Both the position numbers and the translations under genes were made by a program. The notes beneath the pieces are model-generated. The model saw only the letters and a program-made list of their open reading frames with translations. It did not search any database and had not been told where the DNA came from. 64,000 bases of DNA, from IMG/VR virus record IMGVR_UViG_3300023174_000074, positions 62,809 to 126,808 of that record, one strand, 5' to 3'. The first letter of the stretch is position 1. Every line of letters starts with the position of its first letter. Shown here piece after piece: positions 1 through 64,000 of the stretch. Origin of the DNA: a virus.

Positions 1-411
1 TATGCTAACCCAATTCATCCTGGACACATCGAGTGTCTTAAATTATCTAAAGAAATAGCGGATGAGGTATGGGTTATAGTGAACAACGATAAACAAGCTG
101 AATTAAAACGTGGTGTCCCATCATTCCAAGATGAACAATATAGGAAGGAAATAGTGGGAGCAATACGGTATGTGGATTATTCCTTTGTATCAACTGATGA
201 GGATGAGTCAGTATGTAAATCAATACGGGCACTACATAGTGCTATTTTAAATATTGACCATGATGCTGAGATTGTCTTTACAAAAGGTGGAGACAGGTTC
301 GCTGATGAAATACCTGAGAAAAAAGTATGTGACGAACTGAGTATCCAAATCATTGATAAGTTAGGAGAAAAAACACACCACTCGAGTCAAATTATAAAAG
401 TATTCAATTAA
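1..411 (+). CDS. Cytidylyltransferase-like (HxGH) nucleotidyltransferase, 5'-truncated by window edge
   Basis: Frame 1 open from base 1: YANPIHPGHIECLKLSK...VIVNNDKQAELKRG...FTKGGDR; HxGH motif. Confidence 0.8.
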   Translation, partial: YANPIHPGHIECLKLSKEIADEVWVIVNNDKQAELKRGVPSFQDEQYRKEIVGAIRYVDYSFVSTDEDESVCKSIRALHSAILNIDHDAEIVFTKGGDRFADEIPEKKVCDELSIQIIDKLGEKTHHSSQIIKVFN

Positions 412-453
412 CGAAAAAAACCCAACAGTAAATAAAATTGTGGCATTAAAACT

Positions 454-687
454 ATGAAAATAATAAATACAAAATTTAAAATAGGAGACAAAGCATATAA
501 GCCGAAAGGATATAAATTTCCTTGTACCATCGTCTCTGTATTTAAAACTTCTGGTGGCGATATTAGGGTTGTTGCAGAAATGGAAGGATATGGGTTGTTA
601 CATATATTCAACGAAAATCAACTAGAAATTAAAGACAGCTATGAACAAATTGAAGAAGATCTCAGAATCCCAGGAGCCGGTTGTTAA
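454..687 (+). CDS. Hypothetical protein
   Basis: 77 aa ORF co-oriented in operon. Confidence 0.6.
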   Translation: MKIINTKFKIGDKAYKPKGYKFPCTIVSVFKTSGGDIRVVAEMEGYGLLHIFNENQLEIKDSYEQIEEDLRIPGAGC

Positions 688-716
688 CAAAAATATCTAA
701 ACACAAAAAGTTATAA

Positions 717-1079
717 ATGATAGAAGAAAGGCCATGGGGATTTTACGAGATCCTACTTGAAACCGAATACACCAAGGTAAAACAGATAACGGTAAACCCC
801 GGGCAGAAACTGTCGTATCAATACCACTCAAAAAGAAAAGAGTTCTGGACGATAGTTAAGGGAACAGCAACGATAATTTTGGACGATGAAAATATTCTTG
901 TTTTTCAAGGAGAATCTATCGATATCCCTTTGCGGGCTAAGCACAGAATCATAAACGAAACAGCCCAACCAATAATTTTTATAGAGGTTCAAACAGGAAG
1001 TTATTTTGGAGAGGATGATATAATCAGAATCGATGATGAATACGGAAGAGAAATAAATATATCAAATTTATCTAGATAA
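717..1079 (+). CDS. Mannose-6-phosphate isomerase type II C-terminal-like cupin
   Basis: ERPWG, LSYQYHSKRKEFW, HRIIN, IEVQTGSYFGEDDIIR motifs. Confidence 0.85.
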   Translation: MIEERPWGFYEILLETEYTKVKQITVNPGQKLSYQYHSKRKEFWTIVKGTATIILDDENILVFQGESIDIPLRAKHRIINETAQPIIFIEVQTGSYFGEDDIIRIDDEYGREINISNLSR

Positions 1080-1080
1080 C

Positions 1081-1566
1081 ATGGAAAATAATGTAAATCA
1101 AAATAAAACGGAAATGGATATTTTAACCTTTCACCCAATTAAAAAGTCGGATCTTGGATTTCATGGAAATCTTTTTGGTGGGCAACTATTAAAATGGATT
1201 GATGCAGCTGCGGCTGGATATTCTATGCAATTATGTGATACCCCAAGAATGGTCACTATACTTATCGATAAGTGCTATTTCGAAAAACCTGCTAAGGAGG
1301 GACAATTGGTTAAGATCTATGGAATACCTACTGATATAGGCCACACATCAATAACATTATACATTGAGGCAAGAGCACATAATGTTTACACAGGTAAGCA
1401 GGTAGTAGTACTTAAGACTCATATAAAATTTGTTCATATAGACGAGGAGGGAAATCCAATACCTATTGGGGAGAAGGGTAGAAACTCCGTCGGTAGAATG
1501 ATAGAGGCAAACAAAGAATTTATAGAAAACATAAAACAAAATAAACCATCAAGAACCACAAAATAG
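1081..1566 (+). CDS. Acyl-CoA thioesterase (hotdog fold)
   Basis: DLGFHGNLFGGQLLKWIDAAA, GHTSITL, FVHIDEEGNPIP. Confidence 0.85.
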   Translation: MENNVNQNKTEMDILTFHPIKKSDLGFHGNLFGGQLLKWIDAAAAGYSMQLCDTPRMVTILIDKCYFEKPAKEGQLVKIYGIPTDIGHTSITLYIEARAHNVYTGKQVVVLKTHIKFVHIDEEGNPIPIGEKGRNSVGRMIEANKEFIENIKQNKPSRTTK

Positions 1567-1573
1567 TAATAGC

Positions 1574-1936
1574 ATGAACAAAGAACAAAAAGCACAATCA
1601 ATAATAGGTCCGCTGGGAGCTATTATCTCTCATTCAAAAAGTGGGTACAGAGAAAGACATCCTGAAAATTTATCAATCTTTAATGCAAACATTTGCACTA
1701 AGAATGAAAAGATCTGGTGGGGAGATTTGGACGTAACGCTAAAGCAAACTTTCATAGCTGATTTAGCATTTATTTTAAGTGAGGATCTTTATGTTCTCTA
1801 TGAGATGGACGGAAGATTTGAAAATGAGGATAAACCTAAAGTAGATAGATATGCAGTTAAATTCTTTTATGATGGCGGTATTGAGCTATCTAAATCTTTA
1901 ACCGAGTACTATGACAATAGCCTAATGAAAAAGTAA
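1574..1936 (+). CDS. Hypothetical protein
   Basis: 120 aa ORF, TAATG-coupled to next gene. Confidence 0.6.
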   Translation: MNKEQKAQSIIGPLGAIISHSKSGYRERHPENLSIFNANICTKNEKIWWGDLDVTLKQTFIADLAFILSEDLYVLYEMDGRFENEDKPKVDRYAVKFFYDGGIELSKSLTEYYDNSLMKK

Positions 1937-2637
1937 TGAAAGCAGAAAAAGTAAAAGCCCTATTTATATCAGATGTCCATTTGGGCAGCAAGGGATCGAA
2001 TTCAGGAAAACTTTTAGAAACACTAAAAATGTACGATCCGGAGGAACTCTTTATAGTTGGGGATTTTATTGATGGATGGCTTCTTAAGAAAAGACATTAT
2101 TGGACACAGCAGAACACCAACCTTATTAGAAAAATATTATCATACAGCAAAAACGGAACTAATGTAACTTACATAACAGGAAATCATGACGAATTTCTAA
2201 GACATTATGTTCCGCTATTTCTTGGTGATAATATAAAAGTAGTTAACGAGGCTAAATTTAAAGGGTACTATATAACACACGGAGATCTTTATGATGGAGT
2301 TGTTAAGTTAAAGTGGCTAGGAATGATGGGATCTGTTGGCTACGAGATGGCAATATCTCTAGATAGATTTCTTAAAAGACTAGGTTATAAAAGGTCACTG
2401 AGTAAATATTTAAAGAATAAAGTTAAAGGAGCAATTAAATTTATAACATCTTTCGAAAAGCAATTAGTTTTTCAGGCTAAGAAAAGAGAATGCACCGGAG
2501 TTATCTGTGGACATATACACACAGTGGCTGATACCCACATTGACGGGATCCACTATCTTAATTGTGGAGACTGGATAGAAAATAATAGCTATATAGTTTA
2601 TGATAAAGGATTATTTGAGCATCGTTATTCCTTGTAA
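1936..2637 (+). CDS. LpxH-like (UDP-2,3-diacylglucosamine hydrolase family) metallophosphoesterase
   Basis: ISDVHLG, VGDFIDGW, GNHDE, HGD, GHIH, NCGDW motifs. Confidence 0.85.
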   Translation: MKAEKVKALFISDVHLGSKGSNSGKLLETLKMYDPEELFIVGDFIDGWLLKKRHYWTQQNTNLIRKILSYSKNGTNVTYITGNHDEFLRHYVPLFLGDNIKVVNEAKFKGYYITHGDLYDGVVKLKWLGMMGSVGYEMAISLDRFLKRLGYKRSLSKYLKNKVKGAIKFITSFEKQLVFQAKKRECTGVICGHIHTVADTHIDGIHYLNCGDWIENNSYIVYDKGLFEHRYSL

Positions 2638-3325
2638 AAACGAGGAAAATTACATTAAAAGAACCCTTGATGAGATATCTATTCAATCAGGGACAAAAGG
2701 AATGAGAGTTATTATTGCCGATGGTGGATCCACTGATTCTACGATTCAAAAAATAGAAGAATTCATAAAATCCGAAGACAACAACCTGAAAATAGAGGTT
2801 ATAGAAGGAGGAGCAGTTTCAGTGGGGAGAAATAGAGGGGCTGGCCTAGTTAAAACCCCATTTATATTATTCTTGGATGCTGATATAACATTTACCGATT
2901 TGGCAGCAATAGACATTTCTTCTAATGAACTTAAAGAAAATCCGCATCTTGAACTTATCGGGACAACCCCAGAATATATGGGTGAAGCTGATCTGGCAGC
3001 AAGTCTAATATTTTCATTCAATAGATTAACCACTAGAATAATGTCAATGATAGATCCATTTGCAATCGGTGCATTTATGCTAATATCAAGGGAAAAATTT
3101 GTAGAGCTGGGAGGATTTGATGAGATGGTACATCAGTCTGAGGATTGGTTGCTAAGCAGACAAATAAAAACCAATAACTTTAAACTCATACCAAATCTGA
3201 TAACCCAGGATAACCGAAGATTTAAGAAATTCGGATATATCAAGATGCTTAGGATGGTCATGAAAAATTGGTTTAATAGAGGCGACAAGAAACACTTCTA
3301 CAAGGATCAGAAATACTGGGAATAA
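2600..3325 (+). CDS. Glycosyltransferase family 2
   Basis: SIVIPCKNEE, IIADGGSTD, GRNRGA, FLDAD, GGFDE, ED motifs. Confidence 0.9.
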   Translation: MIKDYLSIVIPCKNEENYIKRTLDEISIQSGTKGMRVIIADGGSTDSTIQKIEEFIKSEDNNLKIEVIEGGAVSVGRNRGAGLVKTPFILFLDADITFTDLAAIDISSNELKENPHLELIGTTPEYMGEADLAASLIFSFNRLTTRIMSMIDPFAIGAFMLISREKFVELGGFDEMVHQSEDWLLSRQIKTNNFKLIPNLITQDNRRFKKFGYIKMLRMVMKNWFNRGDKKHFYKDQKYWE

Positions 3326-3341
3326 AATAAAAATAAAATAT

Positions 3342-3893
3342 ATGAAAATAGAAGTTTCAATCGGAGAGATAGTAGATAAGCTATCCATATTAAGTATCAA
3401 AAAAAATAATATAACTGATTCTGGTAAATTAGAAAACGTAACTAAAGAGTATGATTACCTTTATGAAATCGTATTTGACGAATTAAGGGTTTCTGAAGAT
3501 GATTTTTTAAATCTTGTTTCGATTAACGAGAAGCTATGGGTTATCGAGGATGATCTTAGAGATAAGGAAAGAGTGAATGAATTTGATCAGGATTTCATAG
3601 AGCTTGCTAGATCCGTTTATTACACAAACGATAAAAGAGCAGAGATCAAAAAAGGGATCAACATAAAATACGGTTCGCTTTTTGTGGAGGAAAAATCCTA
3701 CAAAAACTATGAGGACACCTGGAGTCAGGAGGATAGAATAAAATGGTTTGTTACAAACTACTACGAGACCGGTATGGAGATTGAGTCAATGGTGATTGCC
3801 ATGAAAGATACTGATCTGGATAATTTCCTTTGGTATGGCGAAAAAATAGACATCCCTAAGAGCTCATTAGAAGCCGCTAGAAGGACACAATAG
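3342..3893 (+). CDS. DUF6165-like protein
   Basis: VSIGEIVDKLSILSIK, LWVIEDDLR, FIELARSVYYTNDKRAEIK, EEKSY. Confidence 0.7.
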   Translation: MKIEVSIGEIVDKLSILSIKKNNITDSGKLENVTKEYDYLYEIVFDELRVSEDDFLNLVSINEKLWVIEDDLRDKERVNEFDQDFIELARSVYYTNDKRAEIKKGINIKYGSLFVEEKSYKNYEDTWSQEDRIKWFVTNYYETGMEIESMVIAMKDTDLDNFLWYGEKIDIPKSSLEAARRTQ

Positions 3894-3954
3894 AAAATCT
3901 TATGGTAGTTATGGATATAGAAAGATGTCCGCTTATATGTCAAATAATCGGCCT

Positions 3955-4170
3955 TTAATAGGTATTTCTATCGGAGAATAAAGGATCAGGAGCTATATGT
4001 TCCTGATTTTTTTTGTTTGCAAGATAAGCCATTGCAGTTTGACCTAATTGATCCTCAAAGCTTGGCATCTTATATGGCTCCTGAATGATATTAACCCCAT
4101 TGACTATATTGGGATTCATTGCTTCCAGTCTTTTCGCTATGTGATCTAAATATTCTTTACTTGGTATCAT
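3955..4170 (-). CDS. Hypothetical protein
   Basis: 71 aa ORF preceded by a TATATA late-type motif. Confidence 0.5.
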   Translation of the reverse strand: MIPSKEYLDHIAKRLEAMNPNIVNGVNIIQEPYKMPSFEDQLGQTAMAYLANKKNQEHIAPDPLFSDRNTY

Positions 4171-4217
4171 ATCTTATATATATTGTGATATATAGACTAA
4201 ATTTAAAAAAATTATAA

Positions 4218-5303
4218 ATGAAAAACCTAAAACTTTTCAATGACTTTAGCCTTAACGAGAGCGAAAACGAAATTAAATCCGGTTTAATACAAAAAATAAA
4301 TTTATCTAAATCTGGAGAAAATTACGATAAAATCAAAGAATATCAGGCTAAGTTGAATCTAGCTTTACCTGAAGACGCTCCAAAGATAGAGGTAGATGGA
4401 TTTTATGGGGTGAATACAGAAAAGGCAATTAGAAAAGTTGCTGAAACTAGCAAAGAGCTAAAGGGTACAGATGGTAAAGCTCTTACTCCAAAGATTATGA
4501 AATATCTTGATAAAAAAACTGGGGGAAAGAAAATTAATAATAATACCACAGAAAAATCTAAGGATTATTTACTTTTTAACGGTAACAAGCTTGAATTTAT
4601 AGAAAACGGTAAAGTGACTAAATCTTGGACTGCTGTATCAGGAAGAACGTATTACCACTGGTATATGAAGCCAGCCATTTGGAATAAAAGGTATACCATG
4701 TCTCACGCAGAATGGGCTAAGGCTAAGAAGGAAGGACCTACGCCTCCTGGATTATACACTTTAGGGGTAACCCAGCACAGACCTTCAGATTCAAAATGGA
4801 AAACCGATGCAAACTACGTTAAAAGTGCGGTTGCCAAATCTACGGTTTCAGATTTACCCGGGAGTCCAGTAAAGGATACTGAGGGACACGAGTTTATTCA
4901 GAATACTAAGATGTCTAAAATTGCATGGGGAGATTATAGATGGGCTTTAAAGCCTAAGGCAGGTACAGACACATTAGGTAGAAATAGTTTTTATCTACAT
5001 GGGGGAAGCACACCAGGATCAATCGGATGTATAGATCTAGTAACAAACAGCGGTGATTTTGCTAAATATTATGCTCAATGGAGAGAAAAAACTGGGGAAA
5101 AAACAATAGAGGTTAAAATAGATTATTCTACATTTAAAAAAGACGCAACAATAGACGTTGCGTCCCAACCATATACAATGTCGCCTTCAGTAAGGACAAA
5201 CCCAAATACGTGGTATACTGTAACGGATAAGGAGATTATAGATTCATTAGGAAAGGATGACATAGTAATCAAACCAGAAGTACTCAAGAAAAGAAGATCA
5301 TAA
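4218..5303 (+). CDS. Putative virion protein with peptidoglycan-binding-like region and DUF2778/Tlde1-like (L,D-transpeptidase fold) domain
   Basis: VDGFYGVNTEKAI; AVSG, GPTPPGLY, GRNSFYLHGG, GSIGCI; N-terminal MKNLKLFNDFSLNE. Confidence 0.65.
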   Translation: MKNLKLFNDFSLNESENEIKSGLIQKINLSKSGENYDKIKEYQAKLNLALPEDAPKIEVDGFYGVNTEKAIRKVAETSKELKGTDGKALTPKIMKYLDKKTGGKKINNNTTEKSKDYLLFNGNKLEFIENGKVTKSWTAVSGRTYYHWYMKPAIWNKRYTMSHAEWAKAKKEGPTPPGLYTLGVTQHRPSDSKWKTDANYVKSAVAKSTVSDLPGSPVKDTEGHEFIQNTKMSKIAWGDYRWALKPKAGTDTLGRNSFYLHGGSTPGSIGCIDLVTNSGDFAKYYAQWREKTGEKTIEVKIDYSTFKKDATIDVASQPYTMSPSVRTNPNTWYTVTDKEIIDSLGKDDIVIKPEVLKKRRS

Positions 5304-5313
5304 TTAAATAATT

Positions 5314-5343
5314 AAAAGTCAGAAGCAACTTCTGACTTTTTTT
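5314..5343 (+). terminator. Intrinsic terminator
   Basis: AAAAGTCAGAAG-CAA-CTTCTGACTTTTTTT hairpin plus U tract. Confidence 0.8.
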
Positions 5344-5349
5344 GTGGTA

Positions 5350-5381
5350 TTTTTTATTCCCGAGAATTTGATTTATATTTG
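5350..5381 (+). promoter_or_regulatory. Putative early/middle promoter, T-tract-CG-N11-TAnnTTTG
   Basis: TTTTTATTCCCG-AGAATTTGATT-TATATTTG; same spacing at about 11 other sites. Confidence 0.65.
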
Positions 5382-5400
5382 TAAATAAATAATCAGATCA

Positions 5401-5988
5401 ATGAAAAAGATATTTAACGTTCTAATAGTTCTGCTATTAGTTACCTCCTGCATAAATGCACAAACAAAGAAGGGGGTTAACATTAAGCCTAAAGTTGATA
5501 ATATACAAAAGTACAAAGACAGCATTATAGCTTTGGCTAAACTTGGATACTCTAAGTATTATAAAGATCTGTCCACCAAAAGGGTTATTATAGTCGATTT
5601 TACTAGACCAATGGAAACTGAAAGGCTTTTCGTAGTAGATCTAGATTCGAATAAAATAATCAAATCTGCAAAGGTTTGCCACGGCAAAGGATCTGGGATG
5701 CTTTCTATACCAACTCAATTCTCTAATCAAATTGATTCGAAAAAATCTTCTCTTGGATATATGAGAACATCAGAAACATATAATGGATCTTATGGCTATT
5801 CAATGAGAGTCGATGGATTAGAAAAAAGAAATAGCAACGTCAGAAAAAGAGCAATCATATTCCACAATAGCGAGGTTCAGTCAACACCATGGAGCTGGGG
5901 ATGTTTCTCTATGTCAGAAAAAGATTGTAAAGAGGTGATAGATCTAACTAAAAAGGGAAGTTTGATTTATGCCTTTTCTAATCTATAG
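5401..5988 (+). CDS. Murein L,D-transpeptidase family (YkuD_2-like) with signal peptide
   Basis: IVDFTRP, RLFVVDL, VCHGKGSG, FSN, SSLG, RAIIFH, SWGCF. Confidence 0.8.
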   Translation: MKKIFNVLIVLLLVTSCINAQTKKGVNIKPKVDNIQKYKDSIIALAKLGYSKYYKDLSTKRVIIVDFTRPMETERLFVVDLDSNKIIKSAKVCHGKGSGMLSIPTQFSNQIDSKKSSLGYMRTSETYNGSYGYSMRVDGLEKRNSNVRKRAIIFHNSEVQSTPWSWGCFSMSEKDCKEVIDLTKKGSLIYAFSNL

Positions 5989-6021
5989 GAAACAAAACAA
6001 AGAATAATTTCTATATACATC

Positions 6022-6399
6022 ATGGAATATAAAGAATTTTCTGAAATCATAGATCGTCTAAAAGAATATGATTCTTCAGTACAGAAAGCACATAATGTTG
6101 GTGTAGATCTTTATGACTTTGGAGATGGATTACATCATGTAATAAGCATATTGATTAAAGAAGTATACGGGGAGGAAGGAGCTGATTGGTTTAGCTGGTT
6201 CTGCTACGAATCTGAATATGGTGAGAAAGATTGGAATAAGGGAAACCTAGACACATATGAAATCATTGACGGTAAGATGGTCAAGGTAAAGAAATCAAAG
6301 AAAAAGAAATATGGTGCAGCAGACAAAGATGGAAAGCCTATTTGTTATTCCGTTAAATCTACCTGGGAATATCTAGAGAAAAACTATAAATCTAAATAA
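6022..6399 (+). CDS. Hypothetical protein
   Basis: 125 aa ORF. Confidence 0.6.
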   Translation: MEYKEFSEIIDRLKEYDSSVQKAHNVGVDLYDFGDGLHHVISILIKEVYGEEGADWFSWFCYESEYGEKDWNKGNLDTYEIIDGKMVKVKKSKKKKYGAADKDGKPICYSVKSTWEYLEKNYKSK

Positions 6400-6593
6400 T
6401 ATGAGTGGAGACGTAGAAATGGACGCATGTGATTTCTGTAAAGAAATCAAACCAGTAGAAAGAACTTATCTGAGACCTAGCAAGTATGTTAAATCCGATG
6501 ACATGACAGTAAACCAACACCTGTATAATGAGGGTGGTTATTTTATTATCATCAAAACTTGTTTCTGTTGCGGAACACCTAAGACATCCTAAT

Positions 6594-6935
6594 ATGAGCG
6601 GGGGAGCATTTGATTACAACCAGTACAAGATCGGCTACATGGCGGATCAGATAGAGCACGAGATAGAAAGAAGCGGACGGCCAAAAACTCAGGAAGAGCT
6701 TAAAGATAGTTGGAGAGATCCTAGCTGGTACGAGAAGTATCCAGAAGATCTAAATCACCATAAATACCCAGAAGAAGTCTTGGCAGAATTTAAGAATGCT
6801 GTTAAGAATCTTAGGGTGGCAGAGATCTATGCACAGAGAGTAGATTGGTTGCTTAGTGGAGACGACGGAGAAGATACTTTTATCGAAAGACTTAAATCAG
6901 ATTTAGCAAAGATAGAAACCACTAACAATGAATAA
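6594..6935 (+). CDS. Hypothetical phage protein
   Basis: Likely start MSGGAFDY at 6594; RVDWLLSGDDGE. Confidence 0.6.
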   Translation: MSGGAFDYNQYKIGYMADQIEHEIERSGRPKTQEELKDSWRDPSWYEKYPEDLNHHKYPEEVLAEFKNAVKNLRVAEIYAQRVDWLLSGDDGEDTFIERLKSDLAKIETTNNE

Positions 6936-7168
6936 TAAACAAAATGAAGAACAGGTATTTCTAAGAGAACCTTCAAAAGAAAGAACTGCACTCTATGAAT
7001 TAATGAGGATGAGATATCCAAATGGAAGCAAAGAAAAGCAACTAGAATTTTCTTTGGAGATATCGGACGAAAGAATATCAGATTACGCTGATATGTTTAC
7101 TGTAAACAAATAATAAAATGAAAATAATATTTTTAGATGGCGATGATATATAAAATAAATATCTTATT

Positions 7169-7966
7169 ATGAATATATGTCAGCGATGCGGAAATAACCA
7201 TGATGGCTCATACGGCTCAGGAAAATACTGCAGTAAAAAATGTGCATTTACAAAAAATGAAAATCAATTAGCCGCGTACAGAAAACCTAAGTCACTCGAA
7301 ACCCGTATAAAAATGAGCAAACCAAAGTCTGACACTTCTAAGATGGGTAAGCGTGATAAATCGGGAGATAAAAATCCAAATTCACGGGTAATAAATGGGA
7401 AATTAAAAGATAGAAATAATTCAGCTTATCAAAACATATGCGCATCAAATAAACGTAATGGTTTAGGCTGGATAGAAGAAAATTGCAAAGCTCACTCAGA
7501 AAAAATGAAAGGTGAAAGTAATTGGATGAAAGGTAAAAAACATTCACAGGAAAGTATTGACAAAATGAAACTTGCAATACAGGAAAAATATAATTCCGGA
7601 GAATTTAACTCATTTACCAGATCAATATCAAAAGCTGAACGCGAAATTATAAAGTACCTAACTAATAATGAAATTAATATCATTAGTCAGTATATAATAA
7701 AAGGAAGTCCATTAAGGTATGATTTATACTTGCCTAATAAAAATTTGATAATTGAATATTATGGTGACTATTGGCACGGTAATCCTAAAATTTATAAAAA
7801 AGATTCCCTATTAGGTAGGGGAACTAATAGATATACTGCTGGAGACAAATGGATGGCTGATAAAGAAAAAGAAAATTTTGCTATTAATGCAGGCTATGAC
7901 ATATTAATCATATGGGAGTCTGACTTTAATTCAAATAAACATAACATTTTAAATACATTATTATGA
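7169..7966 (+). CDS. Free-standing homing endonuclease (NUMOD3-like repeats plus Vsr/DUF559-like PD-(D/E)xK domain)
   Basis: Zn-finger N-terminus, WMKGKKHSQESIDKMK, YDLYLPNKNLIIEYYGDYWHGNP, IIWESD. Confidence 0.75.
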   Translation: MNICQRCGNNHDGSYGSGKYCSKKCAFTKNENQLAAYRKPKSLETRIKMSKPKSDTSKMGKRDKSGDKNPNSRVINGKLKDRNNSAYQNICASNKRNGLGWIEENCKAHSEKMKGESNWMKGKKHSQESIDKMKLAIQEKYNSGEFNSFTRSISKAEREIIKYLTNNEINIISQYIIKGSPLRYDLYLPNKNLIIEYYGDYWHGNPKIYKKDSLLGRGTNRYTAGDKWMADKEKENFAINAGYDILIIWESDFNSNKHNILNTLL

Positions 7967-8529
7967 AAATTTTGTTCCTGGATAATGACGGAGTAATCTG
8001 TCTCTCAAATAATTGGGGAGGAAGAAGCAAAAAATGGTCTAGATATCGAAGTGAAAATCCAGAGTCTAGCAAGGAGTTAAAAGATGCTCCGGTTACTGTG
8101 AGATTCGATGACTTTGATAAAAAAGCGATATCAGTTCTCAATGAGGTTCTGGAAGAAACCGGTACGGAAATAGTTGTCTCTTCCGACTGGAAGTTGCACG
8201 GTAATCTAGAAGAACTTGGAGAGTATTACGAATCCCAAGGTATTTTAAAGAAACCTATAGCAACAACACCGAATCTCTATGACTTCGACGAGCAATCGGC
8301 TGGACTCTATCATTGGAAGGGTTGGAAAGAAAAAGAGAGAATATTAGAAATAGAAAAATACCTTGAGCTACATCCGGAGATTACTCATTGGGTTGCTATC
8401 GACGATCTAAACATGTCGCCTGAATATAACCAGGGGCATGGTCTAAAAAACTTTGTATTAACACCTAGGTCAAATGAAGGGATTAAACAATCGGGGATAA
8501 AAGATAAACTTTTAAGTTATCTGATATAA
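7963..8529 (+). CDS. HAD-superfamily protein (Swiss-army-knife RNA repair-like HAD)
   Basis: ILFLDNDGVI, IVVSSDW, WVAIDD. Confidence 0.75.
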   Translation: MKILFLDNDGVICLSNNWGGRSKKWSRYRSENPESSKELKDAPVTVRFDDFDKKAISVLNEVLEETGTEIVVSSDWKLHGNLEELGEYYESQGILKKPIATTPNLYDFDEQSAGLYHWKGWKEKERILEIEKYLELHPEITHWVAIDDLNMSPEYNQGHGLKNFVLTPRSNEGIKQSGIKDKLLSYLI

Positions 8530-8548
8530 TAAATTGGATATATAATCC

Positions 8549-9331
8549 ATGGAAAATCGAATACACAATTTCGAATCATTTATAAGTTTAAACGAGTCTA
8601 AAAGTGATGGAACAAGCATCATCATAGGTGATTCATGTACACCAAACATATTTAGGAGGTCTAAAACCCTTACTATGTTAGGAACTAATGGTTCTGAAGA
8701 AAGTTTATGGAAAAGTGGAATGGGGGTTAAATGGTTAAAATCAGCCGTTTCTAAGCATCCAGTTGAAACTAAAGTTAAAGATGTTGTAATAAACATCGGA
8801 ACGAATGGTGCATTTGGGCCTAATGATGATATTAAAGGACTTATGGTGGAATTAAAAAGGGTTTTTCCGCAGGCAAAATTTTCTGTTATTCAGGGATCAT
8901 GGGGATGGGGAAATAATGTATCGGTAACTGCGGATAAGGTAAAGACATATTATGGCAGATTTAAAGCTGAAGGTGTTACAGTTATCGAACCTCCTATTGG
9001 AAAAGTGGCAGATCCACACACAAATTTACCAGTATATGATACCATAGCAAAGGAGATTGATGGCTTGGTAACAAACCAATCAGGTTATATTGTTCCAACA
9101 GATCTAAGAAAAGGAAACCCTGCAACAAGTCAAATCATTTCTAGAACTGGTGATTCTTATACATATAAAGTTGAAGGCGATCATTGGTTAGCTAAAAAAG
9201 ATAGCCAATCAAGATGGTATGAAATAACGGGAGCAGATTTTAAACCTACATATCAAGTTTCAATTGACACATTAGATAAAGAAAATCCTAATATGAGATC
9301 TAACAATGCACCAAAAAAGGTACAGAAATAA
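8549..9331 (+). CDS. Putative virion protein with SGNH-hydrolase-like domain
   Basis: IIGDS, VINIGTNG, DPH; N-terminal IHNFESFISLNES; GATATATA upstream. Confidence 0.55.
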   Translation: MENRIHNFESFISLNESKSDGTSIIIGDSCTPNIFRRSKTLTMLGTNGSEESLWKSGMGVKWLKSAVSKHPVETKVKDVVINIGTNGAFGPNDDIKGLMVELKRVFPQAKFSVIQGSWGWGNNVSVTADKVKTYYGRFKAEGVTVIEPPIGKVADPHTNLPVYDTIAKEIDGLVTNQSGYIVPTDLRKGNPATSQIISRTGDSYTYKVEGDHWLAKKDSQSRWYEITGADFKPTYQVSIDTLDKENPNMRSNNAPKKVQK

Positions 9332-9344
9332 TAAATAATATAAA

Positions 9345-9460
9345 ATGAAAAAATTACAAGTAATTGATTTTTGGGCACCTTGGTGTCAGCCATGCAAAGC
9401 GATGGAACCAACAATCGAGTCATTGATGACAACATTAAATCGGGAAGCCAGTGTTTCATT
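9345..9460 (+). pseudogene. Truncated thioredoxin
   Basis: IDFWAPWCQPCKAM present, but the fold stops after about 37 aa and runs into the convergent gene 9472-9801. Confidence 0.6.
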
Positions 9461-9471
9461 TTTAGTTTCCA

Positions 9472-9801
9472 TTATTTATTGTCTTTTTTGTTTGAATTAC
9501 CATTGGTTTCAATACCTTCCTTTGTTCCGAAGTAATAAGAGAAAATCATAAGCACCAATGTTTTAATCAAATCGAATAACTGAGTGTTTTGTTCGTCACT
9601 GAGTAACTTAACCTGCCAAGCTATTACCTTATCAACAATGAACAACGCAACCAACGAGGTGAATACTAGTAAGATAAATCGAACCAATATTTCCTGTGTA
9701 TGTGTTGCAAACATTTTATTAACGTAATAGACTGACCCGCCTATTACACACAAACCCAATAGGATTCCAATTATCATTACAATTCCGCCTTCTGAAAACA
9801 T
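9472..9801 (-). CDS. Three-TM membrane protein, holin candidate
   Basis: Three hydrophobic segments, ends IFSYYFG; directly downstream of endolysin. Confidence 0.55.
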   Translation of the reverse strand: MFSEGGIVMIIGILLGLCVIGGSVYYVNKMFATHTQEILVRFILLVFTSLVALFIVDKVIAWQVKLLSDEQNTQLFDLIKTLVLMIFSYYFGTKEGIETNGNSNKKDNK

Positions 9802-9814
9802 ATTTAAGTTGTAA

Positions 9815-10633
9815 TTATTTTAGTAAGTTATAGTATTCTTTGAAATGTTTTATGCGGTCTTGCAATCCCAAAATTCCGCCATTTACTCTTTTAGTTACTG
9901 ATGTAACAACCTGATCGGTAGCGCCCTGATCACAAATTGACCAAAGTTTATTGTTGTTGAAGAACCAAGCAGCAGAAGCCAAAGGATATTTAGTAGCGAC
10001 CAAACTAGGATTTGCCATAATATCATCATCTACAGTTTTATCAAAAGATTGGTGGTTAGCCTTGCCGGTTAACTGAATGAAACCTGCGCCTTTGTATTTC
10101 CACCCATCCCCAGATGCTTCGTCTCCGTTACCCATTCTTGATGCATAAACTCTATTAGCAATTTTTTCCGGGTTTCTTGCATATGACTCACTAATATTTC
10201 CTGGGAAATATTTGGGGAATGTTTTTTTTAATCCGTCAGCTGAATAGTTAAGGTTCTCTGTAACTGCTTTGAATCCCCCCGATTCGTGACCCGCTTGGGC
10301 CAAGAAGTGAGCTAATCTTAATACGTTAGTGATTCCGAATTTAGCTGCTGTATCTGGTATTTGTGCGATAACTGCATCTGGAATGTGTCCTCTTAAAGCA
10401 TCTAGTTTAAATGCTGAAGGTGGGATAGCTACTGGAGCTGCTACTGGAGAAGAGCCAAACATTTTAACCCAAGTTACGTCTCCTACTAAACCGTCTGCTG
10501 TTAGACCGTTAGCTGCTTGCCACGCTTTTACTTTTGCTTCCGTACCGGGACCAAAAGCACCATCGGCTGTTAAGCCTAATTTTTCTTGGAGTTTTTTTAC
10601 ATCATCTCCTTTAGATCCATTCTTCAGTAACAT
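9815..10633 (-). CDS. Endolysin: peptidoglycan-binding domain plus GH19 domain
   Basis: LKNGSKGDDVKKLQ...ADGAFGPGT; HFLAQAGHESGGF, ENLNYSA, IQLTGK, KRVNGG. Confidence 0.9.
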   Translation of the reverse strand: MLLKNGSKGDDVKKLQEKLGLTADGAFGPGTEAKVKAWQAANGLTADGLVGDVTWVKMFGSSPVAAPVAIPPSAFKLDALRGHIPDAVIAQIPDTAAKFGITNVLRLAHFLAQAGHESGGFKAVTENLNYSADGLKKTFPKYFPGNISESYARNPEKIANRVYASRMGNGDEASGDGWKYKGAGFIQLTGKANHQSFDKTVDDDIMANPSLVATKYPLASAAWFFNNNKLWSICDQGATDQVVTSVTKRVNGGILGLQDRIKHFKEYYNLLK

Positions 10634-10952
10634 ATTTTTTTGGTTTTTTTTTATATATCCCCGCTTTTTGTTTTTTTACTAAAGCGTTTATCCTATAGTT
10701 GAAACAAATTACTACATTTAGCTAAAGATAACAAATAAAATAAGATATGACAAAAATTTAGAACAAATTAAAGAATTATATGATAGTACTATGAACAGTA
10801 TATCGGATAAAAAATTTTCTTTGATGATGGCTATTGAGCACAAGAAAATTAATCCAAAGGTTGATGTTTTTTCAAAAGCAAAAGAATATTATAAATGGAT
10901 CATAGAATCTAATATTCCTGATGAACTTTAATAATAGCAATAAATTAAAAAT

Positions 10953-11627
10953 ATGATATACATTTCAGTGGATGTCGAAACAACAGGACTAGAAAAAGAT
11001 CGCTATCAGATTCTTTCAATCGGTGCTATCCTTGAGGACACAACCAAGAAACTTAGTTTTGAAGAGATACCTAAGTTTCACGCAGCCATCTTGCATAACG
11101 AGATAACAGGTTCACCCTTCGCTATCAATATGAATAGTAAGATCATCGAAGCAGTTGCTCAATATCAGAATGCAGAGAATCAGGATGAGAAGAACGATAT
11201 TGTACAGATGACTGGTATGCAATTCTATCAAGAGGATCAAGTTGTCGAAGGATTTTACCGCTGGCTTTTTGATAATGGACTGGTTGATTTTGATCCTTTG
11301 TTAGCGGGTCAAATGGTAGGGATAGAAAATGGAAAGAGCTATCCGGCTTTAACATCAAAGATGAAACCAGTTACAATTAACGTGGCGGGTAAAAACTTTG
11401 CTTCATTTGACAAACACTTCTTAGAGAGATTACCTAGATGGAAACAAGTTATCAGACTTAGACAACGCATCATCGATCCATCTGTCATCTTTACCAACTG
11501 GAACGAAGATAAGTCAATGCCTTCTTTATATGAATGCAAACAGAGAGCTAAAATCCAAGGCATAGTTACACACGATGCTTTAGAAGATGCTTGGGACGTT
11601 ATACAGTTACTGAGAACACAATATTAG
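10953..11627 (+). CDS. DEDDh 3'-5' exonuclease
   Basis: SVDVETTGL, GKNFASFD, HDALEDA. Confidence 0.85.
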   Translation: MIYISVDVETTGLEKDRYQILSIGAILEDTTKKLSFEEIPKFHAAILHNEITGSPFAINMNSKIIEAVAQYQNAENQDEKNDIVQMTGMQFYQEDQVVEGFYRWLFDNGLVDFDPLLAGQMVGIENGKSYPALTSKMKPVTINVAGKNFASFDKHFLERLPRWKQVIRLRQRIIDPSVIFTNWNEDKSMPSLYECKQRAKIQGIVTHDALEDAWDVIQLLRTQY

Positions 11628-11634
11628 TGATCAT

Positions 11635-11694
11635 TAGTCGCGGGAGAGAACGCAACAGATCATAAGGGTGAACATGTTCGAGCCATGGCTACTA
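11635..11694 (+). ncRNA. Degenerate tRNA-like element (CAT loop)
   Basis: TAGTCGC/GCTACTA acceptor-like stem, CATG-TTCGAGC-CATG T-arm, GATCATAAGGG shared with 57017-57086. Confidence 0.4.
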
Positions 11695-11914
11695 ATAAAT
11701 TGGGGAATATAAAAACAAAACAATATGGGATTTTTAACAAACATGATAAGCGCTACTATTAAGACAGCTCTTACACCTGTGGCTATAGTAAAAGATGTAG
11801 TAAGCATAGCTACTGGTGAAGAAGCAGATGCTACAAAGAACTTACTAAGTAGTGCAGCTGAAGATGTAGCCGACGCAGCAGACGAATTAGGAGACGGCGA
11901 ATTTCTTTAAACCT

Positions 11915-12577
11915 ATGGTTGATTACGAAATAGAGGAAATTCTGCCAAAGATATTTGCTCTTAAAATAGAGGACGGATATCAGAGGGCTATGCTTTTTAT
12001 GAGGAGTCAAGAACACTATGAATCTGCATTCCCCGAAATAAAAGGGAAACACTTCGATGCTTTTTTCTTTATGGAGACATATAGGAAATGGAAAGGTGTA
12101 GAATACTTTTCATATCCTGACGACTGGGCGGGTTTTAATGTGCCCGGTGAAATTGTCGAACTTTGCACTAAACATGTTTTAGATGCACGTAATGGACTTT
12201 TTCCTACCCCCTATGATTATATCATGGATTCGGTAATTAGCTCAATAAAGAGCAAAATAGGACCAGATACGAAATACTATTTACTTGGTGTAGATAGCTT
12301 TGATAGCAGAACGATGAATCATGAGTTAGCCCATGGTCTATATCACGTTAATCTAAAATATAAGGTGTCTACCTACGAGCTAGTCCTGGGTTTATCTAAG
12401 AAAATTTTTGAAGATATGGAAAGAATACTTTTAAATATGGGATATTGTGATGATGTAGTTTGTGATGAGATCCAAGCTTATATGTCTACGGGACTAACAG
12501 CAGATATGTCCAGGATAAAAGGTATAAAGAAAGAAACTAAATCTTTCTCTGACAACTTTAAAAAATATTTATCTTAA
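11915..12577 (+). CDS. Hypothetical protein with HExxH motif (putative zinc peptidase fold)
   Basis: MNHELAHGLY, DEIQAY. Confidence 0.55.
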   Translation: MVDYEIEEILPKIFALKIEDGYQRAMLFMRSQEHYESAFPEIKGKHFDAFFFMETYRKWKGVEYFSYPDDWAGFNVPGEIVELCTKHVLDARNGLFPTPYDYIMDSVISSIKSKIGPDTKYYLLGVDSFDSRTMNHELAHGLYHVNLKYKVSTYELVLGLSKKIFEDMERILLNMGYCDDVVCDEIQAYMSTGLTADMSRIKGIKKETKSFSDNFKKYLS

Positions 12578-12591
12578 TTTATAAAGAACGT

Positions 12592-12623
12592 AAAAAAAGC
12601 CTAGTTTATGCTAGGCTTTTTTT
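12592..12623. terminator. Bidirectional intrinsic terminator
   Basis: A7-GCCTAG-TTTATG-CTAGGC-T7 between convergent genes. Confidence 0.8.
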
Positions 12624-12639
12624 ATGGCATTATTTACTG

Positions 12640-14049
12640 CTATGGATTAGATGGATAACCAGACTCTCTATGAAGTTTTTCGAAAACTTCTTGTTGTTTT
12701 GACTCCTTTAAATACTTAGCAAGATCTCTGACGGTATCAAAATCTTTAGCATCTAGAGCTTTATCTATTAATTTTTCGATTTCTCTCTTAGAAAGTTCTG
12801 AATAATCAATTTCTTCAGGTTCTGCTTGTGCTCTACCTGGGGTTTCCTTGCTTGGCTCATAGTCATCATCATTATCAATGCCTGCTTGTCCTAGTTCATA
12901 TTTACCAATCTCTTCTGCTACCTCGTCGATAAACTCCTGTACTACTGGTTTAGCTTTAGAATCCTCATTAAGTATCATGTACATAAGATCAAGAAAATCT
13001 TTAGCATCCATTGCCATCATCTTGCCGAAAACGTGTTCCCTTAAGTTAGGTATGGTATCATATTCAGGGAAAGTACTGATAAAGTCTCTAAGATCTGCGG
13101 CAATTTCTGGGCCATATCTAAGATCTTCGATCTCATCTGCTAATGAATCCGTGTTCATTATAACAGTTTCTGCTGTTTCTTCATCATCAGGAATACCAAC
13201 TGCAGCGATAAGTTCATAGATACCTTTAACCGATTCGTGAAGTAGCATAGCGAAATCAGTACCTAATGCATTGATAGTAGGTCCGGTTTGTGCGAATAGT
13301 TCTTCAGTTTCCTCTGGTACTTCTATACCGTCTTCTAATTCACTTAAGATCCTTTGTGCAAGCTCTTCAGGATTCTCTTCTTCGTCGGTGTTCCATTCAA
13401 CTGTTACAGATCCGCTGAATCCTGATTTATCCGCTGTCCACATCGCTAACTGAACTTCCATTGGGATTTGCCAATCGAAGAATCCAGCGATTTCTGTGAT
13501 CTTATTAAGTAGATCTTTATACTCTGCACCTTGCTCTTGCCCTAAGATCCTAGTTAAACCATCTCTAACCTCAGGTAGATTTAGTATTAGCTTAGTGTTC
13601 TTAGCTTCCCCTTGGGTGATGTTGTTTGCTATCTCTCTTTTTTGAATTTCTGAAATGATGTTAGCATCCTTAAGCTCTTTAAGCTGTGGCATTTCTGGTG
13701 GTTCTGATGGAACATTTTCCATAGATTTCTTAATCTGATCATCCTTAGGAAACTTAATGTTTAACGTGACTTCCTCTAGAATAGACCCGTAATAAGCTCT
13801 AATTGCATCTTCTGCAAGCTTTTCTAGTTCCTTTTCTTTTCCTGCTTGAATTTGTCTTACTCTAGAAACAAATGACATGAATCTAGGAATATCAGCGCCA
13901 TGTCTTCTTTGTAGAGCATCAAGTTTTTCTTTGGCTCTACCTTCAACCTTTGAAAGGTAATCGCCTTCTTTTCCGCCTTCTCCCGGTATTCCTGGGTTAT
14001 CTTTCAGAGAGGCTTCGTCTACTAATTTTGTAAATGATTTAAAATTCAT
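12640..14049 (-). CDS. Acidic hypothetical protein, putative virion protein
   Basis: 469 aa; N-terminal MNFKSFTKLVDE. Confidence 0.6.
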   Translation of the reverse strand: MNFKSFTKLVDEASLKDNPGIPGEGGKEGDYLSKVEGRAKEKLDALQRRHGADIPRFMSFVSRVRQIQAGKEKELEKLAEDAIRAYYGSILEEVTLNIKFPKDDQIKKSMENVPSEPPEMPQLKELKDANIISEIQKREIANNITQGEAKNTKLILNLPEVRDGLTRILGQEQGAEYKDLLNKITEIAGFFDWQIPMEVQLAMWTADKSGFSGSVTVEWNTDEEENPEELAQRILSELEDGIEVPEETEELFAQTGPTINALGTDFAMLLHESVKGIYELIAAVGIPDDEETAETVIMNTDSLADEIEDLRYGPEIAADLRDFISTFPEYDTIPNLREHVFGKMMAMDAKDFLDLMYMILNEDSKAKPVVQEFIDEVAEEIGKYELGQAGIDNDDDYEPSKETPGRAQAEPEEIDYSELSKREIEKLIDKALDAKDFDTVRDLAKYLKESKQQEVFEKLHRESGYPSNP

Positions 14050-14305
14050 ATTTTTGTTTTAATTTTGAAATGTTAAATTTTATAGGGGCGTTAGCCTTCT
14101 TAAGTTCCCTCATAAATCTATCAACAACGTCAGCTGCTTTAGCTTTAGTACCTGGCTTAACAGATGGTTTGTCCCTTCTGATTGGGCTTGGTCTTGAAGG
14201 AGTTGGCTTGGTACTTGGAGCAGTACTTGGCTTTGTAGTTGGCTGGCTAGGAGCTGTTTGTGGCTTAGTTGCCAAAAACTCTTCTATTTTGGTAAAAACT
14301 TTCAT
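14039..14305 (-). CDS. Pro/Thr-rich small protein, putative virion protein
   Basis: MKVFTKIEEF, PTTKPSTAPSTKP; GATATATATC palindrome upstream. Confidence 0.55.
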   Translation of the reverse strand: MKVFTKIEEFLATKPQTAPSQPTTKPSTAPSTKPTPSRPSPIRRDKPSVKPGTKAKAADVVDRFMRELKKANAPIKFNISKLKQKYEF

Positions 14306-14365
14306 AGTTGTTTTTTAATTTAGATATATATCTTCATATAAAAAAAAAATATAAAATTATATCTT

Positions 14366-15940
14366 ATGATGAAATATAGTTTCCCAACATTTACAGAGAA
14401 ACAAGCTCTGATGGAAAATGTCCAAGCTGCTAAGGATTATCTTTTGAAGAGATATGCCCTGAAAAATAAGATTAAAACATCCGAAATAGATGACGAAACA
14501 AGAAAAAAGATCCTAGAAGATCCAAAATTTAAAGAGGTTAAGGATCTAACCGAGAAATCTCCGGGTTACACCCCAATGTTCGCAAAATTCAGATTTGATC
14601 AAAAAGCTCACATGGAAGAGTTAAAAGAGATTTTTGACAATCTAATGAAATATAAGCAAACCTTAGGACAGGATTTGTCTATGAACATTAACGATTACGC
14701 TAAAGTTGAGCCCACAGAAGATGATATCCGTCCAGGATATGAGGTTTTGGGTGATGATCTTAGAAATATCGAAAGAAAAAGAAAGCTTAAAAAACTATAT
14801 GCTGAGTTAACTCCTAGAATGAAAAAATCTTTCTCTAAGGCAACGGACAAGCAAATCAAGGAGCTTACTGAAATTGCAAATCAGCTTGAACTTATTAAAA
14901 AGAAGAAAGTTTTAGAAAGTCCAAGAGGTGATAAAAAAGAGTCAAGCGCATTTGAAGCTTTCTGCTGGACGCTTAAGAAATATGATGACACTACCACTTA
15001 TCCAGAGTACAGAGACGAAAAGGTTGCTTTTGCGGATCTTATTAGAGACTCATTAGAATTCGCTGAAGGTTGGAGTCAAGACGAGTCCGGATTACTTAAG
15101 AAGCTTAAAGATCTTGGTCCAATGGCAGGAATTCTTTATGCTAAGGACGGTTACATAGTGGAATCAGCTAGAACACCAGAAGCTCAAAGAGCAATATGTG
15201 CAGATACCAACTGGTGTATTAGAACAGATTCAACATTCTGGTCATATGGTGGTGGAAGAATACAGATCAACATCATCAATTCAAACGTTCCTATTACCGA
15301 TATCCACAGTTTAGTAGGAATAACTGTTAATCCTGACGGATCAATCCACACTGATGCTACCAGGCCTAATAGTAGACTAAGAGATAAGAACGGTAAACAG
15401 TACAGAACGCTAAAAGATGCTTTAGAAGGACTTGATTACCCTAAGGATCTAATCGACACCGTAATGGCTAAGTTCAAAATGGAGTGCGATATTAAAATCG
15501 CTCTTGAAAGATACTATAAAGAAGGGGTTGGTCTTACTATTAGAAACATTATAGAATCTCTTATAACGACATCGAAAGGTTTCTTATCTGGTGCTATGCC
15601 ACAGGAAGACTGGGAGAAGATCTCCGGATTGGTTGCTCAAATCATTTTTGAGGTTAAAAAAGATCTTAAGAAGAGCGATTTCATGAACGAATTCAAACAA
15701 TATGGTATTTTCAGTGAGGCAACATTAAATGTATTCGATAGACTTATCGGAGACGATTACACTAAAGCCGACATCGAAGATATATTAAAAGCAACAGAAA
15801 AAGGTATCGAAGAGATTAAGTACGTTTTAGAACTTAATTCAGAAGGAAGCCTTCCTCTAAAACCCGCTCAGGTTGAAATCATGAAAAATGTGGTTAAAGA
15901 AGAGCAAAACATAGCTAAAAGAATTAAATCTAAATTATAA
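14366..15940 (+). CDS. Hypothetical protein, putative virion protein
   Basis: 524 aa; TNWCI motif; late motif upstream. Confidence 0.65.
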   Translation: MMKYSFPTFTEKQALMENVQAAKDYLLKRYALKNKIKTSEIDDETRKKILEDPKFKEVKDLTEKSPGYTPMFAKFRFDQKAHMEELKEIFDNLMKYKQTLGQDLSMNINDYAKVEPTEDDIRPGYEVLGDDLRNIERKRKLKKLYAELTPRMKKSFSKATDKQIKELTEIANQLELIKKKKVLESPRGDKKESSAFEAFCWTLKKYDDTTTYPEYRDEKVAFADLIRDSLEFAEGWSQDESGLLKKLKDLGPMAGILYAKDGYIVESARTPEAQRAICADTNWCIRTDSTFWSYGGGRIQINIINSNVPITDIHSLVGITVNPDGSIHTDATRPNSRLRDKNGKQYRTLKDALEGLDYPKDLIDTVMAKFKMECDIKIALERYYKEGVGLTIRNIIESLITTSKGFLSGAMPQEDWEKISGLVAQIIFEVKKDLKKSDFMNEFKQYGIFSEATLNVFDRLIGDDYTKADIEDILKATEKGIEEIKYVLELNSEGSLPLKPAQVEIMKNVVKEEQNIAKRIKSKL

Positions 15941-15941
15941 T

Positions 15942-17243
15942 ATGGAAAAAGTTTCAAATTACGAAGAATTTATTAAAAATTCGGGGAAAGAAGAATCTAT
16001 AAAAAATTCGGATCAAGAAGAATTTATAGGTGAAGCCTATTGGAGTAGAAGCTGGCTTAATCCTCCAGGAAGAGAATTAATAGATGCTTTCGACGGAGAC
16101 CTTCCATCTGCAAGAGATCTTAAAAGAGGGTTATATGTAACCGTTCAGAGATTAGATGGTCAAAAGATCAGATTGGAGATCAGAGGAAGCTCAATGCCTA
16201 AAACTGCTATGTGGGTTAACGAGGATGGAAATTACTGTTGTGAACACTACTCAAGTAAACCAGGATTAGAAACATACGGATTTGCTAGTTTCGATACACC
16301 ACAAGAACTTTTCAGACACATCTGGCTTAGAATAGTTAAGAACGGTATCCCTGCTTCACTTATAAGCAAGAGAGACGTTAACGAGAAGGTAGATTTTGAT
16401 AAAATGTACCCAGCAGGTGAAGAACTTACTCTTGATCAAATTAGAGAAAGACTTAAACCTATGATGGGAGGAGATCAATTAGCTCATCCTAATAACACCG
16501 AACTACTTCAATTGGCAACAATGCAAAGGCTAATCGAGCTTGATTTCATAGGAAAGATTGAAAGATATTCTAGTAATAGTAAAGCAGTTAACCTGGTAAG
16601 GGATATTTCTAAAGGTGGTAAAGTTAAATACTACTTCTATCTAAGAGCATTAGAAAGAGCTAAAGAACTTTATGGAGATCTAATTAAAGATCTAGTAGGT
16701 GGAGATGCACACGGACAAATGATTCAGAAAACTGACTACGAAACTTGGACAGTTACTAACACACAAAGAATGCCAATCAACTCAGTTAACTTTAGAACCG
16801 GAGAAAACACTTTAAGATGTAGATTAGAGGACATTGAAATGTTCAACGCGATTTTTATTGCTATCGCAAAAAGAACTTTTAAAAGAGCAAAGGGTAAATC
16901 AATAAACGAGAAATTGGTTATACCTGGATGGAGAGCATCAGCAGAAGATAAAGAGACGATGGAAGAGCTTAACGATCTTCTTGCAAACTATTTTCACGAT
17001 GCAGCTGCGGAAGTAAGTCAAACTGTTTTCTTTGATAAAGAACATGACACGACAGCAGTACATGAGAATGCTAAGGCAATTCTAATTAAGTACCTTTTAA
17101 AAGAAGGTTCAATGTCAGTTAAGAGTCTAATCACAGGAAACGATAGAATGTCTCAATATGTTGATATGGCAACTAGAATCGAAGATATTGACGGATTAAC
17201 TAAGAGATTGATCAATGTTTCTAGAGCATTAAGATACGTATAA
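15942..17243 (+). CDS. Hypothetical protein, putative virion protein
   Basis: 433 aa; N-terminal 9-aa repeats (EEFIKNSGK/EESIKNSDQ/EEFI). Confidence 0.65.
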   Translation: MEKVSNYEEFIKNSGKEESIKNSDQEEFIGEAYWSRSWLNPPGRELIDAFDGDLPSARDLKRGLYVTVQRLDGQKIRLEIRGSSMPKTAMWVNEDGNYCCEHYSSKPGLETYGFASFDTPQELFRHIWLRIVKNGIPASLISKRDVNEKVDFDKMYPAGEELTLDQIRERLKPMMGGDQLAHPNNTELLQLATMQRLIELDFIGKIERYSSNSKAVNLVRDISKGGKVKYYFYLRALERAKELYGDLIKDLVGGDAHGQMIQKTDYETWTVTNTQRMPINSVNFRTGENTLRCRLEDIEMFNAIFIAIAKRTFKRAKGKSINEKLVIPGWRASAEDKETMEELNDLLANYFHDAAAEVSQTVFFDKEHDTTAVHENAKAILIKYLLKEGSMSVKSLITGNDRMSQYVDMATRIEDIDGLTKRLINVSRALRYV

Positions 17244-17244
17244 T

Positions 17245-17496
17245 ATGAAACAACTTAAACCGATAACAAGCTTTATAGCAGAGAGAAAAAGGCAGGACTT
17301 TTGCAAAGGATGCGGAAAAAGCATAGAGGACCAGGAAAAAGAATGTCCAACCTGTGGAGCATTTCCACAAAAGGCTTATCATGAGAGGGCAGCAGTTAAA
17401 ACTCTAGGTATTTCTAAATGGCTTCAGAACTCGCCTGTTATGCAGCCAAATCAAAAACTAAGTGAGAATACAATTACCAGACTTAGAGAATTCTAA
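17245..17496 (+). CDS. Zinc-ribbon protein
   Basis: CKGC...CPTC. Confidence 0.6.
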   Translation: MKQLKPITSFIAERKRQDFCKGCGKSIEDQEKECPTCGAFPQKAYHERAAVKTLGISKWLQNSPVMQPNQKLSENTITRLREF

Positions 17497-17518
17497 GAAA
17501 TAAATTTTAACATAATTA

Positions 17519-17547
17519 AAATCCAGGCAGCAGTCTGGATTTTTTTT
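17519..17547 (+). terminator. Intrinsic terminator
   Basis: ATCCAGGC-AGCA-GTCTGGAT followed by T tract. Confidence 0.7.
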
Positions 17548-18170
17548 GGAAAACATTTTTTTTATCCGTAGCCAGATATTACTTTTGCTTCAAAGAAGCT
17601 ATGTATTATGAACATAAAAATATGGGACTCTAGAAATGAGCAATGGCTTGAGCCAATGTCAATTTATTTTGGCAAGGAAATACCATCCGGAAAATAAATG
17701 CAGTTAAACCCGGAACTGATCCTCTTTCCGATGGTTGGTATGATATCCAAGGGGAAGATTTAAAAAAAGTTGCCATGATTGGGAATTTTGAGTATAATGT
17801 AGAATTGCTAAGTATTAACAAAGGAAGGAAAAATTAAAAAGAGAAAGATGAAAATAAATTGTATACAGAGAAAAAAGCCGGGGAACTTTTGATAGCAATG
17901 AATAGTTTAAAATCTTAAGAGAATGAAAACACTAACCCAGATAACTAAATTAAGACCTGAATTCAAATTCGGAGACATGACAATGATTGACTGGTTCGAG
18001 GTATCTTCAGGTCATGGATACTGCTGTATAAGGAGCGGGCTTAGGCATGCTGACGGTGAAACAAAATCCCCATACTATTATGAAAATTGTATCGGCGGAA
18101 AAAATGCTAAAAAAGAAGCATTAACTAAATTTAATCAATGGTACGAATCTCTTAATAAAGCAAGACTGAT

Positions 18171-18401
18171 ATGAAAACTATAATCCACGTAAACCAACAC
18201 AACATCAAGGTCAATGCTAAGGGTGAAAATAAACCTGTTATCACATGCAAGACATATAAGACAAACACTTATGCAAACGAAGTCACGATATATGGACAGG
18301 ATGGACTCCCGGCTGCTAGGATAATCTACTCAAAAGATAAACCGCTCTCATGTGGTGCCAAAGTTTGGATAGAAACTTATGGCAAAGTGGAGACTAAATA
18401 A
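18171..18401 (+). CDS. Hypothetical phage protein
   Basis: IHVNQHNIK...YSKDKPLSCGAKVWIET. Confidence 0.65.
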   Translation: MKTIIHVNQHNIKVNAKGENKPVITCKTYKTNTYANEVTIYGQDGLPAARIIYSKDKPLSCGAKVWIETYGKVETK

Positions 18402-18405
18402 GAAG

Positions 18406-19008
18406 ATGAACAATTTTGACCTCATAAGAAAAATGTTAAGCTTCCCTGACGAGAACGCTTTCTACTTTCTTCAAATACTTAAAAGAAGAAAGGACAATCC
18501 TGATCTAGGGAAGGATATGATCCATATTGCGGACTACTATATCTATAGTCTGGAACAGTTCGATGGATTAAGGCAGAGAATTATACATCAATGCGACACA
18601 GAGAATGCCAGAGCATACTTTAGACTTAATCGTAGGGACTCTAAGAAGGTCGCTATGCAAGTTTTAAAGAGAACGGTAGATCATATTATGTCTGAAAATT
18701 ATCGTGCAGTTAAGAACGCCTTTGCGTCCTGTGCGGGTGAATTTAATTCAGATCCTGATAAGACTTGGATAGTTGATATAGATAATATTTCTATCGACAC
18801 TTTCAATCATTCTGGGGAACAAAAGAAAATTAGACAACTAGTATATGATCTTCAGGTTGACACTGGAAAGGAACCGATCATGAACATTATACCCACCAAA
18901 GGAGGTGTTCATATCATAACCAGACCATTCAATTTGGATAAATTTAAAACACAATACCCGGAAATAGATGTTCACCGGGATAATCCGACGATTTTATATT
19001 GCCCATGA
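18406..19008 (+). CDS. Hypothetical phage protein (possible AEP/primpol-like fold)
   Basis: FLQILKRRKDNP, WIVDID, PTKGGVHIITRPF. Confidence 0.55.
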   Translation: MNNFDLIRKMLSFPDENAFYFLQILKRRKDNPDLGKDMIHIADYYIYSLEQFDGLRQRIIHQCDTENARAYFRLNRRDSKKVAMQVLKRTVDHIMSENYRAVKNAFASCAGEFNSDPDKTWIVDIDNISIDTFNHSGEQKKIRQLVYDLQVDTGKEPIMNIIPTKGGVHIITRPFNLDKFKTQYPEIDVHRDNPTILYCP

Positions 19009-20450
19009 GTAAAGTTAAAAAAAAACCAATAATAGATTTAGAATCTCTTAACACGGATCAGAAGACAGCTTTTGAAGATTTAAGGGATTTCGTTTGTGAT
19101 AAGGGAGATGATAGCGTCTATGTGCTAAAAGGTTGGGCAGGAACAGGAAAGACCTATTGTGTGAGTGTGCTTGTCAGATATGTGCTCGAGGTGATACACC
19201 CGACACATAATTGGTATAGAATAGCAGTTACAGGACCAACCAATAAATCAGTGAGGGTTATTAAAAAAACCAGCGGGCTGAAAAATCCTAGGGTTTCGTT
19301 TCAAACCATTCATAAAATGCTTGGTCTAACCGAAAGGATAACCAAAGAAGGTGTACAGGAATTTGTTAATCAAGGGGATTTCCAACCAAAGATAAAGACG
19401 GTAAAGCTACTTATTATCGACGAGGTTTCGATGCTGAATGATGATCTGTTTCAAGAAGTATTAAAATACAGAGACAAGATAAAAATTATCTGCATGGGAG
19501 ATCCTGCACAGATTCCCCCTGTAGGTAAACCCGATTGTATTCCTTTTAGAGAAGAGCTTGCTGCAGGCTATAGAATTAAAACTCTTAGTCTAAAACAGAT
19601 CATGCGTCAGAAGAAAGATAATGCTATTATCGAATCATCTGTGGCTATTAGATCTGAATTAGGTAGAGCTAAAAATCCAGTTGAACCCGTTACAAAGCTA
19701 AATGAGAAAGGTGAAGGAATAGAATTTCTTAATCTCAATATTCCTGAGACAAGAAAAGGATTCTCAGAAATACTGAGACGATATTTTGTCACCGATGAAT
19801 TTAAAAAAGATTCTGAGTATGCAAAGATCATTGCATGGAGAAATAAAACTGTTGCAACCATGAATGATGTTATTCGTAAAGTTATCTACGGAGACGAAGC
19901 ATTAGGATCAAAGATATTGGTTGGGGAAAAACTAATCGCAAACAATCCGATCATTCAAGGTGAGTCAATAGTTCTGAACACCAACGACGAATTCAGTGTG
20001 GATAGTTTTACTATCGGTAGCGATGATCTTAGATATCACATATCAGATCAACCCGATGCCGAACCATTTCCAATAACACTAAAGTATTATGAAACTGTTG
20101 TTAGCTATCTTGATGATGAGGATGAAACGGTAAGGGTTAACATACAAATTCTACACGAGGACAGCGAGATGGATTTTAAAAAGCTGGCTAATATTCTAAA
20201 GCTTAGAGCTATAGAAAAGAAAGGCAAAGATAAAAGCTGGATAGTGTACTACAACTTTCTTAGAAAGTATGCTGATGTGAATTATGCTTATTGCACTAGC
20301 GCACACAAATCACAGGGAAGCACATACAATACAACATTTGTTCTGGAGGATGACATAAATCAAAATTTTAATATAATTGAAAAAAATAGAATACTTTATA
20401 CCTCCTATACTAGAGCCAGTAGAAAGCTGTATGTACTTAGAAGATTTTAG
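19005..20450 (+). CDS. Dda/RecD-like SF1 DNA helicase
   Basis: GWAGTGKT, PTNK, TIHK, IIDEVSM, GDPAQIPPV, HKSQGSTY, YTRA. Confidence 0.9.
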   Translation: MSKVKKKPIIDLESLNTDQKTAFEDLRDFVCDKGDDSVYVLKGWAGTGKTYCVSVLVRYVLEVIHPTHNWYRIAVTGPTNKSVRVIKKTSGLKNPRVSFQTIHKMLGLTERITKEGVQEFVNQGDFQPKIKTVKLLIIDEVSMLNDDLFQEVLKYRDKIKIICMGDPAQIPPVGKPDCIPFREELAAGYRIKTLSLKQIMRQKKDNAIIESSVAIRSELGRAKNPVEPVTKLNEKGEGIEFLNLNIPETRKGFSEILRRYFVTDEFKKDSEYAKIIAWRNKTVATMNDVIRKVIYGDEALGSKILVGEKLIANNPIIQGESIVLNTNDEFSVDSFTIGSDDLRYHISDQPDAEPFPITLKYYETVVSYLDDEDETVRVNIQILHEDSEMDFKKLANILKLRAIEKKGKDKSWIVYYNFLRKYADVNYAYCTSAHKSQGSTYNTTFVLEDDINQNFNIIEKNRILYTSYTRASRKLYVLRRF

Positions 20451-21616
20451 AATCTACCCAAACTCCATCCGTCACTAATATATTTATCGATTTCTTGCAC
20501 ATCAACCCTAACTGATTTTTTTGATTTATTTATCCATTTTTTACCCCTTGATGAATTTCCCATGCCTTTTCGACTTTCGTCAGTGATATTTAACTTATCT
20601 TTATCAACGATTCTTCCCAAACACCATCCCTGACATATCCATTTTTCTAGTTGGTCAGCCTTAACCTTTTTATTTTTATCAAAGCAATTATTTATCCAGA
20701 TGGTATTTTTATGAACATTGCTCATTTTTAATTTAGCATCCGTTGATCTTTTCATCCCCTTACTTACGTGTCTCAATTCTCCAGATTCCAATCTAGGATC
20801 ATCTATTTTAACCCTCATTCCGTTACCGCTAACATCTTTAACTGGTATTGTTCCCTTAGTAACACCCTGTAATTCACCGGATATAAATCGAGGATCATTT
20901 CGATCCAATATTAAATTTTTGCCTCCATCCTTAACAACTACTTTATGTGTAAATTTATGAATTAGCTCACCACTTTTTAATCTTGGATCGTCGGTTTTTA
21001 TTCTTATGTTATTACCATTTTTATCATTTACACATACTGTTCCTTTTATTATACCTGTCATTTTTTCATTTTTGAATTCGTCCTTATTAACATAACGAAT
21101 AATTCCATTTTTATCCCTTCCTACAGCATTGTTACAATGTATACTTTTTAGATCACCATTAAGATAATTAGGATCATCGGTTGAAACCTGTTGGGTCTTT
21201 CCCTCCCCGTCCTTAACAGTAACATATCCTGTTGATATAAATATTAATTCTCCGCTTAAGTACTCTGGATTATTAACTGAGGTCTGAAACGTATCCCCTT
21301 TTTTATTTCTAACCGTGACAACTCCACAGCTTCCCCCTCCACCACCACCTAAAGTGATATTATATACATTTTCATTTAATATAAATTCGTTACTTACTAG
21401 TTCTTTTTCTTTTTCTAACATTTTATTTCTACTATCAAAATCATACAATATAATTTTTTTAAATTTCTCTATTCCGTATTTTTTAATAGCTAGTTTAATT
21501 AATTTACCTGATCCCATATAGTTATCATTAATATTATATGTGGAATGACACCCAATATAGATTTTACTATTTACTAGATTTAATATTAAATAAATCAGAT
21601 GATGTTTTTTCGCCAT
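20447..21616 (-). CDS. GIY-YIG (Seg-like) homing endonuclease
   Basis: LIYLILNLVNSKIYIGCH, YMGSG, E, YN; repeated DDPRLxSGEL modules. Confidence 0.85.
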   Translation of the reverse strand: MAKKHHLIYLILNLVNSKIYIGCHSTYNINDNYMGSGKLIKLAIKKYGIEKFKKIILYDFDSRNKMLEKEKELVSNEFILNENVYNITLGGGGGGSCGVVTVRNKKGDTFQTSVNNPEYLSGELIFISTGYVTVKDGEGKTQQVSTDDPNYLNGDLKSIHCNNAVGRDKNGIIRYVNKDEFKNEKMTGIIKGTVCVNDKNGNNIRIKTDDPRLKSGELIHKFTHKVVVKDGGKNLILDRNDPRFISGELQGVTKGTIPVKDVSGNGMRVKIDDPRLESGELRHVSKGMKRSTDAKLKMSNVHKNTIWINNCFDKNKKVKADQLEKWICQGWCLGRIVDKDKLNITDESRKGMGNSSRGKKWINKSKKSVRVDVQEIDKYISDGWSLGRF

Positions 21617-21651
21617 TTTGTTAGTTTATATATATATATATATCTAACTAT

Positions 21652-21713
21652 AGAATCGAATATACAGCCTACACCAGGCGAGTAAGAAAGTTTACGTCAT
21701 GAGAAGATTCTAG
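21652..21713 (+). pseudogene. Orphan duplicate of the helicase 3' end
   Basis: Reads RIEYTAYTR-SKKVYVMRRF* versus helicase end RILYTSYTRASRKLYVLRRF*. Confidence 0.75.
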
Positions 21714-22504
21714 TAGCTTTCTCTGATACGGATAAACTTGCAGTCAAGAAATTCCTCGATAGCCTTTTGTCTTAGTCTATCCTTTTCTTTTAATTCGTCA
21801 TTTATATAGTGGTATTTTTCGTCCCATTCATAAACTGTGTTATTTTCTTTATCATATCCATCTACCCAATATCCAAGTTCTTTAACGTGAAATTCACACC
21901 CGTTTTCTGCGTGTTGAATTCTAATCCCGGTTTCTTCCATTAGCTTATTAAAGTACTCGCAGCCTTTTTTGCTATATGGAGGATGGAATTTTTTATCGAT
22001 TGCTTTAAGCTTATCAATAAAAATTACTCTTAGCTTTTTCCTAGTCTCCTCGTTATGGTGTTTCCCGAATTTAGTATCTCTTAATGAATTTTCCCAATTA
22101 GTTCTATGCTCATCACTCATCTTCTTTCCTTTATTCCATGGCGTGCTTGATCCCCATTCGGTATCTTTAATCCCATTCTTCCAATTGCTCTTATATTCTT
22201 CACTCATTGGCTTACCCTTATTCCAAGGTTCATATCCTTCCTTGTGTACATAAGCCCAGCCCACAGCATTTGGTTGAACTTTCTTGCTGCAGCTTTTACC
22301 GCAATGTTCTCTGTATCCCTTAGCTATATTATTAAATGAAGCTTCCCTATCACACTGCTTGCATTTTATCTTCTCCCCATTTAAAACGTATTGATCATAA
22401 TAATCCTTGGTATCTATTTTATGGTTCTGTTTTATGTGACTTCCGAATCCGTTATTTGACTTTGTTTCGAATCCGCATATCTTACATTTCTTGATATCTT
22501 CCAT
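21710..22504 (-). CDS. Putative homing endonuclease (Zn finger, PWNKG/NUMOD3 repeats, PD-(D/E)xK-like domain)
   Basis: CKIC..H..H, PWNKGK twice, YWVDGYDKENNTVYEWDEKYH, FIRIRE. Confidence 0.7.
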   Translation of the reverse strand: MEDIKKCKICGFETKSNNGFGSHIKQNHKIDTKDYYDQYVLNGEKIKCKQCDREASFNNIAKGYREHCGKSCSKKVQPNAVGWAYVHKEGYEPWNKGKPMSEEYKSNWKNGIKDTEWGSSTPWNKGKKMSDEHRTNWENSLRDTKFGKHHNEETRKKLRVIFIDKLKAIDKKFHPPYSKKGCEYFNKLMEETGIRIQHAENGCEFHVKELGYWVDGYDKENNTVYEWDEKYHYINDELKEKDRLRQKAIEEFLDCKFIRIRESY

Positions 22505-22540
22505 GACTGTGCATAAACTTTAAAGTATATATCATTTTAT

Positions 22541-22571
22541 TTTTTATTCCCGGGTCTGATTCTTATATTTG
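22541..22571 (+). promoter_or_regulatory. Promoter upstream of the cassette array (CG-N11-TATATTTG)
   Basis: TTTTTATTCCCG-GGTCTGATTCT-TATATTTG. Confidence 0.65.
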
Positions 22572-22772
22572 TAATATAAAATATGGAATATGGAAAAAAT
22601 AGAAACATTAAAAGAAGAACTAATTCATTTAGTAGAAACGGCAATTCAATTCGGTGTTGATTTTGTTGATGTTGTAAAGGTCAAACCATCTGAGAGAAAA
22701 AGGACCGCAAACCGGATGGTTGAAAACACAATCAAAGATTTAGAAAACCCAAAACAAATTAATGATTGAACC

Positions 22773-22859
22773 TAACGGTTGGGTATATGTGAAGTACCTT
22801 ACCACAAAACTTAAAAATTAAATAGAAACTTTAGGAGGTATTTCACATATACCTTGTTA
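22773..22859. repeat. attC-like site 1
   Basis: TAACGGTT; arms GGTATATGTGAAGTACCT / AGGTATTTCACATATACC; TTGTTA. Confidence 0.8.
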
Positions 22860-22874
22860 TAACTCGTTTTAATT

Positions 22875-23117
22875 ATGACTCGATTTGAAAGAAAAAACAG
22901 AACTGAAATAGTTTATAAAGGATTCGGTGGTATTACCGATGCTTTTGACGATATGTATAAACAACTTTGGAGAATAAATGATGAAGAATATAATTATTTA
23001 TGTGAAACACTTACTGATGAAGAATTGAGTGATATTACGCCAGAATTTAAAACTATATCTCAAATAAAAAAAGCGATAACAATAGTAAATACGGCTCTTT
23101 CTAAAAATGAGTTATAA
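22875..23117 (+). CDS. Cassette 1 hypothetical protein
   Basis: Stop codon is the TAA of the next TAAC. Confidence 0.65.
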   Translation: MTRFERKNRTEIVYKGFGGITDAFDDMYKQLWRINDEEYNYLCETLTDEELSDITPEFKTISQIKKAITIVNTALSKNEL

Positions 23118-23203
23118 CGGTTGAGTGTATGTGTAGGTTTTTTGAAATTAAACTTTAATATATACTAAAAACTAAATAAAAAACTTACATATACACCTTG
23201 TTA
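23115..23203. repeat. attC-like site 2
   Basis: Arms GTGTATGTGTAGGTTTTT / AAAAACTTACATATACAC. Confidence 0.8.
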
Positions 23204-23257
23204 TGTGCCGTTTTTTCTTATGGACTTCAAATTATTAATTTTTAAAATAAACAAAAT

Positions 23258-24325
23258 ATGAATTTAGCAAGTGTACAAAAAGTAATCAAATTAACCCCAA
23301 TTGAGGGTGCAGATTTGATAGAAACAGCAACCGTATTAGGTTGGGAAATTGTAGTAAAAAAAGGCGAATACAAAGTGGGTGACTTATGTAGTTACATTCA
23401 GATTGATACAGTAGTTCCCGAACTACCCGAATATGAATTTTTAAGGGAACGGAAATTTAGAGTAAGAACAATCAAATTGCGTAAACAAATTTCGCAGGGG
23501 CTTGTAGTTCCTTTACCTAATGGTAAATGGAAAGAAGGCGATGATATTACAGAGGTTTTGGGAGTAAAGAAATACGAGAAGCCAGACAATAACCCAGAAC
23601 GCTATGAGAAGCCAAGAATGTCTAAAAAATGGTATAAGAAATGGATTTACTTGTTTAAATATAATTTCCTTTTCAAGTTGTTCCCAAAATTACAAAGGTT
23701 AAGCCGTTCTCCATTCCCTAAAAATTTGGTATCAATTACCGATGAAGAAAGAATACAAAATATACCACATGTATTACAACAATACGCTGGTAAATTATTT
23801 GTAGTAAGCTATAAACTTGATGGTAGTAGTATTACAATAATTCATTCAAAGGTTTTTGGTAAAAGTAAGTTTAGAATTTGCAGTAGAAGATTTGAATTGC
23901 ACGACAAAAAAAATGATTGGTACAAAGTATTTACTGATACTAATTTTAAATATGAAATTGCAAAACTTGTAAAGCACTTTAAAACTGATGATATAATTGT
24001 ACAAGGCGAAGCAATAGGCAAATTTAACGGCAACCACCACAACTTACAAAAAGAGCAAATTAGGTTGTTTAATATCAATGTAAACGGCAAAAGATTAAAC
24101 CAACAGGAATTTATAAAAACTTGTTTGGCAAATAATATTCCACATTGCCCAATGTATAAGGAAATTGTTTTAAATCACTCTTTACCCGAAATATTGGCTT
24201 TGTCTGAAATTAAAGACGTGATTAATCCATCAGTAGATGTTGAGGGTTTAGTTTGGCGTTGCGTTGAAGATAATTTAAGTTTCAAAGTGATAAACAATAA
24301 ATATCTTCTTAAAAACAATGAGTAA
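23258..24325 (+). CDS. Cassette 2: RNA ligase, Rnl2/DRB0094-like
   Basis: LASVQKV...IEGADLIE, SQGL, TDEERIQN, KLDGSS, QGE, EGLV, SFKVINNKYLLK. Confidence 0.85.
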   Translation: MNLASVQKVIKLTPIEGADLIETATVLGWEIVVKKGEYKVGDLCSYIQIDTVVPELPEYEFLRERKFRVRTIKLRKQISQGLVVPLPNGKWKEGDDITEVLGVKKYEKPDNNPERYEKPRMSKKWYKKWIYLFKYNFLFKLFPKLQRLSRSPFPKNLVSITDEERIQNIPHVLQQYAGKLFVVSYKLDGSSITIIHSKVFGKSKFRICSRRFELHDKKNDWYKVFTDTNFKYEIAKLVKHFKTDDIIVQGEAIGKFNGNHHNLQKEQIRLFNINVNGKRLNQQEFIKTCLANNIPHCPMYKEIVLNHSLPEILALSEIKDVINPSVDVEGLVWRCVEDNLSFKVINNKYLLKNNE

Positions 24326-24349
24326 CGGGGTGTTTCCTAAAATGGCACA

Positions 24350-24397
24350 TAACGGTTGAGTGTAAAAAATCGTTTTAATGTTTTTTACACTTTGTTA
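24350..24397. repeat. attC-like site 3 (shortest, 48 nt)
   Basis: Arms GTGTAAAAAA / TTTTTTACAC. Confidence 0.75.
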
Positions 24398-24425
24398 TAA
24401 GTATGTAAAACAAAAATTATACAAT

Positions 24426-24593
24426 ATGAAAGAAAAAATTGAAAATAGGTTAAAAGAGTTATATGATGAATACAAACATGTAACTGATAAAGATAGAGTT
24501 TGGATTAAACAAACAGGTGGTTTAACAAGAAGAGAACGAATTGAAAAATGTAAAATTCTAATAGAAGAGTTAGAAACATTATTAAATTCATAA
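24426..24593 (+). CDS. Cassette 3 hypothetical protein
   Basis: Likely start MKEKIE at 24426. Confidence 0.55.
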   Translation: MKEKIENRLKELYDEYKHVTDKDRVWIKQTGGLTRRERIEKCKILIEELETLLNS

Positions 24594-24611
24594 TTTTTGT
24601 TTTATTACTTA

Positions 24612-24728
24612 TAACGGTCACAGATATATGTAGTTGTTTAACACAAAACTTAAATAATATGAATAAAGATAAAAATTTAGAACAAAACTTGGATAAGAGT
24701 AATAAAAAATTACATATATCTGATGTTA
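24612..24728. repeat. attC-like site 4
   Basis: Arms CAGATATATGTA / TACATATATCTG. Confidence 0.8.
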
Positions 24729-24931
24729 GTTGTAGTATTGATGATATTAAAAAATGGGTTGATAGTGAAATTGGTTACTATGACGAATGTGATACTGTTG
24801 AAGATGCGATTGATGATATGTTACATGATTTCAAAACACATTTTTTAAATATTGATTACACAAAGAAATTTGATAAGGAAAACGAACTTATAAAATACTT
24901 CAAAAGTGAGTGGGAACAATATTACAACTAA
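24659..24931 (+). CDS. Cassette 4 hypothetical protein
   Basis: ATG within hairpin loop; stop is TAA of TAAC. Confidence 0.65.
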   Translation: MNKDKNLEQNLDKSNKKLHISDVSCSIDDIKKWVDSEIGYYDECDTVEDAIDDMLHDFKTHFLNIDYTKKFDKENELIKYFKSEWEQYYN

Positions 24932-25054
24932 CGGTTTGCAGATAGGCGAAGGCAAGGATTTAGAAAACAAAAATTTAACTTTAAAATAGAATTTAATATG
25001 AAAAAGAAATCATCATTTTACCACAACACCCTTGCTTTTGCTTATGTGCTGTTA
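24929..25054. repeat. attC-like site 5
   Basis: Arms GCAGATAGGCGAAGGCAAGG / CCTTGCTTTTGCTTATGTGC. Confidence 0.8.
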
Positions 25055-25183
25055 GTTGCAGTTTTTTTGTGGGTGGCAATTTCAAGCACCATTCAAAGGT
25101 TCAAATGTGCTAAACTTACTGAAACAGAAATATTTATTAGAATACCAAAGTCTTTTGTGTGCGATTGGGCAAATTGCAACTAA
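24998..25183 (+). CDS. Cassette 5 small membrane protein
   Basis: One hydrophobic segment; ATG in loop; stop at TAAC. Confidence 0.6.
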   Translation: MKKKSSFYHNTLAFAYVLLVAVFLWVAISSTIQRFKCAKLTETEIFIRIPKSFVCDWANCN

Positions 25184-25305
25184 CGGTTGATGCTTGGTGC
25201 AGTTGCGAAATTGAACGATAAACTTAATTAAAAAACGGAAACATGAATTGGATTAAAAATATTTTTAGAAAACGGAAACAAGCAATTGCATCCAAGCATT
25301 TGTTA
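25181..25305. repeat. attC-like site 6
   Basis: Arms ATGCTTGGTGCAGTTGC / GCAATTGCATCCAAGCAT. Confidence 0.8.
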
Positions 25306-25503
25306 GCGGCTGGGCTGGAGTTTAGACGAACATCTCTTGGTCAAGCTGCATTTATTCCGAAAGGCACAACAAGTAATTATGCTGATAAAATAATGTTCCC
25401 CGACAATTGGAGTAGAGCAGAATTTAGAGCAATGGCAGATTACATGGATGCGTTTCCTGACTGCACATTATTTTCAGATGGAAGTGGTAAGCCTTGCCGC
25501 TAA
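25243..25503 (+). CDS. Cassette 6 hypothetical protein
   Basis: ATG in loop; stop at TAAC. Confidence 0.65.
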   Translation: MNWIKNIFRKRKQAIASKHLLAAGLEFRRTSLGQAAFIPKGTTSNYADKIMFPDNWSRAEFRAMADYMDAFPDCTLFSDGSGKPCR

Positions 25504-25625
25504 CGGTTGGGTATAAATGAAGTGCCGATTTTGAAAAACAAATGTTCAATTAAAAACAAAAGATAAAATGGAAAACAAAAGTTCAATTACAGACGAAAGT
25601 AAGGCATTGCAACAAGCCGATGTTA
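25501..25625. repeat. attC-like site 7 (mismatched arms)
   Basis: TAACGGTT and ATGTTA borders intact; only GTGCC/GGCAT pair well. Confidence 0.65.
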
Positions 25626-25813
25626 GCAGCAGTGCGAGGTATATAATTGTTGATGAAAGCGTTTCAGCACATTGTTGTTTTGAATGCACAATAATTGATA
25701 CCGCAGCAGGTAAAGAAGCTTATGGTGATTACTGGAAGCGTTCAATGTGCGAAACATTCGACAGGGCAGAAGCTGAAATTATATGTGATGCGCTCAATAA
25801 GCATTTCTGCTAA
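25568..25813 (+). CDS. Cassette 7 hypothetical protein
   Basis: SVSAHCCFECTIID; ATG in loop; stop at TAAC. Confidence 0.65.
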   Translation: MENKSSITDESKALQQADVSSSARYIIVDESVSAHCCFECTIIDTAAGKEAYGDYWKRSMCETFDRAEAEIICDALNKHFC

Positions 25814-25898
25814 CGATTTCGGGCTTGGCGAAGTGCCGCTACTCGAAACTTGAATTTTAGCACTAACTGTCCTGCGGCATTTTGCCAAACCCGTGTTA
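25811..25898. repeat. attC-like site 8
   Basis: Arms CGGGCTTGGCGAAGTGCCGC / GCGGCATTTTGCCAAACCCG. Confidence 0.8.
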
Positions 25899-25946
25899 TG
25901 GGATAGTTTTAAAAACCTTTTAGGGTGGGCATTTAAAAACGAAATA

Positions 25947-26405
25947 ATGATAATAGCGATTGATTTTGATGGAACTTGCGTAACACACGAATTTCCAAAA
26001 GTGGGCAAAGACATTGGTGCTGTGCCTGTATTAAAAGAGTTGGTTAAAAATAACCACCAATTAGTTTTGTTTACAATGCGAAGCGACATAGTTAATCCAA
26101 CGGGAGAGGACAATGAATTGCACCTTGAAAGCGGAAACTATTTAACTGATGCAATTGATTGGTTTAAACAAAACGAAATACCACTTTACGGAATACAAAC
26201 CAACCCGATACAGCACACTTGGACTACAAGCCCGAAAGCATACGCACAACTTTACATTGATGATGCTGCTTTAGGATGCCCACTTTTGGTTGACATTGTA
26301 AAAGATGGTGACGAAAGTATTAAGCAAGTTGGCAGACCTTATGTTAATTGGGAAAAGGTAAAAGAAATGCTAATTGATAAAGGGATTATTGATGATGAAG
26401 ACTAA
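25947..26405 (+). CDS. Cassette 8: HAD-family phosphatase (BT0820-like)
   Basis: IAIDFDGT, LFTMR, PKAYAQLYIDD. Confidence 0.75.
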   Translation: MIIAIDFDGTCVTHEFPKVGKDIGAVPVLKELVKNNHQLVLFTMRSDIVNPTGEDNELHLESGNYLTDAIDWFKQNEIPLYGIQTNPIQHTWTTSPKAYAQLYIDDAALGCPLLVDIVKDGDESIKQVGRPYVNWEKVKEMLIDKGIIDDED

Positions 26406-26440
26406 CCCGTGCGGTGGGAAAAGGTTTTTAAAATTTCCCA

Positions 26441-26567
26441 TAACGTTTTGCAGCTATGCCCAGTTGGGCAATTTTAAAGACAAAATAATCAACTTAAAAT
26501 AAAGTAAATATGGAACACGAAAATATTAACAAACAAGAAGATGCCCAATTGGGTATAGGTGGTGTTA
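26441..26567. repeat. attC-like site 9
   Basis: Arms CAGCTATGCCCAGTTGGGCA / TGCCCAATTGGGTATAGGTG. Confidence 0.8.
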
Positions 26568-26722
26568 GCATCAGTGCCTTAACGGAATGGCTTAAAAGCG
26601 AATCTGTTTATACAGCATTGAGGTACGCATCAAAGAACCCATCAAATAGCGGTATGGATAATTGTGAAGATAAAAGTTATTTACATCTATACAATTTAAT
26701 TTGTCAGATTCGTAGGCATTGA
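26510..26722 (+). CDS. Cassette 9 hypothetical protein
   Basis: ATG in loop; ends 4 nt before TAAC. Confidence 0.6.
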   Translation: MEHENINKQEDAQLGIGGVSISALTEWLKSESVYTALRYASKNPSNSGMDNCEDKSYLHLYNLICQIRRH

Positions 26723-26725
26723 TGC

Positions 26726-26805
26726 TAACGGTTGCGGATATGAGAAGGGAAAAAATACCAATGAAAAATAAACAAGAATTTTTTACTTTCTTATATCCGT
26801 TGTTA
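26726..26805. repeat. attC-like site 10
   Basis: Arms CGGATATGAGAAGGGAAAAAAT / ATTTTTTACTTTCTTATATCCG. Confidence 0.8.
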
Positions 26806-26871
26806 TCGGTCTGGTTTGGTTTCAATTTTTGTGCTGAGGGTTTAGAATTTCATCATTAAATAAATATACAA

Positions 26872-27135
26872 ATGGAAAACAATAATTGCATAGTAGAGAA
26901 AAAATTTCTGTTCTGGAAATGGAAAGCGGTGGAGCATCATTACAAGATGCACCGAATAAGTAAATTCATGGATTGCTCAACATCATTCCATGTTGATTGG
27001 GTATGTAAGTGCGGGGCAAGGTGGGAACAGAAATTTGTTGAACAGGACGAATTATTGTTGAAAGGAATATCAACTGAAATTCTAAATAAGATTGACGGTT
27101 GGCATTCGCACTACTGCGGGAAGGAAAAAAATTGA
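26872..27135 (+). CDS. Cassette 10 hypothetical protein
   Basis: 87 aa ORF between sites 10 and 11. Confidence 0.6.
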   Translation: MENNNCIVEKKFLFWKWKAVEHHYKMHRISKFMDCSTSFHVDWVCKCGARWEQKFVEQDELLLKGISTEILNKIDGWHSHYCGKEKN

Positions 27136-27150
27136 AACCAAACTTGCCGA

Positions 27151-27276
27151 TAACGTTCCAAGTATTGCCGATGGTGGGGCATTACACCACCAAAGTTCAA
27201 TTAACAAACTAAAGTTCAAAATATGCACACAGATTCAAAAAAGCACGAAACCCCCACTATTGGCAATACTTTGTTA
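27151..27276. repeat. attC-like site 11
   Basis: Arms AAGTATTGCCGATGGTGGGG / CCCCACTATTGGCAATACTT. Confidence 0.8.
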
Positions 27277-27513
27277 TATGCTGTTAAAAATGGGCAGTTG
27301 AAAAGGTGGTTTTACGAGTTTAAACACGGACACCCATTTCTACTTGACGAAGAAGCTACTATAATTGTTTCTACAAGATTAAGTGATAAAAGTGCTTCTT
27401 GGATGAATGATGAACAGATTAAAGAACTCGTAAAACTTAGAGTGAAAGCAATGTATAAAAAGAAATTTCCAAATGCAAAACGGTGGTCGTTGCCCATTTT
27501 TAATTGCATATAA
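27223..27513 (+). CDS. Cassette 11 hypothetical protein
   Basis: ATG in loop; stop at TAAC. Confidence 0.65.
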   Translation: MHTDSKKHETPTIGNTLLYAVKNGQLKRWFYEFKHGHPFLLDEEATIIVSTRLSDKSASWMNDEQIKELVKLRVKAMYKKKFPNAKRWSLPIFNCI

Positions 27514-27637
27514 CGGTTGAGGATTTATTTAGTTGCGAATAAAAAATTACAAAATATGATAACAGAAGAACAGTTGAAAAAAGCAGAAAAAGTTATTGCT
27601 GACTACAAAGCCGAGCAATTGAATAAATCCTATGTTA
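27511..27637. repeat. attC-like site 12
   Basis: Arms AGGATTTATTTAGTTGC / GCAATTGAATAAATCCT. Confidence 0.8.
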
Positions 27638-27792
27638 TAAAATCGTTTCCGAGCGATGATGAAATACATAAGGAATCGTTGAGGGTGTGCAGGATAGAGG
27701 CAGAGTTTGTGCAAGGGGTAGCGTGGTGCTATCACGATAAAGGAGCAAAATGGATGATGGAAGAACTAAAGAAGCGAGGAAATGTTTTATAA
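27556..27792 (+). CDS. Cassette 12 hypothetical protein
   Basis: Start MITEEQ in loop; stop at TAAC. Confidence 0.65.
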   Translation: MITEEQLKKAEKVIADYKAEQLNKSYVIKSFPSDDEIHKESLRVCRIEAEFVQGVAWCYHDKGAKWMMEELKKRGNVL

Positions 27793-27878
27793 CGGTTTTG
27801 GTGTATGAGAAGGTTTGCTTAGATAAATTTTCAAATTACAACTGAACTTAACAGCAAACTTTCTTATACACCTTGTTA
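27790..27878. repeat. attC-like site 13
   Basis: Arms GGTGTATGAGAAGGTTTGCT / AGCAAACTTTCTTATACACC. Confidence 0.8.
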
Positions 27879-27942
27879 TACACAGTGCGGTTTATTTGGT
27901 AGAAACTTTAATTAAAAAACAAATATAAAAAAATTAAAAATT

Positions 27943-28320
27943 ATGAAAAATTATTTATTGACAGATTTTAATACTGAAAGATGGAAAGGTATTAATATAG
28001 AAAGTGCAGAAACACAAGTAGAAAAATTGAATGAAAAAATTAATAAAATTGGATGTTTATTTGGTGAAATAGGGAATCCAGAAACATTTGAGATTTCGTT
28101 ATCAAGAGCATCACATTCAATTAAAAATTTAACTTTTGTAGATGGTAAAGTTTATGGTGATGTTGAATTTTTGAATAATGATAACGGAAAACAAGCAGAC
28201 AATTTTATTAATAATATGAATTGTATATTTGGAATAAGAAGCACAGGAACATCAGAACAATATAAAGATGGTGAAATAGTTATCCATTCAATTTTTACTT
28301 GGGATGTAATCAATGACTAA
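27943..28320 (+). CDS. Cassette 13: degenerate T4 gp21-like prohead protease homolog
   Basis: FGEIGNP, ISLSRASHSIKNL, VYGDVEFL, NGK, FGIRSTG resemble gp21 GELxHP/VSH/GxSSRG. Confidence 0.55.
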   Translation: MKNYLLTDFNTERWKGINIESAETQVEKLNEKINKIGCLFGEIGNPETFEISLSRASHSIKNLTFVDGKVYGDVEFLNNDNGKQADNFINNMNCIFGIRSTGTSEQYKDGEIVIHSIFTWDVIND

Positions 28321-28367
28321 TAATTTTTAATTTTTATTAGATGAACTTGATTAGAAGTAGAAATGTA

Positions 28368-28400
28368 GCATTGTGTATAACTATTATATATAAGTAAGTG
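28368..28400. other. Putative attI-like site
   Basis: Last TAAC (28378-28381) closes cassette 13, has no following hairpin and abuts the recombinase start. Confidence 0.5.
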
Positions 28401-29228
28401 TACCATAAACCATTTAATATCAACACTTTGAATCAAAAAATTATAAAGATTTGTGAGGAAAAGTTTATATATTTAAACTACTCACCAAGAACAAAAGACA
28501 ATTATATGTGTCATATTAAAGATTTTCTTAATACTCTTAATGACAAACAGATAATTCATTGTAGTTCCAAAGATTTTCAATCATATCTAGATAATTATCA
28601 ATTCACCTCTGTTTCTCAACAAAACCAGGTTATTAACGCTATTAGATTTCTGTATAAGTACGGACTTGATAAGAAATACGATAAGGTATCGTTTAAAAGA
28701 CCAAAATCGGAAAAGAAGCTACCCAGAGTTATTGATGGTGAATTTATAAAAGAAAAACTAAACAAGATTGGTAATCTGAAACACAAAGCAATCTTAACAC
28801 TAACCTATTCAGTTGGATTAAGGGTGTCTGAAATAGTTAATCTAAAGATTGAAGATATTGACTCAAAAAGGATGCTTATACACATCAAAAACGCAAAAGG
28901 CAGAAAGGATAGGATAGTTCCGCTGTCATTAACTGTTTTAACTTTGCTAAGAGAATATTTTAAAGAGTATAAACCTTCAGATTATCTTTTTAATGGGCAA
29001 AATTCTTCATTGTATTCAATACGAAGCTGTCAGCAAATTTATAAAAAATACATTGATGACGGGTCATCAATACATACACTAAGGCATTCCTCTTTCACCA
29101 ACCTATTAGAATCAGGAACTGATCTAAGGATTATTCAAAAAATAGCAGGTCATTCCAGCTCTAAAACAACAGAAATTTACACACACGTCTCAAATAGTCT
29201 TTTAAGTAGGATAAAACTTCCAATTTAA
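28398..29228 (+). CDS. Tyrosine recombinase, integron-integrase-like (start uncertain)
   Basis: YSPRTKDNY, SQQNQVINAIRFLY, KKLPRV, GLRVSE, KGRKDR, HTLRH, GHSS, TEIYTHV. Confidence 0.92.
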   Translation: MYHKPFNINTLNQKIIKICEEKFIYLNYSPRTKDNYMCHIKDFLNTLNDKQIIHCSSKDFQSYLDNYQFTSVSQQNQVINAIRFLYKYGLDKKYDKVSFKRPKSEKKLPRVIDGEFIKEKLNKIGNLKHKAILTLTYSVGLRVSEIVNLKIEDIDSKRMLIHIKNAKGRKDRIVPLSLTVLTLLREYFKEYKPSDYLFNGQNSSLYSIRSCQQIYKKYIDDGSSIHTLRHSSFTNLLESGTDLRIIQKIAGHSSSKTTEIYTHVSNSLLSRIKLPI

Positions 29229-29285
29229 TTTTTTTACCCCGAAAATTTTACTTAGCATTGCGGTAGAACAATTAAAATACCAACT

Positions 29286-29753
29286 ATGCTAGTAGATGTA
29301 TCAAAAGGAGAAGAAGAAGTTCTTTCCGTAATCAGAGGAGGTAAAAAATATAACGGGGGAAGCTTTGAAACCCTTTATATAGAACTTTCAGCAGAAACAA
29401 GATCTCTTGTAGAAGCAGCAAAGATCTACATTCTCGACAATTACGAGAAGGTGAAGGATTATAAGACTCTACATCTTATGCTGAGATGCGCCAATCACGG
29501 GGGAACACAATATTTCGGAACGAAGAGCAGGAGAGCTAAAAGCCGTTCTGAAATATTCAACAAGATAATAAATGAGCTCAACGAAAAACAGATTGAAATT
29601 AAAAAGTTTGATGCAGCTGTTTATGATTGGACAGATGGGGATTTCTCCGTTGTGTTTAACGGGGAAAGTTACAACTGGATTGATAGCAATTCTATTATTG
29701 ATATTGCAGCACACATAGAAAGAAAACTTGACAATGGTAATAAGATTTTATAA
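29286..29753 (+). CDS. Hypothetical protein
   Basis: 155 aa ORF after CG-N11-TAGCATTG promoter. Confidence 0.6.
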   Translation: MLVDVSKGEEEVLSVIRGGKKYNGGSFETLYIELSAETRSLVEAAKIYILDNYEKVKDYKTLHLMLRCANHGGTQYFGTKSRRAKSRSEIFNKIINELNEKQIEIKKFDAAVYDWTDGDFSVVFNGESYNWIDSNSIIDIAAHIERKLDNGNKIL

Positions 29754-30078
29754 AGGCGAAGATCGAAGATGGTATGCTGATCTTCCGGAGTATATTGCTC
29801 AAGGAGGAACAGAGGAGGAGTGCGAGATGGTAGCAGGAGCTGATGATTGGCTGGATTTCATTTCAGAAAACAGAGAAGCTGTTACATTAGCTTTATCGGA
29901 TCAGGATTCGCTAACAGAGAAAATAGTTCTATACGAGAGTGACGAATCCGGAGCTACTTACATAGCTCACACTTTCAAGGGGGAAGATATTAACCAAATA
30001 CTTTGGCTTTGCTCAGTTACAGTTTTTGTATTTGGTCATTACCCAAAAGAAATATATTATCGCGTAATAAGAGAATGA
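29734..30078 (+). CDS. Hypothetical phage protein
   Basis: RWYADLPE, EMVAGAD, WLCSVTVFVFG. Confidence 0.6.
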   Translation: MVIRFYKGEDRRWYADLPEYIAQGGTEEECEMVAGADDWLDFISENREAVTLALSDQDSLTEKIVLYESDESGATYIAHTFKGEDINQILWLCSVTVFVFGHYPKEIYYRVIRE

Positions 30079-31214
30079 AATACGATTTAAACACATTAAA
30101 TGACTATATTGAGCGTGGACTTCTGATCAAGAATTCTCACCCAACTCTGCCTATAGACATCTATAACTATTCTAGAGATTGCCAATTTTCGCAATTGTGG
30201 GATGAAATCACGTTAAATATGAGGGGTACGGTTTTAGATCGTGAGGGTAACATTGTGGCTAGATCTTTTCCTAAGTTCTTCAACATGGAAGAGCATAAGC
30301 CGGAGGAAATTCCAAATGAGGAGTTTGAAGTGTTCGAAAAAATGGACGGATCATTAGTAATTCTTTTCCACTATGAGAGCGAATGGCATTTGGCTACCAG
30401 AGGATCTTTCGTTTCTGAGCAGGCAATAAGGGGTAAAGAAATCCTAAAAAAATACAGATATGAGAGACTGATCCCAGGATTTACCTATCTGTTCGAGATC
30501 ATCTATCCCGAAAACAGGATCGTGTGCAACTATGACTATGAGGACTTAATACTTCTTGGGGTAATTGATAACAAAGATGGTTATGAACTTAGAATCCACC
30601 ATAATAGCATACATTTAGAGGGTATTAGATTTGTTAATATGTACAACAATCTAGGATTTAAGATTGTTAAAAAATACGATGGTGTTCAGGATTACAAGCA
30701 ACTGAAATCTATTATCGAGAATAATGCAGAAGGATTTGTAATCAAATTCAAATCTGGATTCAGAATGAAGATTAAAGGGGAGGAGTACGTCAGGTTACAT
30801 AGGTTGATAACAAACTTCTCAAACGTTGATATCTGGGAGCTGTTAAAAGACGGAAAGAATGTCGACGAGTTTCTAGATAGAGTTCCTGATGAATTTGATA
30901 AATGGGTTAAGAGAACGATTCGTGATTTAAAGTACAGTAAATACGCAATTGGTGAGAGAGCAGGTAAGGTCCACGATTACTTTAGATATGGTAAATACAG
31001 TGACCGCGAAACAGAGCCTACTAAAAAAGAGTTTGCCGAGCATCTAGAATTTTGTAAGGTTGAGCCAAGCATAAGATCTATATGTTTTGCAATGTGGGAT
31101 AGAAAGGACTATGATCACATTATATGGAAAATGCTAAAGCCAAAATATCAAAAACCTTTCTGGAATAAGGAAGAAGAAATTCCAACAGATTCAAAATGGA
31201 TTAAAAAAGATTAA
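30075..31214 (+). CDS. T4 Rnl1-like RNA ligase
   Basis: IYNYS, RG, FPKFFN, EKMDGS, ATRGSF, FEII, EGFVI, KIKGEEY. Confidence 0.88.
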   Translation: MKYDLNTLNDYIERGLLIKNSHPTLPIDIYNYSRDCQFSQLWDEITLNMRGTVLDREGNIVARSFPKFFNMEEHKPEEIPNEEFEVFEKMDGSLVILFHYESEWHLATRGSFVSEQAIRGKEILKKYRYERLIPGFTYLFEIIYPENRIVCNYDYEDLILLGVIDNKDGYELRIHHNSIHLEGIRFVNMYNNLGFKIVKKYDGVQDYKQLKSIIENNAEGFVIKFKSGFRMKIKGEEYVRLHRLITNFSNVDIWELLKDGKNVDEFLDRVPDEFDKWVKRTIRDLKYSKYAIGERAGKVHDYFRYGKYSDRETEPTKKEFAEHLEFCKVEPSIRSICFAMWDRKDYDHIIWKMLKPKYQKPFWNKEEEIPTDSKWIKKD

Positions 31215-31217
31215 GAA

Positions 31218-31859
31218 ATGAAAATAGTATTAGAAAAAAATCAGAACATATTTTTCACCTCTGATTCGCATGCGTTCCACAGAAATATCTGTAGTGCTAC
31301 CAGTGAATGGCCGGAGGGTAGGGGAACTAGGAAATTCCATTCGTTAAATGAAATGAATGATCGACTAGTTTACGAGATAAACGCAGTGGTTGGCCCTGAT
31401 GATATACTAGTTCATCTTGGTGACTGGAGCTTTGGTGGATTCGAATCAATTGGTGAATTTAGGAAGAGAATAGCTTGCAAGAACATCATACTCTTCTTAG
31501 GAAACCACGATCACCACATACTAAACGACAAGGGGGGAGTAAGAAGTTACTTCAAACATGTTTCAAGCTATGATATTTTGGATATCAGAAGACCTGTAGG
31601 TGATAAAACCGAAAAACATCAATTTGTATGCTGTCACTTTCCAATAGCAAGTTGGGATGGTATGAATAAGAGGATTCCACATCTACATGGGCACTTACAT
31701 TTACCACCTAATCTAAAAATTCACGAAGGCCAAGCAATGGATGTTGGCGTAGACGGAAACAATTTTAAACCATACAGCTTAAACGAGATATCGAAGATCA
31801 TGAAGGGAAGACCTGTTAAACATCTGGTTCTACCTAAAGATCATCACACAGAAGAATAA
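31218..31859 (+). CDS. Calcineurin-like metallophosphoesterase
   Basis: TSDSH, LGD, GNHD, HFP, HGHLH, DVGVD. Confidence 0.85.
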   Translation: MKIVLEKNQNIFFTSDSHAFHRNICSATSEWPEGRGTRKFHSLNEMNDRLVYEINAVVGPDDILVHLGDWSFGGFESIGEFRKRIACKNIILFLGNHDHHILNDKGGVRSYFKHVSSYDILDIRRPVGDKTEKHQFVCCHFPIASWDGMNKRIPHLHGHLHLPPNLKIHEGQAMDVGVDGNNFKPYSLNEISKIMKGRPVKHLVLPKDHHTEE

Positions 31860-32046
31860 AAAAAATATAAAAAATGGTAACACAAGAAATTTTAGACACA
31901 TTCGTATTCTCCACAATAGGCGGAGAAAAATTTGGGGTTAATGATCCTATCACTCATGATGAGATTATAGGATACTATCCAACAAAAGAAGAAGCTGAAA
32001 AAGCTTTCGTTGAGTATGTAGAAAAAGAAGGAATAATTTTTGAATA

Positions 32047-32496
32047 ATGGAAAACGTAAGAAGCGAAGAATATCACACACTGAACCCAACCCTATTTCTT
32101 GTGAGAGGAATTTCAGGTTCAGGAAAATCCACATTTGCAAAGCATATCTGGAATGATTACGCTATTTGCGAAGCTGATAAGTTTTTTCACAACAAAGAAA
32201 CTGGTGAATATAACTTTGACGCATCAAGATTAAAGGAAGCACATGAATGGTGTAGAAACGAGGTTGAGACACGAATGAGTGATCATCAGACAAATCCTCA
32301 ATATTATCCAGAGATTGTGGTGTCAAATACATTCACGCAAGAATGGGAAATGCAGGCTTATATCGATCTTGCTAAGAAGTATGGCTACCAGGTCACAACA
32401 TTAATCATAGAGAACCGACACGGTAACTCAAATGTTCACAACGTTCCCACGGAAACGTTGGATCGGATGAGACAAAGATTCGAGGTAAAACTTTAA
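32047..32496 (+). CDS. P-loop kinase (AAA_33, polynucleotide-kinase-like)
   Basis: RGISGSGKST, EAD, VSNTF, HNVP. Confidence 0.8.
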   Translation: MENVRSEEYHTLNPTLFLVRGISGSGKSTFAKHIWNDYAICEADKFFHNKETGEYNFDASRLKEAHEWCRNEVETRMSDHQTNPQYYPEIVVSNTFTQEWEMQAYIDLAKKYGYQVTTLIIENRHGNSNVHNVPTETLDRMRQRFEVKL

Positions 32497-32499
32497 TAA

Positions 32500-32940
32500 A
32501 TGAAAACAAAAACATACAATTTATTCTTGGACGACGTAAGAAACCCAAAAGACTGCTGTCAGTATATGCCAAACGCAAAATTCTATTTCGATAACGAATT
32601 TGTTATAGTTAGAAATTATGATGAGTTTGTTAATTTTATAAGAAAAAATGGTTTGCCCAACATCATATCTTTCGATCATGATTTGGCTCATGAACATTAT
32701 TCTTCGGACATGTATGCTAGTACTGAGGTCTACAACAAGAACTACGAAACATTCCAGGAAAAAACTGGAATGGACTGCGCTAAATGGTTAGTTGATCTCT
32801 GTATGGACACAAAACAGGATCTTCCTGATTACATAGTTCACTCAATGAATCCAGCAGGCGGAAAAAATATCTTTATGTATTTGGATAATTATCGAAAATT
32901 CCAGGAGCAAGAGGAGTATAATAGACATCACGGAGAATAA
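32500..32940 (+). CDS. Cyclic-phosphate-processing receiver-like domain protein
   Basis: LFLDDVRNP, ISFDHDL, TGMDCAKWL, VHSMNPAG. Confidence 0.7.
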   Translation: MKTKTYNLFLDDVRNPKDCCQYMPNAKFYFDNEFVIVRNYDEFVNFIRKNGLPNIISFDHDLAHEHYSSDMYASTEVYNKNYETFQEKTGMDCAKWLVDLCMDTKQDLPDYIVHSMNPAGGKNIFMYLDNYRKFQEQEEYNRHHGE

Positions 32941-33935
32941 GAAATGGGGAATACTGTAATACACGAGGAGCTTAACGATAAGCAACAAAAGATGTATGAT
33001 GAGTGGATCTCACACATCAAAGCTATCTATGGGGAATATGGATGCTTCACTTGGAAGATCTCACCAACAGGAATAGGTAGCGGAATTTCTGTTTATAGTC
33101 ATCACACTAAAACTGAATTAGATTTAACCGATGTTGATAGCTGGTAAGGATTTATGCGATTGTGGAGAAATCGCAGTGTGGTGCTACCTTCCAGGATACT
33201 CTGGAGGAGGCAATTCTAACAGCTGTGATGATTGTGTGCATAGAGGATGCGATTGTAACCACTATTCAGTTGACGTGAATTCTTATCATCCGCCATTGAG
33301 TGCTCCTATTTTACCGGAGGGAATAGAAGGAGTTGACTGGAAGTGGATAAAGAAAGATTCCGTATGGGCTGACATAGACGAGAAGGGTAGGGAATATCCC
33401 TGCTGCGAGTACATGTACTCTGAAACAGGTTGGGAAAAAGAAGAACATGAAGAATAAAATATATTTTTACGTAGGAATTATACCATCGGATGAAAATGAT
33501 CTAAAGGAATTTATTAACAACATGATCGAAGACAGCGATCAGAAGTATTTTGTAGAGGTTATTAATGAATATGATGATCCACACGGCTATTACACTTACC
33601 AACTAAGAGGCTCTTGGGAAGCATATAAATGTTTTCTGGGTAGACCTTTTGTTAAATCACTATCACATGACGAAGAATAACACACCAGAAATTTTTATTT
33701 GCGAATGCCACTCCACGGATCATCAGATGGTTATACTATATAGCGAAGATGACGGATACCCAAGAGTTTATTCACACGTTCATTTAAATAAAAGGCCATT
33801 CTGGCAAAGATTAAAATATGGCATCAAATATATTTTTGGCTATAAATCTAGGTATGGTGCATTCGATGAATTTATATTCAATCCAGATGATGCTGAAAGA
33901 CTTCAATCGTTAGTAAATTATTTAAAACAATCAGA

Positions 33936-34997
33936 ATGAAATTTGACTTCGACGACATATTAATTCAGCCGGCAGCGATTAGCAGGATTGAATCGAGAAA
34001 ACAGGTTGATGTTTTCTATGAAGACGGCTACTTGCCTTTATTCACCGCACCAATGGACACTGTGATCGATGATCGTAACTACACGATATTTCAAAGTGCA
34101 GGGATAAAAGTAGTAAGACCTAGAAAGGCACCAGTATCTGAGGTTAATCTAGAAAGTGATTTTAACAACTTCATATCTTTTGGTAAGGATGAGTTTAAAA
34201 AAATCTTTCTAGATAACGGTAAGGTGGAAGTATGCGAAAGATATTATGTTTTAATTGACATTGCAAACGGACACATGCAGAGTTTGCTAGACATGACACG
34301 AGAGGCTAAATCACTATATGGGGATGACATGGTTCTAATGGTTGGTAATATTGCAAATCCAGAAACATATAGGATTTTTTCTGATGCCGGTGCAGACCTA
34401 ATAAGAATATCTATAGGCAATGGTTCTGGTTGTTTGACCTCGGTTCAGACAGGCGTTGGCTATCCTATGGCTTCACTCATCCACGAGTGCTATGAAATTA
34501 GCTGTACATTACAAACTCCAGCAAAAATCGTTGCAGATGGAGGATTCAAAAGCTACGCAGACATCATTAAGGCTCTCGCTTTAGGAGCAGATCACGTTAT
34601 GCTTGGTTCAATATTGAATAAGACTTTAGAGAGCGCAGGCGACACCTATTTAGCTAATACGAAGGGTGAAGGTTGGACAGAGCCTGGCGAGAAGATAGAT
34701 CAGTATTCTGACGAGACTAGAAATCTTTTTAACTACGGGACTAAGATGTTTAAGAAGTTCAGGGGAATGAGCACCAAAGAGGCTCAGAAGGCTATGGGCA
34801 AGACAGATTTAAAAACAAGCGAAGGTGTTACCCGGATGCAACCTGTTGAATACACACTTGTTGGTTGGAGAGATAATTTTATAAGCTATCTTAGTTCGGC
34901 AATGAGTTATAGCAATGCAGCTACCCTACAAGAGTTCATAGGAAATGCTAAATGGAATATGATCTCTACAAATTCATTAAATAGATTTAAAAAGTAA
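33936..34997 (+). CDS. GMP reductase / IMP dehydrogenase family
   Basis: FDDILI, APMDTV, IDIANGH, IGNGSGCLT, ADGG, FRGMS, SEG. Confidence 0.85.
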   Translation: MKFDFDDILIQPAAISRIESRKQVDVFYEDGYLPLFTAPMDTVIDDRNYTIFQSAGIKVVRPRKAPVSEVNLESDFNNFISFGKDEFKKIFLDNGKVEVCERYYVLIDIANGHMQSLLDMTREAKSLYGDDMVLMVGNIANPETYRIFSDAGADLIRISIGNGSGCLTSVQTGVGYPMASLIHECYEISCTLQTPAKIVADGGFKSYADIIKALALGADHVMLGSILNKTLESAGDTYLANTKGEGWTEPGEKIDQYSDETRNLFNYGTKMFKKFRGMSTKEAQKAMGKTDLKTSEGVTRMQPVEYTLVGWRDNFISYLSSAMSYSNAATLQEFIGNAKWNMISTNSLNRFKK

Positions 34998-35727
34998 TGA
35001 GTGTAAGACCAAGAATTAAAATCTGTCATCTACTTCTAGATCCTAATCAACCACAGGACATTCATCCTGAAAGATGGGATTCGACTATGGATAAGCAAAA
35101 AGCATCAATTGCAGCATTTGAAAAAATATCCAGCAACTTTGCTTGTTATTCCCAGATGTACTCTGTTGTCAATCGTACCGATTTACCATCAGAAAATTGC
35201 GCACAGCCGGAGATCATAAACACTTCAAAGGAATTCATCAACATCCCACCAGTACTTTCATATGGACATTATGGGTGCTATTCTGCACATCGATCCGCTA
35301 TAGAGAATTTTGGAAATTATGATGCCCTATTAGTGGTTGAAGGAGATGCGATATATGATATAAGTCCCGAAGAATTGGTTGAATCTATCTATGATTCTTA
35401 TTATTTTGGGATTCAAAGATCCGCAGCAGTAATTACTTTAGGTGATGTTAGCTATGGATTAGGCTCTAGTGCTTCAATAATTGATACTTCGATAGAAATG
35501 GGTAGATATAAAAAATAGATCATTTTCTTATGGCTCATTGTTATTTAATTTTTAAATCAGAGAAAGAAAGCATACAATACAAATTAGCTAATACTGGATG
35601 GCATGCCTGGGATATTTGGTTCTACTGGAATTATGATAAACGTGTTCCGATATTTGCTACGAAAACACCTCTAGTAAAACAAGCTGATGGTTATTCTGTT
35701 ATAGATTACGGTAAAAAAATTATATAA
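34997..35727 (+). pseudogene. Glycosyltransferase-like gene (GT25-like) split by a frameshift
   Basis: GHYGCYSAH, VEGD in part 1; AHCY, WD in part 2; one extra A in the A6 run near 35510 would join them. Confidence 0.55.
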
Positions 35728-35782
35728 TTCTTATCCTTTAAATTGGCTTTACCCCTCTGATAAAGAGCCAAATAATTTCAAT

Positions 35783-36133
35783 TTAGTTATTCTTTTTCTT
35801 GGCTGCTTTCGCTTTCTTAGCTTGCTTATAAAGAGCTCCGTCACCAACCTCTGTTGTTCTACCTCCAACGATAAAACTGTTCACACGTGCCATTGCCCAG
35901 GCCTGTGGGGGCACACCAGGTCGGTGGCCAAGCTTCCAACTTGAATAGCCGCGTTTATAAACTTGTCTCAATATCCCTAACGGAAATCCTGATTTTTTTG
36001 CTTTGTTTTTTAGTGCCGTCTCTGATGTAGATTCATTTGCTTCGTCTATTGCACTTTCACACTCCATAAAAACCTCATATGCACCTTGTTCGATAAGCTG
36101 AAAAAAACTATTATATTCTATTAAATTGGTCAT
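35783..36133 (-). CDS. DUF5824-like protein, C-terminal part
   Basis: ALKNKAKKSG, LRQVYKRG, GHRPG, WAMARVNSF. Confidence 0.65.
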   Translation of the reverse strand: MTNLIEYNSFFQLIEQGAYEVFMECESAIDEANESTSETALKNKAKKSGFPLGILRQVYKRGYSSWKLGHRPGVPPQAWAMARVNSFIVGGRTTEVGDGALYKQAKKAKAAKKKNN

Positions 36134-36180
36134 AACTCTGGAACTTTTTTGATATATACTCTATATATCTATATACAATT

Positions 36181-37242
36181 ATGAAACATAAACATCACAT
36201 AATACCCAAACATATGGGTGGGACAAATGACCCAGAAAATATAAAATCCCTCTCCATAGGGGAACATGCGGAAGCACACAAAGTACTTTATGAGGTGCAT
36301 GGGAAAATTGAGGATCGTTTAGCGTGGCTGGGTCTTTCCGGAATGATCGAAAGGGAAGAAATTATAAGGGAATTGATGGTGGAGAATGGTAAAAGAGTAG
36401 GTAAAAAAATGTTATTGGAGGGAGGAGGGATATTCAGGGAAGGAATTAGAGACGAGCAGTTCTATAAAGATGGGATTTCTCTTGGTGGTAAAATCTCTGG
36501 TAAAAAACACAGCGAATCAGGACATTGCAAAAGAATAGCTCCACTCGGCGGTGGGAAAAATCTGGGTAAAAAATATTGGCTCAATATATTAACAGGAAAG
36601 GAAACTGCATCTTTTGATAGTCCAGGGGAAGATTGGGTCGAGGGTGTTAATATGGCAAGGGTTAATTTGGAATGGCTTAGAGCCAATTCGGATAACGTAA
36701 AAGGAACATTTTGGGTTACCGATAATGAGACTGGGGATACTAGGATGATACATGCAGGTAAACCCATACCTGATGGATTTACTAAGGGGAGAAAGCTTAA
36801 TACCCGAAGTATAGTAGATCTATGCAATTCACCATCAACTTATCCAATCGATGGTATATTACAAGTAGAAAATACTTATAGCCTGATTATCTTCAATCCA
36901 TCATTCATGAGATGGGAGCTAATACCTAAAAAAAATTCAAAAAGAATTATTAAAGTGTCTCATACTGATTATTATGGTCTTGTTTGGCTGAGAGATATAA
37001 TTATAGAAAAATATTCACTGACACACAAAAAATCCACATTTGATTTTAACAGCTGTAATAATTTAGGGGATTCCATAAACCTATTAAGAGAATGGAGGGA
37101 ATATATCAAAATTAATAAAATTTTAGAAACTAAAAAATTAAAAAAATGGAGAAGAGAGGATTATGACAGTAAATTAAAATCACTCAGTGAAAGTTACAGT
37201 TTTATAGAATTAATCAGGGATAAAATCATTAAACCCCTTTAA
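36181..37242 (+). CDS. HNH homing endonuclease
   Basis: HKHHIIPKHMGGTNDPENI...EHAEAH. Confidence 0.8.
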   Translation: MKHKHHIIPKHMGGTNDPENIKSLSIGEHAEAHKVLYEVHGKIEDRLAWLGLSGMIEREEIIRELMVENGKRVGKKMLLEGGGIFREGIRDEQFYKDGISLGGKISGKKHSESGHCKRIAPLGGGKNLGKKYWLNILTGKETASFDSPGEDWVEGVNMARVNLEWLRANSDNVKGTFWVTDNETGDTRMIHAGKPIPDGFTKGRKLNTRSIVDLCNSPSTYPIDGILQVENTYSLIIFNPSFMRWELIPKKNSKRIIKVSHTDYYGLVWLRDIIIEKYSLTHKKSTFDFNSCNNLGDSINLLREWREYIKINKILETKKLKKWRREDYDSKLKSLSESYSFIELIRDKIIKPL

Positions 37243-37464
37243 ATGTTTAAATTCTTCGCTCTCGCCATACAGTTCTTTAAATTTCTTAGTGTATTTGCTG
37301 GGCTTAGTTGGAACTGGTTTGCCCTTTCCAGCCTTTCCGCTTTTATAATCGGCGTCCCATTCTTTATATGCCGAAGAGTCATCGTCAGACTTGTTCATAT
37401 GCTTTTTGATCTCACGTTTCATGATATTGGGATTAGCTGTTAGGTACTTCTTAGGATATTTCAT
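37210..37464 (-). CDS. Basic protein, probable N-terminal part of the DUF5824-like gene
   Basis: TKPSKYTKKFKELYGE. Confidence 0.55.
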   Translation of the reverse strand: MKYPKKYLTANPNIMKREIKKHMNKSDDDSSAYKEWDADYKSGKAGKGKPVPTKPSKYTKKFKELYGESEEFKHLKGFNDFIPD

Positions 37465-37558
37465 GATTTATATATCACAAAAATGTCCAATAAAATTTTT
37501 TTATCTCATTCGTATGTCATATATTTGAGAAAATAAATAAAAAAAATTGCCACTCTTA

Positions 37559-38014
37559 ATGGAAAATAACGAGAATAAATCGCTCTGCTCAAAATGCGGT
37601 CAATGCTGCAAAAGGATGCCCGGTATAGTTTCGCCTAAAGATCTAAGTGAAATAACTGGCGAATCTCTAACAGATCTTTTTAAAGAGGGCTATCAGTTTG
37701 ATTACTGGGAAGGGAATATGACTCATAAACCTGAGCATGAAGGCATCACGTTCTACTATTTAAGACCACAAACTAAAAGATCTGTTGGTAAAATAGTAGA
37801 TGGTTCACGGGGTGGTGAATGTGTATTCTTAACTGAATCTGGATGTTTAAAAGCATTCAAAGAAAGACCTTCACAATGTAAGGCTTTAATACCGATGGAA
37901 AATCACGGATGTCACGTTCCGGCTGCTTATGAAAAGGAAAAAATGATCATGGAATGGCTACCTTATAATGAAATAATTTCACAAACAATCAATAAGATAT
38001 ACGAAGAACAATAA
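37559..38014 (+). CDS. YkgJ-family CxxCxxCC protein
   Basis: CSKCGQCC, CVFL, C..FKERPSQC. Confidence 0.8.
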   Translation: MENNENKSLCSKCGQCCKRMPGIVSPKDLSEITGESLTDLFKEGYQFDYWEGNMTHKPEHEGITFYYLRPQTKRSVGKIVDGSRGGECVFLTESGCLKAFKERPSQCKALIPMENHGCHVPAAYEKEKMIMEWLPYNEIISQTINKIYEEQ

Positions 38015-38065
38015 TCAATAAATCAAAAAAATTTTTTAATAATAATCCAGAGGAAATAAGAAAAT

Positions 38066-39208
38066 ATGGAAAGAAAACTCGCATCGATCAGAAAGATTGA
38101 TAAAATAACAAAACATCCAAATGCTGATTCTTTAGAAATATGTCACGTTGGTGGATGGAAAGTCGTAACTAAAATAGGGGAATATACAGAAGGCGATTTA
38201 GCTGTTTATTTTGAAGTTGATTCCTTTTTACCCCTAGAGGAAGACTTTGAATTCCTAAGAAAATCATCATATAAGAAGATGGGGGATATTGAAGGATTCA
38301 GATTAAAAACGATTAAACTTAGGCAAGAATTAAGTCAAGGTCTTTTACTTCCACTGTCTATTCTTGAAAAAGATGATGAAATGAAAATCGGGATCAGCAA
38401 GCAACCCTGGGGCGATCAACTTCAGCTTGGACCTTATGATGATGCAATAGTTATCGAAGAAGGAGCTGATGTTACTGCTTACATGTGTGTACTGAAATAC
38501 GAACCGCCAATCCCAGCAGAACTCTCAGGGAAGGTTAAAGGAAATTTTCCTGGATTCATCAGAAAAACCGACGAGGAAAGAATCCAAAACATGACTGCTG
38601 AATATGAGAGCATGAAGGATAAGCACTATTACGTTACAGAAAAGCTTGACGGAAGTTCTGCAACGTATTACTTCAGAGACGGAGTATTCGGTGTGTGTTC
38701 AAGAAATCTGGAATTAGCAGATCCAGGGATATTCGAACCGGGATCAGTTCTTTGCGATGATGGTGTCGAAAGACCTAGGAAAGAAAACACTTTCTGGAAA
38801 GTTGCTCGTGAATTATTCATAGAAGAAAAATTGGGAACACTAGAAGAAAATTACGCTATTCAGGGTGAACTTATCGGGGAAGGTGTTCAAAAAAACCCTT
38901 ATAGAATCAAAGGTCACACTCTAAGGATCTTTAATGTGTTCAATATAGATAAGCAAGAGTATCTTGGACTTGATGATATGGTACATTTCCTAAACAAGAT
39001 AAATGTAGACGACAAACCACTTGAGCTTGTGCCTGTCATTAATTACGATTACAAATTACCACCGACCATCGACGAGATCATCAGATATGCTGATGATAAA
39101 TCTAGATTGAACGGGGAAACAGATAGAGAGGGCATAGTTATTAGAAACAAAGACAAGAGCGTTTCTTTCAAAGCTATATCAAATACATTTTTATTAAAAG
39201 AGAAATAA
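38066..39208 (+). CDS. RNA ligase, Rnl2/DRB0094-like
   Basis: RKLASIR, SQGL, KTDEERIQN, EKLDGSS, QGE, REGIV, SFKAISN. Confidence 0.88.
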   Translation: MERKLASIRKIDKITKHPNADSLEICHVGGWKVVTKIGEYTEGDLAVYFEVDSFLPLEEDFEFLRKSSYKKMGDIEGFRLKTIKLRQELSQGLLLPLSILEKDDEMKIGISKQPWGDQLQLGPYDDAIVIEEGADVTAYMCVLKYEPPIPAELSGKVKGNFPGFIRKTDEERIQNMTAEYESMKDKHYYVTEKLDGSSATYYFRDGVFGVCSRNLELADPGIFEPGSVLCDDGVERPRKENTFWKVARELFIEEKLGTLEENYAIQGELIGEGVQKNPYRIKGHTLRIFNVFNIDKQEYLGLDDMVHFLNKINVDDKPLELVPVINYDYKLPPTIDEIIRYADDKSRLNGETDREGIVIRNKDKSVSFKAISNTFLLKEK

Positions 39209-39374
39209 CATGGGAACAATTAATGAAAATTTTACCCCAATGAAGATGAGATTATTCTTCGGATGATTCCCGATGCATGGACTAGAATAGCAGCAGGAAA
39301 GATATTGACAACACTAGAAGAATTGGAAAACAGTATATGAAATAATAATCACAGAAAAGCAGGATATATAATCC

Positions 39375-40037
39375 ATGAAAAATATTAAACTGTACGAAGA
39401 ATATACTGGAGCTGCTATACCCAATGAGACGTATCTAGCTAAAGAAATTAGTGAGCTCTTTGATATAACCGAGGATTTTCGAAAAAAAAGAATGAAAAAC
39501 GAATTTAGTGTTTATGTACCTCTTTCTGGGAATAGTTTTTCTACCATAGAGAAAGTTAAAGTCCTCATCAAACTGATAAAAGACAATAATTATAAGATAG
39601 AGACATTTCCGGTCTTAAGCGAAATGGGTTTAAAGGCTATGACTTTGCTAACCGGGATAGATTATTCTGATCCGTTTAAAGATCTTGAATATGGCATAAC
39701 TATTTTGGTTGATTGTGACTATAAGGGACAAAAATCCAAAGCATGCATTAATATAACACCAACAGCATTTACTTACCAGATTTTGAGAAAATATATGGTA
39801 GAAATTACCACTAAAGACTTTAATGAGAATCTTATAGATATGCTATTCTGGAATGGCGAGTATCTGGTTACAGGTAAATTCGAACACACAGACACATACA
39901 AAGAAGATGGGATCACATTAATTTTTGAAAGCTACGAAACATCAGACAACAAAAACTACTCTATGTCAGTTAGTGCTAGTGGTAGCTTTAATGCGGGGTA
40001 CGAACTTGAGGAGATTGAGGACATAGATTTCCTTTAG
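39375..40037 (+). CDS. Hypothetical putative virion protein
   Basis: MKNIKLYEEY; GATATATA upstream. Confidence 0.6.
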   Translation: MKNIKLYEEYTGAAIPNETYLAKEISELFDITEDFRKKRMKNEFSVYVPLSGNSFSTIEKVKVLIKLIKDNNYKIETFPVLSEMGLKAMTLLTGIDYSDPFKDLEYGITILVDCDYKGQKSKACINITPTAFTYQILRKYMVEITTKDFNENLIDMLFWNGEYLVTGKFEHTDTYKEDGITLIFESYETSDNKNYSMSVSASGSFNAGYELEEIEDIDFL

Positions 40038-40260
40038 TCTCCATCATAAGAATCTGGTTCCCACCTTCTTTATTAAAAGAAATAGTGTCACAAACCTGGA
40101 GAATGTGACTATAATAAACAGTGTCGATCCTTTTTATCTTATTTAAAGTCAAATCCACTTTAAGATCCCAGAAATCCCCAGCCTTATCAATTTTTATTTG
40201 GGCAAAAGAATTAAGAGGGATAAATAGGATTAAAATAATTAAGTAACGCATACATTATAT

Positions 40261-40710
40261 ATGGAAAAAAAGAACATTAAACCAAAGAAAATAAATCATC
40301 CAAAACCAAGACCCGCATTTTTACCAGAATCTACAGAGATTAATGATCTGGAGGTTGCAAAAAAGATGCTAAAAATATATCAAAGTGCAGCAGATAGGAA
40401 GCTAGAATTCAATTTATCATTCGAATCTGTTAAAAAACTGCTAAGCTACCAGACATGCTATTACACCAATAAGAAATTCGAGGAAGAGGGTAACTTCTCA
40501 AGAAGCTTCGACAGGGTTGACTCGGCTAAGGGTTACATAGAAGGCAACGTGGTTGCATGCACAGTTGACATAAACGGTAAGAAAAGTAACCTTTCATTTG
40601 AGGAAATAGAGTGTATTTACAAGAAAATATCGCCATTTAAGGAGAAATCTCAGAAGTCTGGAGAAGCTGAAAAGTTTTCGGAAGTGATTGCAGTTCAGAT
40701 TACTCAGTAG
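40261..40710 (+). CDS. HNH-like / Srd-like phage protein
   Basis: EFNLS, CYYT, SFDRVDSAKGYIEGNVVAC, NGKK. Confidence 0.55.
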   Translation: MEKKNIKPKKINHPKPRPAFLPESTEINDLEVAKKMLKIYQSAADRKLEFNLSFESVKKLLSYQTCYYTNKKFEEEGNFSRSFDRVDSAKGYIEGNVVACTVDINGKKSNLSFEEIECIYKKISPFKEKSQKSGEAEKFSEVIAVQITQ

Positions 40711-40861
40711 AAATAACCTGCTGAGAGATATATAAAAAAATGCAGAACCTCATAAATAGGCTGTTAAAATTATATTCCAGAATCCAGTTTTGATTAACAC
40801 CGGAAGAGATTTAAAAGTACAATGCATTGGAGACATATAGAAATATAAAAGATTATTTATA

Positions 40862-41599
40862 ATGAGATATTTAAAAACATATCGGGTATTTGAATCTGAA
40901 CCAACCCTTACCGAAGACCAGATTGGATGGCTTAATAGCTGCACAGCAGGAAGCTGGAAACTTAATCCCACTACAAGACTTATTGATGTGGATGGTGATT
41001 TCGATTGCTCGTCCAAAAGTCTAACAGATCTTAAAGGGATTAAGTTCGGGGAGGTGAGCGGGGATTTCTATTGTAACAATAATCAGCTCACCAGCCTGGA
41101 GGGAGCACCTCAGACTGTTGACGGGGGTTTCTCTTGTCACGACAATCTCCTCACCAGTCTGGAGGGAGCACCTCAGACCGTTGACTGGAGTTTCTTTTGT
41201 AACGGTAATCAGCTCACCAGCCTGGAGGGAGCACCTCAGAGCGTTGGCAGGAGTTTCTCTTGTAACGACAATCTCCTCACCAGCCTGGAGGGTGCACCTC
41301 AGACCGTTGGTATTAATTTCTATTGTCGTAACAATCAGCTCACCAGCCTGGTGGGAGCACCTCAGACCGTTGACTGGAGTTTCTTTTGTAACGGTAATCC
41401 GGTATCTAAAGAAACATTAGCATCTATTTTTACACTAATGAAAACCCGAAGTTATCAGCAAGCTTTAGAAGAGCACTGGCCTAAGATGGGAAATGATGAT
41501 AGAGCTCTAATGTATAAGCAAATGCCTAATCTGCCACCAGAAGAGGTCAGGAAGTACCAGGCGTTGGCCACAGTTAGCAGAATAAAAGGTTATTTATAA
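40862..41599 (+). CDS. Leucine-rich-repeat protein A (5 x 21-aa repeats)
   Basis: N(Q/L)LTSLEGAPQTVxxxFxC repeats. Confidence 0.85.
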   Translation: MRYLKTYRVFESEPTLTEDQIGWLNSCTAGSWKLNPTTRLIDVDGDFDCSSKSLTDLKGIKFGEVSGDFYCNNNQLTSLEGAPQTVDGGFSCHDNLLTSLEGAPQTVDWSFFCNGNQLTSLEGAPQSVGRSFSCNDNLLTSLEGAPQTVGINFYCRNNQLTSLVGAPQTVDWSFFCNGNPVSKETLASIFTLMKTRSYQQALEEHWPKMGNDDRALMYKQMPNLPPEEVRKYQALATVSRIKGYL

Positions 41600-42408
41600 T
41601 GAGATATTTAAAAACATATCGGGTATTTGAATCTGAACCAGCTGCACCAACCCTTACCGAAGACCAGATTGGATGGCTTAATAGCTGCACAGCAGTAAGC
41701 TGGAAACTTAATCCCACTACAAGACTTATTGATGTGGATGGTGATTTCGATTGCATGTCCAAAAATCTGACGGATCTTAAAGGGATTAAGTTCGGGAAAG
41801 TGAGCGGGAGTTTCTATTGTAACGACAATCTCCTCACCAACCTGGAGGGAGCACCTCAGACCGTTGGTGGGGATTTCTCTTGTGGTAACAATCAGCTCAC
41901 CAGCCTGGAGGGAGCACCTCAGACCGTTGACCGGGATTTCTCTTGTAACGACAATCTCCTCACCAGCCTGGAGGGAGCACCTCAGACTGTTGACCGGGAT
42001 TTCTCTTGTAACGGTAATCAGCTCACCAGCCTGGAGGGAGCACCTCAGACTGTTGACCGGAGTTTCTATTGTAACGACAATCTCCTCACCAGCCTGGAGG
42101 GAGCACCTCAGACCGTTGACTGGGATTTCTATTGTAACGGTAATCAGCTCACCAGCCTGGAGGGAGCACCTCAGACCGTTGGTTGCAGTTTCTCTTGTAA
42201 CGGTAATCCGGTATCTAAAGAAACATTAGCATCTATTTTTACACTAATGAAAACCCGAAGTTATCAGCAAGCTTTAGAAGAGCACTGGCCTAAAATGAAT
42301 AGTGATGATAGAGCTCTAATGTATAAACAAATGCCTAATCTGCCACCAGAGGAGACAAGAAAGTACCAGGCGTTGGCCACAGTTAACAGAATGAAAGGTT
42401 ATTTATAA
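41599..42408 (+). CDS. Leucine-rich-repeat protein B (6 x 21-aa repeats), tandem paralog of A
   Basis: Near-identical caps to gene A; 63-bp repeats. Confidence 0.85.
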   Translation: MRYLKTYRVFESEPAAPTLTEDQIGWLNSCTAVSWKLNPTTRLIDVDGDFDCMSKNLTDLKGIKFGKVSGSFYCNDNLLTNLEGAPQTVGGDFSCGNNQLTSLEGAPQTVDRDFSCNDNLLTSLEGAPQTVDRDFSCNGNQLTSLEGAPQTVDRSFYCNDNLLTSLEGAPQTVDWDFYCNGNQLTSLEGAPQTVGCSFSCNGNPVSKETLASIFTLMKTRSYQQALEEHWPKMNSDDRALMYKQMPNLPPEETRKYQALATVNRMKGYL

Positions 42409-42815
42409 TGAAGAACATTAAACTATATGAAATGTGGCTTCCTTCGGAAAGGGCTAAGCACGAGAAGGAAAATGAAAAGGAGGAAGGTATAGAGCTTTTA
42501 TCTAAAATGGTTGAGTCGGCTAAAAAAGACATCATATCTCATTTCAACTCCAGATTAATGGACGTAGATTTTATAGAGGTGTCTGATCCGCAACAATTTG
42601 TTATTGAATACTGGCCAAAGTCTTTCGATGGAAGAATCCCGCAAAGAATATCCTACTACATAGATGACATCGCAGAAATACTTTCAGAAGAATTCGGAAC
42701 GAAAATAGATTGGCAATTTTCACCGAACGGTAATGCTCAGAGAATAGAATTTGATCTGGAAAAGGAAATTAATCCTAAATATTTCAGTGTTAAAGACCGT
42801 ATGAAATTCTCATAA
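42408..42815 (+). CDS. Hypothetical putative virion protein
   Basis: MKNIKLYEMW. Confidence 0.55.
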   Translation: MKNIKLYEMWLPSERAKHEKENEKEEGIELLSKMVESAKKDIISHFNSRLMDVDFIEVSDPQQFVIEYWPKSFDGRIPQRISYYIDDIAEILSEEFGTKIDWQFSPNGNAQRIEFDLEKEINPKYFSVKDRMKFS

Positions 42816-42883
42816 TTTCAAAAAATCCCTTTATTTATTTTTTATCCCGTGTCTGTTTATTATTTTTGTAAAAAATATAAGGT

Positions 42884-43426
42884 ATGAAGACTGAGGATAA
42901 GATCAAATGGTGCATAGATCAGCACGAGAACACTAATCATAAATATGATGACTATCTCAATTATGAATTTCATCTGAGAATGGTTGCTCAGGCAGCTAAA
43001 GATTTTATTAGCCTAATTCCGGATTCAAACGACGGCGAAAACTCGTTTAGAGATAGCGTCACTATGGCAGCTTACGGACACGATCTAATTGAGGATACAA
43101 GGGTTTCCTACAACGACGTAAAAGAAGTCCTCGGACTACAAGCAGCAGATATCATCTATGCAGTTTCGAACGAGAAAGGAAAGAATCGCAAAGAACGTGC
43201 CAACGAAAAATACTACGAGGGAATTCGAAACACTTCAGGTGCGGTTTTTGTTAAACTTGCCGATCGGATTGCCAACGTTCAGTATTCAAAGATGACCAAA
43301 AGTCGTATGTTTGAGATGTACGAAAAAGAAAATGATCACTTCTTAACAAGTCTTGGATTCGGTGTGGGACAAGCACATCCACTTGGAGAAATGTGTCATT
43401 ATTTAGAAACCCTTTTTGAAAAATGA
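42884..43426 (+). CDS. Stand-alone SpoT/Mesh1-type HD hydrolase
   Basis: YEFHL, AAYGHDLIEDT, VKLADRIAN. Confidence 0.8.
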   Translation: MKTEDKIKWCIDQHENTNHKYDDYLNYEFHLRMVAQAAKDFISLIPDSNDGENSFRDSVTMAAYGHDLIEDTRVSYNDVKEVLGLQAADIIYAVSNEKGKNRKERANEKYYEGIRNTSGAVFVKLADRIANVQYSKMTKSRMFEMYEKENDHFLTSLGFGVGQAHPLGEMCHYLETLFEK

Positions 43427-43663
43427 AAAACAATGAAAAAAGATTTAATTGAAGTTGCGAATAGTTTTAAAACGTTTGACACTATGTACGATTTGTTAAA
43501 AAAAAGGGGATTATTCTTTCTTAAGTAGGGAATACGGAACTAACAATTACCCAGAAATTGGATGGATGATACAATATTTTACTGAAAATGAGGAATATGA
43601 AAAATGTAAATTTTTAACTCAATTAAATTTACCTAAACCATTAAAAAAATAAATCAGAATAAT

Positions 43664-44134
43664 ATGGCGGACTATTTAAGAGCAAGTATTAAGATTACAA
43701 AGCCTATTTTGTTAATCGATCTCGACGGTGTTATCTGTGATTTCGATAAGAGAGCAAAGGAATTAGAAGCACAAGGGATAAAGGGGCAAAGCCTCTTTAA
43801 GCATCCAAGTGCATATAAAGATCTTGAGCCTATTGAAGGAGCAATAAGTGCATGGGCTGCTTTGCAGGATAAGTACGAGACCTATATTTTAAGTACACCA
43901 CCCTGGAGCAATCCTGACGGATGGGCGGAGAAAAGAATTTGGGTAGATAGTTATCTAGGAAAATCAGTTAACAAAAAGCTTATCCTTTGCCACAACAAGG
44001 GATTGGTTAGAGGTGATTTTCTTATCGATGATAGAATTGCCAATGGTGTTGCAGATTTCGGTGGTGAACACATTCATTTCGGAACAGATCAATTTCCAGG
44101 ATGGAAAGAGGTTTTAACTTATTTAGGGATATAA
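43664..44134 (+). CDS. 5'(3')-deoxyribonucleotidase (NT5C-like HAD)
   Basis: IDLDGVICDF, LSTPPW, EKRIW, LIDDR. Confidence 0.85.
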   Translation: MADYLRASIKITKPILLIDLDGVICDFDKRAKELEAQGIKGQSLFKHPSAYKDLEPIEGAISAWAALQDKYETYILSTPPWSNPDGWAEKRIWVDSYLGKSVNKKLILCHNKGLVRGDFLIDDRIANGVADFGGEHIHFGTDQFPGWKEVLTYLGI

Positions 44135-44417
44135 TGCTCAAGGGTTTAAATGAACAATACTATGATCTAGTAACGGATAGGATTCAAGTTCGCAAGGATG
44201 ATCTTACAGAAAATGAAATCCGAATAATAGAATTTGGGTTTGAGCTAATGAAGGAGAAGCTGGAGGATATAAGGATTCTAAAGGACGACATAAAAAGACT
44301 ATCAATAGAAAATGCCAACCTAAAGGCATACAACGACGATAAAGATTACGGAGATGAAGAAGAATAATTTTTTATCTCCGTATTTATGTTTTATGTTTAC
44401 CGAATAAAAATACTAAA

Positions 44418-44822
44418 ATGAAATCAATCAACAACTTCTTCGACAAAGCTCCATTATGGAAAATCTATATTTTCGGATGGGCATTAACCGGTTTATTTAC
44501 ATTCTCTATGTTTGAATGTGTTACATTTCTCGTTAGAGGAACGGTATTACCAGTCAATCTTAAAATCGGAGCTACAACAGGAATTCTATTTGGCTTGATG
44601 TTTATGCTAATGATTTCAATAACGAGGAAATCTAATAAATTCTGGAACTACTCTAAAGAGGTGGAATCACTAATTGATAAAGCAGAAACAAAAGAAGAAT
44701 TAGGTTCGATATACAAAGGCGAATTTCAATCACTTAGAGAACTAGCACAAGGTGGACCTCATCAATACGAATTAAAAAGACAATATGCGATAATGCAAAC
44801 AAAATACAAATACGCAAAGTAA
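44418..44822 (+). CDS. Two-TM membrane protein
   Basis: Two hydrophobic segments. Confidence 0.55.
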   Translation: MKSINNFFDKAPLWKIYIFGWALTGLFTFSMFECVTFLVRGTVLPVNLKIGATTGILFGLMFMLMISITRKSNKFWNYSKEVESLIDKAETKEELGSIYKGEFQSLRELAQGGPHQYELKRQYAIMQTKYKYAK

Positions 44823-45223
44823 TGAATAAAGAATTTATACCTTACGAACAGGCATTAGAATTAAAAGAATTAGGATTTGATGAACCTTGTTTTGGATACC
44901 ATTTGGATAACAAGATTCAATTTTTTGCTGATGTAAGAAGTTGCAATACTAATTCTGAATTTAAGTTTTATCCAACAGCACCAACCTACTCCCAAGCATT
45001 TCGTTTCTTCCGGGAGAAGTATAATTTAAGAGGATTTATTGGATTTAGACCTAACGTAAAACAATTCGATTGTCACATTTATGATATGTCACTTTCCGGT
45101 AAAGAATATGTCAAACAAAGAACAATGGAAGAGTATAACAAAGACCCTAAAGTTGGAACTTACGAAGAAGCAGAACTTGAATGTTTAAAGAAACTAATTG
45201 AAGCAGTTAAAAATAAGCAGTGA
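44822..45223 (+). CDS. Hypothetical phage protein
   Basis: EFIPYEQALELKELGFDEPC, APTYSQAFRFFRE, TYEEAE. Confidence 0.65.
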   Translation: MNKEFIPYEQALELKELGFDEPCFGYHLDNKIQFFADVRSCNTNSEFKFYPTAPTYSQAFRFFREKYNLRGFIGFRPNVKQFDCHIYDMSLSGKEYVKQRTMEEYNKDPKVGTYEEAELECLKKLIEAVKNKQ

Positions 45224-45800
45224 TAATATGTCAGAAAGAAACGAATTTTTAGAAATGGACGGGCTTTACTGGGAATCGGAAACCCACGAATGGTTCCACG
45301 ATAAGATCAGCACTCAGCACGCTAGAAAGAAATCTATTCTTTGGGGAAGCGGTGAGCAGAACGATGCGTTGAATGTGATTTGCTTTGTTGTGAGAGATAA
45401 GGAGTCAGGCGAATATAATAGGGTGATGATGGATAAGGACAAGGAGGAAGTTATTTTCGATACAAAAAGCTTAGAAGCTATGGGCTATGAGATTGACAGA
45501 ATGAAAGTTATAAAAAGATTTAACGTTAAAAATTAAAAAAATGATGTATAATGCAAAATACGTGATAGTAAGAGGAAGCGCAATAGTTTTCTCTGCAGCA
45601 ATCACACATAAGGACATGGTTGGATATAATCAGAAGTGCGAAGGTGCAGGTTTCGTAACATTTAGATCTGAAATTGACGAAGCAGGAAATGGTATAGCTG
45701 TTGCCAGCTGCTATGGCGAGTCAATATCATTAGGCATAAAATCGAGGGAAGATGAAGATTCTAGATTGATCAACAGACAGATACTAAATCCATTCGGATA

Positions 45801-46265
45801 ATGCTCAAAATAAAACAGGAAAAATCGTTAATCAGAGAAGTAGCACTCATAGAAATAGGGGTTCCTAATTCAACGGGAAACATCTATAGTGAAAAATCTG
45901 TAAATAAGATATTTGAGATTTTAGCCCAGCGTGAATACTTAACAGGAGAATTAGTATACAACATAAATCCAGACAAATCCAGACGGAAAATACGAAACCC
46001 AATTAGGGAAGCTTCACATATAATAAAGAACATGTTTATCGATGACGGATTTCTTGTTGCTGTGGTTAACTTTAAATCAACGAGAAATGGGAAGGATGCT
46101 TTAAAAATGTACGAAGACGGGACAGTGACTTTTCGACCAACAATAAGGGGAAAGATCACAGAATATTCAAGCGAGATCATAATTAATGACATTATTAGTG
46201 TTGATCTTATCCCAATTAACGATAAGGTCCTTCAGAAAGAAATAAACTGGATTACTGTGAAATAA
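45801..46265 (+). CDS. Degenerate T4 gp21-like prohead protease homolog
   Basis: PNSTGNIYS, TGEL, ASHII, TRNGK, ISVDLI. Confidence 0.5.
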   Translation: MLKIKQEKSLIREVALIEIGVPNSTGNIYSEKSVNKIFEILAQREYLTGELVYNINPDKSRRKIRNPIREASHIIKNMFIDDGFLVAVVNFKSTRNGKDALKMYEDGTVTFRPTIRGKITEYSSEIIINDIISVDLIPINDKVLQKEINWITVK

Positions 46266-46303
46266 TTTTTTATATTCTGATATAATAAACAAAATGAATC
46301 AAT

Positions 46304-47185
46304 ATGAAAGAAATTAAAAGTAGAATTTTCTCAAAGAAAACAGATTTACCGATATGTGAACTTACTTATCTAAGTTTGGTAGACGAAGGTAAGGACAAAA
46401 ATGATATAAACCAAATAGGTCTAAAGCCTGTAAGAAAAACTGCGCATCTGGAAACTTATAGGGTTAACACTAAAGTTAGCAAAGAACAAATGTCAGATAT
46501 ACAAAAGCTACACGGCATGGGCGTTATAGATACAACTTCTATGTTTAAGTCAGTTCTTGAAGAAGAAAGCGCAATGATGCAACAGAAGCTTATAAGAGAC
46601 ATTATTTCATTTGCAGGTGAACAGAACTATAAGGAATCGTACACCAAAACCCAAATGTTCCTACATAATTGGTTTGGGTATACCCCAAAGGTTAGGATAA
46701 AAAGTGATGACCAGTTATTTCAAAAAATCATTTTGTTCTCTAATAAGATAGCAGCAAAATCAAGAAGAGGACCTGCAGACTACATCATAGTTTCAGGAGG
46801 TATGTCGAATAGAATTATGAACCTATCACAATTCGTCTATAACGATCCAAATCAGCCTAATCTCGACCAGGGAACTGGTTTCATATATTCACAGGGTAAT
46901 CTTGGTGGAAGGCTTTCCGTATTAATTGATCCTAATCTATCTTATAGCGATATGAGAATAATAATGGGATCGAATATTAAAGAGCATGACGAAGGAATCT
47001 ATCACGTTCACGCAGATCCTGTATTTGAAGAGTTCGAAACGATGCTTGATGTGGATATCGCACTTTCCCAAAGAATGGCATTAATTGCTACTGATAATGC
47101 TCATCAAAGGTATTTAACTTTTGAGATCACAAAAAAACCGCATAATATAATAACGCATAATATAAACAAGATCTTTAAGAAATAA
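46304..47185 (+). CDS. Truncated/degenerate T4 gp23-like major capsid protein homolog
   Basis: SNKIAAKSRRGPADYIIVS, GNLGGRLSVLIDP, DIQKLHG. Confidence 0.6.
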   Translation: MKEIKSRIFSKKTDLPICELTYLSLVDEGKDKNDINQIGLKPVRKTAHLETYRVNTKVSKEQMSDIQKLHGMGVIDTTSMFKSVLEEESAMMQQKLIRDIISFAGEQNYKESYTKTQMFLHNWFGYTPKVRIKSDDQLFQKIILFSNKIAAKSRRGPADYIIVSGGMSNRIMNLSQFVYNDPNQPNLDQGTGFIYSQGNLGGRLSVLIDPNLSYSDMRIIMGSNIKEHDEGIYHVHADPVFEEFETMLDVDIALSQRMALIATDNAHQRYLTFEITKKPHNIITHNINKIFKK

Positions 47186-47269
47186 ATTAAAATGGGAGAA
47201 CATAAAAAGTTTTCCCTTTTTTATTTTTTTCTACCGAGAGTATTGATTAATATTGTAAAAATTAACAAA

Positions 47270-47617
47270 ATGAAAGTAATAATAGCAGGCAGCAGAGGCT
47301 TCTCTGATTTTCAACTTCTTTACGCAAAGTGCGAAGAAATACTTGCAAATGTCGATGAAGTTGAGATTGTAAGTGGCACTGCTAGAGGAGCGGATAAGTT
47401 AGGTGAGCACTACGCCAGTTTAAAGGGACATAGCGTGATCCAATTCCCTGCCGACTGGGATAAACACGGTAGAGCGTCAGGATACATTAGAAACAAAGAA
47501 ATGGCAGATTACTCAGATTGTTTAATTGCATTCTGGGACGGCGAATCAAGGGGTACAAAACACATGATAGATCTTGCAACCGAAAGAGGTCTATCAGTTC
47601 ACATAATAAACTACTAA
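47270..47617 (+). CDS. SLOG family (DUF2493/YspA-like) protein
   Basis: IIAGSR, VSGTARGAD, PADW, RNKEM, AFWDGESRGTKHM. Confidence 0.8.
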   Translation: MKVIIAGSRGFSDFQLLYAKCEEILANVDEVEIVSGTARGADKLGEHYASLKGHSVIQFPADWDKHGRASGYIRNKEMADYSDCLIAFWDGESRGTKHMIDLATERGLSVHIINY

Positions 47618-47879
47618 AATAAAATATCCATGAGCAGATATAGTATCAAAAAAGAAAACAAGAAACTAGTGTATGGTTTCGATCATGCACTCGGATATTT
47701 CTACGACATTACTGACCTTAGTGAAGATGAGGATTCAGCTAAGTATTTGATAGAAGAAAAATCTTACTTCATAAACGGGTTAACAAGAAACCAATTTGCA
47801 AACATTCTGGTAGAATGGGGAGCAAAAGAAACACACATGATGGCACTAGCTTTAGATCAACCTTTTTAAAATAAAAAAC

Positions 47880-48365
47880 ATGGGATTAGACATTTCAGCT
47901 TACAGCAAAATAAACAAGACAGAAGATCTTGACGAGGCAACAATTTTCATCAGGAGAGGTGAATATCACAACGATCAAGCAAAAGACATAGAGGTTGGAG
48001 AGTATATCGAAGATCCTTTGTGCGAATACCATGGATTCAGAGCAGGGACTTATTCGGGTTATGGAGCTTTCAGAAATCTTCTTTCCCAGATTATACTAGG
48101 CAATGGAGCTCAATATGTTTGGGAGAATATTGACGAATACACCGATAAGCCTTTCATTGAGTTAATTAACTTCTCAGATTGTGAAGGAAAATTCGGACCA
48201 AAGGTATCAGAAAAACTACATAAAGACTTCGTAGAGAATAGGGAAAATTTTCATTCAGAAGTGAAAGAAAAAAATCCATATGAAGGTTATTATGAAGATG
48301 TGTACGACAACTTCATGCTAGGATTTGAATTATCTTCTAAAGGTGGAGTTCTTTGCTTCCAGTAG
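47880..48365 (+). CDS. Hypothetical phage protein
   Basis: MGLDI, FRAGTYSGY, PFIELINFSDCEG. Confidence 0.6.
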   Translation: MGLDISAYSKINKTEDLDEATIFIRRGEYHNDQAKDIEVGEYIEDPLCEYHGFRAGTYSGYGAFRNLLSQIILGNGAQYVWENIDEYTDKPFIELINFSDCEGKFGPKVSEKLHKDFVENRENFHSEVKEKNPYEGYYEDVYDNFMLGFELSSKGGVLCFQ

Positions 48366-48741
48366 ATCAAAATGAATTTGTAATTAAGTCATAAAATAAA
48401 ATATATGTCAGAAACGATAAAGGTAACACTATTCCCAGAAATGGGGGAAATAAAAAATCTAGCAAAGGATCAGGAATTCTTAAAAGAATGTGTTGAACAT
48501 ATAAAAAAATTAGGTTATAGCACTCTTTTGGTTAACGATCAAATCTGCATAATACTAAAAGGTGAAAGCTCATGCCATCAGGGAACATTAGTAGGGTGGA
48601 AATACGTGAATTCCATTGAGGAGTTTATCAAACCAAGAGTATCTGAACACTACTTCTCTGGCGAAAGAATACAAAATGAAATCTCAAGAATCTATGCAGC
48701 TACCAGTGATATTGCTGTGCAAATCTCTAAAATTCTATTAG

Positions 48742-49050
48742 ATGAAATCAATTAAGATATTATTCCCGGCACTACTAATTATTTTCCTTGCTTCTTGCGA
48801 ATCAAAAAAACAGAAAGCAATTTCAAAGGCTGCTGACGGAGATGTTATGATTATCGGAAAAGATACTTTTGACATTTACGTTGATACCCACAGAGTGGTA
48901 AGCTCAGAAAGATTACCAGCAAGAAACGTTATGGAAGAAGGTTCTCCTGTTTGGATAAACACAACCAACTTGGACAGCACATTCAAATCAAGATCACACG
49001 TACCCATTGGGTCTACTCAGGTCTATAAAATAGTTAAAAAAAGAAAATAG
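48742..49050 (+). CDS. Putative lipoprotein
   Basis: Signal peptide with LASC lipobox. Confidence 0.55.
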   Translation: MKSIKILFPALLIIFLASCESKKQKAISKAADGDVMIIGKDTFDIYVDTHRVVSSERLPARNVMEEGSPVWINTTNLDSTFKSRSHVPIGSTQVYKIVKKRK

Positions 49051-49672
49051 AATATGGATTTTAAGTTTGTTACAGTAACAGCTGACACTGTTCTTGGAGA
49101 AAATGATGAATTTGATAAATCTTTCTTTGAGTATCTGGATGAATATTCGATATCTCATAAAATATTAGAAAAAGAGGAAGGCAGATGGCCTTCAGTGGAA
49201 TATACCGGAGGACCTTTATCAATAACAACTATGTTAAAAGAGAGATTCGGAATGGAGCAGGAAGAGATTGAAGAGCTATATCCAGAAATTATAAAAAATA
49301 AAGATGTATAACAAGAAAGAAAAACCAATCGTACTAGAAGTTGATCAAATCTATCAAATAGGGGGAAAGAAGTATCTAATAGACGAGAAGGGGCACAATA
49401 AAACATATGTTTGGCTGGTAGACGAAGAGAATGAGCCTTATGGCCGAAGAAGGACTTTGGGGGGAATAAAAAATAAAGAGGTTATCAAGCTTACCTAATC
49501 TTGTAAAGCTGATCTTTTATTTCATCAGCCGATTATATTTTACCACTAACAGTATGTATAGACCTGCTAACACGTCAGCAAAAACTTATCCGGCGGTTCT
49601 TGCATCTGGAAGATCTATTTCAGCTTCTTTTACAAAAGATTAGGATAATTTAATTCTTTTCATCTGATAGAT

Positions 49673-50239
49673 TTACGTGTAATCAATCCTTTTAGCTATA
49701 CCCCTTAAAAGATCCTCTATTATTGCTTCTATTATATCGCTGGTATCTACTTTGGCGTCATCAATATCAATAGAATCCTCATCTAGTTTACCACTTACCC
49801 TCAACTCAGTTGAATATCTATTCTCATCAACTTCAATAGATATATTTGCGCTATTGATATTGTAGTCGAAACTTTCAAGGAAAATATCCTTACTGAAAGC
49901 TGCACTGTCTATTGCATTCTGTATTTCATCTTTAGTGAAAGTTGGGCCTTTGGTATCATCATCATGAGAAATATTTCTTAAAAGTTCTCTGCCGAATCCT
50001 GATGTATCAAATTCAAACTCTAAGTGATCTAAAGCTCCCTTTATATCAAGGTCACCGTACCTAAGATTCCATGAAAGTGTAACCCTTGCGCTATCCTCGT
50101 CTACCGCATAATAATCCTTTATATCATCTTCAACGTCTGCAAATGCGTTTCTAACATCATCGGTGGTGTACATGGTAATACCACTAGAATTCTCGTTTAC
50201 ATCCGATATGAAGTTCTTGAATGATTTTATACTTTTCAT
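49673..50239 (-). CDS. Acidic putative virion protein
   Basis: MKSIKSFKNFISDVNE. Confidence 0.6.
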   Translation of the reverse strand: MKSIKSFKNFISDVNENSSGITMYTTDDVRNAFADVEDDIKDYYAVDEDSARVTLSWNLRYGDLDIKGALDHLEFEFDTSGFGRELLRNISHDDDTKGPTFTKDEIQNAIDSAAFSKDIFLESFDYNINSANISIEVDENRYSTELRVSGKLDEDSIDIDDAKVDTSDIIEAIIEDLLRGIAKRIDYT

Positions 50240-50244
50240 AGTTA

Positions 50245-50715
50245 TTATGCTCCTTGATTGTCAGCAAAAAATCCACTAAGCTTGCTTAGGAAAGATGCTT
50301 TAGAAGTGTCGGGTTTTAATTCATTTGCTTCAATGTCCTTGTCAGTTAAATTACCAAGCAATCCGGGGATTGATTGAACCATAACCTTAGCTATATTCGA
50401 AGATTGAGATTTCATAGACTGTATGAATGCAGGTGCTAATCCAGGAACTTCAGCTAAAATTCCCTCCACCTTCTTCTGTAGATAAGATGCCGCTGAAGCT
50501 GGGTCGGTATCTGCCATTCTAGCAATCTTTTCTGCTTCACCCGATGCTAACACTGATTGAGCCATAAGTCCTGCAATAAGCTTCATAGCATCATCAGAAA
50601 CTCCAGACATACTAAAATCAATAGCACCGAAAACTGGTGGTGCTACCTCTGCTCCTGCTGATGCATTACCTGAAGTTTGTGGGCTAAATGTATCAAATTC
50701 TAATAGGTTTTCCAT
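50245..50715 (-). CDS. Putative virion protein
   Basis: MENLLEFDTF; GATATA upstream. Confidence 0.55.
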   Translation of the reverse strand: MENLLEFDTFSPQTSGNASAGAEVAPPVFGAIDFSMSGVSDDAMKLIAGLMAQSVLASGEAEKIARMADTDPASAASYLQKKVEGILAEVPGLAPAFIQSMKSQSSNIAKVMVQSIPGLLGNLTDKDIEANELKPDTSKASFLSKLSGFFADNQGA

Positions 50716-50744
50716 TTTGTATTATTTTTTTTAGATTATTTGTT

Positions 50745-51005
50745 CTATATATCATTTTTTGTAGGATCGTCAGTTTTTCCTGTTTTTTTAGACGAAAATA
50801 TTTTTTCTATCACGGTTAATCCTAATCCACCACCTGATATTAATGCTAATGAATCATACATAAATTCGGGTGTAACAAAGTCTTTAGCTCTAATCGTAGC
50901 CACCCATGTTATAGCTATAATGTTAAAAAGGGTAAAAAGAGCAGCAAATCTTTTACTGGATGTGTCGCTTTGTCCTGAAAGAAGATCGGTAAAGAATTTT
51001 TTCAT
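50745..51005 (-). CDS. Small two-TM membrane protein (holin-like)
   Basis: SSKRF followed by TM segment, GLGLTVIEK. Confidence 0.55.
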   Translation of the reverse strand: MKKFFTDLLSGQSDTSSKRFAALFTLFNIIAITWVATIRAKDFVTPEFMYDSLALISGGGLGLTVIEKIFSSKKTGKTDDPTKNDI

Positions 51006-51055
51006 AGTAAGTTTGGTTTTTATGTTATATATCTTATAGAATTGATATATAAGGT

Positions 51056-51499
51056 GTGGAAAACTTACTAGAATACCAAAGCTGGCTAAATGAAAGCACA
51101 CTATCTTGGGCACAAGGTGGATGGGTTTTTATTAAGGGCAAGCCTCAGAAAGACAAAGAGAATAAAAGCTACGTTTTTCTTATGCCTGTTAAATATGTGA
51201 GAGAATTACCAAGGGCAAAAATGGGGGATAAGCCAGGAATACCCGTTTATATGGCTAATTTATACGATGAAATTTACATCATCGGATATAAAGACAATAA
51301 GTTATCATATAAAAAAGCTATGCCTACATATGAATACCTACAGAAATGGGTCGGCATGAGCGGATTTAATATAGCACTAAATAAGAATAAAACTCCTAAT
51401 TGGAGAAATAGTATAAACGTACAGCAAATGCCAAATGTTATCGCTGATGCCCAATATTGGTTACCTGCTGAGCCCTGGGCTATTATACCGGTTTTCTAG
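51056..51499 (+). CDS. Putative virion protein (GTG start)
   Basis: ENLLEYQSWLNES; GATATATA upstream. Confidence 0.55.
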   Translation: MENLLEYQSWLNESTLSWAQGGWVFIKGKPQKDKENKSYVFLMPVKYVRELPRAKMGDKPGIPVYMANLYDEIYIIGYKDNKLSYKKAMPTYEYLQKWVGMSGFNIALNKNKTPNWRNSINVQQMPNVIADAQYWLPAEPWAIIPVF

Positions 51500-52081
51500 T
51501 TACTTACTGCTTTTAGTGAGATCTGCAAGAACCCACTGATCCCTTTCACGAATTGGTATATTAGACAAATCAGTATATTGAATTTTTTCTAGATCAAGGT
51601 AATTCTTTATTATTAAATCCAATTTAATTATCTCCTCTTTATTGTGATACCTTATGCCATCGTTTTGATCATCATCCTCTAGAAAAGGAGGAACGTAATA
51701 TATTTTGTTCCATTGGTTTAAAGACTTCAGTATCTCTTTCTGCAAATGGTTTATCGTTGCTATATCCTTCAGACTTAGCTTAGTGCTGAATAAAGATCTA
51801 AAGTAGAAGTAATTCAGGATAGAACTAGAATCACAGATAATAAACTCCTTAGATCCAACGTACATTCTTTCTCTCCCTAGCTGTTTATAAAATATTATGA
51901 TCTGATCTGTCGGTGTATCTGGTATTCCCCACTCTGCGATATAATCTGTGGCTGCTTCCCCCACAAATATTGAATTTCTTTTAGATATCTTTAACCCATG
52001 ATGTATAGATGTTGCTAGTGTGCTCTTGCCTGATGAGGGTGCACCTATTACACACACTAATTTAGATTTTACTTCCTCCAT
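51500..52081 (-). CDS. NadR/AAA_28-like P-loop kinase
   Basis: GAPSSGKST, EAA, ICDS, DGIR. Confidence 0.75.
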   Translation of the reverse strand: MEEVKSKLVCVIGAPSSGKSTLATSIHHGLKISKRNSIFVGEAATDYIAEWGIPDTPTDQIIIFYKQLGRERMYVGSKEFIICDSSSILNYFYFRSLFSTKLSLKDIATINHLQKEILKSLNQWNKIYYVPPFLEDDDQNDGIRYHNKEEIIKLDLIIKNYLDLEKIQYTDLSNIPIRERDQWVLADLTKSSK

Positions 52082-52153
52082 GATCTTTATTATTCTATAT
52101 GAAAATAATATAAAGTTCCGAATATATGATAGAAACTAGGTAAGATTGATTAC

Positions 52154-53215
52154 TTATTTTATGAATTGGTTTATTTCCTGTTTTAAATTTTCGAATTGAA
52201 TCGGTTTAACTGAAGGATAGAAAAGACTCATTCCTGATTCGTTTCTATATTTCCATCTCCAATCAAAATGCCTGTTAATTACAAGAATGGTCGGTATACC
52301 TATTATTCCACAAAGATGTGCAACTGATGTGTCAATTGTCACACAACTATGCAGGGTAATAATTCTATTCCACGTTTCAAGCATATCATTAGGTCGGAAA
52401 TTATCTTTTCCGTATTGAATTGACTGTGTCCCGAATTCTTTCCTTATGAAATTAAAGTCTTCATATTTAAGAGATCTTAATTTATGATTGGGCGAAGCTG
52501 CGTTTGCTTCCCAGCATAGACCTATTTCTGTCTGTCCAATTGATTCATATCTGGATAAGGATATTGAATTTCCAAATTCATAGAGTTCACTAAAGATATC
52601 TCCTGCTGGAATAAACCCATCGAAAGATTGAATCTCTTCTAATGAAACCGAATCAAAACTCTTAAATTCCAAATTCTTAATATCGTCAAAGATGTACTTA
52701 AATAGGGTTACATTCTCTTCTGACGTTTTTATAACTGCAGAGCCAACAAGGGAAGAGAATTTTCGAAATTGTGTTGAAAACATTAGTTCATCACCAAGTC
52801 CTTGCTCATTCATTACAAGTACTTTCTTTCCTTTCCATTCTCCCGAGTTGGAAAATTGAGGTATTGGAAAGTCAGGAAATTTAACCCCCGTTTTTAAACT
52901 CTTGTCCCTATATCTATTATTATAGAGCATCATTCCTTCTTCCCATTGAAGTAGATTTAAGTGACATAGACTCTTGTTCCAACAATTTGCTGGATCCTGT
53001 TCTATTGCATTTGATCTATTAAAAAAAGTTATTGCATCTTGCCATTTACCAAGTCCCATGTAACATAAACCCATATTATAAAATATAGTTTTTTTTGCGG
53101 GTTCGCTTGGTGACATTTCAATTAGTGACTTATAAAGATTTAGCGATTCTAAATTCTTTCCATCCAGTTGCTTCTTAAAAGCTTTATCTACTATTTTTCT
53201 TGGATCTTCTGCCAT
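52154..53215 (-). CDS. TPR plus glycosyltransferase (GT9-like) protein
   Basis: TPR motifs; EQGLGD, TIDTSVAHLCG, DWRW. Confidence 0.8.
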   Translation of the reverse strand: MAEDPRKIVDKAFKKQLDGKNLESLNLYKSLIEMSPSEPAKKTIFYNMGLCYMGLGKWQDAITFFNRSNAIEQDPANCWNKSLCHLNLLQWEEGMMLYNNRYRDKSLKTGVKFPDFPIPQFSNSGEWKGKKVLVMNEQGLGDELMFSTQFRKFSSLVGSAVIKTSEENVTLFKYIFDDIKNLEFKSFDSVSLEEIQSFDGFIPAGDIFSELYEFGNSISLSRYESIGQTEIGLCWEANAASPNHKLRSLKYEDFNFIRKEFGTQSIQYGKDNFRPNDMLETWNRIITLHSCVTIDTSVAHLCGIIGIPTILVINRHFDWRWKYRNESGMSLFYPSVKPIQFENLKQEINQFIK

Positions 53216-53677
53216 CTTTAATTAATTTATAAGTTATACTGGATTAACCGATAAATGATCCTGATAATATGGTAATTTATTTTTTATAAACGGGATTATT
53301 TCTTATCTTTGCCCATATAAATCTGTGATGGAAAATAATATCAAGAGATCAAGTCACGTAAATCGTCATTCGGATACGATAGTAGTTGAAAGAATATCTT
53401 TAACTGAATTTATAATGTCTGGATATTCCCCAGATTTTTATAGAACTTCAGTCACTGACGACAATAAGCTTATAATGTTCGATCCTCCGGGAGGACCTTA
53501 CACCACAGCAAAATATGGGGGACAACCCGGATCTGATATGGGTTACTACGAGACAGAATGGAAGGGGCTCATAGTCGAAGCAATGGAATTTGTCGAGCAG
53601 GGAATTAAACTCAAATGCTTTTATGAAACAAAAGTGGTGTGGGATGAGTTAAAAAAAGAAAACAATTAAAATAAAAT

Positions 53678-54361
53678 ATGAACTATAAATCAGAATTTGA
53701 AAAGTACGCTAAAAGCGAGTATGGGATTACCCCATTAAAATTAGATTATTTCGATAAACAAATTCAATCGTCGATGACCCCTTATATCTTAGAGGAAAGA
53801 GAATTGAGGGCAACCCAAATTGATATTTTTTCAAGAATGCTAATGGATAGAATAATTTGGGTTGCTGGTGAAGTTAACGATAACATGTCAACTGTGGTTC
53901 AAGCACAGCTGATGTTTTTAGATTCTGTTGATAGCAGAGATATTACCATGCACATCGATTCGCCAGGTGGATCTGTTAAGTCTGGTTTATCTATGATTGA
54001 TGTAATGGAATACATCTCAGCAGACATCAGAACGGTTAATACAGGAATGGCAGCTTCAATGGGATCGGTTTTACTTGGAGCTGGAACAAAAGGAAAGCGT
54101 AGCTCACTTAGATTCAGCAAAGTGATGTTACACCAATCAAGTGGCGGGTTCAGAGGAAACATTCAAGACGCTAAAATCGACATGCAAGAATGGGAGGAGT
54201 GTAATAAGATTCTTTTCGATCTTCTTGGGGGTTACTGTGGGAAGAAGCCAGAACAGGTAATGAAAGATGCAACAAGAGATTTTTGGTTAAGTGCTGATGC
54301 AGCAGTTAAATACGGAATCATCGATGAGGTTGTTGTAAAAAAAGACGTTAAGAAAAAATAG
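53678..54361 (+). CDS. clpP: ATP-dependent Clp protease proteolytic subunit
   Basis: DIFSRMLMDRII, IDSPGGSV, GMAASMG, MLHQ, RDFW, YGIIDEV. Confidence 0.93.
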   Translation: MNYKSEFEKYAKSEYGITPLKLDYFDKQIQSSMTPYILEERELRATQIDIFSRMLMDRIIWVAGEVNDNMSTVVQAQLMFLDSVDSRDITMHIDSPGGSVKSGLSMIDVMEYISADIRTVNTGMAASMGSVLLGAGTKGKRSSLRFSKVMLHQSSGGFRGNIQDAKIDMQEWEECNKILFDLLGGYCGKKPEQVMKDATRDFWLSADAAVKYGIIDEVVVKKDVKKK

Positions 54362-54367
54362 TCAATA

Positions 54368-54793
54368 ATGAAATCAATACTTAACAGAAAAGCCAAATTT
54401 GAATACACGTTTATTGACACCTATACTGCAGGGATATGCCTATTAGGCACAGAGGTAAAGGCAATCAAAAGCGGAAAGACTTCTATGGTTGACTCGTATT
54501 GTATTTTTAATAACGGCGAGCTTTGGGTAAAAGGACTGGGGATAACACCAGGTACTGGAGCATTTGAACACGAAGCTCTTAGAGATAGGAAGCTTCTACT
54601 TAGAAAGAAAGAGCTAAAAAAACTAAGCTCCTCCCTGGACAAGGGATTAACCATAATACCAGTTAAGATATTCTCAGATGAAAGGAATAGATTAAAAATG
54701 GAAATAGCTTTAGCTAAAGGTAAAAAGCTTTACGATAAAAGGGAATCAATTAAGAAAAAAGATATTGAAAGGGACTTAAGGAGAAACGATTAA
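54368..54793 (+). CDS. smpB: SsrA-binding protein
   Basis: NRKAKFEY, GTEVKAI, RKLLLRKKE, GLTIIP, AKGKKLYDKRE. Confidence 0.92.
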   Translation: MKSILNRKAKFEYTFIDTYTAGICLLGTEVKAIKSGKTSMVDSYCIFNNGELWVKGLGITPGTGAFEHEALRDRKLLLRKKELKKLSSSLDKGLTIIPVKIFSDERNRLKMEIALAKGKKLYDKRESIKKKDIERDLRRND

Positions 54794-55382
54794 GCCCATC
54801 TCATGATATCAGAGGCTCTATTAGAAAGAGCAACTAATTTATTCAGATCATCCTCTGTCTTCCCTATTTTTTTCAGAAACAAAGATTTAGATCTTGGGTC
54901 TAAATCTTTATATATGCTCATAAAAATTGAGATATCCTCTTTGTAGATAGATTCCAGATAACTTTCTATATTAGGAATTTTAGATAAATCAAAAGCTAAT
55001 CCTTGTTTAGCATATCTTTTTCTAGCCCAGTTAAATAAATAAGCAAATCTGATATTCCAGTCTGTTAATGAAGAGATATTTGAATTGAATCTTTTCAGTA
55101 TATGTTGTGAACTGGTACTGCCGAACCTACTTTGAAAGTTTTTTTAACAGTTTTTCTGACTGGACCATTTCCATAGATAGTTATGGATTCAGCAGGCTCA
55201 CTCATATGAAGAACATCGTTATAAATCCTCATATTACCATGTTTCCATATTGCAGCTGATGTTGAATCATAAAACCCAAGCTTTTGCAATAGATTAAATA
55301 ATGGCAACTTTTTAACATCATCAATCGTATAATTATACGAAGAAGACTCAAATAAGGTAAATGTTTTAAGATTTTTCATCAT
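54790..55382 (-). pseudogene. Putative virion protein gene with a frameshift in an A7 run
   Basis: MKNLKTFTLFES ORF stops at 55095; the -1 frame is open from the A run near 55140 to the stop at 54790. Confidence 0.55.
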
Positions 55383-55434
55383 AGTTATATATCATTACAG
55401 CATGAACTACTTTAACCCTATATTTAATATAACA

Positions 55435-55733
55435 ATGAACTACCCCTTAGCTAAAGACTAACGGGTTTCGGGAGACAAGCCCCTTCTTTTTAGACGTTTC
55501 ATTGCTTTTGCCTTATGTTAGACTGCCAAATAATTGGTTAGCTAATCAGGTCTTATTTTTGCTCCACGTCTGTAATCGACAGTCCCTGCCGATGTTAGAA
55601 AATTAAAAAAATCTAACATCTTATATATCAAAAAATGTTTTCCTCCTCTGTGGTTTTTGGAACTTTTTTGATATTTTTACTAAAATAATTACCAAATTCA
55701 TCACAGAAGCTAAAGACTTGTGCGTTTTCTTTG
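55435..55733 (-). mobile_element. Non-autonomous IS200/IS605 derivative retaining both ends and an omega-RNA-like region
   Basis: 55693-55733 nearly matches the IS end at 63075-63115 (reverse strand); other end reads GAAACCCGTTAGTCTTTAGCTAAGGGGTAGTTCA on minus. Confidence 0.75.
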
Positions 55734-56034
55734 GTGTTTAATATAAAAAAAATGATAAAAGCAACAATAATAAAGTCACATACGGTGGCAGAGGCCACTA
55801 TAACATATGGGGAAGAAACCGTTCAGAATATATTTAAACTTATAAGAAATAAGCCACCCAAGGATCTTTTTGTAGAACTAGAAGATGAAAACTTAAAAAA
55901 ATGCCTTTTTTTTCTTCTAGATGGAGACATTAATTAAAAAGACAAAACGTTTATTTAAAGATTCGGGTTTCCGCGATTACAAGATTAGTCACTGAATATT
56001 TTTTGATATATAGCAAAAACAAATAACTTATCCT

Positions 56035-56403
56035 ATGAGACACATAAAAGAATTTGAAAAATTAAACGAGGGTATAACTAAAAACACCATGGTAGATTTA
56101 GAGGGTGAAGAATTTAGTTATGAAGGATTCAATTTTATAGCTGATTTTCAAGCTGAGGGGAGAACCTACTACGAAGCTCCTTCCCGGGAAGAAGGACACG
56201 GATTTCGTAACATCGGAGGCGGTGTTACGGTAGAGGACGTTGTCATATCAATAAACAATCTTGATGTTGACGTGCTTGACACCTACATACCGGTTAAAAA
56301 TCCGGTAGTATTGGGAATAATAGAAAAATATCTAGCAGAACAAGATTTTGTTAAGACAGCTCTAGAAGAAGCTCATGACGGAGACGATTACACAGAAGAA
56401 TAA
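56035..56403 (+). CDS. Putative virion protein
   Basis: MRHIKEFEKLNEG; GATATATA upstream. Confidence 0.6.
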   Translation: MRHIKEFEKLNEGITKNTMVDLEGEEFSYEGFNFIADFQAEGRTYYEAPSREEGHGFRNIGGGVTVEDVVISINNLDVDVLDTYIPVKNPVVLGIIEKYLAEQDFVKTALEEAHDGDDYTEE

Positions 56404-56438
56404 AAGGAGCCAATTCAAACACCAAGAGAGGGGTTAGC

Positions 56439-56645
56439 TTATTCTGCTGATCCCTTTTCTTTTTCAATTTTTACAAGAAAGAAATATAGTGCAAAGAAGG
56501 AAGCAGACGCCAAATACAATAAGATGTCTGTGATTAAATACGATCCCGTCCACTTTGTAATTATCGCAAAGAGTGCATCGAATCCCAGGGGATTGAAAAA
56601 CGTTGCCAGCATGAGTGCTATGGTTTTTAGTCTCTTTAATTTCAT
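56439..56645 (-). CDS. Small membrane protein
   Basis: Two hydrophobic segments, FFNPLGFD. Confidence 0.5.
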   Translation of the reverse strand: MKLKRLKTIALMLATFFNPLGFDALFAIITKWTGSYLITDILLYLASASFFALYFFLVKIEKEKGSAE

Positions 56646-56832
56646 TAGTTGTTTTACTGTTAGAATCGTCCATAGTGGAAAATATTTTCACAAATTGACC
56701 TCATAGTGGAAAAAATCTGTGTAATTCGAGTTATTCTATCTATATATCGGAAAAAGCTTGGTTTTTTTCCAAAAAAATTTTTTATAATCGAAACGGTTTC
56801 TTATATTTGAGTATAATTAATAGGTAACAAAT

Positions 56833-56917
56833 GGTCAGGTGTCCGAACCGGAAAGGTTTCCTGGGCCCATCTTAGTAATGAGTAAGGAATATGCAGGTTC
56901 AAATCCTGTCCTGACTA
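56833..56917 (+). tRNA. Atypical tRNA-like gene with enlarged anticodon loop (identity unassignable)
   Basis: GGTCAGG/CCTGACT acceptor, GCAGG-TTCAAAT-CCTGT T-arm, TTCCT/AGGAA stem enclosing 22 nt. Confidence 0.5.
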
Positions 56918-57016
56918 CAAAAAGTTTTTTGAATAATATTAAAAACAGACCCGCGCTTCCCATCTAGAAGGATAATGAGAAGAATAATACGTCTTTTAAG
57001 GTCTGTTTTTAAAAAT

Positions 57017-57086
57017 AGTCAGGTGGCGTGTTGGCATACGCACCCGATCATAAGGGCGAGAGCAGGTTCGATTCCTGTCCTGACTG
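57017..57086 (+). tRNA. Atypical tRNA-Met(CAT)-like gene
   Basis: AGTCAGG/CCTGACT acceptor, GCGT/ACGC D-stem, CCC-GATCATAA-GGG short anticodon arm, GCAGG-TTCGATT-CCTGT T-arm. Confidence 0.55.
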
Positions 57087-57108
57087 CTAAAAATAAATTA
57101 TAAACAAT

Positions 57109-57426
57109 ATGGCAGATTTTAGCACAGAAGTGGACATAGATCCAATCGAATTCGTAATCGAATGCAGTACAAGAGAAAAAATTGAATTAATCGATTTAGT
57201 AGTCGAGGAATGTGCAGATGACTCTGAGCTTGAGAAAAAGTTAATCAAGAGCATTAAGGAGCACTTTCCCCAGGATTACCAAGCAACAATCGGTTCCCTG
57301 AGATCTTCTAACAATACATTCATGCACGATGAGTTTTTAGGTAGTTTACTTAAGCTTAGCGAATCTTATTACCGTTTATCTAATGAAGATATTGAAAAGA
57401 TAAACGAGCTCGCTAAACGCTTTTAA
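57109..57426 (+). CDS. Hypothetical protein
   Basis: 105 aa ORF. Confidence 0.55.
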   Translation: MADFSTEVDIDPIEFVIECSTREKIELIDLVVEECADDSELEKKLIKSIKEHFPQDYQATIGSLRSSNNTFMHDEFLGSLLKLSESYYRLSNEDIEKINELAKRF

Positions 57427-57452
57427 AATCACCCTATTGGATATATAGGATT

Positions 57453-58133
57453 ATGAATATCCTTAACTACAACCAATTTTCAAATCTCTCCGAATCGGAC
57501 GGAGATAAATCTTATACATTTGACGAGCTATCACCAGAGGCTAAACAGAATGCCATCGATAGTAACAGAGACTATAACATAGAATCTTACGATTGGTGGG
57601 ATCCTATTATAGAGGGATTCACCGAAGAAATGGAGGAGATCGGCATGACAGATATTGATTGCCAGTTCTCAGGATTCAACTCACAAGGTGATGGAGCTTC
57701 TTTTACAGGAAAGGTTAACGACAATAAAACATTTCTAAAGGCTATTGGGATAACCCCTGCATCAGTAGGACTTGGTGATAAGGCTTCAAAAAAATTTGAT
57801 ACCACATTGGATTCAATTGCGGAAAATATCTACATTACTATACTGAGAAATGATAGAAACTATTATCACCACAACACGATCTCAGCAAACGTTGAGGTTG
57901 ATGGAGACGAGGAGATCGAACTTGATCTGGGCTTGGGTATGATTATAGAGATTGATGTTAACGATGTGTGCGACAGAATAGAACCCACAATTACTGACTG
58001 GGCAAGAGATAAAAGCAAAGATCTTTATAGAGATCTTGAAAAGTATTACGATGAATTAAGCTCTGACGAAACGATAGCCAGCGATTTAGAAGCTGGGGGT
58101 CACACTTTTGACGAAGAAGGAAATATGTTATAG
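57453..58133 (+). CDS. Acidic phage protein with putative packaging leader
   Basis: YTFDELSPEAKQNAI, FSGFNSQGDGASF, FDEEG. Confidence 0.6.
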   Translation: MNILNYNQFSNLSESDGDKSYTFDELSPEAKQNAIDSNRDYNIESYDWWDPIIEGFTEEMEEIGMTDIDCQFSGFNSQGDGASFTGKVNDNKTFLKAIGITPASVGLGDKASKKFDTTLDSIAENIYITILRNDRNYYHHNTISANVEVDGDEEIELDLGLGMIIEIDVNDVCDRIEPTITDWARDKSKDLYRDLEKYYDELSSDETIASDLEAGGHTFDEEGNML

Positions 58134-58389
58134 AACAATCAAAACAAATACCAACAAATAATAATAGAATACACAAACCCTAACGCCATGGCAAAGCAAA
58201 AGAAAAAACCAGTAGTCGAGTTAAATGATGGCATTAATTGGGATTACAGTTCTTATCGGGGAAGATCGAAAAGACAAGTTAGCAATAACGGAAACATTGC
58301 ATTCTATGTAATATTAGCTGCAGCAGGTTTCGTAATTGGTATGCTTTTCCATTGGATTGTTTCCAGCATTTAATTGTTACCTATTAATT

Positions 58390-58417
58390 AAAAAAAGCAC
58401 TCTAGAGTGCTTTTTTT
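58390..58417. terminator. Intrinsic terminator
   Basis: A7-GCACTC-TA-GAGTGC-T7. Confidence 0.75.
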
Positions 58418-59052
58418 GTGGGTTTTATTTTTTTATCCCGTAGGATTATATCATTTTTGCTAAAATTAAATAAATATTGCGAGTCCTAGCAAAAACACTA
58501 TTACCCCTTTAATGGATAAATCAACTGATATCGAGAACGAGATTAGCCAAATGTACATTCTTCTCAATAAGCTATGTCCTGGCACTTACGGAGACAATTG
58601 GTGGAAAATATAGTCAGGTGGCTGATTGATTGATTAGGCTGCAACATCCTGACTACACGTACCAAATTCTTACGCGACTTAATATAGCCTAGTATTAAAA
58701 ATACCGTTGCTGTCCAGTCCCAGATTATTGCAGGAACAATAAGTATGATAGCTAAAACAGTTTATATACTTAAGCTTTTAATTTTTGAAAAAATTCCATC
58801 AACTTATTAATGTCAGTCCTAGATTCTTCGTGCTGACTTGGATAATGCCATTCCTTTCCCTTTGAGTCATAGAGGCTAATCTCACCTCTTATGTATGATA
58901 GCAGACTAACGAGGTTTAATTTTGCAATTGGTTTATCCCATTGATCAACAGCAATTACCTCTGATCCCGATTCTATTAATTTAAGAACTGGTCCTTCGTA
59001 ATTTATCACCTCTATCGATCTTTCTTTTTTGTTTGCCATTGGTATTATTAAT

Positions 59053-59451
59053 TTAGATTACTATTTTATTGTTAGTGGTCATAAAGTCTTTTTTTCTTAT
59101 TATAGTCTTAAGAACAAGGTATAGTCCCCCCTTATCGGGGTCAAATTCAATAGTAAAGGGTGTATTTAAGTTAGTTCTCATATCTTGAAGCACAGCTTCA
59201 GCTTTAGGCGGCATTTCAGAGATTCTCTTTCCTGCCTTCTCATAAGCTCTTTTAAATAGATCGATAAGCTCATGTGTAGTGATTGGAGGTCTATTTCTAG
59301 GATCGTTAGCTCTCTCCCTGAAGTGTCTACTGAATTTCACATCAAGATTAAGTTCTTTAAAAAGTCTATCCACATAATCTTCCAACAAATCAAGCTCATT
59401 TGGACTTATCGTTTCGTTTAATGAATTCCATTCTTTCCAATTGTGTATCAT
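59053..59451 (-). CDS. Putative virion protein
   Basis: IHNWKEWNSLNE; VKFSRHFRERANDPRN, KTIIRKKDF. Confidence 0.6.
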   Translation of the reverse strand: MIHNWKEWNSLNETISPNELDLLEDYVDRLFKELNLDVKFSRHFRERANDPRNRPPITTHELIDLFKRAYEKAGKRISEMPPKAEAVLQDMRTNLNTPFTIEFDPDKGGLYLVLKTIIRKKDFMTTNNKIVI

Positions 59452-59553
59452 TTAGGGGTTTAGTTTTTTTATATATTCAAAAAAATACATGTTAATTTTT
59501 TTTTACACCGCAACCCGATCTTATATTTGCTTTATAATCTTAAACAATTAAAT

Positions 59554-59955
59554 ATGGCTTACACAAAAAATCCGGTTAATCCGAAAGCACCGTCCAATAA
59601 CGCTTTATGGACAAAAAAAGATGATTCACTTCTAAAAGAAATGGCATCTAATAAATCAACAACTGCTCAGATTGCAATTGCATTAGGTCGTACTAAGGCA
59701 TCGGTTTGGGGACGTAAATGTATGTTAGGCATCAAAGGGCGTTTAGCTTCTTCAAGGGGACAGAACGTATTTGCGCCAACAACACTGGGGACAAAAACCA
59801 GTAAAGGATTTAAATCTACAATTCAGCCCAATCAAGCTACTAAGAATGTTAGAAAGCCACGGGAGGTTAAGCAATCAAACATTCATGCTGATTTTGCTAG
59901 CTTATCGAAATTAGCTAAACAGTCTGGGGCTAAGATCGTTATCACTTTCGAATAA
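59554..59955 (+). CDS. Basic HTH (GcrA/Myb-like) protein
   Basis: WTKKDDSLL, AQIAIALGRTKASV. Confidence 0.55.
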   Translation: MAYTKNPVNPKAPSNNALWTKKDDSLLKEMASNKSTTAQIAIALGRTKASVWGRKCMLGIKGRLASSRGQNVFAPTTLGTKTSKGFKSTIQPNQATKNVRKPREVKQSNIHADFASLSKLAKQSGAKIVITFE

Positions 59956-59973
59956 GAGATAACCATCGGAAAT

Positions 59974-60005
59974 AAAAATGGTCTGATAATTATCAGACCA
60001 TTTTT
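59974..60005. terminator. Intrinsic terminator (perfect palindrome)
   Basis: AAAAATGGTCTGATAATTATCAGACCATTTTT. Confidence 0.75.
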
Positions 60006-60134
60006 GTGTTAACACAAATAATGTAAGATATATTAAATACGTCTTCCTACCGGTTTAAATCCCCATCAGAAGGATTATTCTATCCGAATGTTAATACGAA
60101 TTGTATTTAAATATTCTCCTTACTATAGCTTATT

Positions 60135-60962
60135 TTATTTGTTTCTAAATTCTTCAAAAGTTCTGAAAGATTGAGACTCGTTTGGTTTCTCGCCAGTGCT
60201 CAATTCAGTTCCTTTCTCCTTCTCCCAATGAAATAGTGGGGTGTTCCAAGCAATTTCAAAAGTATCTACTGCATCTCGATAAGATTCAGTGGATTCTTCA
60301 TTAGCATCTCTTGTGTATTGCCAACCCATATAAAGTTCTTCTGGAACCTGAAATCCAAAGAATTCTAGAACTTTCTTCTGCGTGGTTAGACTTTGATCAA
60401 CCTGCCAGTTCTGGCCTATTACAACCAAACCTGCCATTATATTATCAATCGTGCTTTTTTCACCTAGTGTTGAGTGCATATTCTCCATCCAATCAAGTCT
60501 TTCTATTACTTTTTGATAGATCGCATTAACACTTCCCCATCTTTGAGACCCAAAGAAAATAACTGCCTGGCTATCATAGATTGCGTTTGCTATCTTATAA
60601 AGCTCATCATCTTCAAAGTCATGTGAAGCCCAGCATCTAAGATGTCCGTGTGGGTTCTTTACATCGTCTTTAACAGCTGATTCTTTAACACCGCAGTTAT
60701 TACCATGAAGTTCGCTAACACAGCCTAAACAGTTATGTATATTCAATTTGGCAGCATCTATAATCTCAACCTTAACATCACGTTGCTTTAGCTTCCCTGC
60801 CAGATTTCTAGCTAACTGAGAAGATTTTGGACTTTCACCGAACTTCTCCACATACGGGCTTCTGCTAGATGTGGTTATGAATGTCACCTTCTTGCAAGGG
60901 GTAAGCTTCTCAATGAACCTCCTTACATCCTCTATTTCAAATCCGTATTTTACGTCTATCAT
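60135..60962 (-). CDS. Flavodoxin-like / iron-sulfur flavoprotein (NADPH-dependent FMN reductase family)
   Basis: TSSR, IHNCLGCVS, RCWAS, IFFGSQRWG, IERL. Confidence 0.7.
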   Translation of the reverse strand: MIDVKYGFEIEDVRRFIEKLTPCKKVTFITTSSRSPYVEKFGESPKSSQLARNLAGKLKQRDVKVEIIDAAKLNIHNCLGCVSELHGNNCGVKESAVKDDVKNPHGHLRCWASHDFEDDELYKIANAIYDSQAVIFFGSQRWGSVNAIYQKVIERLDWMENMHSTLGEKSTIDNIMAGLVVIGQNWQVDQSLTTQKKVLEFFGFQVPEELYMGWQYTRDANEESTESYRDAVDTFEIAWNTPLFHWEKEKGTELSTGEKPNESQSFRTFEEFRNK

Positions 60963-60964
60963 GA

Positions 60965-61315
60965 TTAATATCTGGTTGGCATTCTATCGTTTCCGCCTCT
61001 TCCCTCTTGCATCTTAGCCATTACAAGGCCGAATAGAAATGCGTTAAAAGCTTCGTAATGATCCGAAGCGTAAATTACATTGTTATCTATTGCTACACCT
61101 GATTGTCCGTCTTGTGTGTGTCTAATTGATAGGTTAGGGTACATTCTTTTAACATCAGCTTCAAGTCTTGCTCTCATAGCTTCTTGCTCTCTGGTTACAG
61201 GTTGCTCGTTGTTAACTGGCATGGCAACATCAGAATTTTGAGTTCTTAATTGTGGAACATTAGACATTTCAGGAGATTCGTTTACGAAGTTTTCGTACAT
61301 TTTAATATTTTGCAT
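60965..61315 (-). CDS. Putative virion protein
   Basis: MQNIKMYENFVNES. Confidence 0.55.
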   Translation of the reverse strand: MQNIKMYENFVNESPEMSNVPQLRTQNSDVAMPVNNEQPVTREQEAMRARLEADVKRMYPNLSIRHTQDGQSGVAIDNNVIYASDHYEAFNAFLFGLVMAKMQEGRGGNDRMPTRY

Positions 61316-61452
61316 TGTTATTCTTTTATTTTCTCTATATATCATGATAAAATGCAAAAGCATTTGATTTTATCATTTCGTCAATAGCAGGCATTCTGGA
61401 TTAGAAAAGTTAATATGGCATCCGCTATATTAAAGTCACTGTTAGTAAATAA

Positions 61453-62547
61453 CTAAAACATATTTCTAGCAAGTAGACTTCCTACGTTACTCAAGTCTCT
61501 TATTCCTGTCCTTTTAATAATATCAGCTTTCATTTGTGGTAAAGGATCGAGAAGATATAATTTAAGTGGATTCTTTTTGAAATAATCGTCTAAAGGGGTT
61601 TCCATTTTTGTGTTTTCTGTATTTAGAGCTGAATCTAATAATGAGTGATATAAGATGTTAACTATTTCGATTGATTCTTTTGATGGTGAGCCAATCCTAG
61701 ATAAATCGCGGTAGCCAATATTATTCTTCTTGGTATACTTCTTAATGATATCATGAATTTTCTGGACAACCTCTTGTTCATCACTAAGCCCGATTTCACA
61801 ATTAACCTTATTTTTGTATGTTTTTATTTTCGCCCCATTACCCTTTGGATAGAACGCAAAAAACCTGGTATTATCTAGACGAGTTGTCATACGTGTTGAA
61901 TTTTTTTGGAATCCCAATATTAGATTAATATTTTGCCATTGTTCGGTGTTTAAAAAATTAGCTGATGCGCGTGCTAAATCTTCCATAAATTCCACATGTA
62001 TTTCACCAAAATGAAGAAGTTTACCATTATCAACTTTGGCCAATCCAAGTTCTTTCAATCTATTTAAAAACGGTAAATCTAAATTTTTAAAATTATCCAC
62101 AATACCGGACTCGCCCAAAATCTTATTCTTTATTTTTTTAAAAATACCAGAATAATCACTATCAATATTAGAAAAAAACCAATCATTATCATCCAAAGCA
62201 TCTTTTAAATCTTTTCTATTGAAATATGATGGTGCGCCTTTCTTAACGGCGTCCTTAATAAGGTTAATGAATAAATATTGGAGATCCCCGTCCTGTCTGC
62301 CGTAATAACGCCCAGTAGCTGCGTATGTATAATACCAATTACCAGCTCCGTTTTTTTCAAACCATGCTTGAGAAGGCATAGATTGACCCTTTATTGCAAT
62401 CCTTCCTGTTCTTTTTGGTGTGAATGTAAACCAGGAGTCAAGAATTTTCTTATAAGGTGATTTCTCAATTTCTTCTAGAAATTCTTCAGCATCGGGATGT
62501 AGTTTAGAGACAGCTTCAAAAATCTTATATGTTATCAAATTCTTCAT
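61453..62547 (-). CDS. Putative virion protein
   Basis: MKNLITYKIFEA; GATATATA upstream. Confidence 0.6.
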   Translation of the reverse strand: MKNLITYKIFEAVSKLHPDAEEFLEEIEKSPYKKILDSWFTFTPKRTGRIAIKGQSMPSQAWFEKNGAGNWYYTYAATGRYYGRQDGDLQYLFINLIKDAVKKGAPSYFNRKDLKDALDDNDWFFSNIDSDYSGIFKKIKNKILGESGIVDNFKNLDLPFLNRLKELGLAKVDNGKLLHFGEIHVEFMEDLARASANFLNTEQWQNINLILGFQKNSTRMTTRLDNTRFFAFYPKGNGAKIKTYKNKVNCEIGLSDEQEVVQKIHDIIKKYTKKNNIGYRDLSRIGSPSKESIEIVNILYHSLLDSALNTENTKMETPLDDYFKKNPLKLYLLDPLPQMKADIIKRTGIRDLSNVGSLLARNMF

Positions 62548-62588
62548 AATACTATATATCAATACGATCGCATTCTGATATATAAAGC

Positions 62589-63044
62589 ATGATGAAATTT
62601 ATTAGAACCTTTGATGATTACGAGAATCAAATGGTGCCAACCAGCTTTAAAGTTAGCAAACCAGGGGTGGAAAATATTGCGGATCAATTTCTAAGAGATC
62701 TAGGAAAAAACTACGATCTAAGAGTTGGTAAAGAGTTCGATAAGAAGAAAGGTAACTGTGCTTGGTATGTTCAGGAGTTTTATCAATGGTGTGAAAATAA
62801 CAGAACCCCAGTTAGAATAGTTTACTTTCCTGAGACAGAGAAAGCTAAAGACCCACATATAGCAATCATAGTTGATGATCTTGTACTCGATTTTGCTCAC
62901 AAGCAGTTTTCTAAAGACAAAAATGAAAAATACTCAGTTCTACCACTGAAGGCTTATAAGAAGTATGGATATTCGGATAAGATGGAGGTTTTAGATGAAG
63001 TTCCTAGTTGGATTGGTGATATCTATCCGGCGGATAAAAAATAA
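62589..63044 (+). CDS. Putative virion protein, possible papain/transglutaminase-like fold
   Basis: GNC...H...D arrangement; MKFIRTFDDYE leader. Confidence 0.5.
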   Translation: MMKFIRTFDDYENQMVPTSFKVSKPGVENIADQFLRDLGKNYDLRVGKEFDKKKGNCAWYVQEFYQWCENNRTPVRIVYFPETEKAKDPHIAIIVDDLVLDFAHKQFSKDKNEKYSVLPLKAYKKYGYSDKMEVLDEVPSWIGDIYPADKK

Positions 63045-63126
63045 ATTAATTTTTCCTAATTTTGTAGTACCCGTCAAAGAAAACACACAAGTCTTTAGCT
63101 TGTGTGATGAATTTGACAAAAACATT

Positions 63127-63540
63127 CTAACCTTGAGTAAGGATATATTGTTTAATGGTATTTGGATTTGCTTCTCCAATAGAACAAACAAAATAACCAT
63201 CAGACCAGAAAGTTTTTTCAACCCAGAATTGAGTGTATAAATAATTTCTATGTTGAGAACGCCATATATGATATGTGCTTTCTTGTTTTAACTTTCTAAC
63301 AATTGATGTTATAGATAATCTTGGTATATATCTAATTAAAAAGTGGATATGGTCAATATCACTTTCAAAGACTTCTATTTCAAAATCTGATTTAGAAGCA
63401 ATATTTAGTAATAATTGTTTCATATCATCTTTTAACTGACCAACAAGTAATTTCTTTCTGTATTTACATACAAAGATTAAATGACATTTTAAATAATGTT
63501 TAGAACGATTTGTTGAATTGTAATTGGAATTTTTAGACAT
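63127..63540 (-). CDS. tnpA: Y1 HUH transposase
   Basis: HLIFVCKYRK, DHIHFL, FWSDGYF, YI. Confidence 0.93.
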   Translation of the reverse strand: MSKNSNYNSTNRSKHYLKCHLIFVCKYRKKLLVGQLKDDMKQLLLNIASKSDFEIEVFESDIDHIHFLIRYIPRLSITSIVRKLKQESTYHIWRSQHRNYLYTQFWVEKTFWSDGYFVCSIGEANPNTIKQYILTQG

Positions 63541-63642
63541 AATTTTTAATTTTTTGTGAATGTTTCTCAAAATGAATGGAAATATTTACAAAAAAATTAA
63601 AAAATGTAAAAAATGACTTTTAAAGTTTAATATATACATTAT

Positions 63643-64000
63643 ATGAAAACAATATTTAAGTCATTTAAGTTTAGAATATATCCAAATAAAGATCAAGAAA
63701 TCTTGATGGCTAAACATTTTGGTGCTTGTAGATTTGTTTTCAATCATTACCTAAACAAAAGAAAAGAAACATATCTTGAAGATAAAAAATCACTTAATTA
63801 TTATGATAATGCTAATGATTTAACACAATTTAAAAAAGATGAAAACTTTAATTGGTTAAAAGAAATTAATAGCCAATCACTTCAATCATCTTTAAGAAAT
63901 CTTGATACTGCTTATGGTAAATTTTTTAGAAAACAAACTAAATTTCCAAGATTTAAGTCAAAATATGATAAACAATCTTTTAAAATACCTCAATTCGTTA
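63643..64000 (+). CDS. tnpB: TnpB RNA-guided nuclease, 3'-truncated by window edge
   Basis: KFRIYPNKDQ, HFGACRFVFN, WLKEINSQSLQ, FPRFKSK. Confidence 0.9.
   Translation, partial: MKTIFKSFKFRIYPNKDQEILMAKHFGACRFVFNHYLNKRKETYLEDKKSLNYYDNANDLTQFKKDENFNWLKEINSQSLQSSLRNLDTAYGKFFRKQTKFPRFKSKYDKQSFKIPQFV

What the first reader, a model, noticed from the sequence alone, without database searches (positions are those of the whole stretch)
22856..28381. Every cassette gene module has its own 14-29 nt complementary ends with a conserved G-T pair
Seen in all 13 modules: sequence following GTTA is complementary to sequence preceding the next TAAC. Examples: GTTAGTTGTAGTATTG/CAATATTACAACTAAC (4), GTTATGGGATAGTTTTAAAAACCTTTT/AAAAGGTTTTTAAAATTTCCCATAAC (8), GTTATCGGTCTGGTTTGGTTTCAATTTTT/AAAAATTGAAACCAAACTTGCCGATAAC (10), GTTATACACAGTGC/GCATTGTGTATAAC (13). 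A G-T pair recurs at position 11-12. Canonical cassettes match only over the 7-nt R box. Inference: an excised circle would form a much longer stem, or the gene module folds as a second substrate. This could be a directionality control or a trace of how cassettes are made.
Basis: partly seen in the sequence, partly recalled or inferred. Interest (0 to 1): 0.82.

Follow-up and report, generated by a model that had tools for sequence, protein, structure and literature searches.

The report
Cassette ends rebuild a recombinase arm
In this lake phage's integron-like gene array, the two ends of every gene cassette pair with each other, which probably rebuilds one binding arm of a folded, dif-like recombination site once the cassette is cut out as a circle; ordinary integron cassettes do the same over a shorter stretch.

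Summary
All 13 modules have cognate complementary ends, and no shuffled pairing matches them. The same holds in related phage arrays. There, 195 of 284 neighbouring site pairs match over at least 8 nt, never perfectly beyond 10. Position 11 is always T before TAAC, opposite a G after GTTA.

The interpretation needs correcting in three ways.

- **Cassette limits.** A cassette is the hairpin plus the gene downstream of it, and the crossover lies in TAAC.
- **What the outer stem is.** It is the R arm of a site with two inverted 11-nt arms of the form ATK-N5-TA(A), about 6 nt apart. This is a dif-like core made by folding the coding strand. The same T-G wobble sits in the inner (L) arm too.
- **Canonical cassettes.** They are not limited to 7 nt: 9 of 12 class 1 cassettes match over 8-12 nt.

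The recombinase is Xer-like and lacks the insertion that defines integron integrases.

My reading is that the paired ends complete the recombinase's R arm, and that the T-G wobbles mark the correctly folded strand. That function is inferred, not shown.

Earlier first-reader notes of this scan had already flagged this array and its reversed polarity.

The parts
22773..22859 (+). attC-like hairpin 1 (TAAC...GTTA); belongs to cassette 1 together with the downstream gene
22856..22870 (+). armA of module 1; pairs with armB 23104-23118 (G-T at position 11)
23104..23118 (+). armB of module 1, ends in TAAC; the ORF stop codon is the TAA of TAAC
23200..23214 (+). armA of module 2 (RNA ligase cassette); partner armB is 24339-24353
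24339..24353 (+). armB of module 2
24394..24420 (+). armA of module 3 (27 nt, 1-nt bulge before the G); partner armB is 24590-24615
24590..24615 (+). armB of module 3
24725..24740 (+). armA of module 4, inside the ORF; partner armB is 24917-24932
24917..24932 (+). armB of module 4, last codons of the ORF
25051..25064 (+). armA of module 5; partner armB is 25171-25184
25171..25184 (+). armB of module 5
25302..25316 (+). armA of module 6 (T.T at position 10, G-T at 11); partner armB is 25490-25504
25490..25504 (+). armB of module 6
25622..25635 (+). armA of module 7; partner armB is 25801-25814
25801..25814 (+). armB of module 7
25895..25921 (+). armA of module 8 (27 nt); partner armB is 26419-26444
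26419..26444 (+). armB of module 8
26564..26579 (+). armA of module 9; partner armB is 26714-26729
26714..26729 (+). armB of module 9
26802..26830 (+). armA of module 10 (29 nt); partner armB is 27127-27154
27127..27154 (+). armB of module 10
27273..27296 (+). armA of module 11 (24 nt); partner armB is 27491-27514. The whole cassette 27151-27514 has a homologue in L050
27491..27514 (+). armB of module 11
27634..27650 (+). armA of module 12; partner armB is 27778-27793
27778..27793 (+). armB of module 12
27875..27888 (+). armA of module 13; partner armB is 28368-28381
28368..28381 (+). armB of module 13, fused through TAAC to the conserved attI-like sequence
28378..28427 (+). attI-like junction: TAAC followed by a TAT-N-ATATATA block conserved across the family. 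Homology between loci starts at this TAAC
28428..29228 (+). Xer-like tyrosine recombinase. The open frame starts at 28398; the likely start is TTG at 28428. It lacks the IntI-specific insertion
22773..27878 (+). the 13 hairpins as a set. TAAC at 22773, 23115, 24350, 24612, 24929, 25181, 25501, 25811, 26441, 26726, 27151, 27511, 27790. GTTA at 22856, 23200, 24394, 24725, 25051, 25302, 25622, 25895, 26564, 26802, 27273, 27634, 27875

Best explanation
The array is an integron-like cassette platform of a large T4-like lake phage. It is served by a small Xer-like tyrosine recombinase.

**Cassette limits.** Each cassette is C-hairpin-GTTA-armA-gene-armB-TAA, and the strand exchange lies in TAAC at the 5' side of the hairpin on the + (coding) strand. 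This is shown by breakpoints.

**The folded site.** When the + strand folds, it forms a pseudo-symmetric core of two inverted 11-nt arms of the form A-T-K-N5-T-A-(A).
- The inner (L) arm comes from the hairpin stem.
- The outer (R) arm comes from armB paired with armA.
- On the 3' strand the arms are 6 nt apart. On the 5' strand there are 3 extra unpaired bases.

So the complementary ends are the R arm, which is paired to about position 15 and sometimes to 29. Because armA and armB lie at opposite ends of the same cassette, this arm is complete in only two states: the excised circle, or a gene-spanning stem in a fully single-stranded array. In the array-state hairpin only TAAC/GTTA and positions 11-12 can pair.

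**The T-G wobble.** The invariant T at arm position 2 faces a G in both arms. I infer that this wobble, which exists only in the folded + strand, is the landmark that tells the recombinase it holds the right strand and the right arm. It would play the role that extrahelical bases and the I2 helix play in canonical integrons. I also infer that the G keeps the opposite strand from offering a valid arm.

**Shown:** anatomy, conservation, covariation, strand bias and breakpoints.
**Inferred:** binding, cleavage at TAA|C, and the role of the wobble.
For: **Cognate ends**
- Window.
- Related arrays: 195 of 284 pairs match over 8 nt or more. The T is present in 195 of 195 of these, and a G opposite it in 195 of 195 (144 directly, 51 after a bulge).
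- The 195 pairs carry 77 distinct N6 sequences.
- One compensatory double change: L005_3807 versus L075_7040.
- One-sided differences at positions 9-11 are + strand wobbles 184 times and - strand wobbles once.
- In 7 of 13 modules both arms lie in coding sequence.

**Strand**
- Hairpins found: 389 on the integrase strand, 11 on the other.
- The + strand fold is the more stable for 12 of 13 sites.

**Cassette limits**
- In 7 of 20 homologous module pairs (6 independent) the upstream hairpin stays with the gene, e.g. identity 1.00 upstream versus 0.49 downstream.
- Identity starts and stops at TAAC(G) in the 5 pairs printed.
- Contig loose ends lie at TAAC 23115 in three runs of three studies, and at 25811, 22772 and 28375.
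- Homology among loci begins at TAAC 28378.

**Two-arm core** (358 sites)
- R arm: A 297, T 342. L arm: A 252, T 353, then T 301 and A 353 further in.
- The L-arm T faces G in 267 sites, plus 68 in a bulged register, and faces A in only 18.

**Circularisation**: cognate ends give dG -25.8, against -15.9 in the array state and -15.8 for non-cognate ends.

**Recombinase**
- XerA model 176 bits (cut-off 220); IntI model 145 bits (cut-off 265).
- IntI profile positions 206-254 are unmatched.
- Two gaps, 43 residues in all, opposite IntI1 residues about 204-250.

**Precedent.** Xer recombinases act on a folded single-stranded site with one strand exchange in CTX phage (PMC3089051, passages; PMC3442271, abstract in search listing).
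Against: - No experiment or read shows binding, cleavage or a cassette circle. The laid runs are contigs and cannot show circles.
- In the array state the R arm pairs over only 4-6 nt (mean prefix 4.9), so how excision starts is unexplained.
- 44 of 284 neighbouring pairs have no cognate end by my criteria.
- One cassette (L022_7963) carries a non-cognate armA.
- My hairpin detector counts G-T as a pair, which favours wobbles on the strand scanned. Both strands were scanned alike.
- The folded strand is also the mRNA strand, so RNA-level pairing cannot be separated from DNA-level pairing by sequence alone.
- Pairing past position 15 in about half of the cassettes is not needed by an 11-nt arm.
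Confidence: 0.68

Rival explanations
1. The gene-spanning stem is itself the working substrate in the array. In single-stranded + strand DNA, each armA pairs with its armB across the gene. This gives a full R arm flanked by two neighbouring hairpins, and excision uses these junctions. It is compatible with the best explanation for the circle; it differs only in how excision begins.
For: In an MFE fold of 3.6 kb of + strand, 5 of 10 modules form the cognate long-range stem (8-15 of the first 15 pairs). Only 2 of 10 hairpins close their local TAAC/GTTA. Local array-state R pairing is no better than chance: mean prefix 4.9 against 5.0.
Against: This is a thermodynamic prediction only. It needs 130-1150 nt of uninterrupted single strand. 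The 5 modules with short stems do not form it. No data show a three-way junction as a substrate for any tyrosine recombinase that I read about.
Confidence: 0.25
2. The pairing acts in RNA. Each cassette mRNA has its 5' end tied to its 3' end (G-U wobbles), for stability or translation control, and the link to recombination is incidental.
For: The folding strand is the sense strand of all 13 genes. The wobbles would be G-U. Stems up to 29 nt run through untranslated regions. Earlier scan note e1-6146839 reads another long-range stem in this phage as an mRNA end-to-end helix (not checked here).
Against: The stem always starts at the crossover core. The invariant T-G sits at a fixed distance from it. 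The same 11-nt motif and wobble recur in inverted orientation in the inner arm with dif-like spacing. Cassette breakpoints coincide with the stem base. None of this is expected of an RNA clamp.
Confidence: 0.1
3. The arms are a neutral relic of how each cassette was first made (an ancestral contiguous hairpin split by the crossover point) and have no present function.
For: Any cassette born from a hairpin cut within its stem would start with complementary ends.
Against: There are 77 distinct but paired N6 sequences. There is a compensatory double change. One-sided changes are wobbles on one strand only (184 to 1). The arms are maintained inside coding sequence in 7 of 13 modules.
Confidence: 0.04
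4. Recombination is classical and double-stranded at dif-like sites, and the hairpin potential is irrelevant.
For: The 3' half of each site reads as a contiguous 11-6-11 sequence in duplex DNA: L arm, 6 nt, armA. The recombinase lacks the domain linked to single-strand recombination in IntI.
Against: That contiguous site lies at GTTA, but breakpoints are at TAAC. At TAAC the duplex spacing would be 9 nt. Duplex sites need neither cassette-specific complementary ends nor strand-biased wobbles.
Confidence: 0.05

Closest known systems
Integron cassettes and attC sites (bottom-strand hairpin; R box RYYYAAC/GTTRRRY; cleavage between A and C)
   Same: - Arrays of hairpins with an AAC/GTT core next to a tyrosine recombinase and an attI-like junction.
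- One strand folds better than the other.
- The cleaved AAC lies at the 5' side of the folded strand (definitions from PMC5027507, passages read).
- The two ends of one cassette are cognate because they rebuild the site in the circle. Class 1 cassettes from plasmids match over 8-12 nt in 9 of 12 cases.
   Different: - Genes point towards attI and the integrase, and the hairpin precedes its gene.
- The folded strand is the coding strand.
- The inner stem has no extrahelical bases; T-G wobbles sit at fixed places in both arms instead.
- The central loop is asymmetric, mostly 4-5 versus 1-2 nt.
- Pairing runs to about 15 nt rather than 12.
- The recombinase lacks the IntI insertion.
CTX phage attP(+): a folded single-stranded dif-like site recombined by XerCD
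   Same: A Xer-type recombinase without an I2 helix acts on a site formed by folding one DNA strand. The site has 11-nt arms around a partly unpaired centre, one pair of strands is exchanged, and replication finishes the job (PMC3089051, passages; PMC3442271, abstract in search listing).
   Different: CTX uses the host's XerC and XerD, has one site per phage genome, and integrates a whole phage. Here the phage encodes its own single recombinase and carries an array of gene cassettes, each with a site split across its ends.
dif sites of Xer recombinases, including single-recombinase systems such as XerA
   Same: The layout is 11-6-11, with arms ending in TAA next to the centre. By eye, the right-hand arm of V. 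cholerae dif1 in Table I of PMC3089051 reads A-T-T-N5-T-A-A on its complementary strand. XerA is the best-scoring NCBIfam model.
   Different: dif is one duplex site per replicon, used for dimer resolution. The score is below every Xer model cut-off. Here the arms are cassette-specific in their middle 5-6 nt and carry T-G wobbles.
Acinetobacter dif modules (genes flanked by inversely oriented pdif sites)
   Same: Gene modules are bounded by inverted Xer-type arms and shuffled between replicons (PMC13141974 and PMC7399989, abstracts in search listing).
   Different: pdif sites are 28-bp duplex sites served by host XerCD. No hairpins, no cassette-specific complementary ends and no adjacent dedicated recombinase are described in what I saw. 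I did not compare sequences.

Membership tests
Integron (IntI + attI + attC cassettes) | Integrase with the IntI-specific insertion (I2 helix) in the catalytic domain | tested here: not met
   TIGR02249 scores 145 bits against a cut-off of 265. The profile matches only positions 3-205 and 255-312. BLASTP against IntI1 gives 27% identity with two gaps (31 and 12 residues) opposite IntI1 residues about 204-250. The insertion is called essential in PMC8138268 and PMC7790495 (passages read).
Integron (IntI + attI + attC cassettes) | Hairpin sites with conserved AAC...GTT ends, variable in sequence and conserved in structure | tested here: met
   13 sites in the window; 389 on the integrase strand against 11 on the other across the window and loci.
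Integron (IntI + attI + attC cassettes) | Extrahelical bases in the L arm and a symmetric 5-6-nt unpaired central spacer | tested here: not met
   The inner stems are continuous in the folds. The spacer is (4,1) in 171 and (5,1) in 92 of 358 sites. T-G wobbles occupy fixed positions instead.
Integron (IntI + attI + attC cassettes) | Cassette = gene followed by its attC, with the gene reading away from attI | tested here: not met
   The hairpin upstream of the gene travels with it, and genes read towards the integrase.
Integron (IntI + attI + attC cassettes) | The ends of one cassette are cognate (R' and R'' of the same circle pair) | tested here: met
   13 of 13 in the window; 195 of 284, plus 45 recovered, in related arrays.
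Integron (IntI + attI + attC cassettes) | Recombination of a folded single strand, resolved by replication | not testable with these tools
   Only indirect support: strand-biased wobbles.
Xer/dif | Recombinase scoring as XerC, XerD or XerA | tested here: not met
   XerA_Arch 176 bits (cut-off 220); XerC 142 (335); XerD 141 (330).
Xer/dif | Two inverted 11-nt arms around a 6-nt centre | tested here: met
   Met in the folded form, measured on the 3' strand. The 5' strand has 3 extra bases.
Acinetobacter dif modules | 28-bp duplex pdif sites in alternating orientation, served by host XerCD | not tested
   Known to me only from abstracts in the listing.

The most novel reading that the evidence does not exclude
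A large family of freshwater phages runs a second, independently built kind of integron. A plain Xer-type recombinase without the I2 helix recognises folded single-stranded dif-like sites by two symmetric T-G wobbles instead of extrahelical bases. Each cassette carries half of its R arm at each end, so the full site exists only after excision. That would make cassettes easy to insert and hard to lose, and would be a living intermediate between Xer/dif and integrons.
Probability: 0.4. Interest if true: 0.85.

Novelty: new variant of a known kind. Interest (0 to 1): 0.66.

Why it matters
How integron integrases came to use folded single strands is an open question. It is currently tied to the gain of the I2 helix (PMC7790495). 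This is a natural system, found in at least 216 viral contigs, that appears to use folded sites without that helix. Its site anatomy is precise enough to be tested by a handful of point mutations.

The control also shows that ordinary class 1 cassettes pair their ends over up to 12 nt. This suggests that the working R arm of excised integron cassettes is about 11 bp, longer than the textbook 7-bp R box.

Tried and rejected
- **Megablast against deposited phages.** A search of 16 kb around the array found nothing.
- **Control genomes.** The 14 control genomes hold no integron integrase above cut-off, so they gave no canonical array. I used class 1 integrons on PLSDB plasmids instead.
- **Relaxed canonical attC finder.** A finder using any AAC...GTT with a fold produced mostly false sites inside GC-rich genes. 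I kept only sites with the classical ends and read the rest by eye.
  - Not evaluated, because I could not place a start or an attC: cmlA5/cmlA8, aac(3)-VIa, linG, VIM-2 and the aadA1 copy in L093.
  - No sedentary chromosomal integron was examined.
- **Gapped stem-length measure.** It gave a cognate mode of 15 nt, with 89 of 195 stems at 20 nt or more. The non-cognate control was noisy (75 of 195 at 14 nt or more). I rely on the ungapped per-position counts instead.
- **Second arm at attI.** I looked for an inverted arm of the ATK-N5-TAA kind in the attI-like region and saw none by eye. Only a conserved TAT-N-ATATATA block follows TAAC.
- **Laid contigs.** Many joints have sides under 30 letters, which the tool warns may come from repeats, so I did not use them. 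No circle junction can be read from contigs.
- **Earlier view of cassette limits.** I first considered that cassettes are a gene plus its downstream hairpin with the crossover at GTTA. Searches rejected this.
- **Rows dropped before counts.** L081-L083 are the window itself. L018, L019, L024 and L062 look like duplicates by identical site coordinates.
- **Literature.** Searches found no description of this phage system. Searches found no statement on pairing beyond the 7-bp R box. The library is partial and supplements were closed.

Full report
**Observation.**
The window holds 13 hairpin sites on the + strand. Each begins with TAAC and ends with GTTA. I call the sequence from GTTA onward armA, and the sequence ending at the next TAAC armB.
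- In all 13 modules armA is complementary to the armB that ends the same module. Ungapped scores are 8-18 (mean 11.2). The 169 non-cognate combinations have a mean of 4.8 and a maximum of 8.
- None of 100,000 random re-pairings reaches the cognate sum of 145; the best is 115.
- The quoted lengths of 14-29 nt and the example sequences are correct.
- The G-T pair is present in 13 of 13 modules. It is at position 11 in nine modules, and follows a 1-2-nt bulge in four.

**Context.**
- The window is part of a 126.8-kb virus record.
- Its neighbours are typical of T4-like phages: GIY-YIG and NUMOD3 endonucleases, a Dda-type helicase and RNA ligases.
- Directly after the last TAAC lies a 266-276-aa tyrosine recombinase on the same strand.
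  - It has the Pfam integrase and SAM-like domains.
  - It scores below cut-off on every NCBIfam model: XerA 176 against 220, IntI 145 against 265, XerC 142, XerD 141.
  - It matches the IntI profile only at positions 3-205 and 255-312.
  - Against IntI1 it shows 27% identity, with two gaps (43 residues in all) opposite IntI1 residues about 204-250.

**Cassette limits.**
- A scan of viral contigs found 216 relatives of the recombinase, of which 80 loci were kept.
- A simple, strand-symmetric hairpin detector found 389 sites on the integrase strand and 11 on the other. Most lie upstream of the integrase gene; a few loci, such as L026, also have sites downstream.
- Among 281 modules there are 20 homologous pairs:
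  - 10 pairs sit in the same array context (both hairpins identical);
  - 7 pairs (6 independent) keep the upstream hairpin with the gene while the downstream one differs, e.g. 1.00 against 0.49, 1.00 against 0.53 and 0.96 against 0.69;
  - 2 pairs are 0.98 against 1.00;
  - 1 pair is low on both sides.
- In the five informative pairs printed base by base, identity starts at TAAC(G) of the upstream hairpin and stops at TAAC(G) of the downstream one.
- Homology among loci at the integrase end also starts at TAAC, followed by a conserved TAT-N-ATATATA block.
- Contigs from other lake metagenomes break or change partner at TAAC 23115 (three runs, three studies), 25811, 22772 and 28375.

So a cassette is the hairpin plus the gene downstream of it. 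The exchange lies in TAAC, and new cassettes enter next to the integrase.

**Conservation and selection.**
I dropped the window's own copies and four apparent duplicates, which left 284 consecutive site pairs.
- 195 of 284 have a perfect cognate match of 8 nt or more. The peak is at exactly 10 (124 pairs) and none is longer. Among non-cognate pairs 121 of 2537 reach 8, and among the two ends of the same array-state hairpin 10 of 355 do.
- 45 of the 89 failures hide a missed hairpin with a cognate end (control 2 of 89); 44 stay unexplained.
- In the 195 pairs, armB has T at position 11 in 195 of 195. armA has G opposite it in 195 of 195 (144 directly, 49 after one extra base, 2 after two).
- Pairing stays high through position 15 (144-164 of 195) and falls to about 40% beyond it.
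- The middle six bases take 77 different sequences.
- One homologous gene pair shows a two-position compensatory change.
- One-sided differences at positions 9-11 are wobbles on the + strand 184 times and on the - strand once.
- In the window both arms lie inside the ORF in 7 of 13 modules, and armB overlaps the ORF end in 10 of 13.

This is selection for pairing of the + strand, not a decaying relic.

**Anatomy of the site** (358 sites).
- The 11 nt ending at TAA read A (297), T (342), K, N5, T, A, A.
- On the 3' half of the hairpin the same pattern recurs: A (252), T (353), K, N5, T (301), A (353). It is followed by 6 nt ending in T-G, then TTA-N6-G.
- In the folded strand these are two inverted 11-nt arms, 6 nt apart on the 3' strand. 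The 5' strand mostly has 3 more unpaired bases; spacer classes (4,1) and (5,1) cover 263 of 358 sites.
- The T at arm position 2 of the inner arm faces G in 267 sites, faces A in 18, and is in a one-base-shifted register in about 68.

The outer stem is simply the outer (R) arm of a dif-like core. Published dif sites have 11-bp arms and a 6-bp centre (PMC3089051, passage and Table I). By eye, one arm of V. cholerae dif1 fits the A-T-T-N5-T-A-A pattern on its complementary strand.

**Folding tests.**
- Circularised in silico, the sites fold at a mean of -25.8 kcal/mol on the + strand. The array state gives -15.9 and non-cognate ends -15.8. The cognate end beats all 13 alternatives in 12 of 13 cassettes; the exception is cassette 7, whose inner hairpin is weak. 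The - strand gives -21.2.
- In the array state the + strand is the more stable for 12 of 13 sites.
- In a fold of 3.6 kb of + strand, 5 of 10 modules form the gene-spanning cognate stem and only 2 of 10 hairpins close their own TAAC/GTTA. A gene-spanning substrate is therefore not excluded.

**Canonical control.**
I examined 12 class 1 cassettes from nine plasmid stretches; a tenth fetched stretch, L091, repeats the dfrA14 cassette and was not scored. The perfect cognate match is:
- 12 nt in four (aadB, aadA2, qacL, psp);
- 9 nt in one (qnrVC1);
- 8 nt in four (aac(6')-IIa, dfrA14, dfrA5, estX);
- 4 nt in two (aadA1, aadA22). These match at 10 of the first 12 positions, and both differences would be wobbles on the bottom strand;
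- 3 nt in one (the aac(6')-Ib cassette).

None goes beyond 12 (psp, estX and dfrA5 read by eye from the printed sequence). The statement that canonical cassettes match only over 7 nt is therefore wrong for this small sample. No conserved wobble is seen there.

**Mechanism.**
The paired ends complete the R arm of a folded, Xer-type core. I infer three further points:
- the recombinase binds each arm and cuts at TAA|C on the + strand, as IntI does at AA|C on the bottom strand (PMC5027507, passages);
- the T-G wobbles exist only in the folded + strand, so they mark strand and arm;
- the G keeps the complementary strand from presenting the invariant T.

The precedent for a Xer enzyme acting on a folded single strand with one strand exchange is CTX phage (PMC3089051, passages; PMC3442271, abstract in listing). 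How excision starts is open, because array-state R arms pair over only 4-6 nt. Either the conserved positions suffice, or the gene-spanning stem is used.

**Rivals.**
- RNA-level end pairing is possible, because the folded strand is the sense strand. It does not explain the fixed geometry around the crossover or the mirrored motif.
- A neutral relic is contradicted by covariation.
- Purely duplex recombination is contradicted by the strand bias and by breakpoints at TAAC rather than at the contiguous 11-6-11 sequence around GTTA.

**Novelty and limits.**
- Cognate cassette ends are a known consequence of integron cassette geometry.
- What looks new is the length, the invariant mirrored T-G wobbles, the dif-like layout and the I2-less recombinase in a widespread phage family.
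- I found no description of it in two full-text searches. The nearest paper reports canonical attC clusters in phages (PMC9892861, one section read).
- Everything about function is inferred from sequence.
- The canonical sample is small and clinical.
- My detector misses weak hairpins.
- Supplements were closed.

Noticed in passing
window 22875-27792: In 7 of 13 cassettes the stop codon is the TAA of the TAAC core. In 7 of 13 the ORF starts inside the loop of its own hairpin, so the protein reads through the L arm, GTTA and armA.
   Followed up: partly
window 22590-22772: The leftmost small gene ends in a proper armB (ATTGAACCTAAC) but has no hairpin or armA upstream. Its end equals that of cassette L004_1583. 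It looks like a truncated oldest cassette, lying next to a NUMOD3 endonuclease gene (21710-22504, - strand).
   Followed up: partly
window 28378-28427 and the same place in about 50 loci: The attI-like junction TAAC + TAT-N-ATATATA is conserved across the family, 30-50 nt before the integrase start. It may double as a promoter. I saw no second inverted arm by eye.
   Followed up: partly
L084-L093 (class 1 integrons on plasmids): The ends of ordinary resistance cassettes pair over exactly 12 nt in 4 of 12 cases and never further. This hints that the working R arm of excised integron cassettes is 11 bp plus the G.
   Followed up: partly
L022 7963 versus L021 1597: The same gene (99% identical) carries the armA of a different cassette in L022, so its ends are non-cognate. 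An exchange at or near GTTA, or homologous recombination in the near-identical hairpin, is possible.
   Followed up: no
L026 18274-20559: A second run of 7 hairpin sites lies about 8 kb downstream of the integrase in this locus, in addition to the array upstream of it.
   Followed up: no
window 23258-24325 and 30003-31214: Cassette 2 encodes an RNA ligase (PHA02142 OB-fold plus RNA_ligase domains). A second, T4 Rnl1-type RNA ligase lies outside the array.
   Followed up: no
window 22500-28600, runs X3, X4, X6, X8: Metagenome contigs from other lake studies cover parts of the array and break or switch partner at hairpins. One X8 contig joins the leftmost gene to module 4 through about 107 other letters, which suggests a different cassette order in that population.
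   Followed up: partly

Follow-up and report, generated by a model that had tools for sequence, protein, structure and literature searches.

A probable integron-like cassette platform in a large uncultured phage, with genes and hairpins on the same strand

Classical integrons, whether of class 1 or in Vibrio chromosomes, are built of cassettes in which an ORF is followed by its attC site and lies opposite the folding strand, and the Pc promoter is located at the attI/intI end. The additional domain specific to IntI is held in the literature to be necessary for attC recombination, and the integrases of the published reverse-orientation integrons are also described as carrying it, as far as the accessible text of that source goes (10.1101/2022.02.06.479319). 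Cassette clusters have been reported in phages as CALINs, the sites of which were tested with IntI1 (Qi et al., 2023, PMC9892861). In the available parts of that paper, canonical polarity is assumed and the clusters, of 2 to a few sites each, have no recombinase next to them; related arrays linked to a recombinase and numbering up to 19 sites, such as those surveyed here, are not described there.

The window analysed in this study (64,000 nt) comes from a large uncultured phage whose host is probably a member of the Bacteroidota. It contains 13 TAAC...GTTA hairpins (22773-27878) lying between plus-strand ORFs, followed by a TAAC without hairpin at 28378 (Table 1). Judged from sequence alone, this arrangement is probably an integron-like platform for site-specific cassette exchange in which the coding strand is also the folding strand. 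Literature searches yielded no description of a recombinase-linked array with the hairpin 5' of the gene on the coding strand, and 50,697 GenBank phage records gave no match. The 73 related viral contigs or loci used for comparison are all metagenomic.

Table 1. Features of the array and its surroundings (window positions).
Feature	Position	Strand	Remarks
Putative promoter/leader at attI-distal array end	22541..22589	+	TATATTTG at 22564-22571
Leftmost ORF (59 aa)	22590..22769	+	no hairpin upstream; no Pfam or PHROG match
Cassette 1	22773..23114	+	hairpin 22773-22859; ORF 22875-23117 (80 aa); no family match
Cassette 2, RNA ligase-like	23115..24349	+	hairpin 23115-23203; ORF 23258-24325 (355 aa)
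Cassette 3	24350..24611	+	short 48-nt hairpin 24350-24397; ORF end 24593
Cassette 4	24612..24928	+	hairpin 24612-24728; ORF 24659-24931, start in hairpin loop
Cassette 5	24929..25180	+	hairpin 24929-25054; ORF 24998-25183, start in loop
Cassette 6	25181..25500	+	hairpin 25181-25305; ORF 25243-25503, start in loop
Cassette 7	25501..25810	+	weakest hairpin 25501-25625; ORF 25568-25813; phrog_19733 (function unknown)
Cassette 8	25811..26440	+	hairpin 25811-25898; ORF 25893-26405 (170 aa); phrog_1238 6.5e-29
Cassette 9	26441..26725	+	hairpin 26441-26567; ORF 26510-26722, start in loop
Cassette 10	26726..27150	+	hairpin 26726-26805; ORF 26872-27135
Cassette 11	27151..27510	+	hairpin 27151-27276; ORF 27223-27513
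Cassette 12	27511..27789	+	hairpin 27511-27637; ORF 27517/27556-27792
Cassette 13, next to attI	27790..28377	+	hairpin 27790-27878; ORF 27943-28320 (125 aa); weak phrog_207
attI-like junction	28378..28427	+	TAAC, then conserved TATTATATATAA; no hairpin
Tyrosine recombinase, Xer-like, 276 aa	28398..29228	+	ORF from GTG 28398

All 13 sites begin with TAACG and end with GTTA on the plus strand, and the minus strand reads TAACA...CGTTA, as had been pointed out in an earlier, sequence-only reading of this DNA. The window has 43 occurrences of TAACGNT compared with 24.0 ± 5.5 in shuffled sequences, 13 of the 43 being on the plus strand within the 5 kb of the array, and a hairpin scan gave 11 matches in the array against 2 in the whole window when reversed (not complemented). 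The weakest hairpin, that of cassette 7 (-4.3 kcal/mol constrained, otherwise -6.4), was missed by both scans, but its junction is complementary at 4/4 nt. Some hairpin types recur: L005 has five hairpins of the 48-nt type of cassette 3 and L028 has one, and the type of cassette 13 is shared by 22 or more sites of other loci, where the cargo differs. Among 58 diverse hairpins the core is invariant in every case and compensatory changes were observed at 16 of the 18 stem pairs, with 97.7% paired cells compared with 71.6% after shuffling; the covariation score was 0.644, while shuffled controls reached 0.156 and slid ones 0.075-0.147.

It had been proposed that each cassette consists of a hairpin and the gene downstream of it, and this is borne out by the polarity of homology, the junctions and the TAAC-to-TAAC unit. 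At all 13 junctions the four nucleotides following GTTA are reverse-complementary to the four preceding the next TAAC, including 28378, where TACA after the GTTA of cassette 13 pairs with TGTA before the TAAC; the cassette is therefore to be read as hairpin plus downstream gene. Across the family, 190 of 261 junctions matched the next one at 3/3 nt, compared with 9% for the same or the previous junction and 8% for random partners, and some of the 71 failures reflect sites missed by the scan. With its cognate partner the outer stem reaches a median of 11 bp, compared with 2 bp for random partners. Within the array this stem is a hybrid, the flanks of the same junction pairing at 3/3 nt in only 9% of cases, so that the sites as they stand would be poor excision substrates.

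Whether the hairpin travels with its downstream gene was also checked in the relatives. Seventy-three hairpin-spanning HSPs had their left end at TAAC and continued at least 100 nt rightward, and another 54 did so with a left overhang of 4-30 nt, against 0 and 1, respectively, for the mirror pattern (the counts are not independent events). The left ends cluster on the T of TAAC (633 at 0 and 424 at -1), with almost none at the 3' GTTA; for instance, positions 27150-27518 match L052 7535-7901 at 83% identity, exactly from TAAC to TAAC. The break maps within the invariant TAAC, as the earlier proposal of a TAA^C crossover had it, while the exact bond lies beyond the resolution of sequence comparison. 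A crossover inside the core makes the cassette ends circularly complementary. The median unit is 371 nt and mostly holds a single gene; the longer ORF lies on the wobble-favoured strand in 13 of 13 cassettes here and in 180 of 184 across the family (on the minus strand in the other four), which agrees with the earlier view that all 13 genes are inverted. In 71 of the 184 cassettes the ORF starts inside its own hairpin, and the last gene of the array has no hairpin after it.

The earlier reading also placed attI near 28380, noting that the final TAAC lacks a hairpin. Two hairpin scans found none there, and an alignment of about 45 related loci supports the placement, since these are unrelated to the left of the last TAAC and conserved to its right, where a TAT(T/A/C)ATATATA motif and the recombinase gene follow. 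In many of the loci homology with the window begins at 28376-28379. Such alignments suggest that the attI-like junction beside the 5' end of the recombinase gene is the putative entry point for new cassettes. One 960-nt cassette, 99.9% identical between loci, abuts attI in L022/L023 and is internal in L005.

The cassettes turn over among related phages. The recombinase of L028 is 95% identical and its left flank is syntenic, yet it has no cassette in common with the window. Contigs from three independent runs diverge from the window exactly at 23115 (X4), 25811 (X7) and 28375 (X3), each matching it rightward from the break and differing before it. In the 73 loci, 348 sites were found upstream of the recombinase (0.84/kb) against 35 downstream (0.06/kb, the control level). 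Of the 55 loci in which 1 kb or more of sequence precedes the recombinase, 50 had at least two sites there and three had none; extra downstream clusters without a second recombinase occurred in three loci. The leftmost ORF is probably a chimeric remnant rather than a complete cassette: by eye, its last ~25 nt and the TAAC behind them correspond to the 3' end of a cassette lying internally in L005, and its first codons match a 15-codon leader ORF of L028.

The recombinase gene points away from the array, as previously noted, and starts about 50 nt past TAAC 28378, the probable start codon being TTG 28428. The protein matched PF00589 (1.8e-33, 116 bits) and PF13495, and its R...HxxR...H...Y catalytic motifs align with those of XerA. 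The XerA profile NF040815 was matched end to end in one stretch (176.3 bits, cut-off 220), with XerC at 142 bits (cut-off 335) and XerD at 141 (cut-off 330). Both integron-integrase profiles remained below their cut-offs (TIGR02249, 145.3 bits against 265; NF011946, 93.7 against 435). When aligned to IntI4 (2A3V), two blocks leave 31 aa in the recombinase opposite 79 aa in IntI4, and the IntI-specific additional domain near patch III is absent; for that reason the protein is not considered an IntI, and it lacks the very domain regarded as necessary for attC recombination.

Each cassette begins inside a TAAC core and runs through an imperfect hairpin (~48, 88 or 126 nt) and one gene to the next TAAC. 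In an excised circle the 3' end would pair with the sequence right after its own hairpin, the median 11 bp so added completing one long stem round the TAAC/GTTA core. In the mechanism proposed here, the plus strand would fold as single-stranded DNA, and a recombinase monomer on the outer stem would cut the 5' arm within TAAC, comparable to IntI on the attC bottom strand; a 5'-arm crossover agrees with the cleavage rule of tyrosine recombinases. One strand would be exchanged with attI, and new cassettes would thereby enter beside the recombinase.

The use of the plus strand is suggested by its pairing. Arm mismatches had been described as mostly G-T on this strand, and arm-only folds indeed contained 30 G·T pairs, in which the 5' arm supplies the G and the 3' arm the T, and 2 of the reverse kind, T·G; no site is without a wobble. 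When the folding energies of both strands were compared, the plus strand was the more stable at all 13 sites under RNA parameters and at 12 of them under DNA parameters (summed for DNA, -152.4 compared with -124.8 kcal/mol), the sole exception being site 8, where the minus strand was slightly better with DNA parameters. On the plus strand the family has 1040 wobble pairs, whereas 1x1 mismatches of the A·C or C·A type number 32, and 390 of 397 sites are more stable on this strand, a figure inflated because the sites were picked by a plus-strand folding scan. In the 58 diverse hairpins, G·T is near-invariant at columns 5/92 (55/58) and 25/78 (56/58), while adjacent pairs covary.

Since the strand that folds also codes, each of these wobbles is a G·U in the transcript, and the bias by itself is equally compatible with mRNA structure. 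It is conceivable, though rather unlikely, that the same cassette system uses the minus strand or double-stranded DNA and that the wobbles serve mRNA hairpins acting as processing, stability or translation-control elements round start codons, in keeping with the ORF starts inside hairpins; the conserved minus-strand A·C mismatches could then be recognition features, and the enzyme is without the IntI domain that reads extrahelical bases. Seven bacterial relatives speak against this, as their wobbles fall mostly on the minus strand (73 against 14 on the plus) and 26 of their 27 cassette ORFs on the plus strand. The genes there lie opposite the wobble-favoured folding strand, so that the bias in those arrays cannot be an mRNA feature. 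On the minus strand, moreover, a crossover in the left core would sit in the 3' arm, contrary to tyrosine-recombinase geometry, and a double-stranded site would not need covarying inner and outer stems. Folding of the plus strand as single-stranded DNA is the preferred reading here.

Terminators or repeats combined with ordinary homologous or illegitimate recombination, next to what would be a lysogeny integrase, might also be considered. Related flavobacterial phage integrases (37-38% identity) have been read as lysogeny markers, according to the accessible text of PMC8776804; 48-nt hairpins that are identical might promote homologous exchange or lead to misassembly, and an Rfam search of the window gave no match. 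This explanation is nevertheless very improbable given that breakpoints are confined to a 4-nt core, that cassette ends are complementary to the flank of their own hairpin, that 50 of 55 loci have the array right beside the recombinase, and that stems covary around a core which alone is conserved, cassettes with unlike hairpins being exchanged too. Least credible of all is the classical polarity, with attI near 22570, an attC after each gene and crossover at G^TTA on the plus strand: the gene-then-hairpin order looks textbook and a promoter-like box lies at the left end, but hairpins travel with downstream and not upstream DNA and overlap downstream ORF starts, no hairpin follows the last gene and no cassette precedes the first hairpin, no GTTA partner exists upstream of 22590, and conservation starts at TAAC 28378.

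With the folding strand as the coding strand, all genes point toward attI and the recombinase, and transcription would have to start at the attI-distal end of the array or at signals within it; a Pc on the attI side could not drive ORFs that face it. A candidate Bacteroidota-type -7 box, TATATTTG, lies 18 nt before ATG 22590 and fits the Bacteroidota -7 consensus, TAnnTTTG. A sigma-70 scan gave 29 matches compared with 38 expected, and sequence scans found no promoter signal inside the cassettes. As to the cargo, the ORF of cassette 2 matched PF21189, PF09414 and phrog_968 (RNA ligase, 4.6e-59). Among 150 cassette ORFs scanned, five matched DNA methyltransferase families and one Tad6, a Thoeris inhibitor (4.6e-41), so an accessory or anti-defence role of the cassettes may be envisaged.

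Among described recombinases the best match is to Xer/XerA (4A8E XerA, 7.6e-33; NF040815), likewise simple two-domain tyrosine recombinases of the same length, although the protein here falls under the curated cut-off, is phage-borne and is tied to a hairpin array rather than a single dif-like site. The phage CALINs, as presented in the available text of PMC9892861, are comparable in having attC-type sites in small cassette clusters of virulent phages, with DNA methyltransferase genes among the cargo. Recombinase and cassette genes are co-directional here, as in the reverse-orientation integrons of Spirochaetota and Archaea and in I2-less bacterial arrays of Desulfitobacterium (L137), Paludibacter (L098) and Flavobacterium (L134/L143). 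The bacterial relatives also share 42-50% recombinase identity, TAAC/GTTA cores, junction complementarity and a TATATA-rich attI-like junction; in reverse-orientation and I2-less arrays, however, the array is located 3' of the recombinase, the gene precedes the hairpin and the folding strand is non-coding.

Compared with classical integrons, the hairpin here lies 5' of the gene and on the same strand, and all 13 ORFs point toward attI. The carrier is a phage, the IntI-specific insertion is missing, the outer stem exceeds theirs by about 11 bp and G·T wobbles occupy fixed positions. Shared with them are a recombinase whose 5' end faces attI, tandem and mostly single-gene cassettes, imperfect hairpins whose ...AAC / GTT... 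cores are invariant and whose stems vary and covary, a crossover inside the core with circularly complementary cassette ends and, taking the folding strand as reference, the same succession of array, attI and recombinase.

All 13 sites of the window lie on the + strand, start with TAACG and close with GTTA, and are built of the same parts, namely a 4-bp core, a G·T pair (in most sites), a bulge of about 3 nt in the 5′ arm and a stem of 17-20 bp. Their lengths fall into three discrete classes about 40 nt apart (about 48, 86-90 and 124-128 nt), both in the window and family-wide; in a tally of the window, the sites with the downstream start codon in the loop (4, 5, 6 and 9) all belong to the long class. 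The + strand gave the more stable fold at 13 of 13 sites with RNA parameters and at 12 of 13 with DNA parameters, and the stem wobbles were G(5′)·T(3′) in 30 cases against T·G in two. The TAAC ahead of the recombinase ORF has no hairpin. The sequence-only reading was correct in all its descriptive statements, among them the G-T bias of the arms on the + strand and the hairpin-less TAAC; a comparison of the folding energies of both strands was a check that it suggested. An Rfam gathering scan of the whole window returned no matches. The features discussed here are collected in the table.

Coordinates of features in the window and in related recombinase loci
Sequence	Position	Strand	Feature
Window	20447-21616	-	homing-endonuclease-like gene, GIY-YIG/SegE-like
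Window	21710-22504	-	homing-endonuclease-like gene, NUMOD3-containing
Window	22564-22571		presumed Bacteroidota-type -7 box
Window	22590-22769		leftmost ORF
Window	22773-27878	+	sites 1-13
Window	27150-27518		unit matched in L052
Window	27790-27878; 28344-28377		widespread hairpin type; matching 3′ end
Window	28378	+	attI-like TAAC
Window	28398-29228	+	recombinase ORF (probable start TTG 28428)
Window	29229-29245		TTTTTTACCCCGAAA motif
Window	40862-42408		tandem paralogous gene pair
Window	41200-42204		second TAACGGT cluster, protein repeat
Window	59960-60011		hairpin, rejected as site
L028 (viral)	7443-7460		TTTTTTACCCCGAAA motif
L028	7513-7560		15-codon leader ORF
L005 (viral)	1631-1816		internal cassette
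L052 (viral)	7535-7901		unit matching the window
L027 (viral)	15544-20376		downstream cluster
L061 (viral)	8947-11608		downstream cluster
L079 (viral)	11633-17739		downstream cluster
L001 (Freya_10)	3780-4150		hairpin plus gene
L137 (bacterial)	8969-16329		array
L098 (bacterial)	8979-11908		array
L134 (bacterial)	8921-14436		array
L143 (bacterial)	8890-11049		array

Across 395 sites, 1040 wobbles were counted on the + strand against 32 single A·C or C·A mismatches, so that the hairpin of the minus strand is consistently the poorer of the two. Family-wide, the + strand was more stable at 390 of 397 sites, a figure inflated by the choice of sites in a + strand folding scan. In a MAFFT alignment of 58 non-identical mid-length hairpins, both sides had changed in 16 of the 18 consensus stem pairs. 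Stem cells were paired in 97.7% of cases compared with 71.6% after shuffling, and the covariation score was 0.644 compared with 0.156 shuffled and 0.075-0.147 slid, for sites that had themselves been chosen by a folding scan. Two stem pairs remain G·T in 55 and 56 of the 58 sequences, with neighbouring pairs covarying.

The cassette boundaries follow a regular rule. The 4 nt that follow each GTTA and the 4 nt that precede the next TAAC are exact reverse complements of each other (13/13, the last partner being the TAAC at 28378), compared with a full match to the site's own junction at only one of 13 sites. For the related viral loci, 80 were fetched, five duplicates and the GenBank record L001 were left out, and the remaining 75 were tested together with the window; successive junction pairs agreed at 3/3 nt in 190 of 261 cases, compared with 9% when the partner was the same or the preceding junction and 8% when it was random. 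The complementarity runs to a median of 11 bp with the cognate partner and 2 bp with random partners, with a recurrent T·G at position 7. It is the signature expected if units circularise via a crossover inside the core, as in integrons, and taken alone is silent on which core.

Four independent lines of sequence comparison place the predicted crossover in the 5′ TAAC and make the hairpin plus its downstream gene the cassette unit. In an all-against-all blastn of the viral loci, 633 of 8484 HSPs had their left end on the T of TAAC and a further 424 one position before it, and almost none started at the 3′ GTTA. Among 1888 HSP-hairpin incidences, 73 (+54) fully covered hairpins showed a sharp left edge with at least 100 nt of rightward match against 0 (+1) in the mirror image, counts that contain reciprocal and related matches and are not independent events. 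Whole units have also moved: one window unit matches a unit of L052 in its entirety, and a three-ORF cassette of 960 nt, 99.9% identical in the viral loci L005, L022 and L023, adjoins the attI-like site in the latter two and in L005 is separated from it by about 2.4 kb and six more junctions. The ORF starts inside its own hairpin in 71 of 184 validated cassettes, and no hairpin follows the last gene of the array. In three independent public sequencing runs, contigs begin to match the window at 23115, 25811 and 28375, and the DNA ahead of these points is unrelated; joints with sides of only 20-50 nt and runs with small query shares were left out of this evidence, and as all runs are represented by contigs, uncovered stretches in one of them (X7; e.g. 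25172-25633 and 26789-27481) were not read as absence. The proposal that each cassette consists of a hairpin and its downstream gene is thus borne out by the HSP edges, the moved units and the ORF starts within hairpins, and the check suggested with it, that hairpins travel with the downstream gene in related arrays, came out in its favour.

The attI-like site shows the corresponding layout in about 45 loci. To the left of the final TAAC the sequences are unrelated between loci, and to the right TAT(T/A/C)ATATATA and the recombinase gene are conserved, with CAAC in place of TAAC in two loci. This agrees with the earlier placing of attI near 28380; the crossover bond, proposed as TAA^C, is located only to TAAC, because TAAC is invariant on both partners. 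In the viral locus L028 the recombinase is 95% identical and the helicase flank syntenic, yet no cassette is shared with the window.

The array is real, beyond chance and general to a large uncultured phage family, and its overall interpretation in the sequence-only reading was correct. With L022 and L074 also left out as duplicates, 73 viral loci carried 348 sites upstream of the recombinase (0.84/kb) and 35 downstream (0.06/kb; control 29). Among the 55 loci that extend 1 kb or more upstream, 50 had two sites or more, the largest array having 19; in the same scan three loci (L048, L059 and L066) had no upstream sites. The longer ORF lies on the recombinase strand in 180 of the 184 validated cassettes, which have a median unit of 371 nt and a median ORF of 84 aa. 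Extra same-strand clusters were observed 1-10 kb downstream of the recombinase in L027, L061 and L079, and no second recombinase of the window enzyme's family occurs anywhere in these three records. The phages carrying arrays range from about 76 to more than 360 kb.

The last hairpin of the window, together with a matching 3′ end, is of a type found nearly identical at at least 22 sites (L003, L004, L016, L036, L067, L072 and others), where it flanks different genes and often lies in the cassette adjoining attI. Such a pattern would fit a preferred or template site of recombination that receives cargo, or else the most active type of site. The region 27780-28420 had no DNA match among GenBank phages. 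Upstream of the integrase of Polaribacter phage Freya_10 the hairpin scan detected no array; by eye, one similar hairpin plus gene was noted next to the integrase, resembling window site 9. Isolate lengths of Polaribacter phages Freya_1 to _10 (GenBank MT732463-MT732472) differ by up to 4.9 kb, mostly upstream of the integrase, as the integrase start shifts from 83 to 4180.

As the strand that folds here is the sense strand as well, a wobble bias would look the same whether it arose from single-stranded DNA or from mRNA. Folding of the + strand as DNA is favoured by two inferential arguments. In bacterial relatives the wobble-rich strand is the non-coding one: across seven loci, 73 wobbles were on the minus strand compared with 14 on the plus, the minus strand was more stable at 29 of 34 sites, and 26 of 27 cassette ORFs were on the plus strand. 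In tyrosine recombinases the strand cut is the one that enters the spacer from the binding arm in the 5′ to 3′ direction. For a crossover in the left core, this rule would put the cleavage in the 5′ arm of the hairpin formed by the + strand, exactly as is described for IntI and the bottom strand of attC.

These bacterial loci come from 80 fetched, of which 13 have at least three sites and seven of the 13 were examined; over all 80, the 76 sites on the + strand and 94 on the minus strand were not above a reversed-sequence control (85). TAAC...GTTA hairpin cassette arrays lie downstream of the recombinase in L137, L098, L134 and L143, and also in L130, L139 and L157. The bacterial recombinases, from genomes and MAGs of Desulfitobacterium, Paludibacter, Flavobacterium and others, are 42-50% identical to the phage enzyme and have no IntI insertion. 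In L137, L134 and L143 a lone GTTA occurs about 60-170 nt past the recombinase gene, followed by 5-6 nt complementary to the bases ahead of the first hairpin; there attI lies 3′ of the recombinase and each gene precedes its hairpin, which is the canonical polarity. From these arrays, integron-like systems that lack the IntI domain appear to form a broader class. The phage clade, in contrast, keeps the classical attI-to-recombinase arrangement with the ORFs on the other strand of the cassette, so that 'reversed polarity', as first proposed, is a fair description.

The window is the final 64 kb of a 126.8-kb IMG/VR virus record with a CheckV completeness estimate of 46%. Nearly all of its genes are on the + strand, and they include a PIF1/UvrD-like helicase, two homing-endonuclease-like genes and two RNA ligase-like genes. 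The cassette ORFs are preceded by an A-rich leader without a Shine-Dalgarno sequence, and the nearest cultured relatives of the recombinase, the best protein matches among GenBank phages, are Cellulophaga and Polaribacter phage integrases (37-38% identity), which together suggest a Bacteroidota host. The two homing-endonuclease-like genes, between the helicase gene and the array, look like insertions, as the syntenic L028 has the array leader immediately after the helicase. The leftmost ORF appears chimeric, its first codons matching the leader ORF of L028, which there continues directly into the first TAAC, and its last 25 or so nucleotides matching the 3′ end of an internal cassette of L005. 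The TTTTTTACCCCGAAA motif directly follows the recombinase gene in the window; in L028 it lies after the helicase gene and before the array leader, and it may be a phage promoter or regulatory element. Further along the window, a tandem paralogous gene pair carries repeats of about 60 nt encoding a leucine-rich-type motif (...NxLTSLEGAPQTV...F.C). The second cluster of TAACGGT matches derives from this protein repeat and is unrelated to the sites, and the rejected distal hairpin is an ordinary terminator-like stem with a T run.

In one scan none of ten window cassette ORFs matched Pfam. With Pfam and PHROGs combined, only four window cassettes match any family (RNA ligase, phrog_1238, phrog_19733 and, weakly, phrog_207), the PHROG matches being confined to cassettes 2, 7, 8 and 13. 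A family-wide scan of 150 cassette ORFs, out of 171 distinct ones with a length of 50 aa or more, recognized 17 Pfam families with one to three members each, leaving about nine in ten ORFs without a family. Five ORFs matched DNA methyltransferase families, in agreement with PHROGs, one matched the Thoeris inhibitor Tad6 (4.6e-41), and single ORFs matched two ADP-ribosyltransferase families (ART-PolyVal and Arr-ms), GNAT, an exonuclease and YopX. That the cargo might be anti-defence or accessory is a reasonable guess, no more.

Motif scans found no recurrent promoter-like signal inside cassettes. In the window, promoter-like hits numbered 29 against 38 expected, terminator-like hits six against 3.7, and TANNTTTG was not enriched (64 matches against 84 expected). 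AAACTTWAA had 13 matches against 6.5 expected, five of them within the array or next to it; ahead of 177 cassette ORFs it showed no positional signal, just the A-rich leader. What we take to be the only Bacteroidota-type -7 box ahead of a gene lies at the array end far from attI. Cassettes could putatively be expressed by read-through from that end toward the recombinase, and transcription itself could expose the folding, non-template strand.

A joint reading, which we put forward tentatively as a serious possibility falling somewhat short of probable, is that an Xer-like lineage without the IntI insertion runs true single-strand hairpin cassette exchange, and that in phages it has been rewired, with the sense strand serving as the recombinogenic one. 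The cargo, with DNA methyltransferases, a Thoeris inhibitor and numerous small orphan proteins, would consist of counter-defence and accessory genes that enter beside the recombinase and are transcribed from the other end of the array. On that view integron-type recombination would not need the IntI domain, and the bacterial defence-cassette banks would have a mirror image in phages. As the cargo includes methyltransferases, a Thoeris inhibitor and many small proteins of unknown function, phage counter-defence genes may be abundant in the arrays. With the gene polarity reversed, insertion order and expression are no longer linked as in the textbook integron, and recombination structure and mRNA structure fall on one strand. 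In the text of the open papers searched, supplementary tables aside, neither recombinase-linked hairpin cassette arrays in large phages nor reversed cassette polarity is described. Phage CALINs total 17 in Qi (2023; PMC9892861), whose supplementary tables list them all.

The recombinase is a simple Xer-like enzyme and not an IntI. It has Phage_integrase and SAM-like domains, its best matches are XerA profiles and 4A8E, it falls below all curated profile cut-offs, and the region of the IntI insertion spans 31 aa compared with 79 aa in IntI4 (2A3V). Cury et al. (2016; PMC4889954) saw just a few enzymes of this kind near fewer than three attC sites and concluded that they are not IntI; against those cases, the phage recombinase family is a counter-example in scale, not in name. 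A recombinase without the IntI domain is here tied, in 50 of the 55 related viral contigs that reach far enough upstream, to arrays of up to 19 attC-like sites obeying integron cassette logic, which puts in question whether that domain was a necessary invention and makes the phage system a testable candidate for a simpler or independent solution to cassette exchange. Integrons are defined by IntI with its special domain and are seen as bacterial (and archaeal), with cassettes read from the attI end. The phage system works alike but departs from that definition in two respects: its recombinase has no IntI domain, and its genes do not precede an attC on the non-folding strand.

Follow-up and report, generated by a model that had tools for sequence, protein, structure and literature searches.

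A compact tyrosine recombinase lacking the IntI insertion adjoins a candidate integron-like cassette array in a freshwater jumbo phage

The window analyzed here, a 64,000-nt stretch of IMG/VR record IMGVR_UViG_3300023174_000074 (contig completeness estimate 46%), carries a tyrosine recombinase gene as the last gene of a cassette array that lies upstream of it and is co-directional with it. Every cassette in the window consists of a hairpin and one open reading frame (ORF; 59–355 aa) and terminates in ...TAA. In order along the window, the features are as follows:

22541–22580, + strand: promoter-like repeat of family D2, ending TTATATTTG; precedes the first array ORF; five copies in the window
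22773–28381, + strand: cassette array, 14 TAAC junctions bounding 13 cassettes, 5.6 kb
22773–22859, + strand: hairpin site 1, 87 nt class; covariance model 94.2 bits
23115–23203, + strand: hairpin site 2, 89 nt
24350–24397, + strand: hairpin site 3, 48 nt, short class
24612–24728, + strand: hairpin site 4, 117 nt; ORF start 24659 within the hairpin
24929–25054, + strand: hairpin site 5, 126 nt, long class; ORF start 24998 within the hairpin
25181–25305, + strand: hairpin site 6, 125 nt; ORF start 25243 within the hairpin; partial covariance model match
25501–25628, + strand: hairpin site 7, inner stem decayed, junction and flanks retained; 27.5 bits
25811–25898, + strand: hairpin site 8, 88 nt, TAACGATT variant
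26441–26567, + strand: hairpin site 9, 127 nt, TAACGTTT variant; ORF start 26510 within the hairpin
26726–26805, + strand: hairpin site 10, 80 nt
27151–27276, + strand: hairpin site 11, 126 nt; its cassette (27151–27513) is common to locus L052 at 83% identity
27511–27637, + strand: hairpin site 12, 127 nt
27790–27878, + strand: hairpin site 13, 89 nt; opens the last cassette (ORF 27943–28320); 98.3 bits
28366–28395, + strand: attI-like terminal junction, comprising the last cassette end TAGCATTGTGTA, TAAC at 28378–28381 and then the conserved non-hairpin TATTATATATAAGT
28398–29228, + strand: tyrosine recombinase without the IntI insertion; catalytic residues R142, K167, H226, R229, H252 and Y261

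The promoter-like repeat at the far end of the array finishes in what we take to be a Bacteroidota-type −7 box and probably drives transcription toward the recombinase. The hairpin array itself had been proposed from the letters alone and proved to be real: TAACGGTT occurs in nine copies, confined to + strand positions 22773–27797, compared with an expected 1.47 and a maximum of 4 in 100 shuffles. A covariance model trained on 95 phage sites only gave 13 + strand matches in the window, all of them within the array and none elsewhere, together with one weak − strand echo (34.8 vs 94.2 bits). Two genuine sites lie about 28 kb from the recombinase on the same contig, so the sites are not strictly tied to the recombinase gene. 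Rfam returned two sub-threshold miRNA-model matches on site 1, which were dismissed.

Counted from the GTG at 28398, the recombinase ORF encodes 276 aa. Its homologs are mostly 266–267 aa long, and since the alignment of upstream regions points to the TTG at 28428, this codon is the likely true start, giving a protein of 266 aa. The motifs quoted in the sequence-only reading (YSPRT, SQQNQVINAIRFLY, LPRV and LREYFKEYKPSDYLFNGQ) are all present in the ORF. The same reading had assigned the protein a full R-K-H-R-H-Y catalytic set and an IntI-like N-terminal domain, and both assignments were strengthened by profile and alignment evidence: PF00589 matched at 1.8e-33, a 38-sequence family alignment shows no variation at R142, K167, R229, H252 or Y261 and at least 90% conservation of H226, and the N-terminal domain matched PF13495 (46.1 bits, cut-off 27). 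This is the domain type also found in IntI1 (96.8 bits), whereas E. coli XerC and XerD carry PF02899 instead, for which the recombinase scores 19.6, under the cut-off of 22.3. The IntI-specific I2 α-helix region, normally situated between the β-hairpin and the HxxR motif, is absent, as had been anticipated from the lack of space for it. Specifically, residues 187–219 of the recombinase correspond to VchIntIA (IntI4) residues 180–260 in the alignment, TIGR02249 model positions 206–254 are skipped (a missing insertion of ~49 residues), and BLASTP against IntI1 (26% identity) places 56 gap columns in the insertion region. The AF2 model (pLDDT 90.3) likewise predicts a fold without the extra helix, and the best PDB match of this predicted structure in Foldseek is VchIntIA (2a3v; E 1.4e-14, TMq 0.72), ahead of XerA.

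IntI-specific profiles were expected to miss this protein, and they do, with 145.3 bits against TIGR02249 (cut-off 265) and 93.7 bits against NF011946 (cut-off 435). The XerC and XerD models TIGR02224 and TIGR02225 give 142.2 bits (cut-off 335) and 141.2 bits (cut-off 330), respectively, and the top-scoring curated family is NF040815 (XerA), with 176.3 bits under a cut-off of 220; a relative from Flavobacterium terrisoli passes the same model (226.7 vs 220). Moreover, the recombinase matches PDB 4a8e (XerA) contiguously at 7.6e-33 and the generic PHROG family phrog_1 ('integrase') at 4.5e-43. The proposal of a distinct recombinase clade agrees with the tree, which places the protein within a 21-row clade (SH-aLRT 97) and thereby supports its membership of a distinct, large clade of compact recombinases, as judged from aligned sequences. 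IntI1 falls inside the PF13495 group together with this family, on a single long branch (1.64), and E. coli XerC and XerD are separated from the family with a support of 100; IntI1, XerC and XerD are the only named references in this tree, because a plasmid search with IntI1 for diverse IntI classes returned only IntI1. Among GenBank phages, megablast of window positions 20000–34000 gave zero matches and tblastn of the recombinase peaked at 38% identity, with integrases from Cellulophaga and Polaribacter phages; no cultured relative is available on this basis.

The sites share a layout of TAACG, a bulge of 3–4 nt, a covarying imperfect stem and then TGTTA. Read along the + (sense) strand, a cassette consists of C-G, the bulge GTTG, an imperfect stem of 20–30 bp with its loop, TGTTA and a 12-nt flank, followed by one ORF, a complementary 12-nt flank and TAA. 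The sequence-only reading had held that most hairpin arms carry no fixed extrahelical base and had offered this in favor of a different hairpin-recognition mode; the premise fails on two counts: three or four extra nt (consensus GTTG) stand between TAACG and the stem on the 5' arm in 276 of 294 distinct sites, and two G·T wobble pairs are near-invariant (92/95 and 93/95 aligned sites). Because these wobbles are kept and compensatory changes affect 18 of the 25 predicted stem pairs across 95 phage sites, it is structure, rather than sequence, that is conserved in the hairpins. The left junction has the linear consensus A-8 T-7 T-6 .. A-1 TAACG, with the G at 97%, and the highest conservation lies on the 3' arm (T-18, A-10 and T-4, each 98%). 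The apparent invariance of TAAC and GTTA is partly circular because the hairpin finder demands both. Together, junction and inner arm may resemble the two arms of E. coli dif. The + strand folds better than the − strand at 12 of the 13 window sites, and strand-neutral criteria point the same way (939 G·T pairs vs 554 A·C pairs); the + strand is also the mRNA strand, and the strand-specific wobbles could therefore equally reflect RNA folding. Single-site folding energies are modest, with only 6 of 13 + strand sites lacking an equally good shuffle and z > −1.2 in 5 of 13. In about two thirds (66%) of long-class sites the hairpin encloses the ORF start, so a translational role would also fit.

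Within one site, covariation between the outer flanks was looked for and is absent. Between sites, the right flank of one site pairs with the left flank of the next at 9.33 of 12 positions (240 distinct consecutive-site pairs), against 6.18 for a site's own left flank and 6.13 in 500 shuffles (maximum 6.39). The window follows this pattern, with 11 of 12 scored consecutive pairs matching at 8–12 of 12 positions and the twelfth scored with a 1-nt offset. The cassette ends are therefore complementary in a way that would complete the stem only in a circularized cassette, which fits circular intermediates. The left flank of the attI-like junction pairs in the same manner with the right flank of the site at 27790. 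This junction lies 50 nt 5' of the likely recombinase start codon, and the consensus of 64 distinct upstream regions reads ATTg...aTAAC TAttaTATATaaa; as in integrons, what appears to be an attI-type site adjoins the integrase gene.

To place the array in context, 80 IMG/VR loci encoding relatives of the recombinase at 59–96% identity were scanned with the hairpin finder, which placed 371 sites upstream of the gene in forward orientation, against 12 upstream in reverse orientation and, downstream, 20 forward and 12 reverse. Among the 53 loci with at least 2 kb of upstream sequence, 52 have at least one site and 47 at least two, the sole exception (L066) having a CAAC-variant site. The 80 phage loci are not independent by themselves, as they possibly represent one lineage with conserved gene order, and this dependence is mitigated by the bacterial loci described below, which show the association too. 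Comparison of pairs of loci further strengthened the case for discrete cassettes. Specifically, in L028 and L062 (97.6% identity) and in L052 and the window, the shared stretch runs exactly from TAACG to the TAACG of the next hairpin. L005 and L022, with just 88% identity between their recombinase genes, share a 960-bp cassette (99.9–100% identical) that stands at a different array position in each. At TAAC, the end of this cassette (...TGTGTA|TAAC) meets a hairpin in L005 and in L022, and in L022 and L023 it meets the attI-like sequence; L022 holds two copies, one of them at the attI-like position. At the level of these compared loci, cassettes have been reshuffled and one has been duplicated at the attI-like site.

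In Logan contigs, population breakpoints fall at both hairpin ends and not only at the left end; these could stem from conserved hairpin families or from homologous exchange. The contigs are short and break at hairpins, and the joints listed, with short sides (21–50 nt) or content of unknown nature, were not counted as evidence of excision; stretches that the contigs leave uncovered do not speak for absence either.

Bacterial counterparts were sampled as 80 genome_contigs loci at 40–73% identity, mostly from Bacteroidota, using a scan from an 8-row alignment; the array-bearing relatives in Flavobacterium and other bacterial genomes show 42–54% identity. The dominant class in these loci is reverse strand, 3' of the recombinase gene, with 57 sites; the remaining sites are divided among forward upstream (5), forward downstream (4), reverse upstream (3) and inside the gene (1). 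A reverse downstream site is present in 30 of the 44 loci with at least 1.5 kb of downstream sequence, examples being Flavobacterium terrisoli (L114), F. cheonanense (L133) and F. saccharophilum (L160). The earlier expectation that homologs would sit beside TAAC...GTTA arrays was thus borne out in phage (52/53) and bacterial (30/44) loci alike. The phage-trained covariance model matched 42 of the 80 bacterial loci, with 61 hits in total and 59 on the opposite strand from the recombinase, and flank pairing again favored the next site (10.2) over the site's own flank (7.2) and shuffled sequence (6.35). Compared with the phage arrays, the recombinase gene and the cassette ORFs of bacterial arrays are oppositely oriented relative to the sites: an ORF is followed by its site, the recombinase gene is co-directional with the array and upstream of it, and the bulged strand is the antisense strand. 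The attI-like junction, the cassette polarity (hairpin before ORF), the complementary ends and the bacterial chromosomal counterparts were absent from the sequence-only reading.

The link between recombinase family and arrays, the stem covariation, the exact boundaries and the complementary cassette ends emerge directly from the comparison of loci, and because of the 52/53 linkage, the TAACG boundaries, the complementary ends and the joining of one cassette to both site types, recombination would be site-specific at TAA|C. We consider it highly probable that the ORF encodes a site-specific recombinase dedicated to an integron-like gene-cassette system in a freshwater jumbo phage. We infer that the recombinase is the catalyst, that folded, single-stranded + strand DNA is its substrate, that the scissile bond lies exactly at this position and that replication resolves the junction. 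In the proposed sequence of events, the recombinase would recognize the folded hairpin, by analogy with IntI on attC or XerCD on the folded CTX-phi site, and would exchange a single strand at TAA|C, within the 5' arm of the strand that carries the bulge. Two hairpins recombining with each other would yield an excised circular cassette whose two flanks together complete the stem, a hairpin recombining with the attI-like site (28366–28395) would insert a cassette at the recombinase-proximal array end, the array would be transcribed from the far-end promoter toward the recombinase, and replication would resolve the recombination junction.

A precedent for such chemistry is CTX-phi (an IMEX), for which the accessible text of PMC4792948 describes XerCD, an enzyme without an I2-like domain, acting on a folded single-stranded phage DNA stem formed by inverted sequences ~90 nt apart, with one strand exchanged and the junction resolved by replication. 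The proposed phage system would likewise rely on a Xer-type enzyme without an I2-like domain and a folded single-stranded site. It differs in that CTX-phi uses the host XerCD and integrates its whole genome at one chromosomal dif, whereas the phage system encodes its own recombinase and has numerous sites and single-gene cassettes. The top-scoring curated family, NF040815 of NCBIfam, is described as 'site-specific tyrosine recombinase/integron integrase' and represents archaeal XerA, and the phage recombinase stays under its cut-off. XerA acts at one dif site to resolve dimeric chromosomes, and to our knowledge no cassette arrays have been described for it. The pdif modules of Acinetobacter plasmids are bounded by 28-bp double-stranded sites in alternating orientation and are handled by the host XerCD. 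Like the phage cassettes, they are discrete gene modules bounded by Xer-type sites and occurring in different contexts; unlike them, they lack hairpins, a recombinase of their own and an attI-like site.

One alternative is that the cassettes are real and the recombinase uses double-stranded core sites centered on TAACG, as Xer does at dif/pdif, with the hairpins serving mRNA stability or processing, translation control or attenuation; we regard this as unlikely. It would account for the conserved linear sequence of the left junction, for a right end that, in a consensus reading of the − strand, resembles a complete two-arm core site, for outer flanks without covariation within a site, and for a + strand that is the sense strand, with hairpins that enclose start codons in 66% of long-class sites. 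However, a double-stranded arm would be conserved in sequence, and the inner arm is instead sequence-variable and covaries with a partner 40–110 nt away. Moreover, base conservation peaks on the 3' arm, well away from the crossover, and the complementarity of the cassette ends prolongs the same stem. An mRNA role also fails in bacteria, where it cannot explain the conservation because the bulged strand there is antisense.

It is very improbable that the recombinase is a standard phage integrase or a dimer resolvase with no relation to the hairpins and that the latter are regulatory or processing stem-loops which aid homologous or illegitimate shuffling. In T4-type phages, promoter–stem-loop modules have been proposed to promote modular shuffling, and other large phages have hyperplastic small-ORF regions flanked by repeated stem-loops, which would speak for this explanation, as would the hairpin sequence families common to loci without flanking homology, the contig breakpoints at both hairpin ends and the two sites distant from the recombinase gene. 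Against it, the recombinase family is linked to bacterial arrays despite a different gene order and orientation, a conserved attI-like half-site adjoins the gene in 64 of 64 distinct upstream regions, and the same four bases link one cassette end to a hairpin in one place and to the attI-like site in another. In addition, the flank complementarity fits circular intermediates, and the sequence shared between sites is often just TAACG and a few bases, a length insufficient for homologous exchange.

Integrons and the phage system are both built as arrays of mostly single-ORF cassettes with imperfect-hairpin sites conserved in structure and not in sequence, an AAC...GTT core with the crossover inside TAA|C (inferred in the phage), an unpaired or bulged spacer beside the outer box, and cassette ends that complete a site only when circular. 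They further share a non-hairpin attI-like site beside the recombinase gene, with insertion or duplication at the attI-proximal position, as well as the PF13495 N-domain and a best structural match in VchIntIA. The defining elements of an attC-type site (imperfect hairpin, AAC...GTT outer box, unpaired spacer, variable sequence) were all found. In contrast, the phage enzyme lacks the I2 helix region and falls under every IntI model cut-off; the hairpin of a phage cassette precedes its ORF, and it is the sense strand that bears the bulge and folds better; the recombinase gene is downstream of the array and co-directional, with the promoter at the far array end; and where integron sites have the classical extrahelical G and T, conserved G·T wobbles and a 3–4 nt bulge are found instead. 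The integron layout, in which the ORF precedes attC, the bottom strand is recombined and the integrase is divergent beside Pc, was found neither in the phage nor, in full, in the bacterial relatives. That the locus is a canonical integron with a true IntI and attC sites that was merely mis-scored is thus the most implausible explanation, since its supports (the R-box-like TAAC...GTTA core, the 48–127 nt imperfect hairpins, the single-ORF cassettes, the attI-like site, the shared N-domain and the structural match) are outweighed by the absent insertion, the TIGR02249 and NF011946 scores (145 vs 265 and 94 vs 435), the 26% identity to IntI1, the reversed cassette polarity and the gene order. By IntegronFinder-type criteria, as far as the accessible text of PMC9024848 sets them out, the phage system would not be called an integron.

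Returning to the integron-like system proposed above, a broader reading of its origin has, in our estimate, about an even chance of being correct. Here, the recombinase family would represent either a sister group of the integron integrases or their ancestral form, in both cases without the insertion, running a second, unrecognized integron-type branch that is common in Bacteroidota chromosomes and also found in Nitrospirota and a Firmicute; jumbo phages would have captured it with inverted cassette polarity and would exchange accessory genes among themselves by its means. On this reading, hairpin-cassette recombination is older than the I2 domain, and a recombinase of this type would be the cognate enzyme of some 'CALIN' arrays that lack IntI.

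The definition of integrons rests on IntI with its extra domain, a part considered necessary for reading folded attC sites. The present loci tie a recombinase without this domain to hairpin cassettes bearing integron signatures, in phages and in bacterial chromosomes, and our verdict is that of an integron-like system run by an insertion-less recombinase clade, with a biochemistry proposed from comparative data. No description of such a system appeared in the literature searched; the supplementary CALIN lists of PMC9892861 and PMC9024848, which lay outside the reach of the search, might include such arrays. The bacterial link falls in a phylum, the Bacteroidetes, that the accessible text of PMC9024848 reports as almost devoid of integrons, and the available portion of PMC4792948 treats the descent of integrons from Xer-like enzymes, possibly within a virus, as speculative so far. 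If the biochemistry holds, this question of origin becomes testable, lytic-type jumbo phages would contain a gene-shuffling platform, a large untapped pool of cassettes would come into view, and a compact structure-specific recombinase would be usable as a tool. Scans of IMG/VR with four distant compact family members (P0125, P0130, P0137 and P0146) yielded one locus in total.

On sequence evidence, the array and the recombinase gene behind it (28398-29228, +) form an integron-like cassette platform with an attI-like site and circle-type cassettes, and the recombinase belongs to an insertion-less clade that is present in jumbo phages and bacterial chromosomes. The sequence-only reading had proposed an IntI-like recombinase of a distinct clade and suggested looking for homologs near hairpin arrays; what it observed was largely right and its interpretation right in direction, while the finding is larger than it claimed. 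Covering positions 62809-126808, the window makes up the 3' half of an IMG/VR virus record of 126.8 kb, which CheckV rates 46% complete; this implies a jumbo phage. Its GC content is ~35%, near-identical sequence was found in runs from lake and freshwater metagenomes, and GenBank phages hold no close relative of the array region or of the recombinase protein.

Directly upstream of the recombinase gene, TAACGGTT occurs nine times, on the plus strand in every case. The hairpin finder, with the pattern TAAC, 3-6 nt, stem ... stem, 0-3 nt, GTTA, returned 12 strong sites at 22773-27878 (+) and no comparable sites on the minus strand of the window; in a thirteenth (25501-25628) the stem has decayed. 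Each interval between sites holds one ORF of 59-355 aa, most without a Pfam or PHROG match, and the matches obtained were an RNA ligase, a member of the phrog_1238 'moron' family and a weak protease-like hit.

Features in and around the cassette array (window coordinates)
20447-21616 and 21710-22504, minus strand: two homing-endonuclease-like genes (weak GIY-YIG/SegE and NUMOD3 matches)
23258-24325, plus strand: cassette RNA ligase (PF21189 and PF09414, phrog_968)
28366-28395: attI-like site, from the alignment of 64 distinct upstream regions
30003-31214, plus strand: second, different RNA ligase, T4 Rnl1-type, downstream of the recombinase
31218-31859: metallophosphoesterase, after the T4 Rnl1-type ligase

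Comparison with the near relative L028 (L-numbers denote loci encoding recombinase relatives) reveals conservation of 18153-20449 and of the recombinase gene, whereas array content differs; the homing-endonuclease-like genes, on the opposite strand between a conserved helicase-like gene and the array, lie in a stretch missing from L028. A 40-nt promoter-like repeat (a T-run, CCCG, then a TTATATTTG-like element) has five plus-strand copies, at 5351, 22541, 42838, 47225 and 58429, and that at 22541 immediately precedes the array. Two further genuine sites with the same junction motif lie outside the window, at 56873-56963 and 57256-57304 of its contig (G000); they form a mini-array that lies upstream, ~28 kb from the main array, and is remote from the recombinase gene.

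The related loci supply 294 distinct sites of 48, ~87-89 or ~125-127 nt, three length classes in all, and 276 of them carry 3-4 extra nucleotides on the 5' arm. Because the finder's own pattern demands TAAC and GTTA, their invariance is in part built in; beyond the required bases, conservation extends to A-8, T-7 and T-6 upstream of TAAC, G+4 (97%), T-18, A-10 and T-4 of the 3' arm (each 98%) and G+7 after GTTA, and a CAAC variant is present in L066. Individual folding energies are modest. Alignment of 95 mid-class sites gave a consensus hairpin of 25 pairs, 18 of them with compensatory changes and two of them nearly invariant G.U pairs, and the covariance model built from it recovered all 13 window sites on the plus strand and nothing in the rest of the 64 kb besides one weak reverse echo. 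No Rfam family matched the sites, and Logan contigs end at both ends of the hairpins.

Units common to different arrays begin and end at hairpin left ends: 72 of 106 HSPs start within -15 to +9 nt of a TAAC, and in the L028/L062 (97.6% identity) and L052/window alignments identity turns on or off exactly at TAACG, which identifies the mobile unit as a hairpin and the ORF after it. At these switch points the bulge belongs to the downstream unit and the ATTG..A flank to the upstream unit. The 12 nt that follow TGTTA in one site pair with the 12 nt that precede TAACG in the next at 9.33 of 12 positions (240 distinct pairs), compared with 6.18 for the site's own left flank and 6.13 for 500 shuffles (maximum 6.39). 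In 11 of the 12 window site pairs scored, 8-12 positions pair, the last pair, in correct register, having the flanks TACACAGTGC and TACACAATGC; in bacterial arrays the next site scored 10.2, the own flank 7.2 and the shuffled control 6.35. Within an array the complementary flanks are separated by hundreds of bases, and they would form an outer stem only if the cassette were circularised at TAA|C, a logic of ends completing a stem on circle closure that is shared with integron cassettes.

In all 64 distinct aligned upstream regions the array closes with the usual left junction (ATTG...ATAAC), after which a conserved non-hairpin sequence, TATTATATATAA..., stands just ahead of the recombinase start. 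A 960-bp cassette, 99.9-100% identical, lies mid-array in phage locus L005 and adjoins the attI-like site in L022 and L023, with another copy of its end further upstream in L022. Its end, ...TGTGTA|TAAC, runs into a hairpin at one place and into attI-like sequence at another, and the crossover lies inside TAAC. L005 and L022 share no more than 88% identity in the recombinase gene, so cassettes have moved between diverged phages.

The recombinase ORF is 276 aa counted from GTG; homolog lengths and the alignment of upstream regions indicate TTG 28428 as the likely real start. Its Pfam matches are PF00589 and, for the N-terminal domain, PF13495, a type also found in IntI1, while E. coli XerC and XerD have PF02899 instead. 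The R-K-H-R-H-Y catalytic set noticed at first reading (R142, K167, H226, R229, H252, Y261) is conserved throughout a 38-sequence alignment, and the AF2 model from that alignment (pLDDT 90.3) has VchIntIA as its top PDB match (E 1.4e-14, TMq 0.72), with XerA next. The reported lack of the IntI insertion was borne out, as TIGR02249 (IntI) aligned in two pieces that skip model positions 206-254, residues 180-260 of VchIntIA (2a3v) stand opposite residues 187-219 of the recombinase, and the alignment with IntI1 has 56 gap columns in the insertion region. IntI-specific profiles miss the protein, as had been expected: TIGR02249 scored 145 bits against a cut-off of 265. The Xer-type models also stayed under their cut-offs, with 176 bits against 220 for NF040815 (XerA / 'integron integrase') and ~142 bits for XerC and XerD.

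The family is very large: all but one of 8000 scored homolog candidates reached E <= 0.001, the best 120 (80-87% identity) are mostly 266-267 aa, and a 50%-clustered library holds 1583 representatives with E <= 1e-30. A quick maximum-likelihood tree of 52 proteins agrees with the proposed distinct clade, placing the recombinase among 21 compact proteins (support 97) and separating E. coli XerC and XerD from the rest (support 100). The tree sets IntI1 within the PF13495 group beside P0261, a position to be taken as a lead rather than a result, given its long branch and the few named references. P0261, an insertion-less library protein of 263 aa that shares 34% identity with IntI1 across almost its whole length, may be intermediate between the compact family and true IntI. 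The closest plasmid-borne relative (48% identity; Acinetobacter baumannii plasmid NZ_CP104336.1, 4055-4720) is a truncated 'tyrosine recombinase' immediately upstream of tet(X3), a resistance gene presumed to come from Bacteroidota; the family thus also travels with a resistance gene.

Homologs adjoin such arrays in phages and in bacteria. Around 80 IMG/VR phage loci (59-96% identity), 371 sites are forward and upstream of the recombinase, the remaining classes holding 12, 20 and 12; where 2 kb or more of upstream sequence was present, 52 of 53 loci had at least one site, and where 8 kb or more was present (43 loci) the number ran from 0 to 19. Counted from the recombinase start, second forward arrays lie downstream in L027 (+8273 to +10558), L061 (+7847 to +9786) and L079 (+2926 to +4338). 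Because the phage loci may represent a single syntenic lineage, species-representative bacterial genomes were scanned, yielding 80 loci (40-73% identity), mostly from Bacteroidota. Here 57 sites lie downstream of the gene on the opposite strand (other classes 5, 4, 3 and 1), and the phage-derived covariance model gave 61 matches in 42 of the 80 loci, 59 of them on the strand opposite the recombinase. In Flavobacterium terrisoli, a 347-aa homolog with an additional N-terminal segment, without the IntI insertion and above the NF040815 cut-off, precedes about a dozen small ORFs, each with a 125-129-nt site after it. Shorter sites (60-70 nt) adjoin homologs in Nitrospirae MAGs and Acididesulfobacillus.

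The bulged strand is the sense strand in the phage and the antisense strand in bacteria, which argues against a purely RNA-level role of the hairpins. Hairpins that enclose start codons might also regulate translation. Phage cassette polarity is inverted relative to bacterial cassettes, in which, as in canonical integrons, the ORF precedes its site. The bulged strand folds better than its complement at 12 of 13 window sites, by ~2 kcal/mol on average, and under strand-neutral criteria G.T pairs outnumber A.C pairs (939 versus 554). In the mechanism we propose, two recombinase subunits would bind the outer box (flank with TAACG/TGTTA) and the inner arm of the folded strand, cleavage would occur at TAA|C on the 5' arm, a single strand would be exchanged with a second folded site or with the attI-like site, and replication would resolve the junction. 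The side of cleavage follows from the observed cassette boundaries; the single-strand substrate, the scissile bond and the way the junction is resolved are inferences from the analogous integrons and CTX-phi, as presented in PMC4792948.

In its workings the platform resembles an integron, yet it does not pass the IntI test by which integrons are defined. No such system is described in the openly accessible literature searched, and an earlier description may exist elsewhere. Section 3.4 of PMC9892861 describes attC clusters of the IntegronFinder type that lack an integrase in some phages, a Polaribacter phage among them, and reports no cognate recombinase for them; PMC9024848 describes Bacteroidetes as nearly integron-free and CALINs as present in Nitrospira.

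Elsewhere in the window, two blocks of 63-nt tandem repeats (40997-41485 and 41743-42294) occupy the highest-GC region; they comprise nine copies, in shifted register, of a 300-nt unit (67-89% identity) and probably encode a repeat-domain protein. A 56-nt inverted repeat (55693-55748 / 63060-63115) is 86% complementary, with arms 7.3 kb apart. ARAGORN called a tRNA-like gene at 57017-57087 (+) without a definite anticodon, and similar 3' ends at 56893 and 57062 suggest a second tRNA-like 3' end nearby, from a repeat family.
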